Source: Octopus sinensis | Lineage: Eukaryota | Length of the DNA stretch: 64,000 bases | Reading direction: 5' to 3' | NCBI RefSeq assembly: GCF_006345805.1 | Contig: NC_043002.1 | Coordinates: forward strand, 12,772,001 to 12,836,000 | In this document: piece by piece, positions 1 to 64,000 of the stretch | Numbering within the stretch: the stretch's first letter is position 1 | How the letters are laid out: each line of letters starts with the position of its first letter | Position numbers and translations under genes: made by a program | The notes under the pieces: generated by a model | What the model was told of the DNA's origin: nothing | What the model saw: the letters and a program-made list of their open reading frames with translations, nothing else | The model's database searches: none

Positions 1-737
1 CCGCGAGAGTTTCACCTGAAGGAAGGGAGTATGGGAGTTTCAGGGCATCCTCTTTTCCAAAGTGGATTAACTCAAATTTATCCTCGTTCAGCAGCATATT
101 GTTTTTTTCTGCCCATTGGATAACAGCCAGTAGATCTGACTGAAGGCATGTCCGGTCACTCGCCTCATTTATGACCTTCTGTAGCTTGGAATCATCTGCA
201 AAGATTTTTATGTTGCTGTGCTTGATGATGTCATTAATGTCATTAATGTAAATGATGAAAAGAAGTGGCCCAGCACAGTGCCTTGCGGAACGCCACTACT
301 GACTTTGGCTGGACTTGATTTTACTCCTTAAACTACAACATGTTGAGATCTGTCTGTCAGGAAACACTTGATCCATTTCAGTAACTTTCCAGAGACACCA
401 ATGTTGGATAGTTTCTTCAATAGGATCTTGTGATCGACCCTGTCGAAGGCCTTACTGAAATCAAGGTAGATGACATCGGTGTTGGAGCCCTCTCCCAAAG
501 CTCTCAAAATGTCATCAAAGTGATGCAGGAGCTGCGTTAGGCAGTCCCTTCCATTACGGAACCCATGTTGGTTAGAGATCAGCCGTCTGTTGCTTTCCAG
601 AAATTGGGTTATTCGAGATCTCACCACCCTCTCAAATACCTTGATGATATGAGAGGTGAGTGAGATCGGACGGTAGTTCACTGCAAGGGATTGTTCCCCT
701 TTTTGAAAACTGGGACAACAGACTGGGACAGAAGGTA
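1..737 (-). mobile_element. 5'-truncated CR1-type non-LTR retrotransposon RT fragment (continues left of window)
   Basis: The minus strand encodes NYRPISLTS, QHGFR, YLDFSKAFDRVDH and, past a stop at 328, GVPQGTVLGPLLF and IFADDSK. Homology stops at 737, where unit sequence begins. Confidence 0.9.
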
Positions 738-838
738 TAAACATATCTAATGTAATAAATGTGAATGTCGGTGTGTCACGCTTTGTCAAGTTTAATAAAT
801 CCTTTCTACTGCAATGTGCATCGATTGACCTCGATGCA

Positions 839-870
<32 letters not shown>

Positions 871-873
871 AAT

Positions 874-1347
<474 letters not shown>

Positions 1348-1676
1348 TGTCTATGTATATGTATGTTGTTTTACTTAATTTAAAATATATATACACACTA
1401 ATTATGAAACTATTTAACTATAGTTATAGTAACAAATAATACTTAGGCCTATAGTACCGTAGACGTACTTATCTCAAGGCGTGTATATATATATATATGC
1501 TTATATATACGCATACCTACATTTATACACATATGTGATATGTAGGAGTGTTAATGCATTAACCAAGCTTAGCCTTCTTAACATGTGGCTCTTGGGAATA
1601 TAGTGGCTCTTGGAGAAAGTTTGATTGTTTAGACACACATATATGTAGATATAGTTCTATATCTAAAAGATTCCAC

Positions 1677-1939
1677 GGGCATACGGGGTAGTGGTTAAGA
1701 CCTCGGGCTACTAACCCCAAGATTCCGAGTTCGATTTTAAGCAGTGACCTGAACAACAACAACAATAATAATAATAATAATAATAACAACAACAGCTTCG
1801 AAAGATACCCTAGGAATGAGAACCCAGGTTCGAAATTTCCCCAAGACACTTGATGAAGGATGGAGGGTATATCAGCCGAAACGTTGTGTTAACAAAAAAC
1901 AAGATGAGGACAAATATCCGTCGAATGTAAATAATGTAA
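1677..1939 (+). mobile_element. tRNA-headed SINE-like repeat with hammerhead-like 3' motif (also 21365-21621, 40258-40514, 56960-57210)
   Basis: A-box-like GGTAGTGGTTAAG, anticodon-like hairpin GGG-CTACTAA-CCC, B-box GTTCGATT, an (AAC/AAT)n linker, then GACAC-TTGATGA-A-GGATG...CAGCC-GAAA-CG-TT-GTGTT. Confidence 0.7.
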
Positions 1940-2555
1940 GAAATATATATAAATGTTTTGTAATTTGTTTTTTAAAACTTAACTATTGAAGGACCCTTCT
2001 ATTTTATCTTTCTCACTTAAATTATCGAAATTGGAAAATGAATACTTAATCATATTACTGTCTCACTTTGCTATTGAAAAAAACAAAAACATGAACGACC
2101 AATTCACATAAAGCTTTATTTATCTATTGTATTTCAGGAGGGTCGTTTTTTATTACTTGTTTTGGTAAATAAATACACGCACTATATATTCGTTCTTCAC
2201 CTGTTTATTTCTGTTTTTATTCTAAGTCCATTGTCCGGAAATCATTCGTCACACGTCTGTAACCTCTTCAGTGACACTTCCCGTTCTCGTATGTGCTCTT
2301 GCTCCGATTAGACTATAAACGTTTATTTATCTATTTTTACCCACAAATAAAAGTTTTAAAATGGTAGCGTCATTGTGTTACAGATTATGTAAGAGAGGAA
2401 AGAATCGTTCAGTCTTTCTAACTCTAGAGATATTTCAAAGTCAACCAAGGTCAAAGAGTTAGAAATAAACCTCAGTGGTAACGAAATGGTATGTACAGGT
2501 CTGTGGATGGCTTCTTGACAGTAATGTGAATTAAAATTATTTCATTACCAGGTGT

Positions 2556-2733
2556 TCTTTTACTCGTTTCAGTCATTTGACTGCGGCCATGCTGGATCAC
2601 CGCCTTTTTGTCGAAGAAATCGACCCCTGGACTTATTCCTTGTACGCCTGGAGCTTATTCTATCGGTCTCTTCTGCCGATCCGCTAATGTTACGGGGGCC
2701 ATAAACACATCAACATCGGTTGTCACACACACA

Positions 2734-2774
<41 letters not shown>

Positions 2775-2942
2775 GAAGGGCTTCTTTCAGTTTCCGACTA
2801 CCAAATCCTTCACAAGGCTTTGTTTGGACCAAGGCTATAGTAGAAGACATTTGCCCAAGGTGCCACGCAGTGGGACTGAACCCGGAACTGAACCATGTCG
2901 TTGGTAAGCAAACTTCTTATCACACAACCACGCCTGCGCCTA
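2556..2942 (-). mobile_element. tRNA-derived SINE with internal (CA)n and CR1-like 3' tail
   Basis: Minus-strand head TAGGCGCAGGCGTGGTTGTGTG...GGTTCAGTCCC. The tail GGCGGTGATCCAGCATGGCCGCAG..CTGAAAC resembles the LINE tail at 12479-12523. Repeated in each unit. Confidence 0.75.
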
Positions 2943-3137
2943 GGAGAACTGAAGGAAAATCCTTTTCTCCCAGAATGCTATTTTTTCTCTTTGATACAAT
3001 GAAGTAATAAAAGGATTTCATATATATTTTCGATTTAGCTGATATCTTTTACTGCAGCCACAAGTAATTGAGTATTTTCACACAACAAATCTAGAACTTT
3101 GAAGAATAGAATGAGATATCTTCTATCTATTTTCTCC

Positions 3138-3293
3138 GTAGGTGCAGGGGTGGCTGTGTGGTAAGTAACTTGCTTATCAATCACATGGTTCCGGGTTCAG
3201 TCCCACTGCGTGGCACCTCTTCTGCTATAGCCTCGGGCCGACCAAATCTTTCTGAGTGAATTTGGTAGACGGAAACTAAAAGGAGCCGGTCAT
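3138..3293 (+). mobile_element. SINE head of the same family, inverted relative to 2556-2942
   Basis: GTAGGTGCAGGGGTGGCTGTGTGGTAAG...GGTTCAGTCCCACTGCGTGGCACC. Intact in A and D, largely deleted in B and C. Confidence 0.7.
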
Positions 3294-3377
3294 ATATACA
3301 TACATATATACATACATATATACATACATACATACATACACATATATATATATATATATATATACATACACACACAC

Positions 3378-3572
<195 letters not shown>

Positions 3573-3849
3573 GATAATTAATAATAATACATATTACAAT
3601 TGTGTTATTGTCTCGAAGATTTTCATGCTAGTTGGAAAGTCATTAGCGTCTATTTCTAATTCAGTGCGTGGCGAAGTAATTAGCTGAGCCTTGATTATAA
3701 TTAAGTATATAATTATAGAATATTTTGTATAATTCACGTAAAAAAGTTTTTTAGCGTTCTGACTACTTGGTAAAATTATTAATTATTATTTAATTACTTA
3801 ATCAATTTTAATCTCTCTCTATATATATATGTATATATACACGTATATA

Positions 3850-3916
<67 letters not shown>

Positions 3917-3949
3917 ATATATATATATAGATATATATATATATATATA

Positions 3950-3991
<42 letters not shown>

Positions 3992-3993
<2 letters not shown>

Positions 3994-4437
3994 AAAAAAG
4001 CAACAAGAATGGATCAAAATATCGGTACAATTGTTTCGTACGAAGACATCTTTAATAAGGCTACAAAAATTGCAGTAAATATAGATGGCTCGTACTCATC
4101 AGCCGAAAAATCATCCGAGATTTCCAAACATCAAAGGGGGTAATGTTACACTCGTGAAACATCATGGAAAGTTCTATAAAAATGGAAAACATCTTAGTTT
4201 TCCAGAAAGTGAAGAAAAATGTGAGGGTGTGAATATATCCTTATTGAAGAAAGTTGGATTCCTGGAGATATGATGAAAAGTATTGTACTCACAGAATATG
4301 CGTTTGTCCATATATAGTATTTTTCGGCTGATGAGTAAGAGCCATCTATATTTACTGCAATTTTGTAGCCTTATTAAAGATGTATTCGTACGAAAGAATT
4401 GTACCGATATTTCGATTCATTCTTGTTGCTTTTCTCC
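3992..4437. mobile_element. MITE with ~120 bp terminal inverted repeats and TA flanks (copy A, ~75-80 bp internal deletion)
   Basis: The left arm GGAAAAAAGCAACAAGAATGGATCAAAATATCGGTACAATT...CATCAGCCGAAAAA is the near-perfect reverse complement of the right arm ending TTGTTGCTTTTCTCC. TA on both sides. Confidence 0.85.
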
Positions 4438-4556
4438 TATTTGTAATCACCCCACTTTATCGTATGGTTAACACCATATAGATTTCTGGTGTATCCTAGT
4501 CAAGTACTATATTCATGTGAATTCAATAGAACTCATTTGAATCTTAATTGCTTAAA

Positions 4557-4664
<108 letters not shown>

Positions 4665-4665
4665 G

Positions 4666-4770
4666 TATATAATATTAATTAGAGTCAAAACCACTATTTT
4701 GCAAATCAAACAAAGTCTTTATTTGCTTGATTTGCAAAATAGTGGTTTTGTCTCTAATTAATATTATATA
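4666..4770. repeat. ~105 bp near-perfect palindrome (mini fold-back) at the edge of a (TA)n tract, unit A only
   Basis: TATATAATATTAATTAGAGTCAAAACCACTATTTTGCAAATCAAAC pairs with 4724-4770 with about 2 mismatches. Confidence 0.85.
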
Positions 4771-4849
4771 ATATTTTACTATAAAATTGGATTCAATCCT
4801 AAATCTGATTTTTCCCTGTAAAGTGGATTTATTCCCTAATATTTATTAT

Positions 4850-4934
<85 letters not shown>

Positions 4935-5808
4935 AACTATCACTCCGTCGGTTGCGACGATCAGAGTTCCAGCTAATCCAAACGATGGCCTTATCGTGAA
5001 ATTACCGTTGCTGAGCACTCCATAAACATGCATACACTTATTGTAGTTTCTTTGAATGAATATCTTAAAAGGAAACTCTCTAAGAAATCCCATTATAGTC
5101 ATACATACATAAATATATATTTGTCTGTGCTAACTACATCCCCAAAGATGGAGCCTTGTATCTTTGCTGAAAACCGGCTGCCTCCTTTGTGGAAGATTTA
5201 TAATCATTAGAAAATTGATGATACACGCATACACACACACATACACACACACGCACAAAGACACATACATAGACAGGTTTTTGCGTATTAACACAACCAA
5301 TGATTTCATGTGGAAAGTATCTCCAGAATTTTTTCAGACAATCCTTTGAAAGTTGATAATCGCCTTAGTTGTTATCTCCCTTGCACTGGCCCTGGAACGT
5401 TGCAATAATTTGCGTTCGCTACAGATTAATAAATTCTTTAATTATCTTAAGCGTCCACAATCTATGAAATCACCAAACTGATTATAAGCTAAAGCACAGG
5501 TATCAAAACACACACACTTGGTAATTAAGGAATTAGTAATTAAAGGTGAACGCATATAATTGCAAAATTCCATGGTCAATGCAGAGGAGGAAAAAATTGC
5601 TATGGGTTAGCTCCCCTGATCTGTATATTTATTTCGAAATCCTGCGTAACCTTGCTTAGTTTCGTGTCTTCTCAAGCGAAACGGACGTTATTACCAGTTT
5701 CATTATTTATCCATAAATAAATGATATTTATTCACCAATGCGGTGTTGAGTATTCATTCTCAGATTTCGATACTAACGTCTATATATATGTAAGTGTGTG
5801 TGTGTGTG

Positions 5809-6170
5809 TGGAGGTGCAATGGCCCAGTGGTTAAGGCAGCGGTCGTGAGATCGCGGTTTCGATTGCCAGTGTTTATTGTCAGTGTTTATTGAGCGGAAAC
5901 ACCTAAAGCTCCACGAGGCTCCAGTAGAGAGTGGTGGTGAATCCTGCTGTACTCTTTCACCATAACTTTCTCTCACTCTTTCTTCGTGTTTCTGTTGTAC
6001 TTGTATTTCAAAGGGTCAGTCTTGTCACACTGAATCTCCCCGAGAACTTCGTTCAGGACACACGTGTCTGTGGAGTGCACCGCCACTTGCACGTTACTTT
6101 CCCGAGCAAGCTGTTCCGTTGATCGGATAAACTGGAACCCTTGTCGTAGTAACCGATGGAGTGCCACGAC
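5809..6170 (+). mobile_element. tRNA-derived SINE (also 24378-24737, 43265-43624, 60667-61026)
   Basis: Head TGGAGGTGCAATGGCCCAGTGGTTAAGGCAGCGG...GGTTTCGATT (A/B boxes). Flanked by (TG)n. Confidence 0.8.
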
Positions 6171-6554
6171 ATGTGTGTGTGTGTTTGTTAGTTTGTTTGC
6201 ACCTCCGTGACCTAGCAGTTCGGCTAAAAGACTAATAGGAAAAGCATCAAACTTAAGTCGATATTTTTGACGAAAATCTCTTGAAGGCGCTGACTCACTA
6301 TAGTCGCAGCCCAATGACTGAAAGCAGTGTTATAGAACTTACCAGCTGTAATCAAAAAGTATCCAACCTTCCTATTTTATTATGCGCAAAAGATTATTTT
6401 AAGTCAAATTTTAAAAAAAATATTACTTGTTTTTTGGCCAAAGGTCCGATAATTTTTGACTACACCTAGTATTTGTAAATTTATCGGAATTTATAAATAT
6501 TATGCACTAAAATGTTTCAGAATTCAAAAATTAAAGAAAGGGATGAAATTCAGT

Positions 6555-6673
6555 TTTGCAGTTTTAAAGAACTTTATTTTTCACAAACAAGCATTTCTAA
6601 AAGTTATTGTATTTCAAGTCTTACTGGTTACAGAAAACAGCCTTGCGATCATTGCTGATCTTGAAACGCAATT
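6555..6673 (-). other. Candidate terminal exon 3 of the CBM14 gene (acceptors also at 25337, 44219, 61635)
   Basis: Acceptor TTTTGTATATTTCAG|AA. Splicing from exon 2 gives the stop T|AA. AATAAA at 6578-6573. Conserved in all four units. The 3' end is approximate. Confidence 0.4.
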
Positions 6674-7004
6674 CTGAAATATACAAAATATGAATATATA
6701 CATAGATATAAAAAAGATATAAAAATGCTTTTAAAAATCTAGAAGTTAATCTTATCTTCCAAAAATAAATCCTTGTAGGTAAAAGACTTAAATTAGAAAA
6801 TTGCGATCAAGTGTCTATAGTATTTGCATAATTTACTATTTTTCTTTAGCCCTGGGACACATCGGAACGCTTAATCAATTACCATGGCATATTACTGACG
6901 AAGATCAAAATATTCCATATGAACGTGACTTTGGTCCATCACAGTATATATGGCCAGCAATTTCCAATGACGATAGAAGCCGATACCAATAACACCATTT
7001 TATA

Positions 7005-7237
7005 TTCATTTCTTTACTGCCCACAAGGGGCTATACACAGAGGGGACAGTCAAGGACAAACAAACGGATTAAGTTTATTATATCGACCCCAGCGCGTAAC
7101 TGGTACTTATGTAATCGACCCCGAAAGGATGAAAGGCAAAGTTGACCTCGGCGGAATTTGAACTCAGAACGTAACAGCAGACGAAATACGGCTACGCATT
7201 TCACCCGGCGTGCTAACGATTCTGCCAGCTCGCCGCC
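7005..7237 (-). mobile_element. tRNA-derived SINE with conserved core (decayed relatives at 7248-7450, 14385-14568, 17185-17285 and in the other units)
   Basis: Minus-strand GGCGGCGAGCTGGCAGAATCGTTAG (A-box) ... GTTCAAATTCC (B-box) ... CCTTTCATCCTTTCGGGGTCGAT. Confidence 0.75.
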
Positions 7238-7661
7238 TTACATAATCTTTTCTACTATAGGAACAAGGCCTGCAATTTTGTGGAGGGGACTAGTAGATTG
7301 CGTGAACCCCAGTATTTCACTGGTACTTATTTTATCGACCACGAAAGGATGAAAGGGTGAAGTTATACTCGGCGGAATTCGAACCCGAGTATAAACAGCC
7401 GGAACAAACAAAGCTAAGCCTTTTATCCGACGCTCTAAAGGGATTGATAACTCACCGTTTTAAACGGTTTCAAATTTTGATAGAAGGCGAATCATAGAGG
7501 AGTTAATGTTTGTCCAATTTCCATCTCATCTACCAAAACCATTCTGACAGTTTTACTATTACTATGGCCGCTAGGACTCTAGATCTTTCTGTAATGCGAT
7601 AATTTAGAAATAAAAGTGTCAAACGAAATATGATAAAATGAAATATAAAGAAGTTACTTAC

Positions 7662-7841
7662 ATTGGTTTTGACAATATGGCGGAGGAATTTCGCTACATC
7701 TTTGAGTTTGGGGATCAAAGAAAAGATTGAATTGACACGGCATGGAAGGGTATGAGGTACGCTTGAAACAGGGAATATACCTGTGGCAGTCAGCAGGGTC
7801 ACGGTTCATCCCGTCTGGGTATTGGTTACAGAGAGGATCAT
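7662..7841 (-). CDS. CBM14 gene A exon 2: domain 2 (180 nt, phase 1-1)
   Basis: Acceptor TTTTCTCTTCAG| and donor |GTAAGT. In frame with exon 1 it reads DDPLCNQYPDGMNRDPADCHRYIPCFKRTSYPSMPCQFNLFFDPQTQRCSEIPPPYCQNQ (CX13CX5CX10CX12CX7C). Confidence 0.92.
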
Positions 7842-8589
7842 CTGAAGAGAAAATGTTTTAATAAAGTTTTAATGCAAGTGCGATAATTAATTTTGGTCAT
7901 ATCTTGATTTTTAGAAAATGTAGTCACAAGGACCATATATTATGAAATAGTATCAAATGATACAATATATACATCAGTTCACATATATACAAATGCAGAT
8001 ATATATTACTTCCGGGTTTCGTAGAGGAAAGACGCGTTTGCTTTTGCTCTGTGAATAAAACAAAAAGATTTGCATAAATCGACGAAATAATCTACTAAAA
8101 CTAACAAAACGTAGAACTTGTTAACTCATAACTATCTACTAAAACACGTTAATTAAAAATATATTAATTAAAAACGTAATATATTTCGCTTGAAGCCAAA
8201 TATAGTACATTAAAGTTAGTTACGTATGCTAGATTCTTCGCCGAAAAAGCACGTGGTGGCAAGTCTTTAACTTATCTCCAACCAAATGTAAGAAGGAAAA
8301 AGAATTGTTCACTTTTCTGTTTTGAAAGAAAACTTCTTCGTACAAGCACGAAGGTTTGGACTGTTCCTTTTACGATAAGTAACGTTTTCATATTTTTGTT
8401 TATTATTTTTTATTTTCCTTTAATGTAAGCTAACATCTCAGTTACGATTTACGACGCCATCTTTGTTTACATTCTGAGAATAACTTTCTTTCAAATTCTG
8501 TTTCGCTTTCAATCTATCTTTCATTTTATCTCTATAAAACTAATATTTAAAAATCCTTTTCATTTGTTTATTTTCCTGTAATTTAAGCT

Positions 8590-11500
8590 TACGACTGAGA
8601 AATATAAGAGCATGGACAATTGCTAGTGTTGATCCACCGAACAACATCATCACTGCCGCGCTAAACAACAATAGATTTCATAGAACCATTGACCAAAATA
8701 GAGCGAAAGAAAGGTCTTACATGCTTGTAAGACCACACATCAAAACATTGGATAACATAATTGAAAATTATTGTGGCAAGGCTGATGGGGATGAAGAGAA
8801 CGAAAAGGAGAAGGAAGCCGGAAGTCTGTGTGATCCAGGAGTTCCTCAGGAAAATGGATCACCTACCTCGGTGACCGACCAAGTAGTGAAGGATAGGGAA
8901 GCCAAGGGAGCAGAAACCGGAAGCCCCCCCCCCCTGTACCAGTGGTCCAACAAAGAAATGAGAAATTAGAAAAACAGAAGAAAAAAGGAAGGACCGAAAA
9001 CAAAACTAAGGAGGGAAAGGGAAGAAAAGGAAAAACGACCGAAGCTGAAACCCCGACCCACCACACAAACAGCAGAGAACCCCATGTGGGATCCAATGCC
9101 AACTAGTACACTTCAGGAAAGAAGAAACCTGGAAGGCACCGAAGAACCTGTAGATTCTACCTGCGGGGCAAATGTTGGCATGGTGAGGACGGCAAAAACT
9201 GCCGGTTCGCTCACCCGACAGCCCGCCAGAACTTCAGGGGACTCAAAGAAAAAAGCTTTACTGAGGGAAGTCAAGAAATGTCTCCCAGGAAAACTTTCAA
9301 AAAAGAAGTGCGCTCCTCAGATGTTCTGCGCAACGCAGCAGCTGAGCAAGAGTCTTTTTTATGCATGGCACAAAGAATTGTCCAGTAGCTAACCTAGCTA
9401 CACCAAGCACAGAGAAGGAACCCTGCCCACCACTATGCAAGACCACCACAGTCAACAGACAATGGATGGCCTCCCCTAAAACCTGCACAGCCGTCACCCC
9501 AATACTTTCAATAATTATTGAGGGCCTATTGCATCAAAGTAGAAACAAAATTCCTTTCCTGACAGATCTTACTGCTTCCAATCAAGCCCTATGCATAGCA
9601 CTCGTGGAAACTCACCTCAGCCCTGATATAGAAGACGCAGATGTACACATACCAAACTATGCTATACTGCGAACAGACTGAAGGGAAAGGAGCCATGGTG
9701 GAGATGCTGTATGCATTCGAGATGACCTCACACCCGAGGTCTTAATGACATACTTAAATTCGGTATGTGACGCTCTAATTGTATACATAAGACAACATAA
9801 TATAGTCATATGCAATACATATTGCCCACAGGGTGCCCCTAATCACATAGGCAAGTTTGAAGATTGCCTCACAAGAATTAAAGAAATCCTCATGAATCTG
9901 GAACACCACGTGACCATATTTCTTATGGGTGATTTCAACTTCCCCAACGTCAAATGGCCTGAAGTTCTCATACTCTCAGGAATGAATCATTGCAAGCAAG
10001 TACAGGTGGAGTCCCTGCTCAACGTCACCAACGCCTTATTCATGGAGCAAGTTGTACTCAAATCAGCTAGGGCGAATAACATTCTGGATCTCTGCTTCAC
10101 GAACAATATGGACATCATTCATGATGTGAAAGTGACACCGACATTAGTTTCGGATCACAACATAATAGAGTTGTCTATGTTTGGGCCAAAAGTAACCAGA
10201 GACATACAGCCTAAAGGAAGCACCCAAAATCTCTCCAATCTGAACAGCCACAAAGAAGATTGGAAATCGATCCAAAAGGGATCCTCAGAGAGGACTGGCC
10301 GGAATGTCTCTCCACACCAGACATTGACGTGAAACTAGAATGTTTCATGTCTTCTGTGCAAGCCGTATGCCAGAATTATGTTCAAGATCACAAAGCCAAC
10401 ACAAATAGGAGCAAGATTCCAAGAGACAGGAAGATCCTCATGAGACGACGGACGAAGGTTGCAAATCGTCTCAACGAACTTCCCAAAAGTAGCGAAACGT
10501 CCCGCCTAAAAACAACACTGATGGAGATCGAAAAAAGGCTGCAACAATCCTACGTGAGGGAGAAAGCAGACAAAGAAGCCTGGGTTATAAAAAACATTAA
10601 ATCCGACCCAAAGGCCTTCTTTCATTACGCGAAAGAAACAGTCTCAGTGCACTACAAGATAGGACCCCTCCTCCAAAAGGATGGCTCCCTCACAGACAGT
10701 CCAACTAAGATCAGTGAGATGCTGAATGACTAGTTCAAAAGTGTCTTTACCACCTCGTTGGAACACAGACAAGTGAACGAAACAGTGGACTTCTTTGCCG
10801 CCTCACCTATTTCCAGCGAGGCGGTTATAATAGAATGTATTGACATTGGCGAAAAAGATGTCCTACTAGCCATAGATAGAGTGGACACAAACACAACTGC
10901 TGACCAGATGGTTTTCCAGCAATCCTCCTCAAAGCGTGTAAGCATGCCCTGGCAAAACCCCTCAAGATTCTCTTCCAGGGCTTTGTTGCGAATGGCAAAC
11001 TGCCAAGCAAGCTGAAGGAGGGAATAATATGCCCAATACATAAACGGGGAAGTAGAGCAGATGCCAAAAACTATAGGCCTATCTCTCTGACTTCACACAT
11101 CAGCAAAGTCATGGAAAGGTTAGTCAGAAAGAAACTAATCGCATTCCTTGAGGAAAATAACTTGCTGAGTGATACCCAGCATGGTTTTCGACCAGGTAGG
11201 AGCTGCCTGACCCGGCTCTTACAAAATTATGACTGGATTTTGAGGTAGTTACTCAACAAATCAAATGTGGATGTAATCTACCTTGATTTTGCAAAAGTTT
11301 TTGACAAGGTGGATCATGCTATGATATGCCACAAACTGCGTGACCTCGGCATAGATGGAAAACTTGGAGTTTGGTTACATGACTTCCTGAAAGATTGGAG
11401 TCAGGCAGTAGTGGTTAATGGAGCCACCTCTATGAACACACAAATAGTGAGCAGTGTTCCACAGGGCACTGTCTTGGTACCACTGCTTTTTATAGTGGCC

Positions 11501-12519
11501 CTCTCAGATATGCCCTCAAATGCCCGGATGGCAACTCTGGCAAGCTATACAGATGAGACGAAAGTCTCGCAGAAAATACAGAACACCAGCGATGTTGCAA
11601 AACTGCAGCAGGAGGTGGACTCGATCTACAGATGGGCTGAGGATAATAATATGCAGTTTAATGCTGAAAAATTCCAGGCCCTGCGCTACCAGCATCCAAA
11701 ACTGAATATTAAACTTACAGGATACACCGGTCCACAGGGAATTTCAATCCCAGAGCCTAAGTCTGTGAGGGACCTAGGAATCGACCTGAGAGATGATATC
11801 TCTTTCCAAGTGCACATTACCAGGATGACGACAAAGTGCAGAAGACTGGCTGGATAGAACCTAAGAACATTCAGAACCAGAGATGAGGAAACAATGATGG
11901 CCCTCTGGCGGAGATTCGTCCTCGGCCGCCTGGATTACTGCTCACAGCTAAGATCACCCACCAGCATAAAATTACAGCTGTCCTTGAAGCAATCCAAAGA
12001 CGATTCACAAAGAAGATTGTCTCTTTTGAACAGCTCAGCTACTGGGAAAGCTTGAATCAGCTAAGACTCTACTCCCTGGAGAGAAAACGGGAGAGGTGTG
12101 CAGTAATATACGTCTGGAAGATCCTGGAAGGTATTGTGCCAAATTTTGGCATTGTAAGCTACACCAATACTAGAACTGGACGATTCTACATACTGCCAAA
12201 GATCCCAGCAATGCCATCACGCTTCAGGACCAGCTTCTGCAACAGCCTGAGTTTCAAGGGCCCACAGCTTTTTAATATTCTGCCAAAGAGTCTGAGGAAC
12301 TTGCATAAAGTAGATGTAGCGGTCTTTAAATCAAAGCTGGACATCTTCCTGTCGAGAGTCCCAGATAACCCTACCTCACGGCAAGAGGTGCAAATGAGAG
12401 TAGCTATGTCAAACTCCATTCTTTACCAAGTGCCACATATTAGAGGGGGTTCTTCGTAATAACAGTGTAGCACAAAACGGCGGTGCATCAGCATGGCCGC
12501 AGCTCTGAGCTGAAACAAG

Positions 12520-12524
<5 letters not shown>
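8590..12524 (+). mobile_element. CR1-type LINE, decayed, in intron 1 of gene A (antisense)
   Basis: ORF1 remnant with CCCH finger (CRFYLRGKCWHGEDGKNCRFAH). APE motifs (LVETHL, MGDFNFP, NILDL, SDHNII) and RT motifs (YLDFAKVFDKVDH, VPQGTVL, YTD[D/E]TK). Stops and frameshifts present. The start is approximate. Confidence 0.9.
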
Positions 12525-12557
<33 letters not shown>

Positions 12558-12567
12558 ACACACACAC

Positions 12568-12602
<35 letters not shown>

Positions 12603-12810
12603 TACATATATGTATATGTATATATATAGAGAGAGAGAGAGTGAGAGAGAGAGAGATCGTTAGCTACTACACACATTTATTTCTCTCTATGTTTTTTTCT
12701 ATGTCCCTTTTTTCTTTTCCTGAGTGTTATACTAATACATCTGTTTGTTTGTACACGACCTGTCTTCGTCTTTTGTTTTTTTCGTAAACTCTCGTTTAAT
12801 AATAATAATG

Positions 12811-12841
<31 letters not shown>

Positions 12842-12860
12842 TGATAAAAATACTAATAAT

Positions 12861-13156
12861 AAGCAACCATACTCTGGGATATGCCGATACACACAGATAG
12901 AGAAATTAAGGCCAACAGACCAGATATAGTTGTCAGAGATCATGAAGAAAAAAATGCTTTCTAATTGATGTATCAATACCGGCTGATGACAACGTGTCTC
13001 TAAAAGAAATGGAGAATCTCTCAAAATACAAAGACCTGGAAATAGAGGTAACTAGAATGTAGAATCTGAAAACAGAAACAATTCCTATCATAGTAGGTGC
13101 ATTAGGCATGATTAAAAAATATTAGTGAAAGCACGCAATAAAAATAAAACTACTGA
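12861..13156 (+). mobile_element. R4/Dong-type (RLE) non-LTR 3' fragment in (AAT)n (also 31532-31828, 48472-48768)
   Basis: Encodes ANRPDIVVRDHEEKKCFLID..KYKDLEIE..IPIIVGALG, a restriction-like endonuclease motif. (AAT)n on both sides. Confidence 0.8.
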
Positions 13157-13161
13157 ATAAC

Positions 13162-13227
<66 letters not shown>

Positions 13228-13230
<3 letters not shown>

Positions 13231-13468
13231 GATAGTGCTCATGGGAACTGCTCATATCCTACGAAAAATACTTGTTATGTAATCTCAAGTTTTAAAACAA
13301 ACAACTTTCGTATGGCTTTTTAGGCATTCACTAGTACAACACTAAGTACAAAACCAAATATACGGAACCGTAGGCATAACACCACCACGAACTTCCAACA
13401 TGTTGTCTGTTGAGGTCTCTGGGTAGGAATTAGAGCCTGCTTGTGCATATGTAAAGCAAAAGTCAAAC

Positions 13469-13555
<87 letters not shown>

Positions 13556-13578
13556 TGATAATAATAATAATAATCATA

Positions 13579-13647
<69 letters not shown>

Positions 13648-13888
13648 GATAGTGCTCATGGGAACTGCACATATCCTATGCAAAATTCTTGTTATGTAAT
13701 CTTAAGTTTTAAAACAAACAACTTTCGTATGGTTTTTTAGGCATTCACTAGTACAACACAAAGTACAAAACCAAATATATGGAACCCTAGGCATAACACA
13801 AACACGAACTTCCAACTTGTTGTCTCTTGAGGTCTCTGGGTAAGAATTGGAGCCAGCTTGTGCAAATGTAAAGCAAAAGTCAAACATA

Positions 13889-13890
<2 letters not shown>
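13228..13890 (+). mobile_element. Two tandem ~240 bp 3'-end fragments of an R4/Dong-type element separated by (AAT)n (also 31973-32686, 48822-49488)
   Basis: Each starts with IVLMGTAHILRKIL-like C-terminal codons plus a shared 3' UTR and is bracketed by (AAT)n. Confidence 0.65.
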
Positions 13891-13952
<62 letters not shown>

Positions 13953-13967
13953 TATAATAATAATAAT

Positions 13968-14004
<37 letters not shown>

Positions 14005-14007
14005 TAT

Positions 14008-14370
<363 letters not shown>

Positions 14371-14571
14371 TATAATAATAATAACCCTTTCTAATATAGG
14401 CACAGAGCCTGGAATGTTGAGAGAGGGGTCCAGTCGATTAGACTGACCCCAGTACACAACTGGTACTTACTTTCTCGACTCCGAAAGGATGAAAGGCTTA
14501 GTCGACCTCGGCGGAATTTGAACTCAGAATAGATGAAATTCCACTTCGCATTTTGCCCGGCGTGCTGACAG

Positions 14572-15758
14572 GATCTAGGATGCATCACCCAAAATCTAAC
14601 ATACAAAGGCTTATATACAACGTATAGAAGGTGGTAGAGGCCTTATACAATTGGAAAACTACTATAAAATAGCCACCATAGGACTGCAAAAATATCTACT
14701 TCAGAAGGAAGGAAAACTGATAGAAATAGCGCTAAACACGAGCAAAACAACAAACAGTTTTCAGTATTTAAGGAAGGTGACAAATACAAACAAGATATCA
14801 TACCACCTAACAAATATGAAAAAGAAGAAGAAGATGAAGAAACAACAAAAGCTATAAAACAAATGAAATCCAAACTTAAAGTAGAACAGCAACGAACCAT
14901 GATAAAATGAATGGCAAGAAAAGCCCCTTCATGGCAAATACTGGACTAAACTAAATGCAAAAGAAATAGACAAAGAAAAGTCCCAGCAAATGTTGAGAAG
15001 CTCAGAACTCAAAGCAGAGACAGAGGAATTTTTAATTGCAACACAAGACCAAAGCCTCCCCAACAGAAATTACCAAAAACATATAATGAAAAGAAATAAA
15101 ATAAGTAACTGCAGAATGTGTGGAGATGGGCAAGAAACAATAAATCATATTATCTTTGGCTGCCCAGTCCTGGCTAAGAAGGAATATATAATCACAGACA
15201 GGACAGAGTTGGGACCTATATACACTGGAAGCTATGCCAACATTATGGAATAACAACAGAAAAAAGATGGTATAGGCACACACCAGAAAAGGTCTCAGAA
15301 AACGAGAAAGCAACCATACTCTGGGATATGCCAATACACACAGATAGAGAAATTAAGGCCAACAGACCAGATATAGTTGTCAGAGATCATGAAGAAAAAA
15401 ATGCTTTCTAATTGTTGTGTCAATACCAGCAGATGACAACGTATCTCTAAAAGAAATGGAGAAACTTTCAAAATACAAAGACCTGGAAATAGAGGTAACC
15501 TGAATGTGGAATCTAAAACAGAAACAATACCTATAATAACAGGTGCATTAGGCATGATAAAAAATATAGCAAAAACACCAGGACTTACAAACACATATAT
15601 ATACAGAAAATTGCACTACTAGGCACCGCACACATCCTACGCAGAACACTTTCAATACAGTAACTATCAGCGCACCACAAATCACAGCACATACCCAAGG
15701 CACACGGAGCTGTGCTCGGTAGTGAAGTGAAAGCATGCTATAAAAATATAATTACTGA
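14572..15758 (+). mobile_element. Longer R4/Dong-type fragment (CCHC finger + RLE), ~50 bp from the exon 1 donor (also 33449-34633, 50131-51316)
   Basis: CRMCGDGQETINHIIFGCP zinc finger followed by the RPDIVV RLE segment. Frameshifted. Confidence 0.8.
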
Positions 15759-15808
15759 GTTATAATAATAATAGCAATAATGAAAGATATATAGATAAAG
15801 AAACTTAC

Positions 15809-16085
15809 CGAATCTTCCTCCATAAACTGGTTTGTCGCAGTCATCATATTGGCTGTTCCGCCACACACAGACTTGTTGAGATTGAGAAAACACAGTTTGG
15901 TTACCACATGCCAACGGTATGGGAAACATAGCATTACATAAGTAGAATTCACTGCAGTTACTTGGGGATCGGACAAAATGTGATCCGGCTCTAACTTGTG
16001 TCTGCTGACACAGAGTCATGATACTCTGACTGTAGACTGTTGACACTGCGATCAAGAGAATGGCGGCCACAAAACGGAACTCCAT
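15809..16085 (-). CDS. Chitin-binding type-2 (CBM14/peritrophin-A) secreted protein, gene A exon 1: signal peptide + domain 1
   Basis: MEFRFVAAILLIAVSTVYS signal-like N-terminus and Cys spacing CX17CX5CX9CX12CX9C. Ends TTC G|GTAAGT (phase-1 donor at 15808) after 277 nt. ACAACAATGG start context. Confidence 0.9.
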
Positions 16086-16204
16086 TGTTGTAATTTTATC
16101 AATTATAGAATCGAACGAGAGTTAAGACGAATGGCTTGCAAAAACGCTATCACAAAAGACTAGTAACCTCTGTAAATGTGTCTCAGATCCCTAAGAGTGA
16201 GCTT

Positions 16205-16212
16205 CTTATATA
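16205..16212 (-). promoter_or_regulatory. TATA box of the CBM14 gene (also 35080-35087, 51763-51770)
   Basis: Minus-strand TATATAAG ~120 nt upstream of the ATG, conserved in three copies. Confidence 0.6.
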
Positions 16213-16538
16213 GGCCTTAAATAGGGTTAGGGTGAGGTTTTGAATAAGAATTAGGTAGTAATTCTGGTTCTTTTTTTGAAATTGATCTAATATTTGGTCT
16301 TACTTCTTCATGCTAACAAGCCTCCGCCCAACAACCGTATTAGATAACTAGATTATCTGTGTTGTCATTGTTATAGTTGTTGACGTTGTTGTTGTTCTCC
16401 TCCCCCTTCTCCTCCGCTTCCTCCCCACCTGCAGATTAGTTATCAGTTATGTCAATGGTGATGAAGGAGATGGCCTTAGCGTTTTATTGATAGTTATTAT
16501 TCTCTTGCAATTGATACTACATACATACATATATGCAT

Positions 16539-16687
<149 letters not shown>

Positions 16688-17425
16688 TGTGAGTGTGTGT
16701 ATGTATATATAAATATATATTTATATATAATTATATAAATATAAATGTATATATATATACATATATATATTACTATATATATATATATGCCTGTAAGTAT
16801 TTATATACATATCTGCTTATATATATGCATGTAAATATTTATATATATATGTATATATATAAATATATGTATATAAATAAATAAATCTATGTAAATATAT
16901 ACACATATACATAGATATGTATATACACACATGCACACACACACACGCACACACACGGACACACACACACACACACACATACACACACATATATATATAT
17001 ATATATAAATATATATATACTTACACACACACGCACGTATAAAATAGACTTTAATTGAAGTACAATTTCACCGAAATTAAACATATCTAATGTAATAAAT
17101 GTGAATGTCAGTGTGTCACGCTTTTTCAGCTTTAATAAATCTTTTCTACTGCAAGTACATGGACTCATATTTTTCGGAAAGGGATTAAGTTTATTCCATC
17201 AACCCCAGTGCGTAACTGGTACTTTAATCGACCCCTAAAGGATGAACGGCAAAGATGACCTCGGTGGATTTCGAACGCAAAACCTAACGGCAGCCCGCTG
17301 GCTAAGCGAGCAGGCCAACAGCAGAAAGAGTGGGAGAAAGAGTGGTGAAAGAGTACAGTAAGGACCACCGCCCTCTGCCGGAGCCTCGTGGAGTCCGCTG
17401 CCCTAACCACTAGGCCATTGCGCCT

Positions 17426-17510
<85 letters not shown>

Positions 17511-17539
17511 AAAATATATATATATATATTTATACATAT

Positions 17540-20429
17540 TTCGTTCCAACAACCGGTTAAACAACCATGCACAAGAAACCCACACCACTCGCAATGATTA
17601 CCAACGAAGGCCTCCTAGAACACCACACCCGAATATGGGATATCGGGACGCTCTTGACAATACTGTTCCAAGAACACACACCATAAATCACAACAGGAGA
17701 CCCAACATCAACAAAGAACAACTATATAATAGCTACCGTCCCAACCACCGCATTCATTTTTTAGACCCAATACGCAAACACAGAGACACAAGATAGCACC
17801 AAACAAGCAGGAGGAACCAAAAGTGATAAAAATTATCAATCTAATTCACAAGGAACTAACAGCAAACCAAATAAACATACTTTCCAAAGGACTCAAGTTT
17901 ACACCCACCCCACAACACCCCAACTATAATGAAATGAAAGAAGACATCGCAGAATTCTGCAGAAAATTAAGACTTACTGAAGAGGTATATGACAAATACA
18001 ACGAGGACGAATCGTTAGTCAGAAATAGGAGTAACTACACCCCCTCTAAAGGTAAGAACAAAACACTTGATGATTTCTGTGACCACATATCAAATTACCC
18101 ATATCAACATATGCACAAACAAAAACACAAACCAAACTTCAGCAAAAAAGAATGGGCTGAGTTGAACAAATTAAAACAAGATGAAACAATAACAATCAAA
18201 GAGGCCGATAAAGGGAGTGCTGTTGTCTTAATGGATACGACATTTTACATAACTTTGGTACTATCTATGCTGGAAGACACAACATACTATGAAAAGGCAC
18301 AAAACTACAGTCAACAAAAAATAATGAGGGAACTAAAATCCATGTTAAACCCATACAAAGAAGGGCTCACCGACAAAGAATATGATTATATGACCAATTT
18401 CACAAGTAAAACCAGCCAATTCTACGGTATACCCAAGATACACAAAAGTGAGAAAATAAGTAACGCATGCAAGATAGCTACAGACAAAATAATTAAAGTC
18501 CCTAATCCTAATGACCTCAAATTGAGACCCATAATAGCAGGTCCCGCATGCGAAACCCACCGCCTCAGTAACTTTTTAGACACCCTGTTAAAACCACTCC
18601 TCAAACATGTCAAAAGCTATATAAGGGACGACTTGGATATGCTCAATCACCTACCGAATACTATAAACAAAACACCATACTGGTATCCTTCGATGTAGTC
18701 AACCTCTAATCCAATCTCCCCCACAACCTAGGACTAGAGGCAATCCAATTCTGGCTAGAGAATCACGCCAACGAACTCCCACATCGGATCAAAAAAGAAT
18801 TCGTGTTTGAAGGGGTTAAATTCACCCTGGAAAATAACTTCTTCGCCTTCAAAGACAACTTCTACCGGCAAAAATAGGGGACTGCGATGGGTACACGAAT
18901 AGCCCCCTTCTTTGCCAACCTAGTCATAGGATATCTAGAGATCAGTCTGTATCGTAATGTTCTAGAAAGATATGGCAGCCCTTTCTCCATCTACATAGAA
19001 AACAACTGGAAGAGATATCTAGATGACTGTTTCATTCTTTGGCATAAAAATATAGAAAAACTCAAAGAATTTCAAGAAATTTTTAACGGACTCGACGTAA
19101 ACATCCAATTCACGATGGAATATAGCCAGCAACAACTCCCCTTCCTCGATATCCTCATTAAGAAAGCTAATAATGTAATAGAAACAGACATATATTATAA
19201 GCCTACAGATTCTAAGCAATATCTTCCATTCAATTCATGCCACCCCAGATACACCAGGATGAATATCCCCTTCAATCTAGCAAAAAGGATATGCACTATA
19301 GTTTCTAATGCAAACACCAGAGACACACGACATCAAGAACTAAAAGATACCCTTATCACCAGGAACTACCCACCTTCACTTATTGACATGTGCATTCAAC
19401 GTGCCCTTCAACTTAACATCAAGGAACTGAGACATCCAAAATCAAAGAAAAACTTACGACCAAAAGCCTTACCATACATCTCCACACACAACCCTCTCAA
19501 TAATGAAGCCTTCGGCACCATCCTCCACAACATACCCCTCCTAAAAAAAGACCACAGAATGAACACAATCCTCCAAACACACACGATCATAAAAAGCAAG
19601 AGACAGCCTAAATCTATGAAAAGTCTCATAACACAAACCCGAATACACTCTTCAACACAGAAGCCGACAGTAAAAAAATGTGGAAGATCCAATTACGGGA
19701 TATGCGATTATCTAATTGAGGGATCAGAGTTCTCCTTCAAACAGGGACAACGGTTTACAGTGAAAAGCAACTTCACATGTGCTTCGGAGAACCTGATATA
19801 CACACTAACCTGCTCTGGGTGTCAAGAGCAGTACTTAGGCCAAACAAAAAATAGTTTGCGTAAAAGAATGGCCCTGCACAGACACCAGATAAAAATTCCC
19901 CAAAACAGAAAAATAGCTTTCAGCCAACACATAGATACTTGCGCCAACAACAAAACACCAGGCTTCAGGATTCCACCACCCCTACCAATTTAGGGACGAT
20001 ACAACCTCGAGACAACGAATAAGTAAAGAAACTCTCTTTATAACAAAATACAGGCCACTACTTAACGGGTCTACGACAAACGATTAATATACCTCAACTT
20101 TAGAAAAACAGAAATATACACACACAAATATTACATTCCAAAGAATCCATTACAAATCAGCCCCAATCACAGCTATAATCCATAACGTGCCAACTTCAAG
20201 TCATACAACACCTCACTACATTCACTCATTCATATTCTCCCTTCTCGTTTTTCTTCTTCTTCCTCTTCTTCATCATCATCATCATTATCATCATCATCGT
20301 CGTCATCATCATCTTCTTCTTCTCCTTCTTCTTCTTCTTCATCTTCTTCTTCTTCTTCTTCTTCTTCTTCTTCTTCTTCTTCTTTTCTTCTTCTTCTTCT
20401 TCTTCTTCATCATCATCATCAACATCATC

Positions 20430-20461
<32 letters not shown>

Positions 20462-20945
20462 CTTCTTCTACTCTACCTTCTACCTCTTAACTTTATCACT
20501 AATGCTTTTTAGTATAACACCTACGCAAATTCCATAAACAAACCTTTCAATAGAAATATTCTCCTGAATTGAACTGCAACTGCTAGCCGCCACTGACCAT
20601 TCAAAATACGACCATCAAGGCACTCCCAAATATTTCCACCCCCTCTCCTCATCAACCTCCTCCTTCTTCTACCCTACCAAGAATTCACAATGGCCTCGAA
20701 CAAACAAGTGCAAACAAGGGAGACAAAGAAAGGCAGAATGCCACTTATATTTGAACACTATACAAATATTCCTTTAAAAAAACATTTCTTTTAATTTTTC
20801 TAAATTTAATTATTTAATCGTTACAGTTGAAAAGGTCTCAAAATGACCGAAACCGGTACTGAAATGTTCTTTATAAAAATATTTTAGCATTTTCTATTTT
20901 GACTTGTTTTTCATATATATCAACTCGTGTGTTCCATTTCACCCT
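17540..20945 (+). mobile_element. Penelope-like element (RT + GIY-YIG), 5'-truncated and inactivated, unit B
   Basis: KEADKG, YGIPKIHK, LRPII, AMGT, RYLDDCF, LPFLDI and LIY..QYLGQT..LRKRMALH motifs. Flanked by (T)TATACATAT direct repeats in (TA)n. In-frame TAA in the DVVNL[Y] motif. Confidence 0.92.
20824..20861 (+). ncRNA. Minimal type-I hammerhead ribozyme-like motif in the Penelope 3' end (also 39718-39755, 56429-56466)
   Basis: CAG-TTGAAAA-GGTC-tcaaaat-GACC-GAAA-CCGG-TA-CTG: stem I, core with U3-A8, stem II and palindromic stem III ACCGGT. Confidence 0.65.
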
Positions 20946-20946
20946 T

Positions 20947-21041
<95 letters not shown>

Positions 21042-22241
21042 GTATGTATATGTATGTTGTTTTACTTAATTTAAAATATATATACACACTAATTATGCAA
21101 CTATTTAACTATATTTATAGAAACAAATAATACTTAGGCCTATAGTACCGTAGACGTACTTATCTCAAGGCGTGTATATACATATATGCATATATATACG
21201 CATACATACATTTATACACATTTGTGATATGTAGGAGTGTTAATGCATTAACCAAGCTTAGCCTTCTTAACATGTGGTTCTTGGGAATATAGTGGCTCTT
21301 GGAGAAAGTTTGATTGTTTAGACACACATATATATAGATATAGTTCTATATAAAAAGATTCCACGGGCATACGGGGTAGTTGTTAAGAGCTCGAGCTACT
21401 AACCCCAAGATTCCGAGTTCGATTCCAAGCAGTGACCTGAACAACAACAATAATAATAATAATAATAATAACAACAGCATCGAAAGATACCCTAGGAATG
21501 AGAACCCAGGTTCGAAATTTCTCCAAGACACTTGATGAAGGATGGAGGGTATATCAGCCGAAACGTTGTGTTAACAAAATACAAGATGAGGACAAATATC
21601 CGTCTAATGTAAATAATGTAAATAATATATATAAATGTCTTTGTAATTTGTTTTTTAAAACTTAACTATTGAAGGACCCTTCTGTTTTATCTTTCTCACT
21701 TAAATTATCGAAATTGGAAAGTGAATACTTAATCATATTATTGTCTCACTTTGCTATTGAAAAAAGAAAAACATGAACGACCAATTGACATAAAGCTTTA
21801 TTTATCTATTGTATTTCGGGACGGTCATTTTTTATTACTTGTTTTGGTAAATAAACACACGCACTATATATTCGTTCTTCACCTGTTTATTTCTGTTTTT
21901 ATTCTAAGTCCATTGTCCGGAAATCATTCAGTCTTTCTAACTCTAGAGATATTTCAAAGTCAACCAAGGTCAAAGAGTTAGAAATAAACCTCAGTGGTAA
22001 CGAAATGATATGTACAGGTCTGTGGATGGCTTCTTGACAGTAATGTGAATTAAAATTATTTCATTACCAGGTGTTCTTTTACTCGTTTCAGTCATTTGAC
22101 TGTGGCCATGCTGGATCACCGCCTTTTTGTCGAAGAAATCGACCCCTGGACTTATTCCTTGTAAGCCTGGAGCTTATTCTATCGGTCTCTTCTGCCGAAC
22201 CGCTAATGTTACGGGGGCCATAAACACATCAACATCGGATG

Positions 22242-22291
<50 letters not shown>

Positions 22292-22543
22292 GAAGGGATT
22301 CTTTCAGTTTCCGTCTACCAAATCCACTCACAAGGCTTTGTTTGAACCAAAGCTATAGTAGAAGACACTTGCCCAAGGTGCCACGCGGTGGGGCTGAAGC
22401 CGGAAATGAACCATGTGGTCGGTAAGCAAGCTTCTTATCACACAACCACGCCTGCGCCTAGGAGAACTGAAGGAAAATCCTTTGGTAAACGGAAACTAAA
22501 AGGAGCCCGTCGTATATACATACATATATACATACATACACAC

Positions 22544-22663
<120 letters not shown>

Positions 22664-22664
22664 G

Positions 22665-22706
<42 letters not shown>

Positions 22707-22958
22707 TAATAATAATACATAAAAAGTGTGTTATTGTCTCGAAGATTTTCATGGTAGTTGAAAAGTCATTAGCGTCTATTTCTAATTCAGTACGAGGCGA
22801 AGCAATTGGCTGAGCCCTGATTATAAATAAGTATATAATTATAGAATATTTTGTATATTTCACGTAAAAGGTTTTTTTAGCGTTCTGACTACTCGGTAAA
22901 ATTATTATTCTTTAATTATTTAATCAATTTTACTCACTCTCTCTCTCTATATATATAT

Positions 22959-23048
<90 letters not shown>

Positions 23049-23059
23049 ATATATACATG

Positions 23060-23093
<34 letters not shown>

Positions 23094-23126
23094 ATATACA
23101 TGTATATATATACATGTATATATATT

Positions 23127-23180
<54 letters not shown>

Positions 23181-23186
23181 CATATA

Positions 23187-23713
23187 GGAAAAAAGCAACA
23201 AGAATGGATCAAAATATCGGTACAATTGTTTCGTACGAAGACATCTTTAATAAGGCTACAAAAATTGCAGTAAATATAGGTGGCTCGTACTCATCAGCCG
23301 AAAAAACATCCGAGATTTCCAAACATCAAAGGGGGTAATGTTACACTCGTGAAACATCATGGAAAGTTCTATAAAAATGGAAATTTAGATAAGAATTTGG
23401 TTTCTAAGATTTCAATTAGTATTACACAGTCATATATCAGGTTTTTAAAAAGTATTTTCAAAACATCTTAGTTTTCCAGGAAGTGAAGAAAAAGGTGAGG
23501 GTGTGAATATATCCTTATTGAAGAAAGTTGGATTCCTGGAGATATGATGAGAATTATTGTACTCACAGAATATGCGTTTGTCCATATATAGTTTTTTTCG
23601 CCTGATGGGTACGGGCCATCTATATTTACTACAATTTTTGTAGCCTTATAAAAAGATGTATTCTTACGAAACAATTGTACCGATATTTTGATCCATTCTT
23701 GTTGCTTTTCTCC
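23187..23713. mobile_element. MITE copy B
   Basis: Same TIRs and TA flanks as 3992-4437. Confidence 0.85.
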
Positions 23714-23835
23714 TATTTGTAATCTCCCCACTTTATCGTATGGTTAACACCGAATAGATTTCTTGTGTATCCTAGTCAAGTACCATATTCATGTGAATTC
23801 AATAGAACTCATTTGAATCTTAAGTTCTTAAACCG

Positions 23836-23867
<32 letters not shown>

Positions 23868-26324
23868 CACTTCGTCGGTTGCGACGATCAGAGTTCCAGC
23901 TAATCCAAACGATGTCCTTATCGTGAAATTACCGTTGCTGAGCACTCCATAAACATGCATACACTTATCTTAGTTTCTTTGAATGAATATCTTAAAAGGA
24001 AACTCTCTAAGAAATCCCATCATATTCATACATACACAAATAAATATTTGTCAGTGCTAACTACATCCCCAAGGATGGAGCCTTGTATCTTTGCTGAAAA
24101 CCGGCTCCCTCCTCAGTGGAAGATTTATAATCATTAGAAAATTGAAGATACACGCACTTGCTATTGGTTAGCTCCCCTGATCTGTATATTTATTTCGAAA
24201 TCCTGCGTAACCTTGCGTTGTTTCGTGTCTTCTCAAACAAAACGGACGTTATTACCAGTTTCATTATTTATCCATAAATAAATGATATTTATTCACCAAT
24301 GCAATGTTGAGTATTCATTCTCAGATTTCGATACTAACGTCTATATATATGTAAGTGTGTGTGTGTGTGTGTGTGTGTGGAGGTGCAATGGCCCAGTGGT
24401 TAAGGCAGCGGTCGTGAGGTCGCGGTTTCGATTCCCAGACCGGGCATTGTCAGTGTTTATTGAGCGGAAACACCTAAAGCTCCACGAGGTTCCAACAGGG
24501 AGTGGTGGCGGATCCTGCTGTACTCTTTCACCATTACTTTCTCTCATTCTTTCTTCTGTGTTTCTGTTGTACTTGTATTTCAAAGGGTCAGCCTTGTGAC
24601 ACACTGTGTCACGCTGAATCTGCACGAGAACTTCGTTCAGGACACACAGCCACTTACACGTTACTTTTCCGAGCAGGCTGTTCCGTTGATCGGATAAACT
24701 GGAACCCTTGTCGTAGTAACCGATGGAGTGCCACGACATGTGTGTGTGTGTGTGTGTGTTTGTTAGTTTGTTTGCATCTCCGTGACCTTGCGGTTCGGCT
24801 AAAAGACTAATAGGAAAAGCATCAAACTTAAGTCGAAGTTTTTGACGAAAATCCCTTGAAGGCGCTGACCCACCATAGTCGCAGCCCAATGACTGAAAGC
24901 AGTGTTATAGAACTTACCAGCTGTAATCAAAAAGTATCCAACCTTTTATTTAATATTTTGCGCAAAATAACAAAGCGTGAGCAAAATCTGCATGGGTATA
25001 CGCAAAGATTTCCCCCTGCAGTGATGTGTTGGGTACAGCCTTGAAGTGTGCTGTGAGATTTTTTAAAGTCAAATTTTAAAAAAATATTACTTGCTTTTTG
25101 GCCAAAGTTCGGATAATTTTTGTCTACACCTAGTATTTGTAAATTTATTGGAATTTATAAACATTATGCACTAAAATGTTTCAGAATTCAAAAATTAAAG
25201 AAATGGATGAAAATCAGATTTGCAGTTTTAAAGAACTTTATTTTTCACAAAAAAACATTTCTAAAAGTTATTGTATTTCAAGTCTTACTGGTTACAGAAA
25301 ACAGCCTTGCGATAATTGCTGATCTTGAAACGCAATTCTGAAATATACAAAATATGAATATATATATAGATATAAAAAAGATATAAAATTGCTTTAAAAA
25401 ATCTAGAAGTTAATCTTATCTTCCTAAAATAAATCCTTGTAGGTAAAAGACTTAAATTAGAAAATTGCGATCAAGTGTCTATAGTATTTGCATAATTTAC
25501 TATTTTTCTTTAGCCCTGGGCACATCGGAACGCTTAATCAATTACCATGGCATATTACTGACGAAGATCACAACGTTACATATGAACGTGACTTTGGTCC
25601 ATCACAGTATATAAGGCCAGCAATTTCCAATGACGATAGAAGCCGATACCAATAACACCACTTTATATTCATTTCTTTACTGCCCACAAGGAACTATACA
25701 CAGAGGGGACAGTCAAGGACAAACAAACGGATTAAGTTTATTATATCGACCCCAGCGCGTAACTGGTACTTATGTAATCGACCCCGAAAGGATGAAAGGC
25801 AAAGTCGACCTCGGCAGAATTTGAACTCAGAACGTAACAGCAGACGAAATACGGCTACGCATTTCACCCGGCGTGCTAACGATTCTGCCAGCTCGACGCC
25901 TTACATAATCTTTTCTACTATAGGAACAAGGCCTGCAATTTTGTGGAGGGGACTAGTAGATTGCGTGAACCCCAGTATTTCACTGGTACTTATTTTATCG
26001 ACCACGAAAGGATGAAAGGGTGAAGTTATACTCGGCGGAATTCGAACCCGAGTATAAACAGCCGGAACAAACAAAGCTAAGCCTTTTATCCGACGCTCTA
26101 AAGGGATTGATAACTCACCGTTTTAAACGGTTTCAAATTTTGATAGAAGGCGAATCATAGAGGAGTTAATGTTTGTCCAATTTCCATCTCATCTACCAAA
26201 AGCATTCTGACAGTTTTACTATTACTATGGCCGCTAGGACTCTAGATCTTTCTGTAATGCGATAATTTAGAAATAAACGTGTCAAACGAAATATAATAAA
26301 ATGAAATATAAAGAAGTTACTTAC

Positions 26325-26504
26325 ATTGGTTTTGACAATATGGCGGAGGAATTTCGCTACATCTTTGAGTTTGGGGGTCAAAGAAAAGATTGAATTGACA
26401 CGGCATGGAAGGGTATGAGGTACGCTTGAAACAGGGAATATACCTGTGGCAGTCAGCAGGGTCACGGTTCATGCCGTCTGGGTATTGGTTACAGAGAGGA
26501 TCAT
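26325..26504 (-). CDS. CBM14 gene B exon 2
   Basis: Same splice sites as A. Two synonymous changes vs A (GGG>GGC, GAT>GAC). Confidence 0.92.
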
Positions 26505-27249
26505 CTGAAGAGAAAATGTTTTAATAAAGTTTTAATGCAAGCGCGATAATTAATTTTGGTCATATCTCGATTTTTAGAAAATGTAGTCACAAGGACCATA
26601 TATTATGAAATAGTATCAAATTATACAATATATACATCAGTTCACATATATACAAATGCAGATATATATTACTTCCGGGTTTCGTAGAGGAAAGACGCGT
26701 TTGCTTTTGCTCTGTGAAAAAAAACAAGAAGATTTGCATAAATCGACGAAATAATCTACTAAAACTAACAAAACGTAGAACTTGTTAACTCATAACGATC
26801 TACTAAAATACATTAATTAAAAATATATTAATTAAAAACGTAATATATTTCGCTTGAAGCCAAATATAATACATTAAAGTTAGTTACGCATGCTAGATTC
26901 TTCGCCGTAAAAGCACGTGGTGGCAAGTCTTTAACTTATCTCCAACCAAATGTAAGAAGGAAAAAGAATTGTTCTCTTTTCTGTTTTGAAAGAAAACTTC
27001 TTCGTACAAGCACGAAGGTTTGGACTGTTCCTTTTACGATAAGTAACGTTTTCATATTTTTGTTTATTATTTTTTATTTTCCTTTAATGTAAGCTAACAT
27101 CTCAGTTACGATTTACGACGCCATCTTTGTTTACATTCTGAGAATAACTTTCTTTCAATTTCTGTTTCGCTTTCAATTTATCTTTCATTTTATCTCTATA
27201 AAACTAATATTTAAAAATTCGTTTCATATGTTTATTTTCATGTAATTTA

Positions 27250-30200
27250 AGCTTACGACTGAGAAATATAAGAGCATGGACAATTGCTAGTGGTGATCCG
27301 CCGAGCAACATCATCGCTGCCGCGCTAAACAACAATGGATTTCATAGAACCATTGACCAAATAGAGCGAATGAAAGGAGAATTTATCCGGTCTTACATGC
27401 TTGTAAGACCACACATCAAAACATTGGATAACATAATTGAAAAGTATTGTGGCAAGGCTGATGGGGATGAAGAGAACGAAAAGGAGAAGGAAGCCGGAAG
27501 TCTGTGTGATCCAGGAGTTCCTCAGGAAAATGGATCACCTACCTCGGTGACCGACCAGGTAGTGAAGGATAGGGCAGCCAAGCGAGCAGAAACCGGAAGC
27601 CCCCCTGTAGCAGTGGTCCAACAAAGAAATGAGAAATTAGAAAAACAGAAGGAAAAAGGAAGGACCGAAAACAAAAATAAGGAGGGAAAGGGAAGAAAAG
27701 GAAAAACGACCAAAGCTGAAACCCCGACCCACCACAAAAACAGCAGAGAACCCCATGTGGGATCCAATGCCAACCAGTACACTTCAGGAAATAAGAAACC
27801 TGGAAGGCACCGAAGAACCTGTAGATTCTACCTGCGGGGCAAATGTTGGCATGGTGAGGACGGCAAAAACTGCCGGTTCGCCCACCCGACAGCCCGCCAA
27901 AACTTCAGGGGACTCAAAGAAAAAAGCTTTACTGAGGGAAGGCAAGAAATGTCTCCCAGGAAAACTTTCAAAAAAGAAGTGCGCTCCTCAGATGTTCTGC
28001 GCAACGCAGCAGCTGAGTAAGAGTCTTTTTTATGGATGGCACAAAGAATTGTCCAGTAGCTAACCTGGCTACACCAAGCACAGAGAAGGAACCCTGCCCA
28101 CCACTATGCAAGACCACCACAGTCAACAGACAATGGATGGCCTCCCCTAACACCTGCACAGCCGTCACCCCAATACTTTCAATAATTATTGAGGGCCTAT
28201 TGCATCAAAGTAGGAACAATATTCCTTTCCTGACAGATCTTACTACTTGCAATCAAGCCCTATGCATAGCACTCGTGGAAACTCACCTCAGCCCTGATAT
28301 AGAAGTCGCAGATGTACACATACCAAACTATGCTATACTGCGAACAGACAGAAGGGAAAGGAGCCATGGTGGAGTTGCTGTATGCATTCGAGATGACCTG
28401 ACACCCGAGGTCTTAATGACATACTTAAATTCGGTATGTGACGCTCTAATTGTATACATAAGACAACATAATATAATCATATGCAATACATATTGCCCAC
28501 AGGGTGCCCCTAATCACATAGGCAAGTTTGAAGATTGCCTCACAAGAATTAAAGAAATCCTCATGAATCTGGAACACCACGTGACCATATTTCTTATGGG
28601 TGATTTCAACTTCCCCAACGTCAAATGGCCTGAAGGTCTCATACTCTCAGGAATGAATCATTGCAAGCAAGTACAGGTGGAGTCCCTGCTCAACGTCACC
28701 AACGCCTTATTCATGGAGCAAGTTGTACTCAAATCAACTAGGGCGAATAACATTCTGTATCTCTGCTTCACGAACAATATGGACATCATTCATGATGTGA
28801 AAGTGACACCGACATTAGTTTCGAATCACAACATAATAGAGTTGTCTATGTTTGGGCCAAAAGTAACCAGAGACATACAGCCTAAAGGAAGCACCCAAAA
28901 TCTCCGGACTGGCCGGAATGTCTCTCCACACCAGACATTGACGTGAAACTAGAATGTTTCATGTCTTCTGTGCAAGCCGTATGCCAGAATTATGTTCAAG
29001 ATCACAAAGCCAACACAAATAGGAGCAAGATTCCAAGAGACAGGAAGATCCTCATGAGACGACGGACGAAGGTTGCAAATCGTCTCAACGAACTTCCCAA
29101 AAGTAGCGAAACGTCCCGCCTAAAAACAACACTGATTGAGATCGAAAAAAGGCTGCAACAATCCTACGTGAGGGAGAAAGCAGACAAAGAAGCCTAGGTT
29201 ATAAAAAACATTAAATCCGACCCAAAGGCCTTCTTTCATTACGCGAAAGAAACAGTCTCAGTGCACTACAAGATAGGACCCCTCCTCCAAAAGGATGGCT
29301 CCCTCACAGACAGTCCAACAAAGATCAGTGAGATGCTTTACCACCTCGTTGGAACACAGACAAGTGAACGAAACAGTGGACTTCTTTGCCGCTTCACCTA
29401 TAACCAGCGAGGCGGTAACAATAGAATGTATTGACATTGGCGAAAAAGATGTCCTACTAGCCATAGATGGAGTGGACACAAACAACTGCTGTCCAGATGG
29501 TTTTCCAGCAATCCTCCTTAAAGTTTGTAAGCATGCCCTAGCAAAACCCCTCAAGATTCTCTTCCAGAGCTTTGTTGCGAATGGCAAACTGCCAAGCAAG
29601 CTGAAGGAGGGAATAATATGCCCAATACATAAACGGGGAAGTAGAGCAGATGCCAAAAACTATAGGCCTATCACTCTGACTTCACACATCAGCAAAGTCA
29701 TGGAAAGGATAGTCAGAAAGAAACTAATCGCATTCCTTGAGGAAAATAACTTGCTGAGTGATACCCAGCATGGTTTTCGACCAGGTAGGAGCTGCCTGAC
29801 CCGGCTCTTACAAAATTATGACTGGATTTTGAGGCAGTTACTCAACAAATCAAATGTGGACGTAATCTACCTTGATTTTGCAAAAGTTTTTGACAAGGTG
29901 GATCATGCTATGATATGGCACAAACTGCGTGACCTCGGCATAGATGGAAAACTTGGAGTTTGGTTACATGACTTCCTGAAAGATTGGAGTCAGGCAGTAG
30001 TGGTTAATGGAGCCACCTCTATGAACACACAAATATTGAGCAGTGTTCCACAGGGCACTGTCTTGGTACCATTGCTTTTTATATTGGCCCTCTCAGATAT
30101 GCCCTCAAATGCCCGGATGGCCACTCTGGCAAGCTATACAGATGATACGAAAGTCTCGCAGAAAATACAGAACACCAGCGATGTTGCAAAACTGCAGCAG

Positions 30201-31112
30201 GAGGTGGACTCGATCTACAGATGGGCTGAGGATAATAATATGCAGTTTAATGCTGAAAAATTCCAGGCCCTGCGCTACCAGCATCCAAAACTGAATATTA
30301 AACTTACAGGATACACCGGTCCACAGGGAATTTCAATCCCAGAGCCTAAGTCTGTGAGGGACCTAGGAATCGACCTGAGAGATGATATCTCTTTCCAAGT
30401 GCACATTACCAGGATGACGACAAAGTGCAGAAGACTGGCTGGATAGAACCTAAGAACATTCAGAACCAGAGATGAGGAAACAATGATGGCCCTCTGGCGG
30501 ACATTCGTCCTCAGCCGCCTGGATTACTGCTCACAGCTATGATCACCCACCAGCTTAAAATTACAGCTGTCCTTGAAGCAATCCAGAGACGATTCACAAA
30601 GAAGATTGTCTCTTTGGAACAGCTCAGCTACTGGGAAAGCTTGAATCAGCTAAGACTCTACTCCCTGGAGAGAAAACGGGAGAGGTGTGCAGTAATATAC
30701 GTCTGGAAGATCCTGGAAGGTATTGTGCCAAATTTTGGCATTGTAAGCTACACCAATACTAGAATGGGACGACACTGCATACTGCCAAAGATCCCAGCAA
30801 TGCCATCACGCTTCAGGACCAGCTTCTGCAACAGCCTGGGTTTCAAGGGCCCACAGCTTTTTAATATTCTGCCAAAGAGTCTGAGGAACTTGCACAAAGT
30901 AGATGTATCGGTCTTTAAATCAAAGCTGGACATCTTCCTGTCGAGAGTCCCAGATAACCCTACCTCACGGCAAGAGGTGCAAATGAGAGTAGCTATGTCA
31001 AACTCCATTCTTTACCAAGTGCCACATATTAGAGGGGGTTCTTCGTAATAACAGTGTAGCACAAAACGGCGGTGCATCAGCATGGCCGCAGCTCTGAGCT
31101 GAAACAAGCAAC
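27250..31112 (+). mobile_element. CR1-type LINE, decayed, unit B
   Basis: ORFs 27370-28020 (ORF1, CCCH), 28032-28946 (APE) and 29295-30446 (RT). Shares the RRLAG* stop with copy A. Confidence 0.9.
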
Positions 31113-31138
31113 ATATATATATATATAAACACACACAC

Positions 31139-31238
<100 letters not shown>

Positions 31239-31339
31239 GTATTTATATATCTGTATATATATATACAGGGAGAGAGAGAGAGAGAGATCGTTAGCTACTA
31301 CACACATTTATTTCTCTCTATGTGTTTTTTCTATGTCCC

Positions 31340-31373
31340 TTTCTGAATAAGAGCGTAGGCTCGAAACGTAAAA
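31340..31373 (+). ncRNA. Degenerate hammerhead-like motif in a short repeat (also 48283-48316; deleted in A)
   Basis: TTT-CTGAATA-A-GAGC-gtag-GCTC-GAAA-CG-TA-AAA. G8 is replaced by T. Confidence 0.45.
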
Positions 31374-31463
31374 CAGTTTTTCTTTTCCTGAGTGTTATAC
31401 TAATACATCTGTTTGTTTGTACATGACCTGTCTTCGTCTTTTGTTTTTTTCGTAAACTCTCGT

Positions 31464-31509
<46 letters not shown>

Positions 31510-31846
31510 TGATTATAATAATACTAATAATAAGCAACCATACTCTGGGATATGCCGATACACACAGATAGAGAAATTAAGGCCAACAGACCAGATATAG
31601 TTGTCAGAGATCATGAAGAAAAAAAATGCTTTCTAATTGATATATCAATACCGGCTGTTGACAACGTGTCTCTAAAAGAAATGGAGAATCTCTCAAAATA
31701 CAAAGACCTGGAAATAGAGGTAACTAGAATGTGGAATCTGAAAACAGAAACAATTCCTATCATAGTAGGTGCATTAGGCATGATAAAAAAATATTAGTGA
31801 AAGCACGCAATAAAAATAAAACTACTGAATAACAATAATAATAATA

Positions 31847-31928
<82 letters not shown>

Positions 31929-31929
31929 G

Positions 31930-31973
<44 letters not shown>

Positions 31974-32210
31974 GATAGTGCTCATGGGAACTGCTCATAT
32001 TCTACGCAAAATACTTGTTATGTAATCTCAACTTTTAAAACAAACAACTTTCGTATGGTTTTTAGGCATTCACTAGTACAACACTAAGTACAAAACCAAA
32101 AATACGGAACCGTAGGCATAACACCACCACGAACTTCCAACATGTTGTCTGTTGAGGTCTCTGGGTAGGAATTAGAGCCTGCTTGTGCAAATGTAAAGCA
32201 AAAGTCAAAC

Positions 32211-32300
<90 letters not shown>

Positions 32301-32364
32301 TAATGATGATAATAATAATAATAATCATAATAATAATAATAATAATAATATTATAACTTGATAA

Positions 32365-32444
<80 letters not shown>

Positions 32445-32698
32445 GATAGTGCTCATGGGAACTGCACATATCCTACGCAAAATTCTTGTTATGTAATCTT
32501 AAGTTTTAAAACAAACAACTTTCGTATGGATTTTTAAACATTCACTAGTACAACACAAAGTACAAAACCAAATATATGGAACCCTAGGCATAACACCAAC
32601 ACGAACTTCCAACTTGTTGTCTCTTGAGGTCTCTGGGTAAGAATTGGAGCCAGCTTGTGCAAATGTAAAGCAAAAGTCAAACATAGAATAATAATAAT

Positions 32699-32775
<77 letters not shown>

Positions 32776-32809
32776 TGATGATAATAATAATAATAATAAT
32801 AATAATAAT

Positions 32810-32885
<76 letters not shown>

Positions 32886-33139
32886 TATAACTGCGCCCTT
32901 TTAAAGCCTAGCAAGACTCATGGGCCTGGTTTCCCGGTTTCTGTGGCGTATGTGTTCCCCAGCTGGATGGGACGCCAGTCCATCGCAGCGTTACTCATTT
33001 TTGCCAGCTTAGTGGACTGGAGCAACGTGAAATGAAGTGTTTTGCTCAAGAACAGAACGCGACGCCCGGTCCAGGAATCGAAACCACAATCTTACGATCA
33101 TGATGCTGACACCCTGAACACTAAGCCATGCGCTTCCAT

Positions 33140-33213
<74 letters not shown>

Positions 33214-34683
33214 ATAATAATAATAATAATATTAATAATAATAATAATTATAATAATAATAACCCTTTCTACTATAGGCACAGAGTCTGGAATGTTGGGA
33301 GAGGGGTCCAGTCGATTAGACTGACCCCAGTACACAACTGGTTCTTACTTTCTCGACCCCGAAAGGATGAAAGGCTTAGTCGACCTCGGCGGAATTTGAA
33401 CTCAGAATAGATGAAATTCCACTTCGCATTTTTTCCGGCGTGCTGACAGGATCTAGGATGCATCACCCAAAATCTAACATACAAAGGCTTATATACAACG
33501 TATAGAAGGTGGTAGAGGCCTTATACAATTGGAAAACTACTATAAAATAGCCACCATAGGACTGCAAAAATATCTACTTCAGAAGGAAGGAAAACTGATA
33601 CAAATAGCGGCAAAACACGAGCAAAACAAAAAACAGTTTTCAGTATTTAAGGAAGGTGACAAATACAAACAAGATATCATACCACCTAACAAATATGAAA
33701 AAGAAGAAGATGAAGAAACAACAAAAGCTATAAAACAAATGAAATCCAAACTTAAAGTAGAACAGCAACGAACCATGATAAAATGAATGGCAAGAAAAGA
33801 CCCTTCATGGCAAATACTGGACTAAACTAAATGCAAAAGAAATAGACAAAGAAAAGTCCCAGCAAATGTTGAGAAGCTCAGAACTCAAAGCAGAGACAGA
33901 GGGATTTTTAATTGCAACACAAGACCAAAGCCTCCCCAACAGAAATTACCAAAAACATATAATGAAAAGAAATAAAACAAGTAACTGCAGAATGTGTGGA
34001 GATGGGCAAGAAACAATAAATCATATATCTTTGGCTGCCCAGTCCTGGCTAAGAAGGAATATATAATCACAGACAGGACAGAGTTGGGACCTATATACAC
34101 TGGAAGCTATGCCAACATTATGGAATAACAACAGAAAAAATATGGTATAGGCACACACAAGAAAAGGTCACAGAAAACGTGAAAGCAACCATACTCTGGG
34201 ATATGGCAATACACACAGATAGAGAAATTAAGGCCAACAGACCAGATATAGTTGTCAGAGATCATGAAGAAAAAAATGCTTTCTAATTGTTGTGTCAATA
34301 CCAGCAGATGACAACGTATCTCTAAAAGAAATGGAGAAACTTTCAAAATACAAAGACCTGGAAATAGAGGTAACCTTAATGTGGAATCTAAAACAGAAAC
34401 AATAACTATCATAACAGGTGCTTTAGGCATGATAAAAAATATAGCAAAAACACCAGGACTTACAAACACATATATATACAGAAAATTGCACTACAAAGCA
34501 CCGCACACATCCTACGCAGAACACTTTCAATACAGTAACCATCAGCGCACCACAAATCACAGCACATACCCAAGGCACACGGAGCTGCGCTCGGTAGTGA
34601 AGTGAAAGCATGCTATAAAAATATAATTACTGAGTTATAATAATAATAGCAATAATGATAAATATATAGATAAAGAAACTTAC

Positions 34684-34960
34684 CGAATCTTCCTCCATAA
34701 ACTGGTTTGTCGCAGTCATCATATTGGCTGTTCCGCCACACACAGACTTGTTGAGATTGAGAAAACACAGTTTGGTTACCACATGCCAACGGTATGGGAA
34801 ACATAGCATTACATAAGTAGAATTCACTGCAGTTACTTGGGGATCGGACAAAATGTGATCCGGCTCTAACTTGTGTCTGCTGACACAGAGTCATGATACT
34901 CTGACTGTAGACTGTTGACACTGCGATCAAGAGAATGGCGGCCACAAAACGGAACTCCAT
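34684..34960 (-). CDS. CBM14 gene B exon 1
   Basis: Same coding sequence and donor as gene A exon 1. Confidence 0.9.
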
Positions 34961-35423
34961 TGTTGTAATTTTATCAATTATAGAATCGAACGAGAGTTAA
35001 GACGAATGGCTTGCAAAAACGCTATCACAACAGACTAGTAACCTCTGTAAATGTGTCTCAGATCCCTAACAGTGAGCTTCTTATATAGGCCTTAAATAGG
35101 GTTAGGGTGAGGTTTTGAATAAGAATTAGGTAGTAATTCAGGTTCTTTTTTTAAAATTGATCTAATATTTGGTCTTACTTCTTCAAGCTAACAAGCCTCC
35201 GCCCAACGACCGTATTAGATAACTAGTTTATCTGTGTTGTCATTGTTATAGTTGTTGACGTTGTTGTTGTTCTCCTCCCCCTTCTGCTCCGCTTTCTCCC
35301 CACCTGCAGATTAGTTATCAGTTATGTCAATGGTGATGAAGGAGATGGCCTTAGCGTTTTATTGATAGTTATTATTCTCTTACAACTGACACTACATACA
35401 TACATATATGCATATGTATATAA

Positions 35424-35463
<40 letters not shown>

Positions 35464-35481
35464 AAATATATATATATATAT

Positions 35482-35585
<104 letters not shown>

Positions 35586-35833
35586 TGTGTGTATGTATAT
35601 ATATATATATATATATAATTTTATAAATATAAGTGTATTTAAATATACATATATATATTACTATATATATATATATGCCTGTAAGTATTTATATACATAT
35701 CTGCTTTTATATATGCATGTAAATATTTATATATATGTATATATATAAATATATGTATATAAATAAATAAAGCTATGTAAATATATACACATATACATAG
35801 ATATGTATATACACACATGCACACACACACACG

Positions 35834-35879
<46 letters not shown>

Positions 35880-36284
35880 CACACACACGCACGTATAAAA
35901 TAGACTTTAATTGAAGTACAATTTCACCGAAATTAAACATATCTAAGGTAATAAATGTGAATGTCAGTGTGTCACGCTTTTTCAGCTTTAATAAATCTTT
36001 TCTACTGCAAGTACATGGACTCATATTTATCGGAAAGGGATTAAGTTTATTCCATCAACCCCAGTGCGTAACTGGTAATTTAATCGACCCCTAAAGGATG
36101 AACGGCAAAGATGACCTCGGTGGATTTCGAACGCAAAACCTAACGGCAGCCCGCTGGCTAAGCGAGCGGGCCAACAGCAGAAAGAGTGGGAGAAAGAGTG
36201 GTGAAAGAGTACAGCAAGGACCATCGCCCTCTTCCGGAGCCTCGTGGAGTCCGCTGCCCTAACCACTAGGCCATTGCGCCTCCA

Positions 36285-36400
<116 letters not shown>

Positions 36401-36404
36401 CATA

Positions 36405-39293
36405 TTTCGTTCCAACAACCGGTTAAACAACCATGCACAAGAAACCCACACCACTCGCAATGATTACCAACGAAGGCCTCCTAGAACACCACACCCGAAT
36501 ATGGGATATCGGGACGCTCTTGTCAATACTGTTCCAAGAACACACACCATAAATCACAACAGGAGACCCAACATCAACAAAGAACAACTATATAATAGCT
36601 ACCGTCCCAACCACCGCATTCATTTTTTAGACCCAATACGCAAACACAGAGACAGAAGATAGCACCAAACAAGCAGGAGGAACCAAAAGTGATAAAAATT
36701 ATCAATCTAAGTCACAAGGAACTAACAGCAAACCAAATAAACATACTTTCCAAAGGACTCAAGTTTACACCCACCCCACAACACCCCAACTACAATGAAA
36801 TGAAAGAAGACATCGCAGAATTCTGCAGAAAATTAAGACTTACTGAAGAGCTATACGACAAATACAACGAGGACGAATCGTTAGTCAGAAATAGGAGTAA
36901 CTACACCCCCTCTAAAGGTAAGAACAAAACACTTGATGATTTCTGTGACTACATATCAAATTACCCATATCAACATATGCACAAACAAAAACACAAATCA
37001 AATTTCAGCAAAAAAGAATGGGCTGAGTTGAACAAATTAAAACAAGATGAAACAATAACAATCAAAGAGGCCGATAAAGGGAGTGCTGTTGTCTTAATGG
37101 ATACGACATTTTACATAACTTTGGTACTATCTATGCTGGAAGACACAACATACTATGAAAAGGCACAAAACTACAGTCAACAAAAAATAATGAGGGAACT
37201 AAAATCCATGTTAAACCCATACAAAGAAGGGCTCACCGACAAAGAATATGATTATATGACCAATTTCACAAGTAAAACCAGCCAATTCTACGGTATACCT
37301 AAGATACACAAAAGTGAGAAAATAAGTAACGCATGCAAGATAGCTACAGACAAAATAATTAAAGTCCCTAATCCTAATGACCCCAAATTGAGACCCATAA
37401 TAGCAGGTCCCGCATGCGAAACCCACCGCCTCAGTAACTTTTTAGACACCCTGTTAAAACCACTCCTCAAACATGTCAAAAGCTATATAAGGGACGACTT
37501 GGATATGCTCAATCACCTACCGAATACTATAAACAAAAACACCATACTGGTATCCTTCGATGTAGTCAACCTCTAATCCAATATCCCCCACAACCTAGGA
37601 CTAGAGGCAATCCAATTCTGGCTAGAGAATCACGCCAACGAACTCCCACATCGGATCAAAAAAGAATTCGTGTTTGAAGGGGTTAAATTCATCCTGGAAA
37701 ATAACTTCTTCGCCTTCAAAGACAACTTCTACCGGCAAAAATAGGGGACTGCGATGGGTACACGAATAGCCCCCTTCTTTGCCAACCTAGTCATAGGATA
37801 TCTAGAGATCAGTCTGTATCGTAATGTTCTAGAAATATATGGCAGCCCTTTCTCCATCTACATAGAAAACAACTGGAAGAGATATCTAGATGACTGTTTC
37901 ATTCTTTGGCATAAAAATATAGAAAAACTCAAAGAATTTCAAGAAATTGTAAACGGACTGGACGTAAACATCCAATTCACGATGGAATATAGCCAGCAAC
38001 AACTCCCCTTCCTCGATATCCTCATTAAGAAAGCTAATAATGTAATAGAAACAGACATATATTATAAGCCTACAGATTCTAAGCAATATCTTCCATTCAA
38101 TTCATGCCACCCCAGATACACCAGGATGAATATCCCCTTCAATCTAGCAAAAAGGATATGCACTATAGTTTCTAATGCAAACACCAGAGACACACGACTA
38201 CAAGAACTAAAAGATACCCTTATCACCAGGAACTACCCACCTTCACTTATTGACATGTGCATTCAACGTGCCCTTCAACTTAACATCAAGGAACTGAGAC
38301 ATCCAAAATCAAAGAAAAACTTACGACCAAAAGCCTTACCATACATCTCCACACACAACCCTCTCAATAATGAAGCCTTCGGCACCATCCTCCACAACAT
38401 ACCCCTCCTAAAAAAAGACCTCAGAATGAACACAATCCTCCAAACACACACGATCATAAAAAGCAAGAGACAGCCTAAATCTATGAAAAGTCTCATAACA
38501 CAAACCCGAATACACTCTTCAACACAGAAGCCGACAGTAAAAAAATGAGAAGATCCAATTACGGGATATGCGATTATCTAATTGAGGGATCAGAGTTCTC
38601 CTTCAAACAGGGACAACGGTTTACAGTGAAAAGCAACTTCACATGTGCTTCGGAGAACCTGATATACACACTAACCTGCTCTGGGAGTCAAGAGCAGTAC
38701 TTAGGCCAAACAAAAAATAGTTTGCGTAAAAGAATGGCCCTGCACAGACACCAGATAAAAATTCCCCAAAACAGAAAAATAGCTTTCAGCCAATACATAG
38801 ATACTTGCGCCAACAACAAAACACCAGGCTTCAGGATTCCACCCCCCCTACCAATTTAGGGACGATACAACCTCGAGACAACGAATAAGTAAAGAAACTC
38901 TCTTTACTACAAAATACAGGCCACTACTTAACGGGTCTACGACAAACGATTAATATACCTCAACTTTAGAATAACAGAAATATACACACACAAATATTAC
39001 ATTCCAAAGAATCCATTACAAATCAGCCCCAATCACAGCTATAATCCATAACGTGCCAACTTCAAGTCATACAACACCTCACTACATTCACTCATTCATA
39101 TTCTCCCTTCTCGTTTTTCTTCTTCTTCCTCTTCTTCATCATCATCATCATTATCATCATCATCGTCGTCATCATCATCACCATCATCATCATCTTCTTC
39201 TTCTCCTTCTTCTTCTTCTTCTTCTTCTTCTTCTTCTTCTTCTTCTTCTTCTTCTTCTTCTTCTTCTTCTTCATCATCATCATCAACATCATC

Positions 39294-39325
<32 letters not shown>

Positions 39326-39840
39326 CTTCTTCTTCTTCTTCTTCTTCTTCTTCTTCTTCTTCTACTCCACCTTCTACCTCTTAACTTTATCACTAATGCT
39401 TTTTAGTATAACACCTACGCAAATTCCATAAACAAATCTTTCAATAGAAATATTCTCCTGAATTGAACTGCAACTGCTAGCCGCCACTGACCATTCAAAA
39501 TACGACCATCAAGGCACTCCCAAATATTTCCACCCCCTCTCCTCATCAACCTCCTCCTTCTTCTACCCTACCAAGAATTCACAATGGCCTCGAACAAACA
39601 AGTGCAAACAAGGGAGACAAAGAAAGGCAGAATGCCACTTATATTTGAACACTATACAAATATTCCTTTAAAAAAACATTTCTTTTAATTTTTCTAAATT
39701 TAATTATTTAATCGTTACAGTTGAAAAGGTCTCAAAATGACCGAAACCGGTACTGAAATGTTCTTTATAAAAATATTTTAGCATTTTCTATTTTGACTTG
39801 TTTTTTCATATATATCAACTCGTGTGTTCCATTTCACCCT
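36405..39840 (+). mobile_element. Penelope-like element, unit C
   Basis: ORFs 36689-37576, 37754-38548 and 38545-38859. Same termini and stop as B. Confidence 0.92.
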
Positions 39841-39841
39841 T

Positions 39842-39934
<93 letters not shown>

Positions 39935-41134
39935 GTATGTATATGTATGTTGTTTTACTTAATTTAAAATATATATACACACTAATTATGCAACTATTTA
40001 ACTATATTTATAGAAACAAATAATACTTAGGCCTATAGTACCGTAGACGTACTTATCTCAAGGCGTGTATATACATATATGCATATATATACGCATACAT
40101 ACATTTATACACATTTGTGATATGTAGGAGTGTTAATGCATTAACCAAGCTTAGCCTTCTTAACATGTGGTTCTTGGGAATATAGTGGCTCTTGGAGAAA
40201 GTTTGATTGTTTAGACACACATATATATAGATATAGTTCTATATAAAAAGATTCCACGGGCATACGGGGTAGTTGTTAAGAGCTCGAGCTACTAACCCCA
40301 AGATTCCGAGTTCGATTCCAAGCAGTGACCTGAACAACAACAATAATAATAATAATAATAATAACAACAGCATCGAAAGATACCCTAGGAATGAGAACCC
40401 AGGTTCGAAATTTCTCCAAGACACTTGATGAAGGATGGAGGGTATATCAGCCGAAACGTTGTGTTAACAAAATACAAGATGAGGACAAATATCCGTCTAA
40501 TGTAAATAATGTAAATAATATATATAAATGTCTTTGTAATTTGTTTTTTAAAACTTAACTATTGAAGGACCCTTCTGTTTTATCCTTCTCACTTAAATTA
40601 TCGAAATTGGAAAGTGAATACTTAATCATATTACTGTCTCACTTTGCTATTGAAAAAAAACAAACATGAACGACCAATTCACATAAAGCTTTATTTATCT
40701 ATTGTATTTCGGGACGGTCATTTTTTATTACTTGTTTTGGTAAATAAAAACACGCACTATATATTCGTTCTTCACCTGTTTATTTCTGTTTTTATTCTAA
40801 GTCCATTGTCCGGAAATCATTCAGTCTTTCTAACTCTAGAGATATTTCAAAGTCAACCAAGGTCAAAGAGTTAGAAATAAACCTCAGTGGTAACGAAATG
40901 GTATGTACAGGTCTGTGCATGGCTTCTTGACAGTAATGTGAATTAAAATTATTTCATTACCAGGTGTTCTTTTACTCGTTTCAGTCATTTAACTGTGGCC
41001 ATGCTGGATCACCGCCTTTTTGTCGAAGAAATCGACCCCTGGACTTATTCCTTGTAAGCCTGGAGCTTATACTATCGGTCTCTTCTGCCGAACCGCTAAT
41101 GTTATGGGGGCCATAAACACATCAACATCGGATG

Positions 41135-41190
<56 letters not shown>

Positions 41191-41426
41191 GAAGGGCTTC
41201 TTTCAGTTTCCGTCTACCAAATCCACTCACAAGGCTTTGTTTGAACCAAAGCTATAGTAGAAGACACTTGCCCAAGGTGCCACGCAGTGGGGCTGAAGCC
41301 GGAAATGAACCATGTGGTCGGTAAGCAAGCTTCTTATCACACAACCACGCCTGCGCCTAGGAGAACTGAAGGAAAATCCTTTGGTAGACGGAAACTAAAA
41401 GGAGCCCGTCGTATATACATATATAT

Positions 41427-41583
<157 letters not shown>

Positions 41584-41838
41584 TAATAATAATACATAAA
41601 AAGTGTGTTATTGTCTCGAAGATTTTCATGGTAGTTGAAAAGTCATTAGCGTCTATTTCTAATTCAGTACGAGGCGAAGCAATTGGCTGAGCCCTGATTA
41701 TAAATAAGTATATAATTATAGAATATTTTGTATATTTCACGTAAAAAGGTTTTTTTAGCGTTCTGACTACTCGGTAAAATTATTATTCTTTAATTATTTA
41801 ATCAATTTTACTCACTCTCTCTCTCTCTCTATATATAT

Positions 41839-41926
<88 letters not shown>

Positions 41927-41948
41927 GTGTATATATACATGTATATAT

Positions 41949-41992
<44 letters not shown>

Positions 41993-42013
41993 ATATATAC
42001 TTGTATATATATT

Positions 42014-42079
<66 letters not shown>

Positions 42080-42085
42080 CATATA

Positions 42086-42612
42086 GGAAAAAAGCAACAA
42101 GAATGGATCAAAATATCGGTACAATTGTTTCGTACGAAGACATCTTTAATAAGGCTACAAAAATTGCAGTAAATATAGGTGGCTCGTACTCATCAGCCGA
42201 AAAAACATCCGAGATTTCCAAACATCAAAGGGGGTAAAGTTACACTCGTGAAACATCATGGAAAGTTCTATAAAAATGGAAATTTAGATAAGAAATTGGT
42301 TTCTAAGATTTCAATTAGTATTACACAGTCATATATCAGGTTTTTAAAAAGTATTTTCAAAACATCTTAGTTTTCCAGGAAGTGAAGAAAAAGGTGAGGG
42401 TGTGAATATATCCTTATTGAAGAAAGTTGGATTCCTGGAGATATGATGAGAATTATTGTACTCACAGAATATGCGTTTGTCCATATATAGTTTATTTCGC
42501 CTGATGGGTACGAGCCATCTATATTTACTACAATTTTTGTAGCCTTATAAAAAGATGTATTCTTACGAAACAATTGTACCGATATTTTGATCCATTCTTG
42601 TTGCTTTTCTCC
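42086..42612. mobile_element. MITE copy C
   Basis: Same TIRs and TA flanks. Confidence 0.85.
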
Positions 42613-45206
42613 TATTTGTAATCTCCCCACTTTATCGTATGGTTAACACCGAATAGATTTCTTGTGTATCCTAGTCAAGTACCATATTCATGTGAATTCA
42701 ATAGAACTCATTTGAATCTTAAGTTCTTAAACCGTATATATATATATATATATATATAAACTATCACTTCGTCGGTTGCGACGATCAGAGTTCCAGCTAA
42801 TCCAAACGATGTCCTTATCGTGAAATTACCGTTGCTGAGCACTCCATAAACATGCATACACTTATCTTAGTTTCTTTGAATGAATATCTTAAAAGGAAAC
42901 TCTCTAAGAAATCCCATCATATTCATACATACACATCTGTGCTAACTACATCCCCAAGGATGGAGCCTTGTATCTTTGCTGAAAACCGGCTCCCTCCTCA
43001 GTGGAAGATTTATAATCATTAGAAAATTGAAGATACACGCACTTGCTATTGGTTAGCTCCCCTGATCTGTATATTTATTTCGAAATCCTGCGTAACCTTG
43101 CGTTGTTTCGTGTCTTCTCAAACAAAACGGACGTTATTACCAGTTTCATTATTTATCCATAAATAAATGATATTTATTCACCAATGCAATGTTGAGTATT
43201 CATTCTCAGATTTCGATACTAACGTCTATATATATGTAAGTGTGTGTGTGTGTGTGTATGTGTGTGGAGGTTCAATGGCCCAGTGGTTAAGGCAGCGGTC
43301 GTGAGGTCGCGGTTTCGATTCCCAGACCGGGCATTGTCAGTGTTTATTGAGCGGAAACACCTAAAGCTCCACGAGGCTCCAACAGGGAGTGGTGGCCGAT
43401 CCTGCTGTACTCTTTCACCATTACTTTCTCTCACTCTTTCTTCTGTGTTTCTGTTGTACTTGTATTTCAAAGGGTCAGCCTTGTGACACACTGTGTCACG
43501 CTGAATCTGCACGAGAACTTCGTTCAGGACACACAGCCACTTACACGTTACTTTTCCGAGCAGGCTGTTCCGTTGATCGGATAAACTGGAACCCTTGTCG
43601 TAGTAACCGATGGAGTGCCACGACGTGTGTGTGTGTGTGTGTGTGTTTGTTAGTTTGTTTGCACCTCCGTGACCTAGCGGTTCGGCTAAAAGACTAATAG
43701 GAAAAGCATCAAACTTAAGTCGAAGTTTTTGACGAAAATCCCTTGAAGGCGCTGACCCACCATAGTCGCAGCCCAATGACTGAAAGCAGTGTTATAGAAC
43801 TTACCAGCTGTAATCAAAAAGTATCCAACTTTTTTTTATTTTGCACAAAATAACAAAGCGTGAGCAAAATCTGCATGGGTATACGCAAAGATTTCCCCCT
43901 GCAGTGATGTGTTGGGTACAGCCTTGAAGTGTGCTGTGAGATTGTTAAAGTCAAATTTAAAAAAAATATTACTTGCTTTTTGGCCAAAGTTCGGATAATT
44001 TTTGTCTACACCTAGTATTTGTAAATTTATTGGAATTTATAAATATTATGCACTAAAATGTTTCAGAATTCAAAAATTAAAGAAATGGATGAAAATCAGA
44101 TTTGCAGTTTTAAAGAACTTTATTTTTCACAAAAAAACATTTCTAAAAGTTATTGTATTTCAAGTCTTACTGGTTACAGAAAACAGCCTTGCGATAATTG
44201 CTGATCTTGAAACGCAATTCTGAAATATACAAAATATGAATATATTTATAGATATAAAAAAGATATAAAATTGCTTTAAAAAATCTAGAAGTTAATCTTA
44301 TCTTCCTAAAATAAATCCTTGTAGGTAAAAGACTTAAATTAGAAAATTGCGATCAAGTGTCTATAGTATTTGCATAATTTACTATTTTTCTCTAGCCCTG
44401 GGCACATCGGAACGCTTAATCAATTACCATGGCATATTACTGACGAAGATCACAACATTACATATGAACGTGACTTTGGTCCATCACAGTATATAAGGCC
44501 AGCAATTTCCAATGACGATTGAAGCCGATACCAATAACACCACTTTATATTCATTTCTTTACTGCCAACAAGGGGCAATACACAGAGGGGACAGTCAAGG
44601 ACAAACAAACGGATTAAGTTTATTATATCGACCCCAGCGCGTAACTGGTACTTATGTAATCGACCCCGAAAGGATGAAAGGCAAAGTCGACTTCGGCGGA
44701 ATTTGAACTCAGAACGTAACAGCAGACGAAATACGGCTACGCATTTCACCCGGCGTGCTAACGATTCTGCCAGCTCGACGCCCTACATAATCTTTTCTAC
44801 TATAGGAACAAGGCCTGCAATTTTGTGGAGGGGACTAGTAGATTGCGTGAACCCCAGTATTTCACTGGTACTTATTTTATCGACCACGAAAGGATGAAAG
44901 GGTGAAGTTATACTCGGCGGAATTCGAACCTGAGTATAAACAGCCGGAACAAACAAAGCTAAGCCTTTTATCCGACGCTCTAAAGGGATTGATAACTCAC
45001 CGTTTTAAACGGTTTCAAATTTTGATAGAAGGCGAATCATAGAGGAGTTAATGTTTGTCCAATTTCCATCTCATCTACCAAAAGCATTCTGACAGTTTTA
45101 CTATTACTATGGCCGCTAGGACTCTAGATCTTTCTGTAATGCGATAATTTAGAAATAAACGTGTCAAACGAAATATGATAAAATGAAATATAAAGAAGTT
45201 ACTTAC

Positions 45207-45386
45207 ATTGGTTTTGACAATATGGCGGAGGAATTTCGCTACATCTTTGAGTTTGGGGGTCAAAGAAAAGATTGAATTGACACGGCATGGAAGGGTATGA
45301 GGTACGCTTGAAACAGGGAATATACCTGTGGCAGTCAGCAGGGTCACGGTTCATCCCGTCTGGGTATTGGTTACAGAGAGGATCAT
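45207..45386 (-). CDS. CBM14 gene C exon 2
   Basis: Same splice sites as A. One synonymous change vs A. Confidence 0.92.
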
Positions 45387-45870
45387 CTGAAGAGAAAATG
45401 TTTTAATAAAGTTTTAATGCAAGCGCGATAATTAATTTTGGTCATATCTTGATTTTTAGAAAATGTAGTCACAAGGACCATATATTATGAAATAGTATCA
45501 AATGATACAATATATACATCAGTTCACATATATACAAATGCAGATATATATTACTTCCGGTTTTCGTAGAGGAAAGACGCGTTTGCTTTTGCTCTGTGAA
45601 AAAAAACAAGAAGATTTGCATAAATCGACGAAATAATCTACTAAAACTAACAAAACGTAGAACTTGTTAACTCATAACGATCTACTAAAATACATTAATT
45701 AAAAATATATTAATTAAAAACGTAATATATTTCGCTTGAAGCCAAATATAATACATTAAAGTTAGTTACGCATGCTAGATTCTTCGCCGAAAAAGCACGT
45801 GGTGGCAAGTCTTTAACTTATCTCCAACCAAATGTAAGAAGGAAAAAGAATTGTTCTCTTTTCTGTTTTG

Positions 45871-46122
45871 CTTTTTAATATTCTGCCAAAGAGTCTGAGG
45901 AACTTGCACAAAGTAGATGTATCGGTCTTTAAATCAAAGCTGGACATCTTCCTGTCGAGAGTCCCAGATAACCCTACCTCACGGCAAGAGGTGCAAATGA
46001 GAGTAGCTATGTCAAACTCCATTCTTTACCAAGTGCCACATATTAGAGGGGGTTCTTCGTAATAACAGTGTAGCACAAAACGGCGGTGCATCAGCATGGC
46101 CGCAGCTCTGAGCTGAAACAAG

Positions 46123-46126
<4 letters not shown>
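45871..46126 (+). mobile_element. 3' remnant (~256 bp) of the CR1-type LINE in unit C
   Basis: The junction CTGTTTTG|CTTTTTAATATT joins B-equivalent positions 26988 and 30857. Confidence 0.9.
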
Positions 46127-46192
<66 letters not shown>

Positions 46193-48122
46193 GTAAGGAA
46201 CAAATGTCCTCTTCACCGGTGTAAAAATCACTGAGGCAATTAGAGGTCACCGGAAGAAGAATGTGTCTGCTTTCCGAGTTCTGAAGAGTTCTCCTCCACT
46301 AACCACGCCAAGATGGGAATTGTCCAGGCTAAAGGAATGGACTCTTCAAGGAGAAAAGATGCATATTCCCGCTTCAAACAAGTGCCTCTTGATCAAATGC
46401 CTGCAAAAGTTCGAAGAGTGGTTGTTGATGGCCTTGGAAGAACCAAAAATGACATTGTTGTCAAAGAAGTGAAATCTATATTTGGAGCTAAAAACTTTCA
46501 GGAGATGATACATCGAACCCATGATGTCAAAGTCCGGTTTGAGAAACTTGGTCTCTTCAGATCCATCAAGATAATGGTGGACAACTTGAAAGAAGATTCT
46601 GTTTCTACTGATAACTATGAAGTGACATTTGAGGTTGAAGAACTACGAAGGGTCTCTGGTGGTATCAACACCTTAATTGGTACCAATGATGCAAGTCTTT
46701 TGCTGGGAATGAAATTACCGAACATGTTTGGTCGAGGTGAAAAATCTATATTTGAATATTCTCATGGTACTAAGACTAACCGAGGACAAAATTTCACATT
46801 CTATGCTCCCTTACATGGCAACCCTGACACAATGTTCAGTTCAGGGGTGTACCAGTCCAGTATGGAATATCCCTGGAGTGGTTACGTAGAGACCAGTCGA
46901 GGAACGTCTATTGACTTCACCTTACCTTCATATTTTGGCTCTCATTGCCTGCGTCTTGAAGGAGTCTGGAGAGATTTACGAGCTTTATCACGAACAACTG
47001 CATTTGCTGTCAGAGAGCAAGCCGGACACACGTTAAAATCTTCAATAAAGCATGAATTTGTCAAAGACACAAGAGACGACCCAATAATTCCACGACATGG
47101 TTTCCTGCTGAAAATTATTGACGAATATGCAGGACTTGGTGGTAACGTGGAATATTTGAAAAATGAAATAGAATTTCAGGGGACGAAATCCTTATTCTTT
47201 GATTGTAGTGTACAGATGTCGTTAGCTGGTGGAATGATGAAACCTCTTGCAACTAATAACGAGCTGAAAATCAATGATCGATTTTTCCTTGGAGGACCTT
47301 TGACCCTGAGAGGGTTCACACTAAAAGGAGTTGGACCACACAGTGATGGTAACGCATTAGGTGCTGACACCTACTGGCTGGCAGCGTTACACCTGTATAC
47401 ACCTCTACCCTTCCGTCCTGGAAAAGGCGGCTTTGGAGAACTGTTTAGAACTCACCTGTTTGTAAATGCTGGAAACTTGGCCAACTTGAAGCTCAGTGAT
47501 GGTCCGAGGGGAATATTAAATGGTCTGAAATCAAATTACAGAGTATCATATGGTGGTGGAATTGTCCTTCGGATGGGACGAGTGGCTCGCCTTGAATTGA
47601 ATTATGTTGTGCCCTTACACATATGTCAAGGAGACAGTGTCAACCCTGGTCTTCAGTTTGGCATTGGCTTCGTGTTCTTGTGATACCACTTACCATTCTA
47701 CCATTGTAGTTATATTTCCGGTTGAGTCTGGTCCAGCCCTCTCTCCATCCACCATTGACCGGTGCCGGACATTACTGTATCCAGCCTGTACTGGTCATCC
47801 ACGAACCTTTTGTTTCTGTCCAGTTGGGTATCACACAGTAAAGCTGCAGTTACAAATGGCCGTGAAACTACACAAAACCTCATGGCATTAGTGGAGGGGG
47901 TGGGTGTGGGCTTCAGTGGGGGGTTGGGTGGGGACATCTTTCTAAAAAAACAAAAAAAAAAAAAAGACATTAAATTTAAAGCTGTCCTTAAATGTAACTT
48001 TTGACAATCTTTTACCAAAGAGTGAAACCGGTTAGGTAAATAAACATCGTTTAAATTGCATTTTCAAACCTTTTTTCTTATATAATCCCACTCGTGCGAT
48101 ACCCCACAACTCAACTTTTTTT
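46193..48122 (+). other. ~1.93 kb insertion into the (TA)n tract of unit C: 5' leader, SAMM50 ORF, 260 nt GC-rich segment, A7CA14, Penelope-like tail
   Basis: The flanking (CA)/(TA) tract matches the uninterrupted tract at 31113-31265 in unit B. Confidence 0.9.
46313..47683 (+). CDS. SAMM50: Sorting and assembly machinery component 50 (Omp85 family), intact intronless 456 aa ORF; probable retrocopy
   Basis: MG N-terminus, POTRA-like VVVDGLGRTK, INDRFFLGGPLTLRGF, LHLYTPLPF, GRVARLELNY and C-terminal LQFGIGFVFL. No introns or stops. GCCAAGATGG context. Present only in unit C. Confidence 0.95.
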   Translation: MGIVQAKGMDSSRRKDAYSRFKQVPLDQMPAKVRRVVVDGLGRTKNDIVVKEVKSIFGAKNFQEMIHRTHDVKVRFEKLGLFRSIKIMVDNLKEDSVSTDNYEVTFEVEELRRVSGGINTLIGTNDASLLLGMKLPNMFGRGEKSIFEYSHGTKTNRGQNFTFYAPLHGNPDTMFSSGVYQSSMEYPWSGYVETSRGTSIDFTLPSYFGSHCLRLEGVWRDLRALSRTTAFAVREQAGHTLKSSIKHEFVKDTRDDPIIPRHGFLLKIIDEYAGLGGNVEYLKNEIEFQGTKSLFFDCSVQMSLAGGMMKPLATNNELKINDRFFLGGPLTLRGFTLKGVGPHSDGNALGADTYWLAALHLYTPLPFRPGKGGFGELFRTHLFVNAGNLANLKLSDGPRGILNGLKSNYRVSYGGGIVLRMGRVARLELNYVVPLHICQGDSVNPGLQFGIGFVFL

Positions 48123-48177
<55 letters not shown>

Positions 48178-48406
48178 GTATTTATATATATGTATATATA
48201 TATACAGGGAGAGAGAGAGAGAGAGAGAGATCGTTAGCTACTACACACATTTATTTCTCTCTATGTTTTTTTTCTATGTCCCTTTCTGAATAAGAGCGTA
48301 GGCTCGAAACGTAAAACACTTTTTCTTTTCCTGAGTGTTATACTAATACATCTGTTTGTTTGTACATGACCTGTCTTCGTCTTTTGTTTTTTTCGTAAAC
48401 TCTCGT

Positions 48407-48449
<43 letters not shown>

Positions 48450-48773
48450 TGATGATAATAATACTAATAATAAGCAACCATACTCTGGGATATGCCGATA
48501 CACACAGATAGAGAAATTAAGGCCAACAGACCAGATATAGTTGTCAGAGATCATGAAGAAACAAAATGCTTTCTAATTGATGTATCAATACCGGCTGATG
48601 ACAACGTGTCTCTAAAAGAAATGGAGAATCTCTCAAAATACAAAGACCTGGAAATAGAGGTAACTAGAATGTGGAATCTGAAAACAGAAACAATTCCTAT
48701 CATAGTAGGTGCATTAGGCATGATAAAAAAATATTAGTGAAAGCACGCAATAAAAATAAAACTACTGAATAAC

Positions 48774-48827
<54 letters not shown>

Positions 48828-49062
48828 TAGTGCTCATGGGAACTGCTCATATTCTACGCAAAATACTTGTTATGTAATCTCAACTTTTAAAACAAACAAC
48901 TTTCGTATGGTTTTTAGGCATTCACTAGTACAACACTAAGTACAAAACCAAAAATACGGAACCCTAGGCATAACACCACCACGAACTTCCAACATGTTGT
49001 CTGTTGAGGTCTCTGGGTAGGAATTAGAGCCTGCTTGTGCAAATGTAAAGCAAAAGTCAAAC

Positions 49063-49127
<65 letters not shown>

Positions 49128-49185
49128 TTAATAATAATAATAATAATCATAATAATAATAATAATAATAATATAATTATAACTTG

Positions 49186-49245
<60 letters not shown>

Positions 49246-49487
49246 GATAGTGCTCATGGGAACTGCACATATCCTACGCAAAATTCTTGTTATGTAATCT
49301 TAAGTTTTAAAACAAACAACTTTCGTATGGTTTTTTTAGGCATTCACTAGTACAACACAAAGTACAAAACCAAATATATGGAACCCTAGGCATAACACCA
49401 ACACGAACTTCCAACTTGTTGTCTCTTGAGGTCTCTGGGTAAGAATTGGAGCCAGCTTGTGCAAATGTAAAGCAAAAGTCAAACATA

Positions 49488-49558
<71 letters not shown>

Positions 49559-49812
49559 TATAAATGCACCCTTTTAAAGCCTAGCAAGACTCATGGGCCT
49601 GGTTACCCGGTTTCTGTGGCGTATGTGTTCCCCAGCTGGATGGGACGCCAGTCCATCGCAGCGTTACTCATTTTTGCCAGCTTAGTGGACTGGAGCAACG
49701 TGAAATGAAGTGTTTTGCTCAAGAACAGAACGCGACGCCCGGTCCAGGAATCGAAACCACAATCTTACGATCATGATGCTGACACCCTGAACACTAAGCC
49801 ATGCGCTTCCAT

Positions 49813-49858
<46 letters not shown>

Positions 49859-49884
49859 GCTACTACTAATACTACTACTACTAC

Positions 49885-49930
<46 letters not shown>

Positions 49931-51366
49931 TATAATAATAATAACCCTTTCTACTATAGGCACAGAGCCTGGAATGTTGGGAGAGGGGTCCAGTCGATTA
50001 GACTGACCCCAGTACACAACTGGTACTTACTTTCTCGACCCCGAAAGGATGAAAGGCTTAGTCGACCTCGGCGGAATTTGAACTCAGAATGGATGAAATT
50101 CCACTTCGCATTTTGCCCGGCGTGCTGACAGGATCTAGGATACATCACCCAAAATCAAACATACAAAGGCTTATATACAACGTATAGAAGGTGGTAGAGG
50201 CCTTATACAATTGGAAAACTACTATAAAATAGCCACCATAGGACTGCAAAAATATCTACTTCAGAAGGAAGGAAAACTGATACAAATAGCGGCAAAACAC
50301 GAGCAAAACAAAAAACAGTTTTCAGTATTTAAGGAAGGTGACAAATACAAACAAGATATCATACCACCTAACAAATATGAAAAAGAAGAAGATGAAGAAA
50401 CAACAAAAGCTATAAAACAAATGAAATCCAAACTTAAAGTAGAACAGCAACGAACCATGATAAAATGAATGGCAAGAAAAGCCCCTTCATGGCAAATACT
50501 GGACTAAACTAAATGAAAAAGAAATAGACAAAGAAAAGTCCCAGCAAATGTTGAGAAGCTCAGAACTCAAAGCAGAGACAGAGGGATTTTTAATTGCAAC
50601 ACAAGACCAAAGCCTCCCCAACAGAAATTACCAAAAACATATAATGAAAAGAAATAAAACAAGTAACTGCAGAATGTGTGGAGATGGGCAAGAAACAATA
50701 AATCATATTATCTTTGGCTGCCCAGTCCTGGCTAAGAAGGAATATATAATCACAGACACGACAGAGTTGGGACCTATATACACTGGAAGCTATGCCAACA
50801 TTATGGAATAACAACAGAAAAAAGATGGTATAGGCACACACCAGTAAAGGTCACAGAAAACGAGAAAGCAACCATACTCTGGGATATGCCAATACACACA
50901 GATAGAGAAATTAAGGCCAACAGACCAGATATAGTTGTCAGAGATCATGAAGAAAAAAATGCTTTCTAATTGTTGTGTCAATACCAGCAGATGACAACGT
51001 ATCTCTAAAAGAAATGGAGAAACTTTCAAAATACAAAGACCTGGAAATAGAGGTAACCTGAATGTGGAATCTAAAACAGAAACAATACCTATCATAACAG
51101 GTGCATTAGGCATGATAAAAAATATAGCAAAAACACCAGGACTTACAAACACATATATATACAGAAAATTGCACTACTAGGCACTGCACACATCCTACGC
51201 AGAACACTTTCAATACAGTAACCATCAGCGCACCACAAATCACAGCACATACCCAAGGCACACGGAGCTGCGCTCGGTAGTGAAGTGAAAGCATGCTATA
51301 AAAATATAATTACTGAGTTATAATAATAATAGCAATAATGATAAATATATAGATAAAGAAACTTAC

Positions 51367-51643
51367 CGAATCTTCCTCCATAAACTGGTTTGTCGCAGTC
51401 ATCATATTGGCTGTTCCGCCACACACAGACTTGTTGAGATTGAGAAAACACAGTTTGGTTACCACATGCCAACGGTATGGGAAACATAGCATTACATAAG
51501 TAGAATTCACTGCAGTTACTTGGGGATCGGACAAAATGTGATCCGGCTCTAACTTGTGTCTGCTGACACAGAGTCATGATACTCTGACTGTAGACTGTTG
51601 ACACTGCGATCAAGAGAATGGCGGCCACAAAACGGAACTCCAT
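51367..51643 (-). CDS. CBM14 gene C exon 1
   Basis: Same coding sequence and donor as gene A exon 1. Confidence 0.9.
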
Positions 51644-52106
51644 TGTTGTAATTTTATCAATTATAGAATCGAACGAGAGTTAAGACGAATGGCTTGCAAA
51701 AACGCTATCACAACAGACTAGTAACCTCTGTAAATGTGTCTCAGATCCCTAACAGTGAGCTTCTTATATAGGCCTTAAATAGGGTTAGGGTGAGGTTTTG
51801 AATAAGAATTAGGTAGTAATTCTGGTTCTTTTTTTGAAATTGATCTAATATTTGGTCTTCCTTCTTCATGCTAACAAGCCTCCGCCCAACGACCGTATTA
51901 GATAACTAGTTTATCTGTGTTGTCATTGTTATAGTTGTTGACGTTGTTGTTGTTCTCCTCCCCCTTCTGCTCCGCCTTCTCCCCACCTGCAGATTAGTTA
52001 TCAGTTATGTCAATGGTGATGAAGGAGATGGCCTTAGCGTTTTATTGATAGCTATTATTCTCTTACAATTGACACTACATACATACATATATGCATATGT
52101 ATATAA

Positions 52107-52144
<38 letters not shown>

Positions 52145-52183
52145 AAATATATATATATATATTATATATATATATATATATGT

Positions 52184-52215
<32 letters not shown>

Positions 52216-52593
52216 GAGTGTGTGTATGTATATATAAATATATATATATATAATTATATTAATATAAATGTATATATATACATATATATATTACTATATA
52301 TATATATGCCTGTAAGTATTTATATACATATCTGCTTATATATATGCATGTAAATATTTATATATATGTATATATATAAATATATGTATATATATATATG
52401 CCTGTAAGTATTTATATACATATCTGCTTATATATATGCATGTAAATATTTATATATATGTATATATATAAATATATGTATATAAATAAATAAATCTATG
52501 TAAATATATACACATATACATAGATATGTATATACACACATGCACACACACACACGCACACACACGCACGCACACACACACACACACACACAC

Positions 52594-52640
<47 letters not shown>

Positions 52641-53079
52641 CACACACACGCACGTATAAAATAGACTTTAATTGAAGTACAATTTCACCGAAATTAAACA
52701 TATTTAATGTAATAAATGTGAATGTCAGTGTGTCACGCTTTTCCAACTTTAATAAATCTTTTCTACTGCAAGTACATGGACTCATATTTTTCGAAAAGGA
52801 TTAAGTTTATTCCATCAACCCCAATGCGTAACTGGTACTTTAATCGATCCCTAAAGGATGAACGGCAAAGATGACCTCGGTGGATTTCGAACGCAAAACC
52901 TAACGGCAGCCCGCTGGCTAAGCGAGCAGGCCAACAGCAGAAAGAGTGGGAGAAAGAGTGGTGAAAGATTACAGCAAGGACCACCGCCCTCTGCCGGAGC
53001 CTCGTGGAGTCCGCTGCCCTAACCACTAGGCCATTGCGCCTCCACACACACACACACACACACACACACGCGTATATAG

Positions 53080-53131
<52 letters not shown>

Positions 53132-56100
53132 TTCGTTCCAACAACCGGTTAAACAACCATGCACAAGAAACCCACACCACTCGCAATGATTACCAGGGAA
53201 GGCCTCCTAGAACACCACACCCGAATATGGGATATCGGGACGCTCTTGTCTATACTGTTCCAAGAACACACACCTAAATCACAACAGGAGACCACACATC
53301 AACAAAGAACAACTATATAATAGCTACCGTCCCAACCACCGCATTCATTTTTTAGACCCAATACGCAAACACAGAGACACAAGATAGCACCAAACAAGCA
53401 GGAGGAACCAAAAGTGATAAAAATTATCAATCTAATTCACAAGGAACTAACAGCAAATCAAATAAACATACTTTCCAAAGGACTCAAGTTTACACCCACC
53501 CCACAACACCCCAACTACAATGAAATGAAAGAAGACATCACAGAATTCTGCAGAAAATTAAGACTTACTGAAGAGCTATACGACAAATACAACGAGGACG
53601 AATCGTTAGTCAGAAATAGGAGTAACTACACCCCCTCTAAAGGTAAGAACAAAACACTTGATGATTTCTGTGACCACATATCAAATTACCCATATCAACA
53701 TATGCACAAACAAAAACACAAACCAAACTTCAGCAAAAAAGAATGGGCTGAGTTGAACAAATTAAAACAAGATGAAACAATAACAATCAAAGAGGCCGAT
53801 AAAGGGAGTGCTGTTGTCTTAATGGATACGACATTTTACATAACTTTGGTACTATCTATGCTGGAAGACACAACATACTATGAAAAGGCACAAAACTACA
53901 GTCAACAAAAAATAATGAGGGAACTAAAATCCATGTTAAACCCATACAAAGAAGGGCTCACCGACAAAGAATATGATTATATGACCAATTTCACAAGTAA
54001 AACCAGCCAATTCTACGGTATACCTAAGATACACAAAAGTGAGAAAATAAGTAACGCATGCAAGATAGCTACAGACAAAATAATTAAAGTCCCTAATCCT
54101 AATGACCTCAAATTGAGACCCATAATAGCAGGTCCCGCATGCGAAACCCACCGCCTCAGTAACTTTTTAGACACCCTGTTAAAACCACTCCTCAAACATG
54201 TCAAAAGCTATATAAGGGACGACTTGGATATGCTCAATCACCTACCGAATACTATAAACAAAACACCATACTGGTATCCTTCGATGTAGTCAACCTCTAA
54301 TCCAATATCCCCCACAACCTAGGACTAGAGGCAATCCAATTCTGGCTAGAGAATCACGCCAACGAACTCCCACATCGGATCAAAAAAGAATTCGTGATAG
54401 AAGGGGTTAAATTCATCCTGGAAAATAATTTCTTCGCCCTCAAAGACAACTTCTACCGGCAAAAATCGGGGACTGCGATGGGTACACGAATAGCCCCCTT
54501 CTTTGCCAACCTAGTCATAGGATATCTAGAGATCAGTCTGTATCGTAATGTTCTAGAAAGATATGGCAGCCCTTTCTCCATCTACATAGAAAACAACTGG
54601 AAGAGATATCTAGATGACTGTTTCATTCTTTGGCATAAAAATATAGAAAAACTCAAAGAATTTCAAGAAATTTTAAACGGACTGGACGTAAACATCCAAT
54701 TCACGATGGAATATAGCCAGCAACAACTCCCCTTCCTCGATATCCTCATTAAGAAAGCTAATAATATAATAGAAACAGACATATATTATAAGCCTACAGA
54801 TTCTAAGCAATATCTTCCATTCAATTCATGCCACCCCAGACACACCAGGATGAATATCCCCTTCAATCTAGCAAAAAGGATATGCACTATAGTTTCTAAT
54901 GCAAACACCAGAGACACACGACTACAAGAACTAAAAGATACCCTTATCACCAGGAACTACCCACCTTCACTTATTGACATGTGCATTCAACGTGCCCTTC
55001 AACTGAACATCAAGGAACTGACACATCCTAAATCAAAGAAAAACTTACGACCAAAAGCCTTACCATACATCTCCACACACAACCCTCTCAATAATGAAGC
55101 CTTCGGCACCATCCTCCACAACATACCCCTCCTAAAAAAAGACCACAGAATGAACACAATCCTCCAAACACACACGATCATAAAAAGCAAGAGACAGCCT
55201 AAATCTATGAATAGTCTCATAACACAAGCCCGAATATACTCTTCAACACAGAAGCCGACAGTAAAAAAATGTGGAAGACCCAATTGTGGGATATGCGATT
55301 ATCTAATTGAGGGATCAGAGTTCTCCTTCAAACAGGGACAACGGTTTACAGTGAAAAGCAACTTCACATGTGCTTCGGAGAACCTGATATACACACTAAC
55401 CTGCTCTGGGTGTCAAGAGCAGTACTTAGGCCAAACAAAAAATAGTTTGCGTAAAAGAATGGCCCTGCACAGATCCCAGATAAAAATTCCCCAAAACAGA
55501 AAAATAGCTTTCAGCCAACACATAGATACTTGCGCCAACAACAAAACACCAAGCTTCAGGATTTTCCCCCTCTACCAATTTAGGGACGATACAACCTCGA
55601 GACAACGAATAAGTAAAGAAACTCTCTTTATTACAAAATACAGGCCACTTCTTAACGGGTCTACGACAAACGATTAATATACCTCAACTTTAGAATAACA
55701 GAAATATACACACACAAATATTACATTCCAAAGAATCCATTACAAATCAGCCCCAATCACAGCTATAATCCATAACGTGCCAACTTCAAGTCATACAACA
55801 CCTCACTACTTTCACTCATTCATATTCTCCCTTCTCGTTTTTCTTCTCCTTCCTCTTCTTCATCATCATCATCATTATCATCATCATCGTCGTCATCATC
55901 ATCACCATCATTATCATCTTCTTCTTCTCCTTCTCCTTTTTCTTCTTCTGATTCTTCTCCTTCTTCTTCTTCTTCATCATCATCATCATCATCAACATCG
56001 TCATCTTCTTCTTCTTCTTCTTCTTCTTCTTCTTCTTCTTCTTCTTCTTCTTCTTCTTCTTCTTCTTCTTCTTCTTCTTCTTCTGCTCCACCTTCTACCT

Positions 56101-56550
56101 CTTAACTTTATCACTAATGCTTTTTAGTATAACACCTACGCAAATTCCATAAACAAACCTTTCAATAGAAATATTCTCCTGAATTGAACTGCAACTGCTA
56201 GCCGCCACTGATCATTCAAAATACGACCATCAAGGCACTCCCAAATATTTCCACCCACTCTCCTCATCAGCCTCCTTCTTCTTCTACCCTACCAAGAATT
56301 CACAACACAAAAGTGCAAACAAGGGAGACAAAGAAAGGCAGAATGCAACTTATATTTGAACACGAAACAAATATTCCTTTAAAAAAACTTTTCTTTTAAT
56401 TTTTCTAAATTTAATTATTTAATAGTTACAGTTGAAAAGGTTTCAAAATGACCGAAACCGGTACTGAAATGTTCTTTATAAAATTATTTTAGCATTTTCT
56501 ATTTTGACTTGATTTTTCATAATTATCAACTCGTGTGTTCCTTTTACCCT
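53132..56550 (+). mobile_element. Penelope-like element, unit D (least decayed C-terminal half)
   Basis: ORFs 53414-54289 and 54394-55677 (427 aa, RT through GIY-YIG, with CGRPNCGIC). Confidence 0.92.
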
Positions 56551-56551
56551 T

Positions 56552-56634
<83 letters not shown>

Positions 56635-57993
56635 GCATGTATATGTATGTTGTTTTATTTAATTTACAATATATATACACACTAATTATGCAACTATTTA
56701 ACTGTATTTATAGAAACAAATAATACTTAGGCCTATAGTACCGTAGAAGTACTTATCTCAAAGGCGTGTATATACATATATGCATATATATACGCATACA
56801 TACATTTATACACATATGTGATATGTTGGAGTGTTAATGCATCAACCAAGCTTAGCCTTCTTAACATGTGGTTCTTGTGAATATAGTGGCTCTTGGAGAA
56901 AGTTTGATTGTTTAGACACACATATATATAGATATAGTTCTATATCTAAAAGATTCCACGGGCATACGGGGTAGTGGTTAAGAGCTCGGGCTACTAACCC
57001 CAAGATTCCGAGTTCGATTCCAAGCAGTGACCTGAACAACAATAATAATAATAATAATAACAACAGCATCGAAAGATACCATAGGAATGAGAACCCACGT
57101 TCAAAATTTCCCTAAGACACTTGATGAAGGATGGAGGGTATATCAGCCGAAACGTTGTGTTAACAAAAAACAAGATGAGGACAAATATCCGTGGAATGTA
57201 AATAATGTAAATAATATATATAAATGTCTTTGTAATTTGTTTTTTAAAACTTAACTATTGAAGGACCCTTCTATTTTATCCTTCTCACTTAAATTATCGA
57301 AATTGGAAAGTGAATACTTAATCATATTATTGTCTCACTTTGCTATTGAAAAAAAAAAAACATGAACGACCAATTCACATAAAGCTTTATTTATCTATTG
57401 TATTTCGGGACGGTCGTTTTTTATTACTTGTTTTGGTAAATAAACACACGCACTATATATTCGTTCTTCACCTGTTTATTTCTGTTTTTATTCTAAGTCC
57501 ATTGTCCGGAAATCATTCGTCACCCTTCTGTGACCTCTTCAGTGACACTTTCCGTTCTCGTATGTGCTCTTGCTTCGCTTAGACTATAAACGTTTATTTA
57601 TCTATTTTTACCCCTAAATAAAATTTTTAAATGGTAGCGTCATTGTGTTACAGATTATGTAAGAGAGGAAAGAATCGTTCAGTCTTTCTAACTCTAGAGA
57701 TATTTCAAAGAAAACCGAGGTCAAAGAGTTAGAAATAAACCTCAGTGGTAACGAAATGGTATGTACAGGTCTGTGGATGGCTTCTTGACAGTAATGTGAA
57801 TTAAAATTATTTCATTACCAGGTGTTCTTTTACTCGTTTCAGTCATTTGACTGTGGCCATGCTGGATCATCGCCTTTTTGTCGAAGAAATCGACCCCTGG
57901 ACTTATTCCTTGTAAGCCTGGTGCTTATTCTATCGGTCTCTTCTGCCGAACCGCTAATGTTACGGGGGCCATAAACACATCAACATCGGTTGT

Positions 57994-58033
<40 letters not shown>

Positions 58034-58618
58034 CATATGAAGGGCTTCTTTCAGTTTCCGTCTACCAAATCCACTCACAAGGCTTTGTTTGAACCAAAGC
58101 TATAGTAGAAGACACTTGCCCAAGGTGCCACGCAGTGGGGCTGAACCCGGAAGTGAACCATGTGGTCGGTAAGCAAGCTTCTTATCACACAACCACGTCT
58201 GCGCCTAGGAGAACTGAAGGAGAATCCTTTTCTCCCAGAATGCTATTTTTTCTCTATGACACAATGATGTAATAAAAGGATTTCATATATATTTTCGATT
58301 TAGCTGATTTCTGTTACTGCAGCCACAAGTTATTGAGTACTTTCACACAACAAAATCTAGAACTTTGAATGAATAGAATGAGATATCTTCTATCCATTTT
58401 CTCCGTAGGTGCAGGAGTGGCTGTGTGGTAATTAGCTTGTTTATCAACCACATGGTTCCGGGTTCAGTCCCACTGCGTGGCACCTTGGATTAGCGTCTTC
58501 TGCTGTAGCCTCGGGCCGACCAAATCTTTGTGAGTGAATTTGGCAGACGGAAACTAAAAGGAGCCCGTCGTATATACATACATATATACATACATACATA
58601 CACATATATATATATACA

Positions 58619-58736
<118 letters not shown>

Positions 58737-58994
58737 TATAATACATAAAAGTGTGTTATTGTCTCGAAGATTTTATGGTAGTTGTAAAGTCATTACCGTC
58801 TATTTCTAATTCAGTACGTGGCGAAGAAATTAGCTGAGCCCTGATTATAATTAAGTATATAATTATAGAATATTTTGTATAATTTACGTAAAAAGGTTTT
58901 TTAGCGTTCTGACTACTTGGTAAAATTATTAATTATTATTTAATTAGTTAATCAATTTTACTCTCTCTCTCTCTAAATATATATACATATATAC

Positions 58995-59050
<56 letters not shown>

Positions 59051-59076
59051 TTAGAGACAAAACTACTATATATATA

Positions 59077-59602
59077 GGAAAAAAGCAACAAGAATGGATC
59101 AAAATATCGGTACAATTGTTTCGTACGAAAACATCTTTAATAAGGCTACAAAAATTGCAGTAAATATAGAGGGCTCGTACTCATCAGCCGAAAAAACATC
59201 CGAGATTTCCAAACATCAAAGGGGGTAAAGTTACACTCGTGAAACATCATCGAAAGTTCTATAAAAATGGAAATTTAGATAAGAAATTGGTTTCTAAGAT
59301 TTCAATTAGTATTACACAGTCATATATCAGGTTTTTAAAAAGTATTTTCAAAACATCTTAGTTTCCCAGAAAGTGAAGAAAAAAGTGAGGGTGTGAATAT
59401 ATCCATATTGAAGAAAGTTGGATTCCTGGAGATATGAGGAGAAGTATTGTACTCACAGAATATGCGTTTGTCCATATATAGATTTTTTCGGCTGATGGGT
59501 ACGAGCCATCTATATTTACTGCAATTTTTGTAGCCTTATTAAAGATGTATTCGTACGAAAGAATTGTACCGATATTTTTATCCATTCTTGTTGCTTTTCT
59601 CC
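59077..59602. mobile_element. MITE copy D
   Basis: Same TIRs and TA flanks. Confidence 0.85.
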
Positions 59603-59723
59603 TATTTGTAATCACCCCACTTTATCGTATGGTTAACACCATATAGATTTCTGGTGCATTTTAGTGAAGTACTTTATTCATGTGAATTCAATAGAACTCA
59701 TTTGAATCTTAATTGCTTAAACC

Positions 59724-59778
<55 letters not shown>

Positions 59779-60064
59779 CACTCCGTCGGTTGCGACGATC
59801 AGAGTTCCAGCTAATCCAAACGATGGCCTTATCGTGAAATTACCTTTGCTGAGCACTCATAAACATACATACACTTATCTTAGTTTCTTTGAATGAATAT
59901 CTTAAAAGGAAACTCTCTAAGAAATCCCATCATATTCATACATATACAAATAAATATTTGTCTGTGCTAACTACATCCCCAAGGATGGAGCCTTGTATCT
60001 TTGCTGAAAACCGGCTCCCTCTTCATTGGAAGATTTATAATTATTAGAAAATTGAAGATACACG

Positions 60065-60102
<38 letters not shown>

Positions 60103-62622
60103 CACACATACATAGAGAGGTTTTTGCGTATTAACACAACCAATGATTTCATGTGGAAGGTATCTCCAGAATTTTTTCAGACAATCCTTTGAAAGTTGAT
60201 AATCGCCTCAGTTGTTAACTCCCTTACACTGGCCCTGGAATGTTGCAATAATTTGCGTTCGCTACAGATTAATAAATTCTTTAATTATCTTAAGCGTCCA
60301 AAATCTATGAAATCACCAAAATGATTATAAGCTCAATATCAGGTATCAAAACACACACACACACACTTGGTAATTAAGGAATTAGTAATTAATAGTGAAC
60401 GCATATAATTGCAAAACTCCATGGCCAGTGCAGAGGAGGTAAAAATTGCTATGGGTTAGCTCCCCTGATCTGTATATTTATTTTGAAATCCTGCGTAACC
60501 TTGCGTAGTTTCGTGTCTTCTCAAACGAAACGGACTTTATTACCATTTTCATATATTTATCCATAAATAAATGATACTTATTCACCAATGCAATGTTGAG
60601 TATTCATTCTCAGATTTCGATACTAACGTCTATATATATGTAAGTGTGTGTGTGTGTGTGTGTGTGTGAAGGTGCAATGGCCCAGTGGTTAAGGCAGCGG
60701 TCGTGAGATCGCGGTTTCGATTCCCAGACCGGGCATTTTCAGTGTTTATTGAGCGGAAACACCTAAAGCTCCACGAGGCTCCAGCAGGGAGTGGTGGCGA
60801 ATCCTGCTGTACTCTTTCACCATTACTTTCTCTCACTCTTTCTTCTGTGTTTCTGTTGTACTTGTATTTCAATGGGTCTGCCTTGTGACACACTGCGTCA
60901 CGCTGAATCTGCACGAGAACTTCGTTCAGGACACACAGCCACTTACACGTTACTTTTCCGAGCAGGCTATTCCGTTGATCGGATCAACTGGAACCCTTGT
61001 CATAGTAACCGATGGAGTGCCACGACATGTGTGTGTGTGTGTGTGTTTGTTAGTTTGTTTGCACCTCCGTGACCTAGCGGTTCGGCTAAAAGACTAATAG
61101 GAAAAGCATCAAACTTAAAACATAAGTACTTAAGTCGATGTTTTTGACGAAAATCCCTTGAAGGCGCTGACCCACCATAGTCGCAGCCCAATGACTGAAA
61201 GCAGTGTTATAGAACTTACCAGCTGTAATCAAAAAGTATCCAACCTTTTTTTTATTTTGCACAAAATAACAAAGCGTGAGCAAAATCTGCATGGGTATAC
61301 GCAAAGATTTCCCCCTGCAGTGATGTGTTGGGTACAGCCTTGAAGTGTGCTGTGAGATTGTTAAAGTCAAATTTTAAAAAAATATTACTTGCTTTTTGGC
61401 CAAAGTTCGGATAATGTTTGTCTACACCTAGTATTTGTAAATTTATTGGAATTTATAAATATTATGCACTAAAATGTTTCAGAATTCAAAAATTAAAGAA
61501 ATGGATGAAAATCAGATTTGCAGTTTTAAAGAACTTTATTTTTCACAAAAAAACATTTCTAAAAGTTATTGTATTTCAAGTCTTACTGGTTACAGAAAAC
61601 AGCCTTGCGATAATTGCTGATCTTGAAACGCAATTCTGAAATATACAAAATATGAATATATATATAGATATAAAAAAGATATAAAATTGCTTTAAAAAAT
61701 CTAGAAGTTAATCTTATCTTCCTAAAATAAATCCTTGTAGGTAAAAGACTTAAATTAGAAAATTGCGATCAAGTGTCTATAGTATTTGCATAATTTACTA
61801 TTTTTCTTTAGCCCTGGGCACATCGGAACGCTTAATCAATTACCATGGCATATTACTGACGAAGATCACAACGTTACATATGAACGTGACTTTGGTCCAT
61901 CACAGTATATAAGGCCAGCAATTTCCAATGACGATAGAAGCCGATACCAATAACACCACATTATATTCATTTCTTTACTGCCCACAAGGGGCTATACACA
62001 GAGGGGACAGTCAAGGACAAACAAACGGATTAAGTTTATTATATCGACCCCAGCGCGTAACTGGTACTTATGTAATCGACCCCGAAAGGATGAAAGGCAA
62101 AGTCGACCTCGGCAGAATTTGAACTCAGAACGTAACAGCAGACGAAATACGGCTACGCATTTCACCCGGCGTGCTAACGATTCTGCCAGCTCGACGCCTT
62201 ACATAATCTTTTCTACTATAGGAACAAGGCCTGCAATTTTGTGGAGGGGACTAGTAGATTGCGTGAACCCCAGTATTTCACTGGTACTTATTTTATCGAC
62301 CACGAAAGGATGAAAGGGTGAAGTTATACTCGGCGGAATTCGAACCCGAGTATAAACAGCCGGAACAAACAAAGCTAAGCCTTTTATCCGACGCTCTAAA
62401 GGGATTGATAACTCACCGTTTTAAACGGTTTCAAATTTTGATAGAAGGCGAATCATAGAGGAGTTAATGTTTGTCCAATTTCCATCTCATCTACCAAAAG
62501 CATTCTGACAGTTTTACTATTACTATGGCCGCTAGGACTCTAGATCTTTCTGTAATGCGATAATTTAGAAATAAACGTGTCAAACGAAATATAATAAAAT
62601 GAAATATAAAGAAGTTACTTAC

Positions 62623-62802
62623 ATTGGTTTTGACAATATGGCGGAGGAATTTCGCTACATCTTTGAGTTTGGGGGTCAAAGAAAAGATTGAATTGACACG
62701 GCATGGAAGGGTATGAGGTACGCTTGAAACAGGGAATATACCTGTGGCAGTCAGCAGGGTCACGGTTCATGCCGTCTGGGTATTGGTTACAGAGAGGATC
62801 AT
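62623..62802 (-). CDS. CBM14 gene D exon 2 (exon 1 expected right of the window)
   Basis: Same splice sites and peptide as the other copies. Confidence 0.9.
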
Positions 62803-63549
62803 CTGAAGAGAAAATGTTTTAATAAAGTTTTAATGCAAGCGCGATAATTAATTTTGGTCATATCTTGATTTTTAGAAAATGTAGTCACAAGGACCATATA
62901 TTATGAAATAGTATCAAATTATACAATATATACATCAGTTCACATATATACAAATGCAGATATATATTACTTCCGGGTTTCGTAGAGGAAAGACGCGTTT
63001 GCTTTTGCTCTGTGAAAAAAAACAAGAAGATTTGCATAAATCGACGAAATAATCTACTAAAACTAACAAAACGTAGAACTTGTTAACTCATAACGATCTA
63101 CTAAAATACATTAATTAAAAATATATTAATTAAAAACGTAATATATTTCGCTTGAAGCCAAATATAATACATTAAAGTTAGTTACGCATGCTAGATTCTT
63201 CGCCGTAAAAGCACGTGGTGGCAAGTCTTTAACTTATCTCCAACCAAATGTAAGAAGGAAAAAGAATTGTTCTCTTTTCTGTTTTGAAAGAAAACTTCTT
63301 CGTACAAGCACGAAGGTTTGGACTGTTCCTTTTACGATAAGTAACGTTTTCATATTTTTGTTTATTATTTTTTATTTTCCTTTAATGTAAGCTAACATCT
63401 CAGTTACGATTTACGACGCCATCTTTGTTTACATTCTGAGAATAACTTTCTTTCAATTTCTGTTTCGCTTTCAATTTATCTTTCATTTTATCTCTATAAA
63501 ACTAATATTTAAAAATTCGTTTCATATGTTTATTTTCATGTAATTTAAG

Positions 63550-64000
63550 CTTACGACTGAGAAATATAAGAGCATGGACAATTGCTAGTGGTGATCCGCC
63601 GAGCAACATCATCGCTGCCGCGCTAAACAACAATGGATTTCATAGAACCATTGACCAAATAGAGCGAATGAAAGGAGAATTTATCCGGTCTTACATGCTT
63701 GTAAGACCACACATCAAAACATTGGATAACATAATTGAAAAGTATTGTGGCAAGGCTGATGGGGATGAAGAGAACGAAAAGGAGAAGGAAGCCGGAAGTC
63801 TGTGTGATCCAGGAGTTCCTCAGGAAAATGGATCACCTACCTCGGTGACCGACCAGGTAGTGAAGGATAGGGCAGCCAAGCGAGCAGAAACCGGAAGCCC
63901 CCCTGTAGCAGTGGTCCAACAAAGAAATGAGAAATTAGAAAAACAGAAGGAAAAAGGAAGGACCGAAAACAAAAATAAGGAGGGAAAGGGAAGAAAAGGA
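63550..64000 (+). mobile_element. CR1-type LINE ORF1 start, unit D (partial)
   Basis: Matches 27250-27700. Confidence 0.9.

What the first reader, a model, noticed from the sequence alone, without database searches (positions are those of the whole stretch)
46193..48122. SAMM50 retrocopy that ends in a Penelope-like 3' terminus: possible Penelope-mediated host-gene retroposition
SEEN: an intact, intronless SAMM50 ORF sits in a (TA)n tract that is uninterrupted in units A and B. It is followed by A7CA14 (47944-47965) and ~160 bp that line up motif by motif with the 3' end of the resident Penelope. TTGACAA (48001) matches TTGAAAA (20827). GAAACCGGT follows at 48024 vs 20849 (23 vs 22 nt later), GCATTTTC at 48058 vs 20887, and TTTTTCTTATATAATCCCACTCGTGCG matches TTTTTCATATATATCAACTCGTGTG just before the (TA)n. 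KNOWN: Penelope-like elements carry hammerhead motifs in their terminal repeats, whereas processed pseudogenes are classically attributed to L1-type LINEs. INFERENCE: a related Penelope family began reverse transcription on its own 3' end, switched template at the A-tract onto a host mRNA and inserted at a TA target. That would be a little-described route to retrogenes in an L1-poor genome. The similarity is short and AT-rich, so chance is not excluded.
Basis: partly seen in the sequence, partly recalled or inferred. Interest (0 to 1): 0.85.

Follow-up and report, generated by a model that had tools for sequence, protein, structure and literature searches.

The report
Octopus SAMM50 retrocopy with Penelope tail
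A very young, intact, intron-free copy of the mitochondrial SAMM50 gene in an octopus genome is fused at its 3' end to the last 137 bases of a Penelope-like retrotransposon and sits in that element's preferred (TA)n target, which points to Penelope machinery rather than an L1-type LINE as the maker of this gene copy.

Summary
Window 46194-48122 is a single 1929-bp insertion found in only one of four ~18.7-kb tandem units. It is flanked by a 20-bp direct repeat, (TA)9TG. Bases 46194-47985 are a full-length spliced copy of the 14-exon SAMM50 gene on another chromosome: the protein is identical and there are 5 substitutions.

The A7CA14 tract is not a poly(A) tail. It is encoded in the parental last exon, and collinearity continues 20 nt beyond it, ending 11 nt after an ATTAAA signal.

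The remaining 137 bp (47986-48122) are absent from the parental locus and its 10-kb flanks. They are a Penelope-like element (PLE) 3' terminus, on three grounds:
- They carry a U3-A8 minimal hammerhead with a palindromic CCGG helix III, the type described for PLE terminal repeats.
- They are homologous to the 3' end of the resident PLE.
- They are 83% identical (E 8e-22) to the (TA)n-abutting end of an inverted truncated PLE copy in Octopus bimaculoides.

Best reading: one target-primed reverse transcription event at (TA)n began on a PLE 3' end and continued on SAMM50 mRNA. The template switch itself is inferred. This is a new variant of known chimeric retroposition. Interest is moderate to high.

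The parts
46174..46193 (.). Upstream copy of the candidate target-site duplication, (TA)9TG
   Evidence: It is identical over 20 nt to 48123-48142. Units A and B have only one TG in this tract.
46194..46312 (+). 5' UTR of the retrocopy (first 119 nt of parental exon 1); the copy starts at the probable transcription start
   Evidence: It is 100% identical to L002 9882-10000, and the parent has unrelated sequence upstream. The transcript contig L001 from a related octopod starts about 6 nt inside this point.
46313..47683 (+). Intact SAMM50 ORF, 456 aa plus stop, with all 13 parental introns removed
   Evidence: Pfam Omp85, E 5e-53. An exact-protein look-up finds the same protein at the 14-exon genes L002 and L003. 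Exon tiling shows GT..AG introns and two synonymous differences, at 46663 and 46771.
47684..47985 (+). SAMM50 3' UTR collinear with the parental last exon; includes the genomically encoded A-tract 47944-47965 and ATTAAA 47969-47974
   Evidence: BLASTN aligns 47635-47985 to L002 29461-29809 (98.3%) and to L003 29412-29761. There are three substitutions (47882, 47914, 47925) plus a change in A-run length.
47986..48122 (+). 5'-truncated 3' terminus of a Penelope-like element (non-parental tail)
   Evidence: There is no match in the parental loci including 10-kb flanks. It is homologous to the resident PLE 3' ends. It is 82.7% identical over 98 nt (E 8e-22) to O. bimaculoides L134 8367-8270(-), the end of an inverted truncated PLE copy abutting (TA)n.
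47997..48037 (+). Minimal hammerhead motif, U3-A8 variant. Helix I is 47997-48000 / 48034-48037. The core UUGACAA is 48001-48007. Helix II is 48009-48013 / 48018-48022. GAAA is 48024-48027. The palindrome CCGG is 48028-48031. The predicted cleavage is after 48033.
   Evidence: Rfam HH9 matches the full model at 17.9 bits, E 0.022, below the gathering score. A descriptor with pairing rules is met here but by 0 of 120 chance matches. Pair counts: 91.7% of cells paired against 68.7% in shuffles, 0/500.
48058..48086 (+). Conserved PLE terminal block GCATTTTCAAACC-T-rich-TATATAAT
   Evidence: It aligns with the ends of PLE 3' regions in L134, L133, L135 and the resident PLE.
48087..48122 (+). 36-nt terminal extension CCCACTCGTGCG...CAACT(7-8) before the (TA)n
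   Evidence: Diverged counterparts exist in the resident PLE and in L135, but not in L134 or L133. It may correspond to the 30-40-bp 'tail' extension described for PLE insertions (PMC8557442). This is unresolved.
48123..48142 (.). Downstream copy of the candidate target-site duplication, (TA)9TG
   Evidence: The T at 48123 could equally be the last T of the T-run.
53132..56555 (+). Resident Penelope-like element, unit C copy (also 17540-20950 in A and 36406-39845 in B), used as the comparison
   Evidence: The RT and C-terminal GIY-YIG footprint is 53426-55677. TA-rich microsatellite lies on both sides. The hammerhead module is at 56418-56485.
45870..46126 (+). Remnant 3' end of a LINE (APE+RT; full length in units A and B), whose trailing (TA)n/(CA)n tract is the insertion target

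Best explanation
The insert is a chimeric retrocopy made in one target-primed reverse transcription event by Penelope-like element (PLE) machinery.

Proposed sequence of events:
1. A PLE endonuclease and reverse transcriptase nicked a (TA)n tract.
2. cDNA synthesis began on the 3' end of a PLE RNA, whose end merges into (UA)n, and copied its last 137 nt, including an uncleaved minimal hammerhead.
3. Synthesis then continued on a spliced SAMM50 mRNA, from at or near its cleavage site (11 nt after ATTAAA) to its 5' end.
4. Integration produced a duplication of up to 20 bp, (TA)9TG.

Shown:
- the structure of the insert;
- its parental origin;
- the PLE identity of the tail;
- the (TA)n target;
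- the flanking repeat;
- the young age of the copy.

Inferred:
- that the reverse transcriptase was PLE-encoded;
- that the two RNAs were joined by a template switch rather than already being one RNA.
For: Retrocopy:
- The exact protein is encoded at a 14-exon gene on another chromosome in the same assembly (L002, CM016874.1) and in O. vulgaris (L003). The intronless copy is on CM016864.1.
- All 13 introns are removed at GT..AG borders. There are five substitutions in 1792 nt.

Single recent event:
- The insert is present in one of four units that differ from each other by 2-5%.
- An exact 20-nt (TA)9TG lies on both sides of the composite, whereas units A and B carry a single TG.
- There is no TA between the SAMM50 part and the tail.

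Tail is not parental:
- It has no match in L002 or L003, including 10 kb downstream.

Tail is a PLE terminus:
- Its best alignments in the window are the three resident PLE 3' ends.
- The resident PLE (RT plus GIY-YIG with a CX4CxxC linker) is bounded by TA tracts on both sides, so that module is its terminus.
- Both the tail and the resident module give full-length Rfam HH9 hits on the + strand.
- Both have the U3-A8 core, a palindromic ACCGGU helix III and an unpaired base at stem II. These are features described for PLE terminal-repeat hammerheads (PMC4209133).
- Helices I and II differ in sequence but stay paired.
- O. bimaculoides L134 8367-8270(-) is 82.7% identical (E 8e-22) and runs into (TA)n. 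It is contiguous with 8951-8733(-), which is 90% identical to the 3' UTR (12949-13163) of an adjacent RT/GIY-YIG element.
- O. vulgaris and O. bimaculoides PLEs (L133, L135) have the same layout: ORF, then a microsatellite-rich UTR, then a U3-A8 hammerhead, then GCATTTTCAAAC, then (TA)n.

Target:
- A (TA)n or other microsatellite insertion bias is published for PLEs (PMC8557442).
Against: - The O. sinensis source element was not found, because no tool searches that genome. The nearest relative of the tail is from another species and is 83% identical.
- The Rfam hits (18-21 bits) are far below the gathering score of 52. HH9 does not hit the L133 or L135 modules.
- L133 entered the alignment through a descriptor that demands pairing, which biases the pair counts.
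- Within a TA tract the duplication rests on a single informative G. That G could instead be an untemplated or cap-derived base.
- The junction has no A-run, which is unexpected for a jump onto a polyadenylated mRNA end.
- Sequence alone cannot show which reverse transcriptase acted. A LINE with a (TA)n-associated end lies immediately upstream.
Confidence: 0.72

Rival explanations
1. A chimeric RNA existed before retroposition. A SAMM50 transcript read through or spliced into a PLE fragment more than 10 kb downstream of the gene, or was otherwise joined to it. Because it carried the PLE 3' recognition module, it was retrotransposed as one RNA without a template switch.
For: The break follows ...AAAGCT|GT, so a GT donor is formally possible. 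The absence of any A-run at the junction fits splicing better than a jump onto a poly(A) tail. PLE terminal sequences are reported to suffice in cis for mobilisation in trans (PMC3846280).
Against: There is no tail-like sequence within 10 kb downstream of the parent in either species. GTACAG is a weak donor. The break lies 11 nt after ATTAAA, with a GU-rich stretch downstream in the parent, which is the expected cleavage site.
Confidence: 0.1
2. Two independent insertions occurred. A 137-bp 5'-truncated PLE copy first landed in unit C's (TA)n, and a SAMM50 cDNA later inserted exactly at its 5' edge.
For: (TA)n tracts are hot spots for PLE insertion, and 5'-truncated PLE copies are common.
Against: No TA or second duplication separates the two parts. 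One (TA)9TG repeat flanks the composite. Units A and B lack both parts. The SAMM50 part has neither a poly(A) tail nor any terminus of its own.
Confidence: 0.05
3. Another enzyme or pathway did the work. Either the neighbouring LINE family (or another reverse transcriptase that primes on TA repeats) used these RNAs, or a double-strand break in the fragile (TA)n captured cDNA fragments by end joining.
For: The insert lies in the (TA)n that trails a LINE with APE and RT domains. There is no poly(A) at the junction.
Against: The insert contains no LINE 3' sequence. Its 3' end is a PLE terminus in the orientation and position expected for priming on (TA)n. The flanking duplication fits staggered nicking. 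End joining would not be expected to place a PLE end precisely against the TA tract.
Confidence: 0.08
4. The resemblance of the tail to PLE ends is chance similarity of AT-rich sequence, and the tail is unrelated filler.
For: The score against the resident PLE alone is only about 2 sd above the shuffle maxima. The Rfam hits are sub-threshold.
Against: The match to the O. bimaculoides PLE end has E 8e-22. The composite motif has an expected count of 0.00. None of 120 chance matches to the motif satisfies the hammerhead pairing rules. There is covariation across five modules.
Confidence: 0.03

Closest known systems
L1 template-switch chimeric retrocopies (U6-L1, U3-L1, mRNA-L1 chimeras; Buzdin and colleagues 2002-2003; cited from my own knowledge, not read here)
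   Same: The 3' part is a 5'-truncated end of the retroelement where reverse transcription began. The 5' part is a complete cellular RNA. One target-site duplication flanks the whole.
   Different: The element here is a PLE (telomerase-like RT plus GIY-YIG nuclease), not an APE-type LINE. The target and primer are (TA)n rather than TTTT/AA with a poly(A) tail, and there is no poly(A) anywhere.
LTR-retrotransposon-mediated retroposition by microsimilarity-dependent template switching (Tan et al. 2016, PMC5131818)
   Same: It is a route to retrocopies in animals independent of L1. The products are chimeras of TE and mRNA with junctions that lack poly(A).
   Different: Those copies are flanked by LTR-element sequence on both sides, are often partial, and are made in virus-like particles with two switches. 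Here there is TE sequence at the 3' side only, the mRNA is full length, and the signature is that of target-primed insertion. Microhomology at the junction is only a possibility (AAAGCT).
Penelope-mediated mobilisation of host genes in Adineta vaga (Arkhipova et al. 2013, PMC3846280)
   Same: PLE terminal sequence is attached to a host gene at a new locus with a target-site duplication. PLE machinery is inferred to act in trans.
   Different: The rotifer cases retain their introns and are framed by pLTRs on both sides, with an inverted copy. The octopus copy is fully spliced and has 137 bp of PLE end at the 3' side only.
Minimal hammerhead ribozymes of PLE terminal repeats, including the U3-A8 core variant (Cervera and de la Pena 2014, PMC4209133); animal non-LTR retrozymes as PLE derivatives (bioRxiv 10.64898/2026.07.22.740005)
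   Same: The shared features are a type-I layout, a short helix I, an unpaired base at the 5' side of helix II, no stable helix III but a 4-nt palindrome (dimer type), U3-A8 covariation, and a location near the PLE end.
   Different: Activity was not tested. The motif here is a single copy attached to an mRNA copy, not a tandem retrozyme. The junction is 48 nt upstream of the predicted cleavage site, so ribozyme cleavage did not define it.

Membership tests
Processed retrocopy of an mRNA | All parental introns are precisely absent | tested here: met
   Fourteen exons tile 46194-47985, and the 13 introns have GT..AG borders in L002 and L003.
Processed retrocopy of an mRNA | The copy lies at a locus unlinked to the parent | tested here: met
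   The parent is on CM016874.1 and the copy on CM016864.1 of the same assembly.
Processed retrocopy of an mRNA | A poly(A) tail at the 3' end | tested here: not met
   The A-tract is encoded in the parental exon. There is no A-run at 47985|47986 or at 48122.
Processed retrocopy of an mRNA | A target-site duplication | tested here: inconclusive
   An exact 20-nt (TA)9TG lies on both sides. Within a TA tract only the G is informative.
3' terminus of a Penelope-like element | A hammerhead motif of the PLE minimal or palindromic-helix-III type | tested here: met
   UUGACAA...GAAA-CCGG-UU with paired helices I and II. The type matches the description in PMC4209133.
3' terminus of a Penelope-like element | Physical continuity with an RT plus GIY-YIG element in relatives | tested here: met
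   The resident PLE is bounded by TA tracts. The inverted truncated copy in L134 is contiguous with the PLE 3' UTR. L133 and L135 carry the module 0.6-0.9 kb after the ORF.
3' terminus of a Penelope-like element | Many genomic copies at element ends in the same genome, including a near-identical source | not testable with these tools
   No search of the O. sinensis genome is available.
3' terminus of a Penelope-like element | Insertion into a microsatellite, especially (TA)n | tested here: met
   The bias is published in PMC8557442.
Hammerhead ribozyme (Rfam RF02275 HH9) | Score at or above the curated gathering threshold | tested here: not met
   17.9 bits for the tail and 18.8-20.9 bits for the resident module, against 52. 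There is no hit for L133 or L135.
Hammerhead ribozyme (Rfam RF02275 HH9) | Conserved catalytic core C3U4G5A6N7G8A9 ... G12A13A14 | tested here: inconclusive
   The core is U3...A8, a covariant pair reported in natural PLE hammerheads. All other core bases are present. The O. bimaculoides relative has G5 changed to C.
Hammerhead ribozyme (Rfam RF02275 HH9) | Self-cleavage | not testable with these tools
   This needs an in vitro assay, probably with dimeric constructs.
Template-switch chimeric retrocopy | A 5'-truncated element 3' end joined to a complete cellular RNA inside one duplication | tested here: met
Template-switch chimeric retrocopy | Microhomology at the junction | tested here: inconclusive
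   AAAGCT is shared with the O. bimaculoides PLE copy just 5' of the start of homology, with 4 extra nt in the retrocopy. TAAATTTAA is shared with the resident PLE. My rough estimate is that each match has a chance probability of about 0.1 or more in AT-rich sequence.
PLE-mobilised host gene of the Adineta vaga type | Introns retained and pLTRs on both sides | tested here: not met
   The introns are removed. The 5' junction is (TA)9TG joined directly to exon 1.

The most novel reading that the evidence does not exclude
Penelope-like elements may be a regular source of processed retrogenes in cephalopods and other L1-poor lophotrochozoans. Their reverse transcriptase would prime on (TA)n with a terminal module of about 140 nt that contains the hammerhead, then jump to the ends of cellular mRNAs. 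This particular product would be a functional young SAMM50 duplicate, since none of its 5 substitutions changes the protein.
Probability: 0.25. Interest if true: 0.75.

Novelty: new variant of a known kind. Interest (0 to 1): 0.6.

Why it matters
Which enzymes make retrogenes outside mammals is largely open. LTR elements have been implicated in flies, fish and birds. PLEs have been implicated only for intron-containing genes in a rotifer.

This locus is a clean, young natural product in which a fully spliced mRNA copy carries a PLE 3' end. It suggests three things:
- About 137 nt of PLE terminus, including the hammerhead module, may be enough for priming and integration at (TA)n.
- A PLE-type reverse transcriptase can continue onto a second RNA.
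- At least one PLE family was recently active in Octopus.

It also gives a simple search key for a genome-wide census of such copies: an intronless gene copy followed by this tail next to (TA)n. In addition, it flags a second, intact SAMM50 gene in O. sinensis.

Tried and rejected
- Rfam at gathering thresholds found nothing in the window.
- ARAGORN found no tRNA or SINE head.
- PLE relatives from TARA and other metagenomes and from Argonauta (L005-L012) have no tail-like 3' ends.
- A weak hit at L002 2535-2618 is not next to a TA tract and was dismissed as chance.
- The metagenome scan with the linear hammerhead pattern returned only chance matches. It served solely as a negative control.
- An Rfam E-value scan of L133-L135 was swamped by false microRNA hits on microsatellites. 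Targeted HH9 scans of the L133 and L135 modules were negative.
- No upstream pLTR or internal repeat was found in the resident PLE.

Ideas rejected:
- The junction is the hammerhead cleavage site. It is 48 nt upstream of that site.
- The G at 46193 is a cap-derived base. It is explained equally well or better as the end of the duplicated (TA)9TG.
- The parent has a TA tract upstream of exon 1. This was an artefact of a multi-record file and was corrected.
- The tail is a parental 3' exon within 10 kb. It is absent there.

It gave O. bimaculoides and O. vulgaris loci but none from O. sinensis.
Full report
**Context.**
- The window is a tandem array of four units of about 18.7 kb (start-to-start spacings 18664, 18882 and 17416). 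The units are 94-98% identical.
- An exact-protein look-up places the window on CM016864.1 of assembly GCA_006345805.1, which I know to be Octopus sinensis.

**The insert.**
- Self-BLAST shows that 46193-48122 exists only in unit C. Its flanks are contiguous in units A and B, inside a (TA)n/(CA)n tract that follows the LINE 3' end.
- The ORF 46313-47683 (456 aa) is SAMM50/Omp85.
- The identical protein is encoded by a 14-exon, 19.5-kb gene on CM016874.1 of the same assembly (L002), and by its O. vulgaris orthologue (L003).
- Bases 46194-47985 tile the 14 exons, with all 13 introns (GT..AG) removed.
- The copy starts at L002 9882, where the parent has unrelated upstream sequence. A transcript contig from a related octopod begins about 6 nt inside that point. 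The copy is therefore full length at its 5' end.
- Only five substitutions separate the copy from both parents: two synonymous and three in the 3' UTR. There is also a change in A-run length.
- For scale, non-coding divergence between the two species at the parental locus is 0.74%. The insertion is much younger than the array. Its age is roughly comparable with the sinensis/vulgaris split.

- The A7CA14 tract (47944-47965) is not a poly(A) tail. The parental last exon encodes A7CAACA9 (A10 in O. vulgaris) at the same place.
- Collinearity continues through GACATTAAATTTAAAGCTGT to 47985.
- The break at 47985|47986 is 11 nt after ATTAAA. In the parent a GU-rich stretch follows, so the break is at or very near the expected mRNA cleavage site. 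There is no A-run at the junction.
- The non-parental tail is 137 bp (47986-48122). It has no match in the parental loci, including 10 kb downstream.

**What the tail is.**
1. Its three best local alignments anywhere in the window are the homologous sites just before the (TA)n that follows each resident PLE. Lenient BLASTN gives E 0.007.
2. The resident PLE is bounded by TA-rich microsatellite on both sides (17540-20950, 36406-39845, 53132-56555). That site is therefore its 3' terminus.
3. Both the tail (47987-48061) and the resident terminus give full-length, + strand Rfam Hammerhead_HH9 hits at 18-21 bits. These are well below the gathering score.
4. Read by hand, both are minimal type-I hammerheads. 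They have a U3-A8 core (UUGANAA), GAAA, a palindromic CCGG in place of helix III, and H17.
5. Helices I and II differ between them but stay paired: ACUU/AGGU and CUUUU/AAGAG in the tail, against CAG/CUG and GGUC/GACC in the resident.
6. This is the hammerhead type described for PLE terminal repeats, including the U3-A8 covariation (PMC4209133).
7. The linear motif occurs only at these four sites in the window, against 0.00 expected. Of 120 chance matches in metagenomes, none satisfies the pairing rules.
8. In O. bimaculoides (L134), 8367-8270(-) is 82.7% identical to the tail (E 8e-22) and runs straight into (TA)n.
9. Upstream on the same strand, 8951-8733 is 90% identical to 12949-13163(+). 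That stretch is the 3' UTR of an adjacent PLE whose RT/GIY-YIG footprint is 9504-11742.
10. This is the published PLE arrangement of an inverted 5'-truncated copy beside the 5' end. The forward copy's own end is lost in an assembly gap (PMC8557442).
11. Two further octopod PLEs (L133 from O. vulgaris, L135 from O. bimaculoides) show the same layout: ORF, microsatellite-rich UTR, U3-A8 hammerhead with a 4-nt palindrome (CAUG, CUAG), a GCATTTTCAAAC block, then (TA)n.
12. On the six-sequence alignment, 91.7% of hammerhead cells pair, against 68.7% in shuffles (0/500). Seven of ten pairs change on both sides.
13. One caveat applies to that count. One sequence was selected by a descriptor that requires pairing.

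**One event.** The composite is flanked by an exact 20-nt (TA)9TG (46174-46193 and 48123-48142), whereas units A and B have a single TG in this tract. No TA separates the SAMM50 part from the tail.

**Mechanism.**
- The most likely mechanism is target-primed reverse transcription at (TA)n by a PLE. Synthesis would start on the PLE RNA 3' end and continue on SAMM50 mRNA.
- The switch itself, and the identity of the enzyme, are inferred.
- Possible microhomology (AAAGCT, TAAATTTAA) cannot be judged without the O. sinensis source element.
- The junction is 48 nt upstream of the predicted ribozyme cleavage site, so ribozyme cleavage did not define it.

**Comparison and novelty.**
- The architecture matches L1 template-switch chimeras (from my own knowledge).
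- It is analogous to LTR-mediated retroposition (PMC5131818).
- PLE mobilisation of host genes is known only for intron-containing genes framed by pLTRs in a rotifer (PMC3846280).
- Full-text searches found no report of a spliced mRNA copy with a PLE tail.
- I rate it a new variant of a known kind.

**Limits.** There is a single example. No genome-wide search was possible. The ribozyme assignment is sub-threshold in Rfam.

Noticed in passing
window 45870 (unit C) versus 8325-12266 (A), 26989-30855 (B), 63287-64000 (D): Unit C lacks about 3.9 kb of the LINE (zf-CCCH ORF1, APE, RT) that is full length in A and B and begins in D. Only its last 323 bp remain. The left breakpoint is exactly where C departs from the other units.
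   Followed up: partly
window about 44218-51643, minus strand (L004 7906-15331): The public annotation has a 152-aa CBM_14 (chitin-binding) gene model spanning the retrocopy on the opposite strand. The SAMM50 copy therefore sits antisense inside that model, presumably in an intron. The array may be a tandem CBM_14 gene family.
   Followed up: no
window 46663, 46771, 47882, 47914, 47925: All five substitutions that distinguish the copy from both parental genes are synonymous or in the UTR. Under neutrality, zero of five being non-synonymous has a probability of about 0.01-0.02 by my rough estimate. This is a weak hint that the ORF is constrained, or that the differences were already in the source allele.
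   Followed up: partly
window 55250-55400 (unit C PLE ORF): The resident PLE nuclease has CGRPNCGIC (CX4CxxC) just upstream of GIY-YIG. This is the linker motif proposed to direct microsatellite targeting in Neptune- and Naiad-type PLEs. The three copies carry different frameshifts.
   Followed up: partly
window 55780-56090 (also 20250-20515 and 39009-39480); L133 11200-11520; L134 11760-12950: Octopod PLE 3' UTRs contain long internal microsatellite or low-complexity stretches between the stop codon and the hammerhead module: (CTT)n/(CAT)n, CTA/CTG-rich, and CA-rich respectively.
   Followed up: no
L134 13166 onward: An assembly gap in O. bimaculoides starts exactly inside the PLE inverted repeat. 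This illustrates how such structures break assemblies and hide PLE ends.
   Followed up: no
window 48123-48200, 52070-53165 and many TA/CA tracts in L133-L135: In E-value mode, Rfam reports mir-297, mir-1277, mir-3149, mir-466 and similar hits on microsatellites. These are artefacts of hairpin-forming repeats, not microRNA genes.
   Followed up: yes
window 328-789, minus strand: A further reverse-transcriptase fragment (RVT_1, E 3.6e-16) lies at the start of the window and is unrelated to the finding.
   Followed up: no
window 17540-17562 (also 36406 and 53132): The 5' end of the resident PLE contains AACCGGTT, the same palindrome core as helix III of its 3' hammerhead.
   Followed up: no
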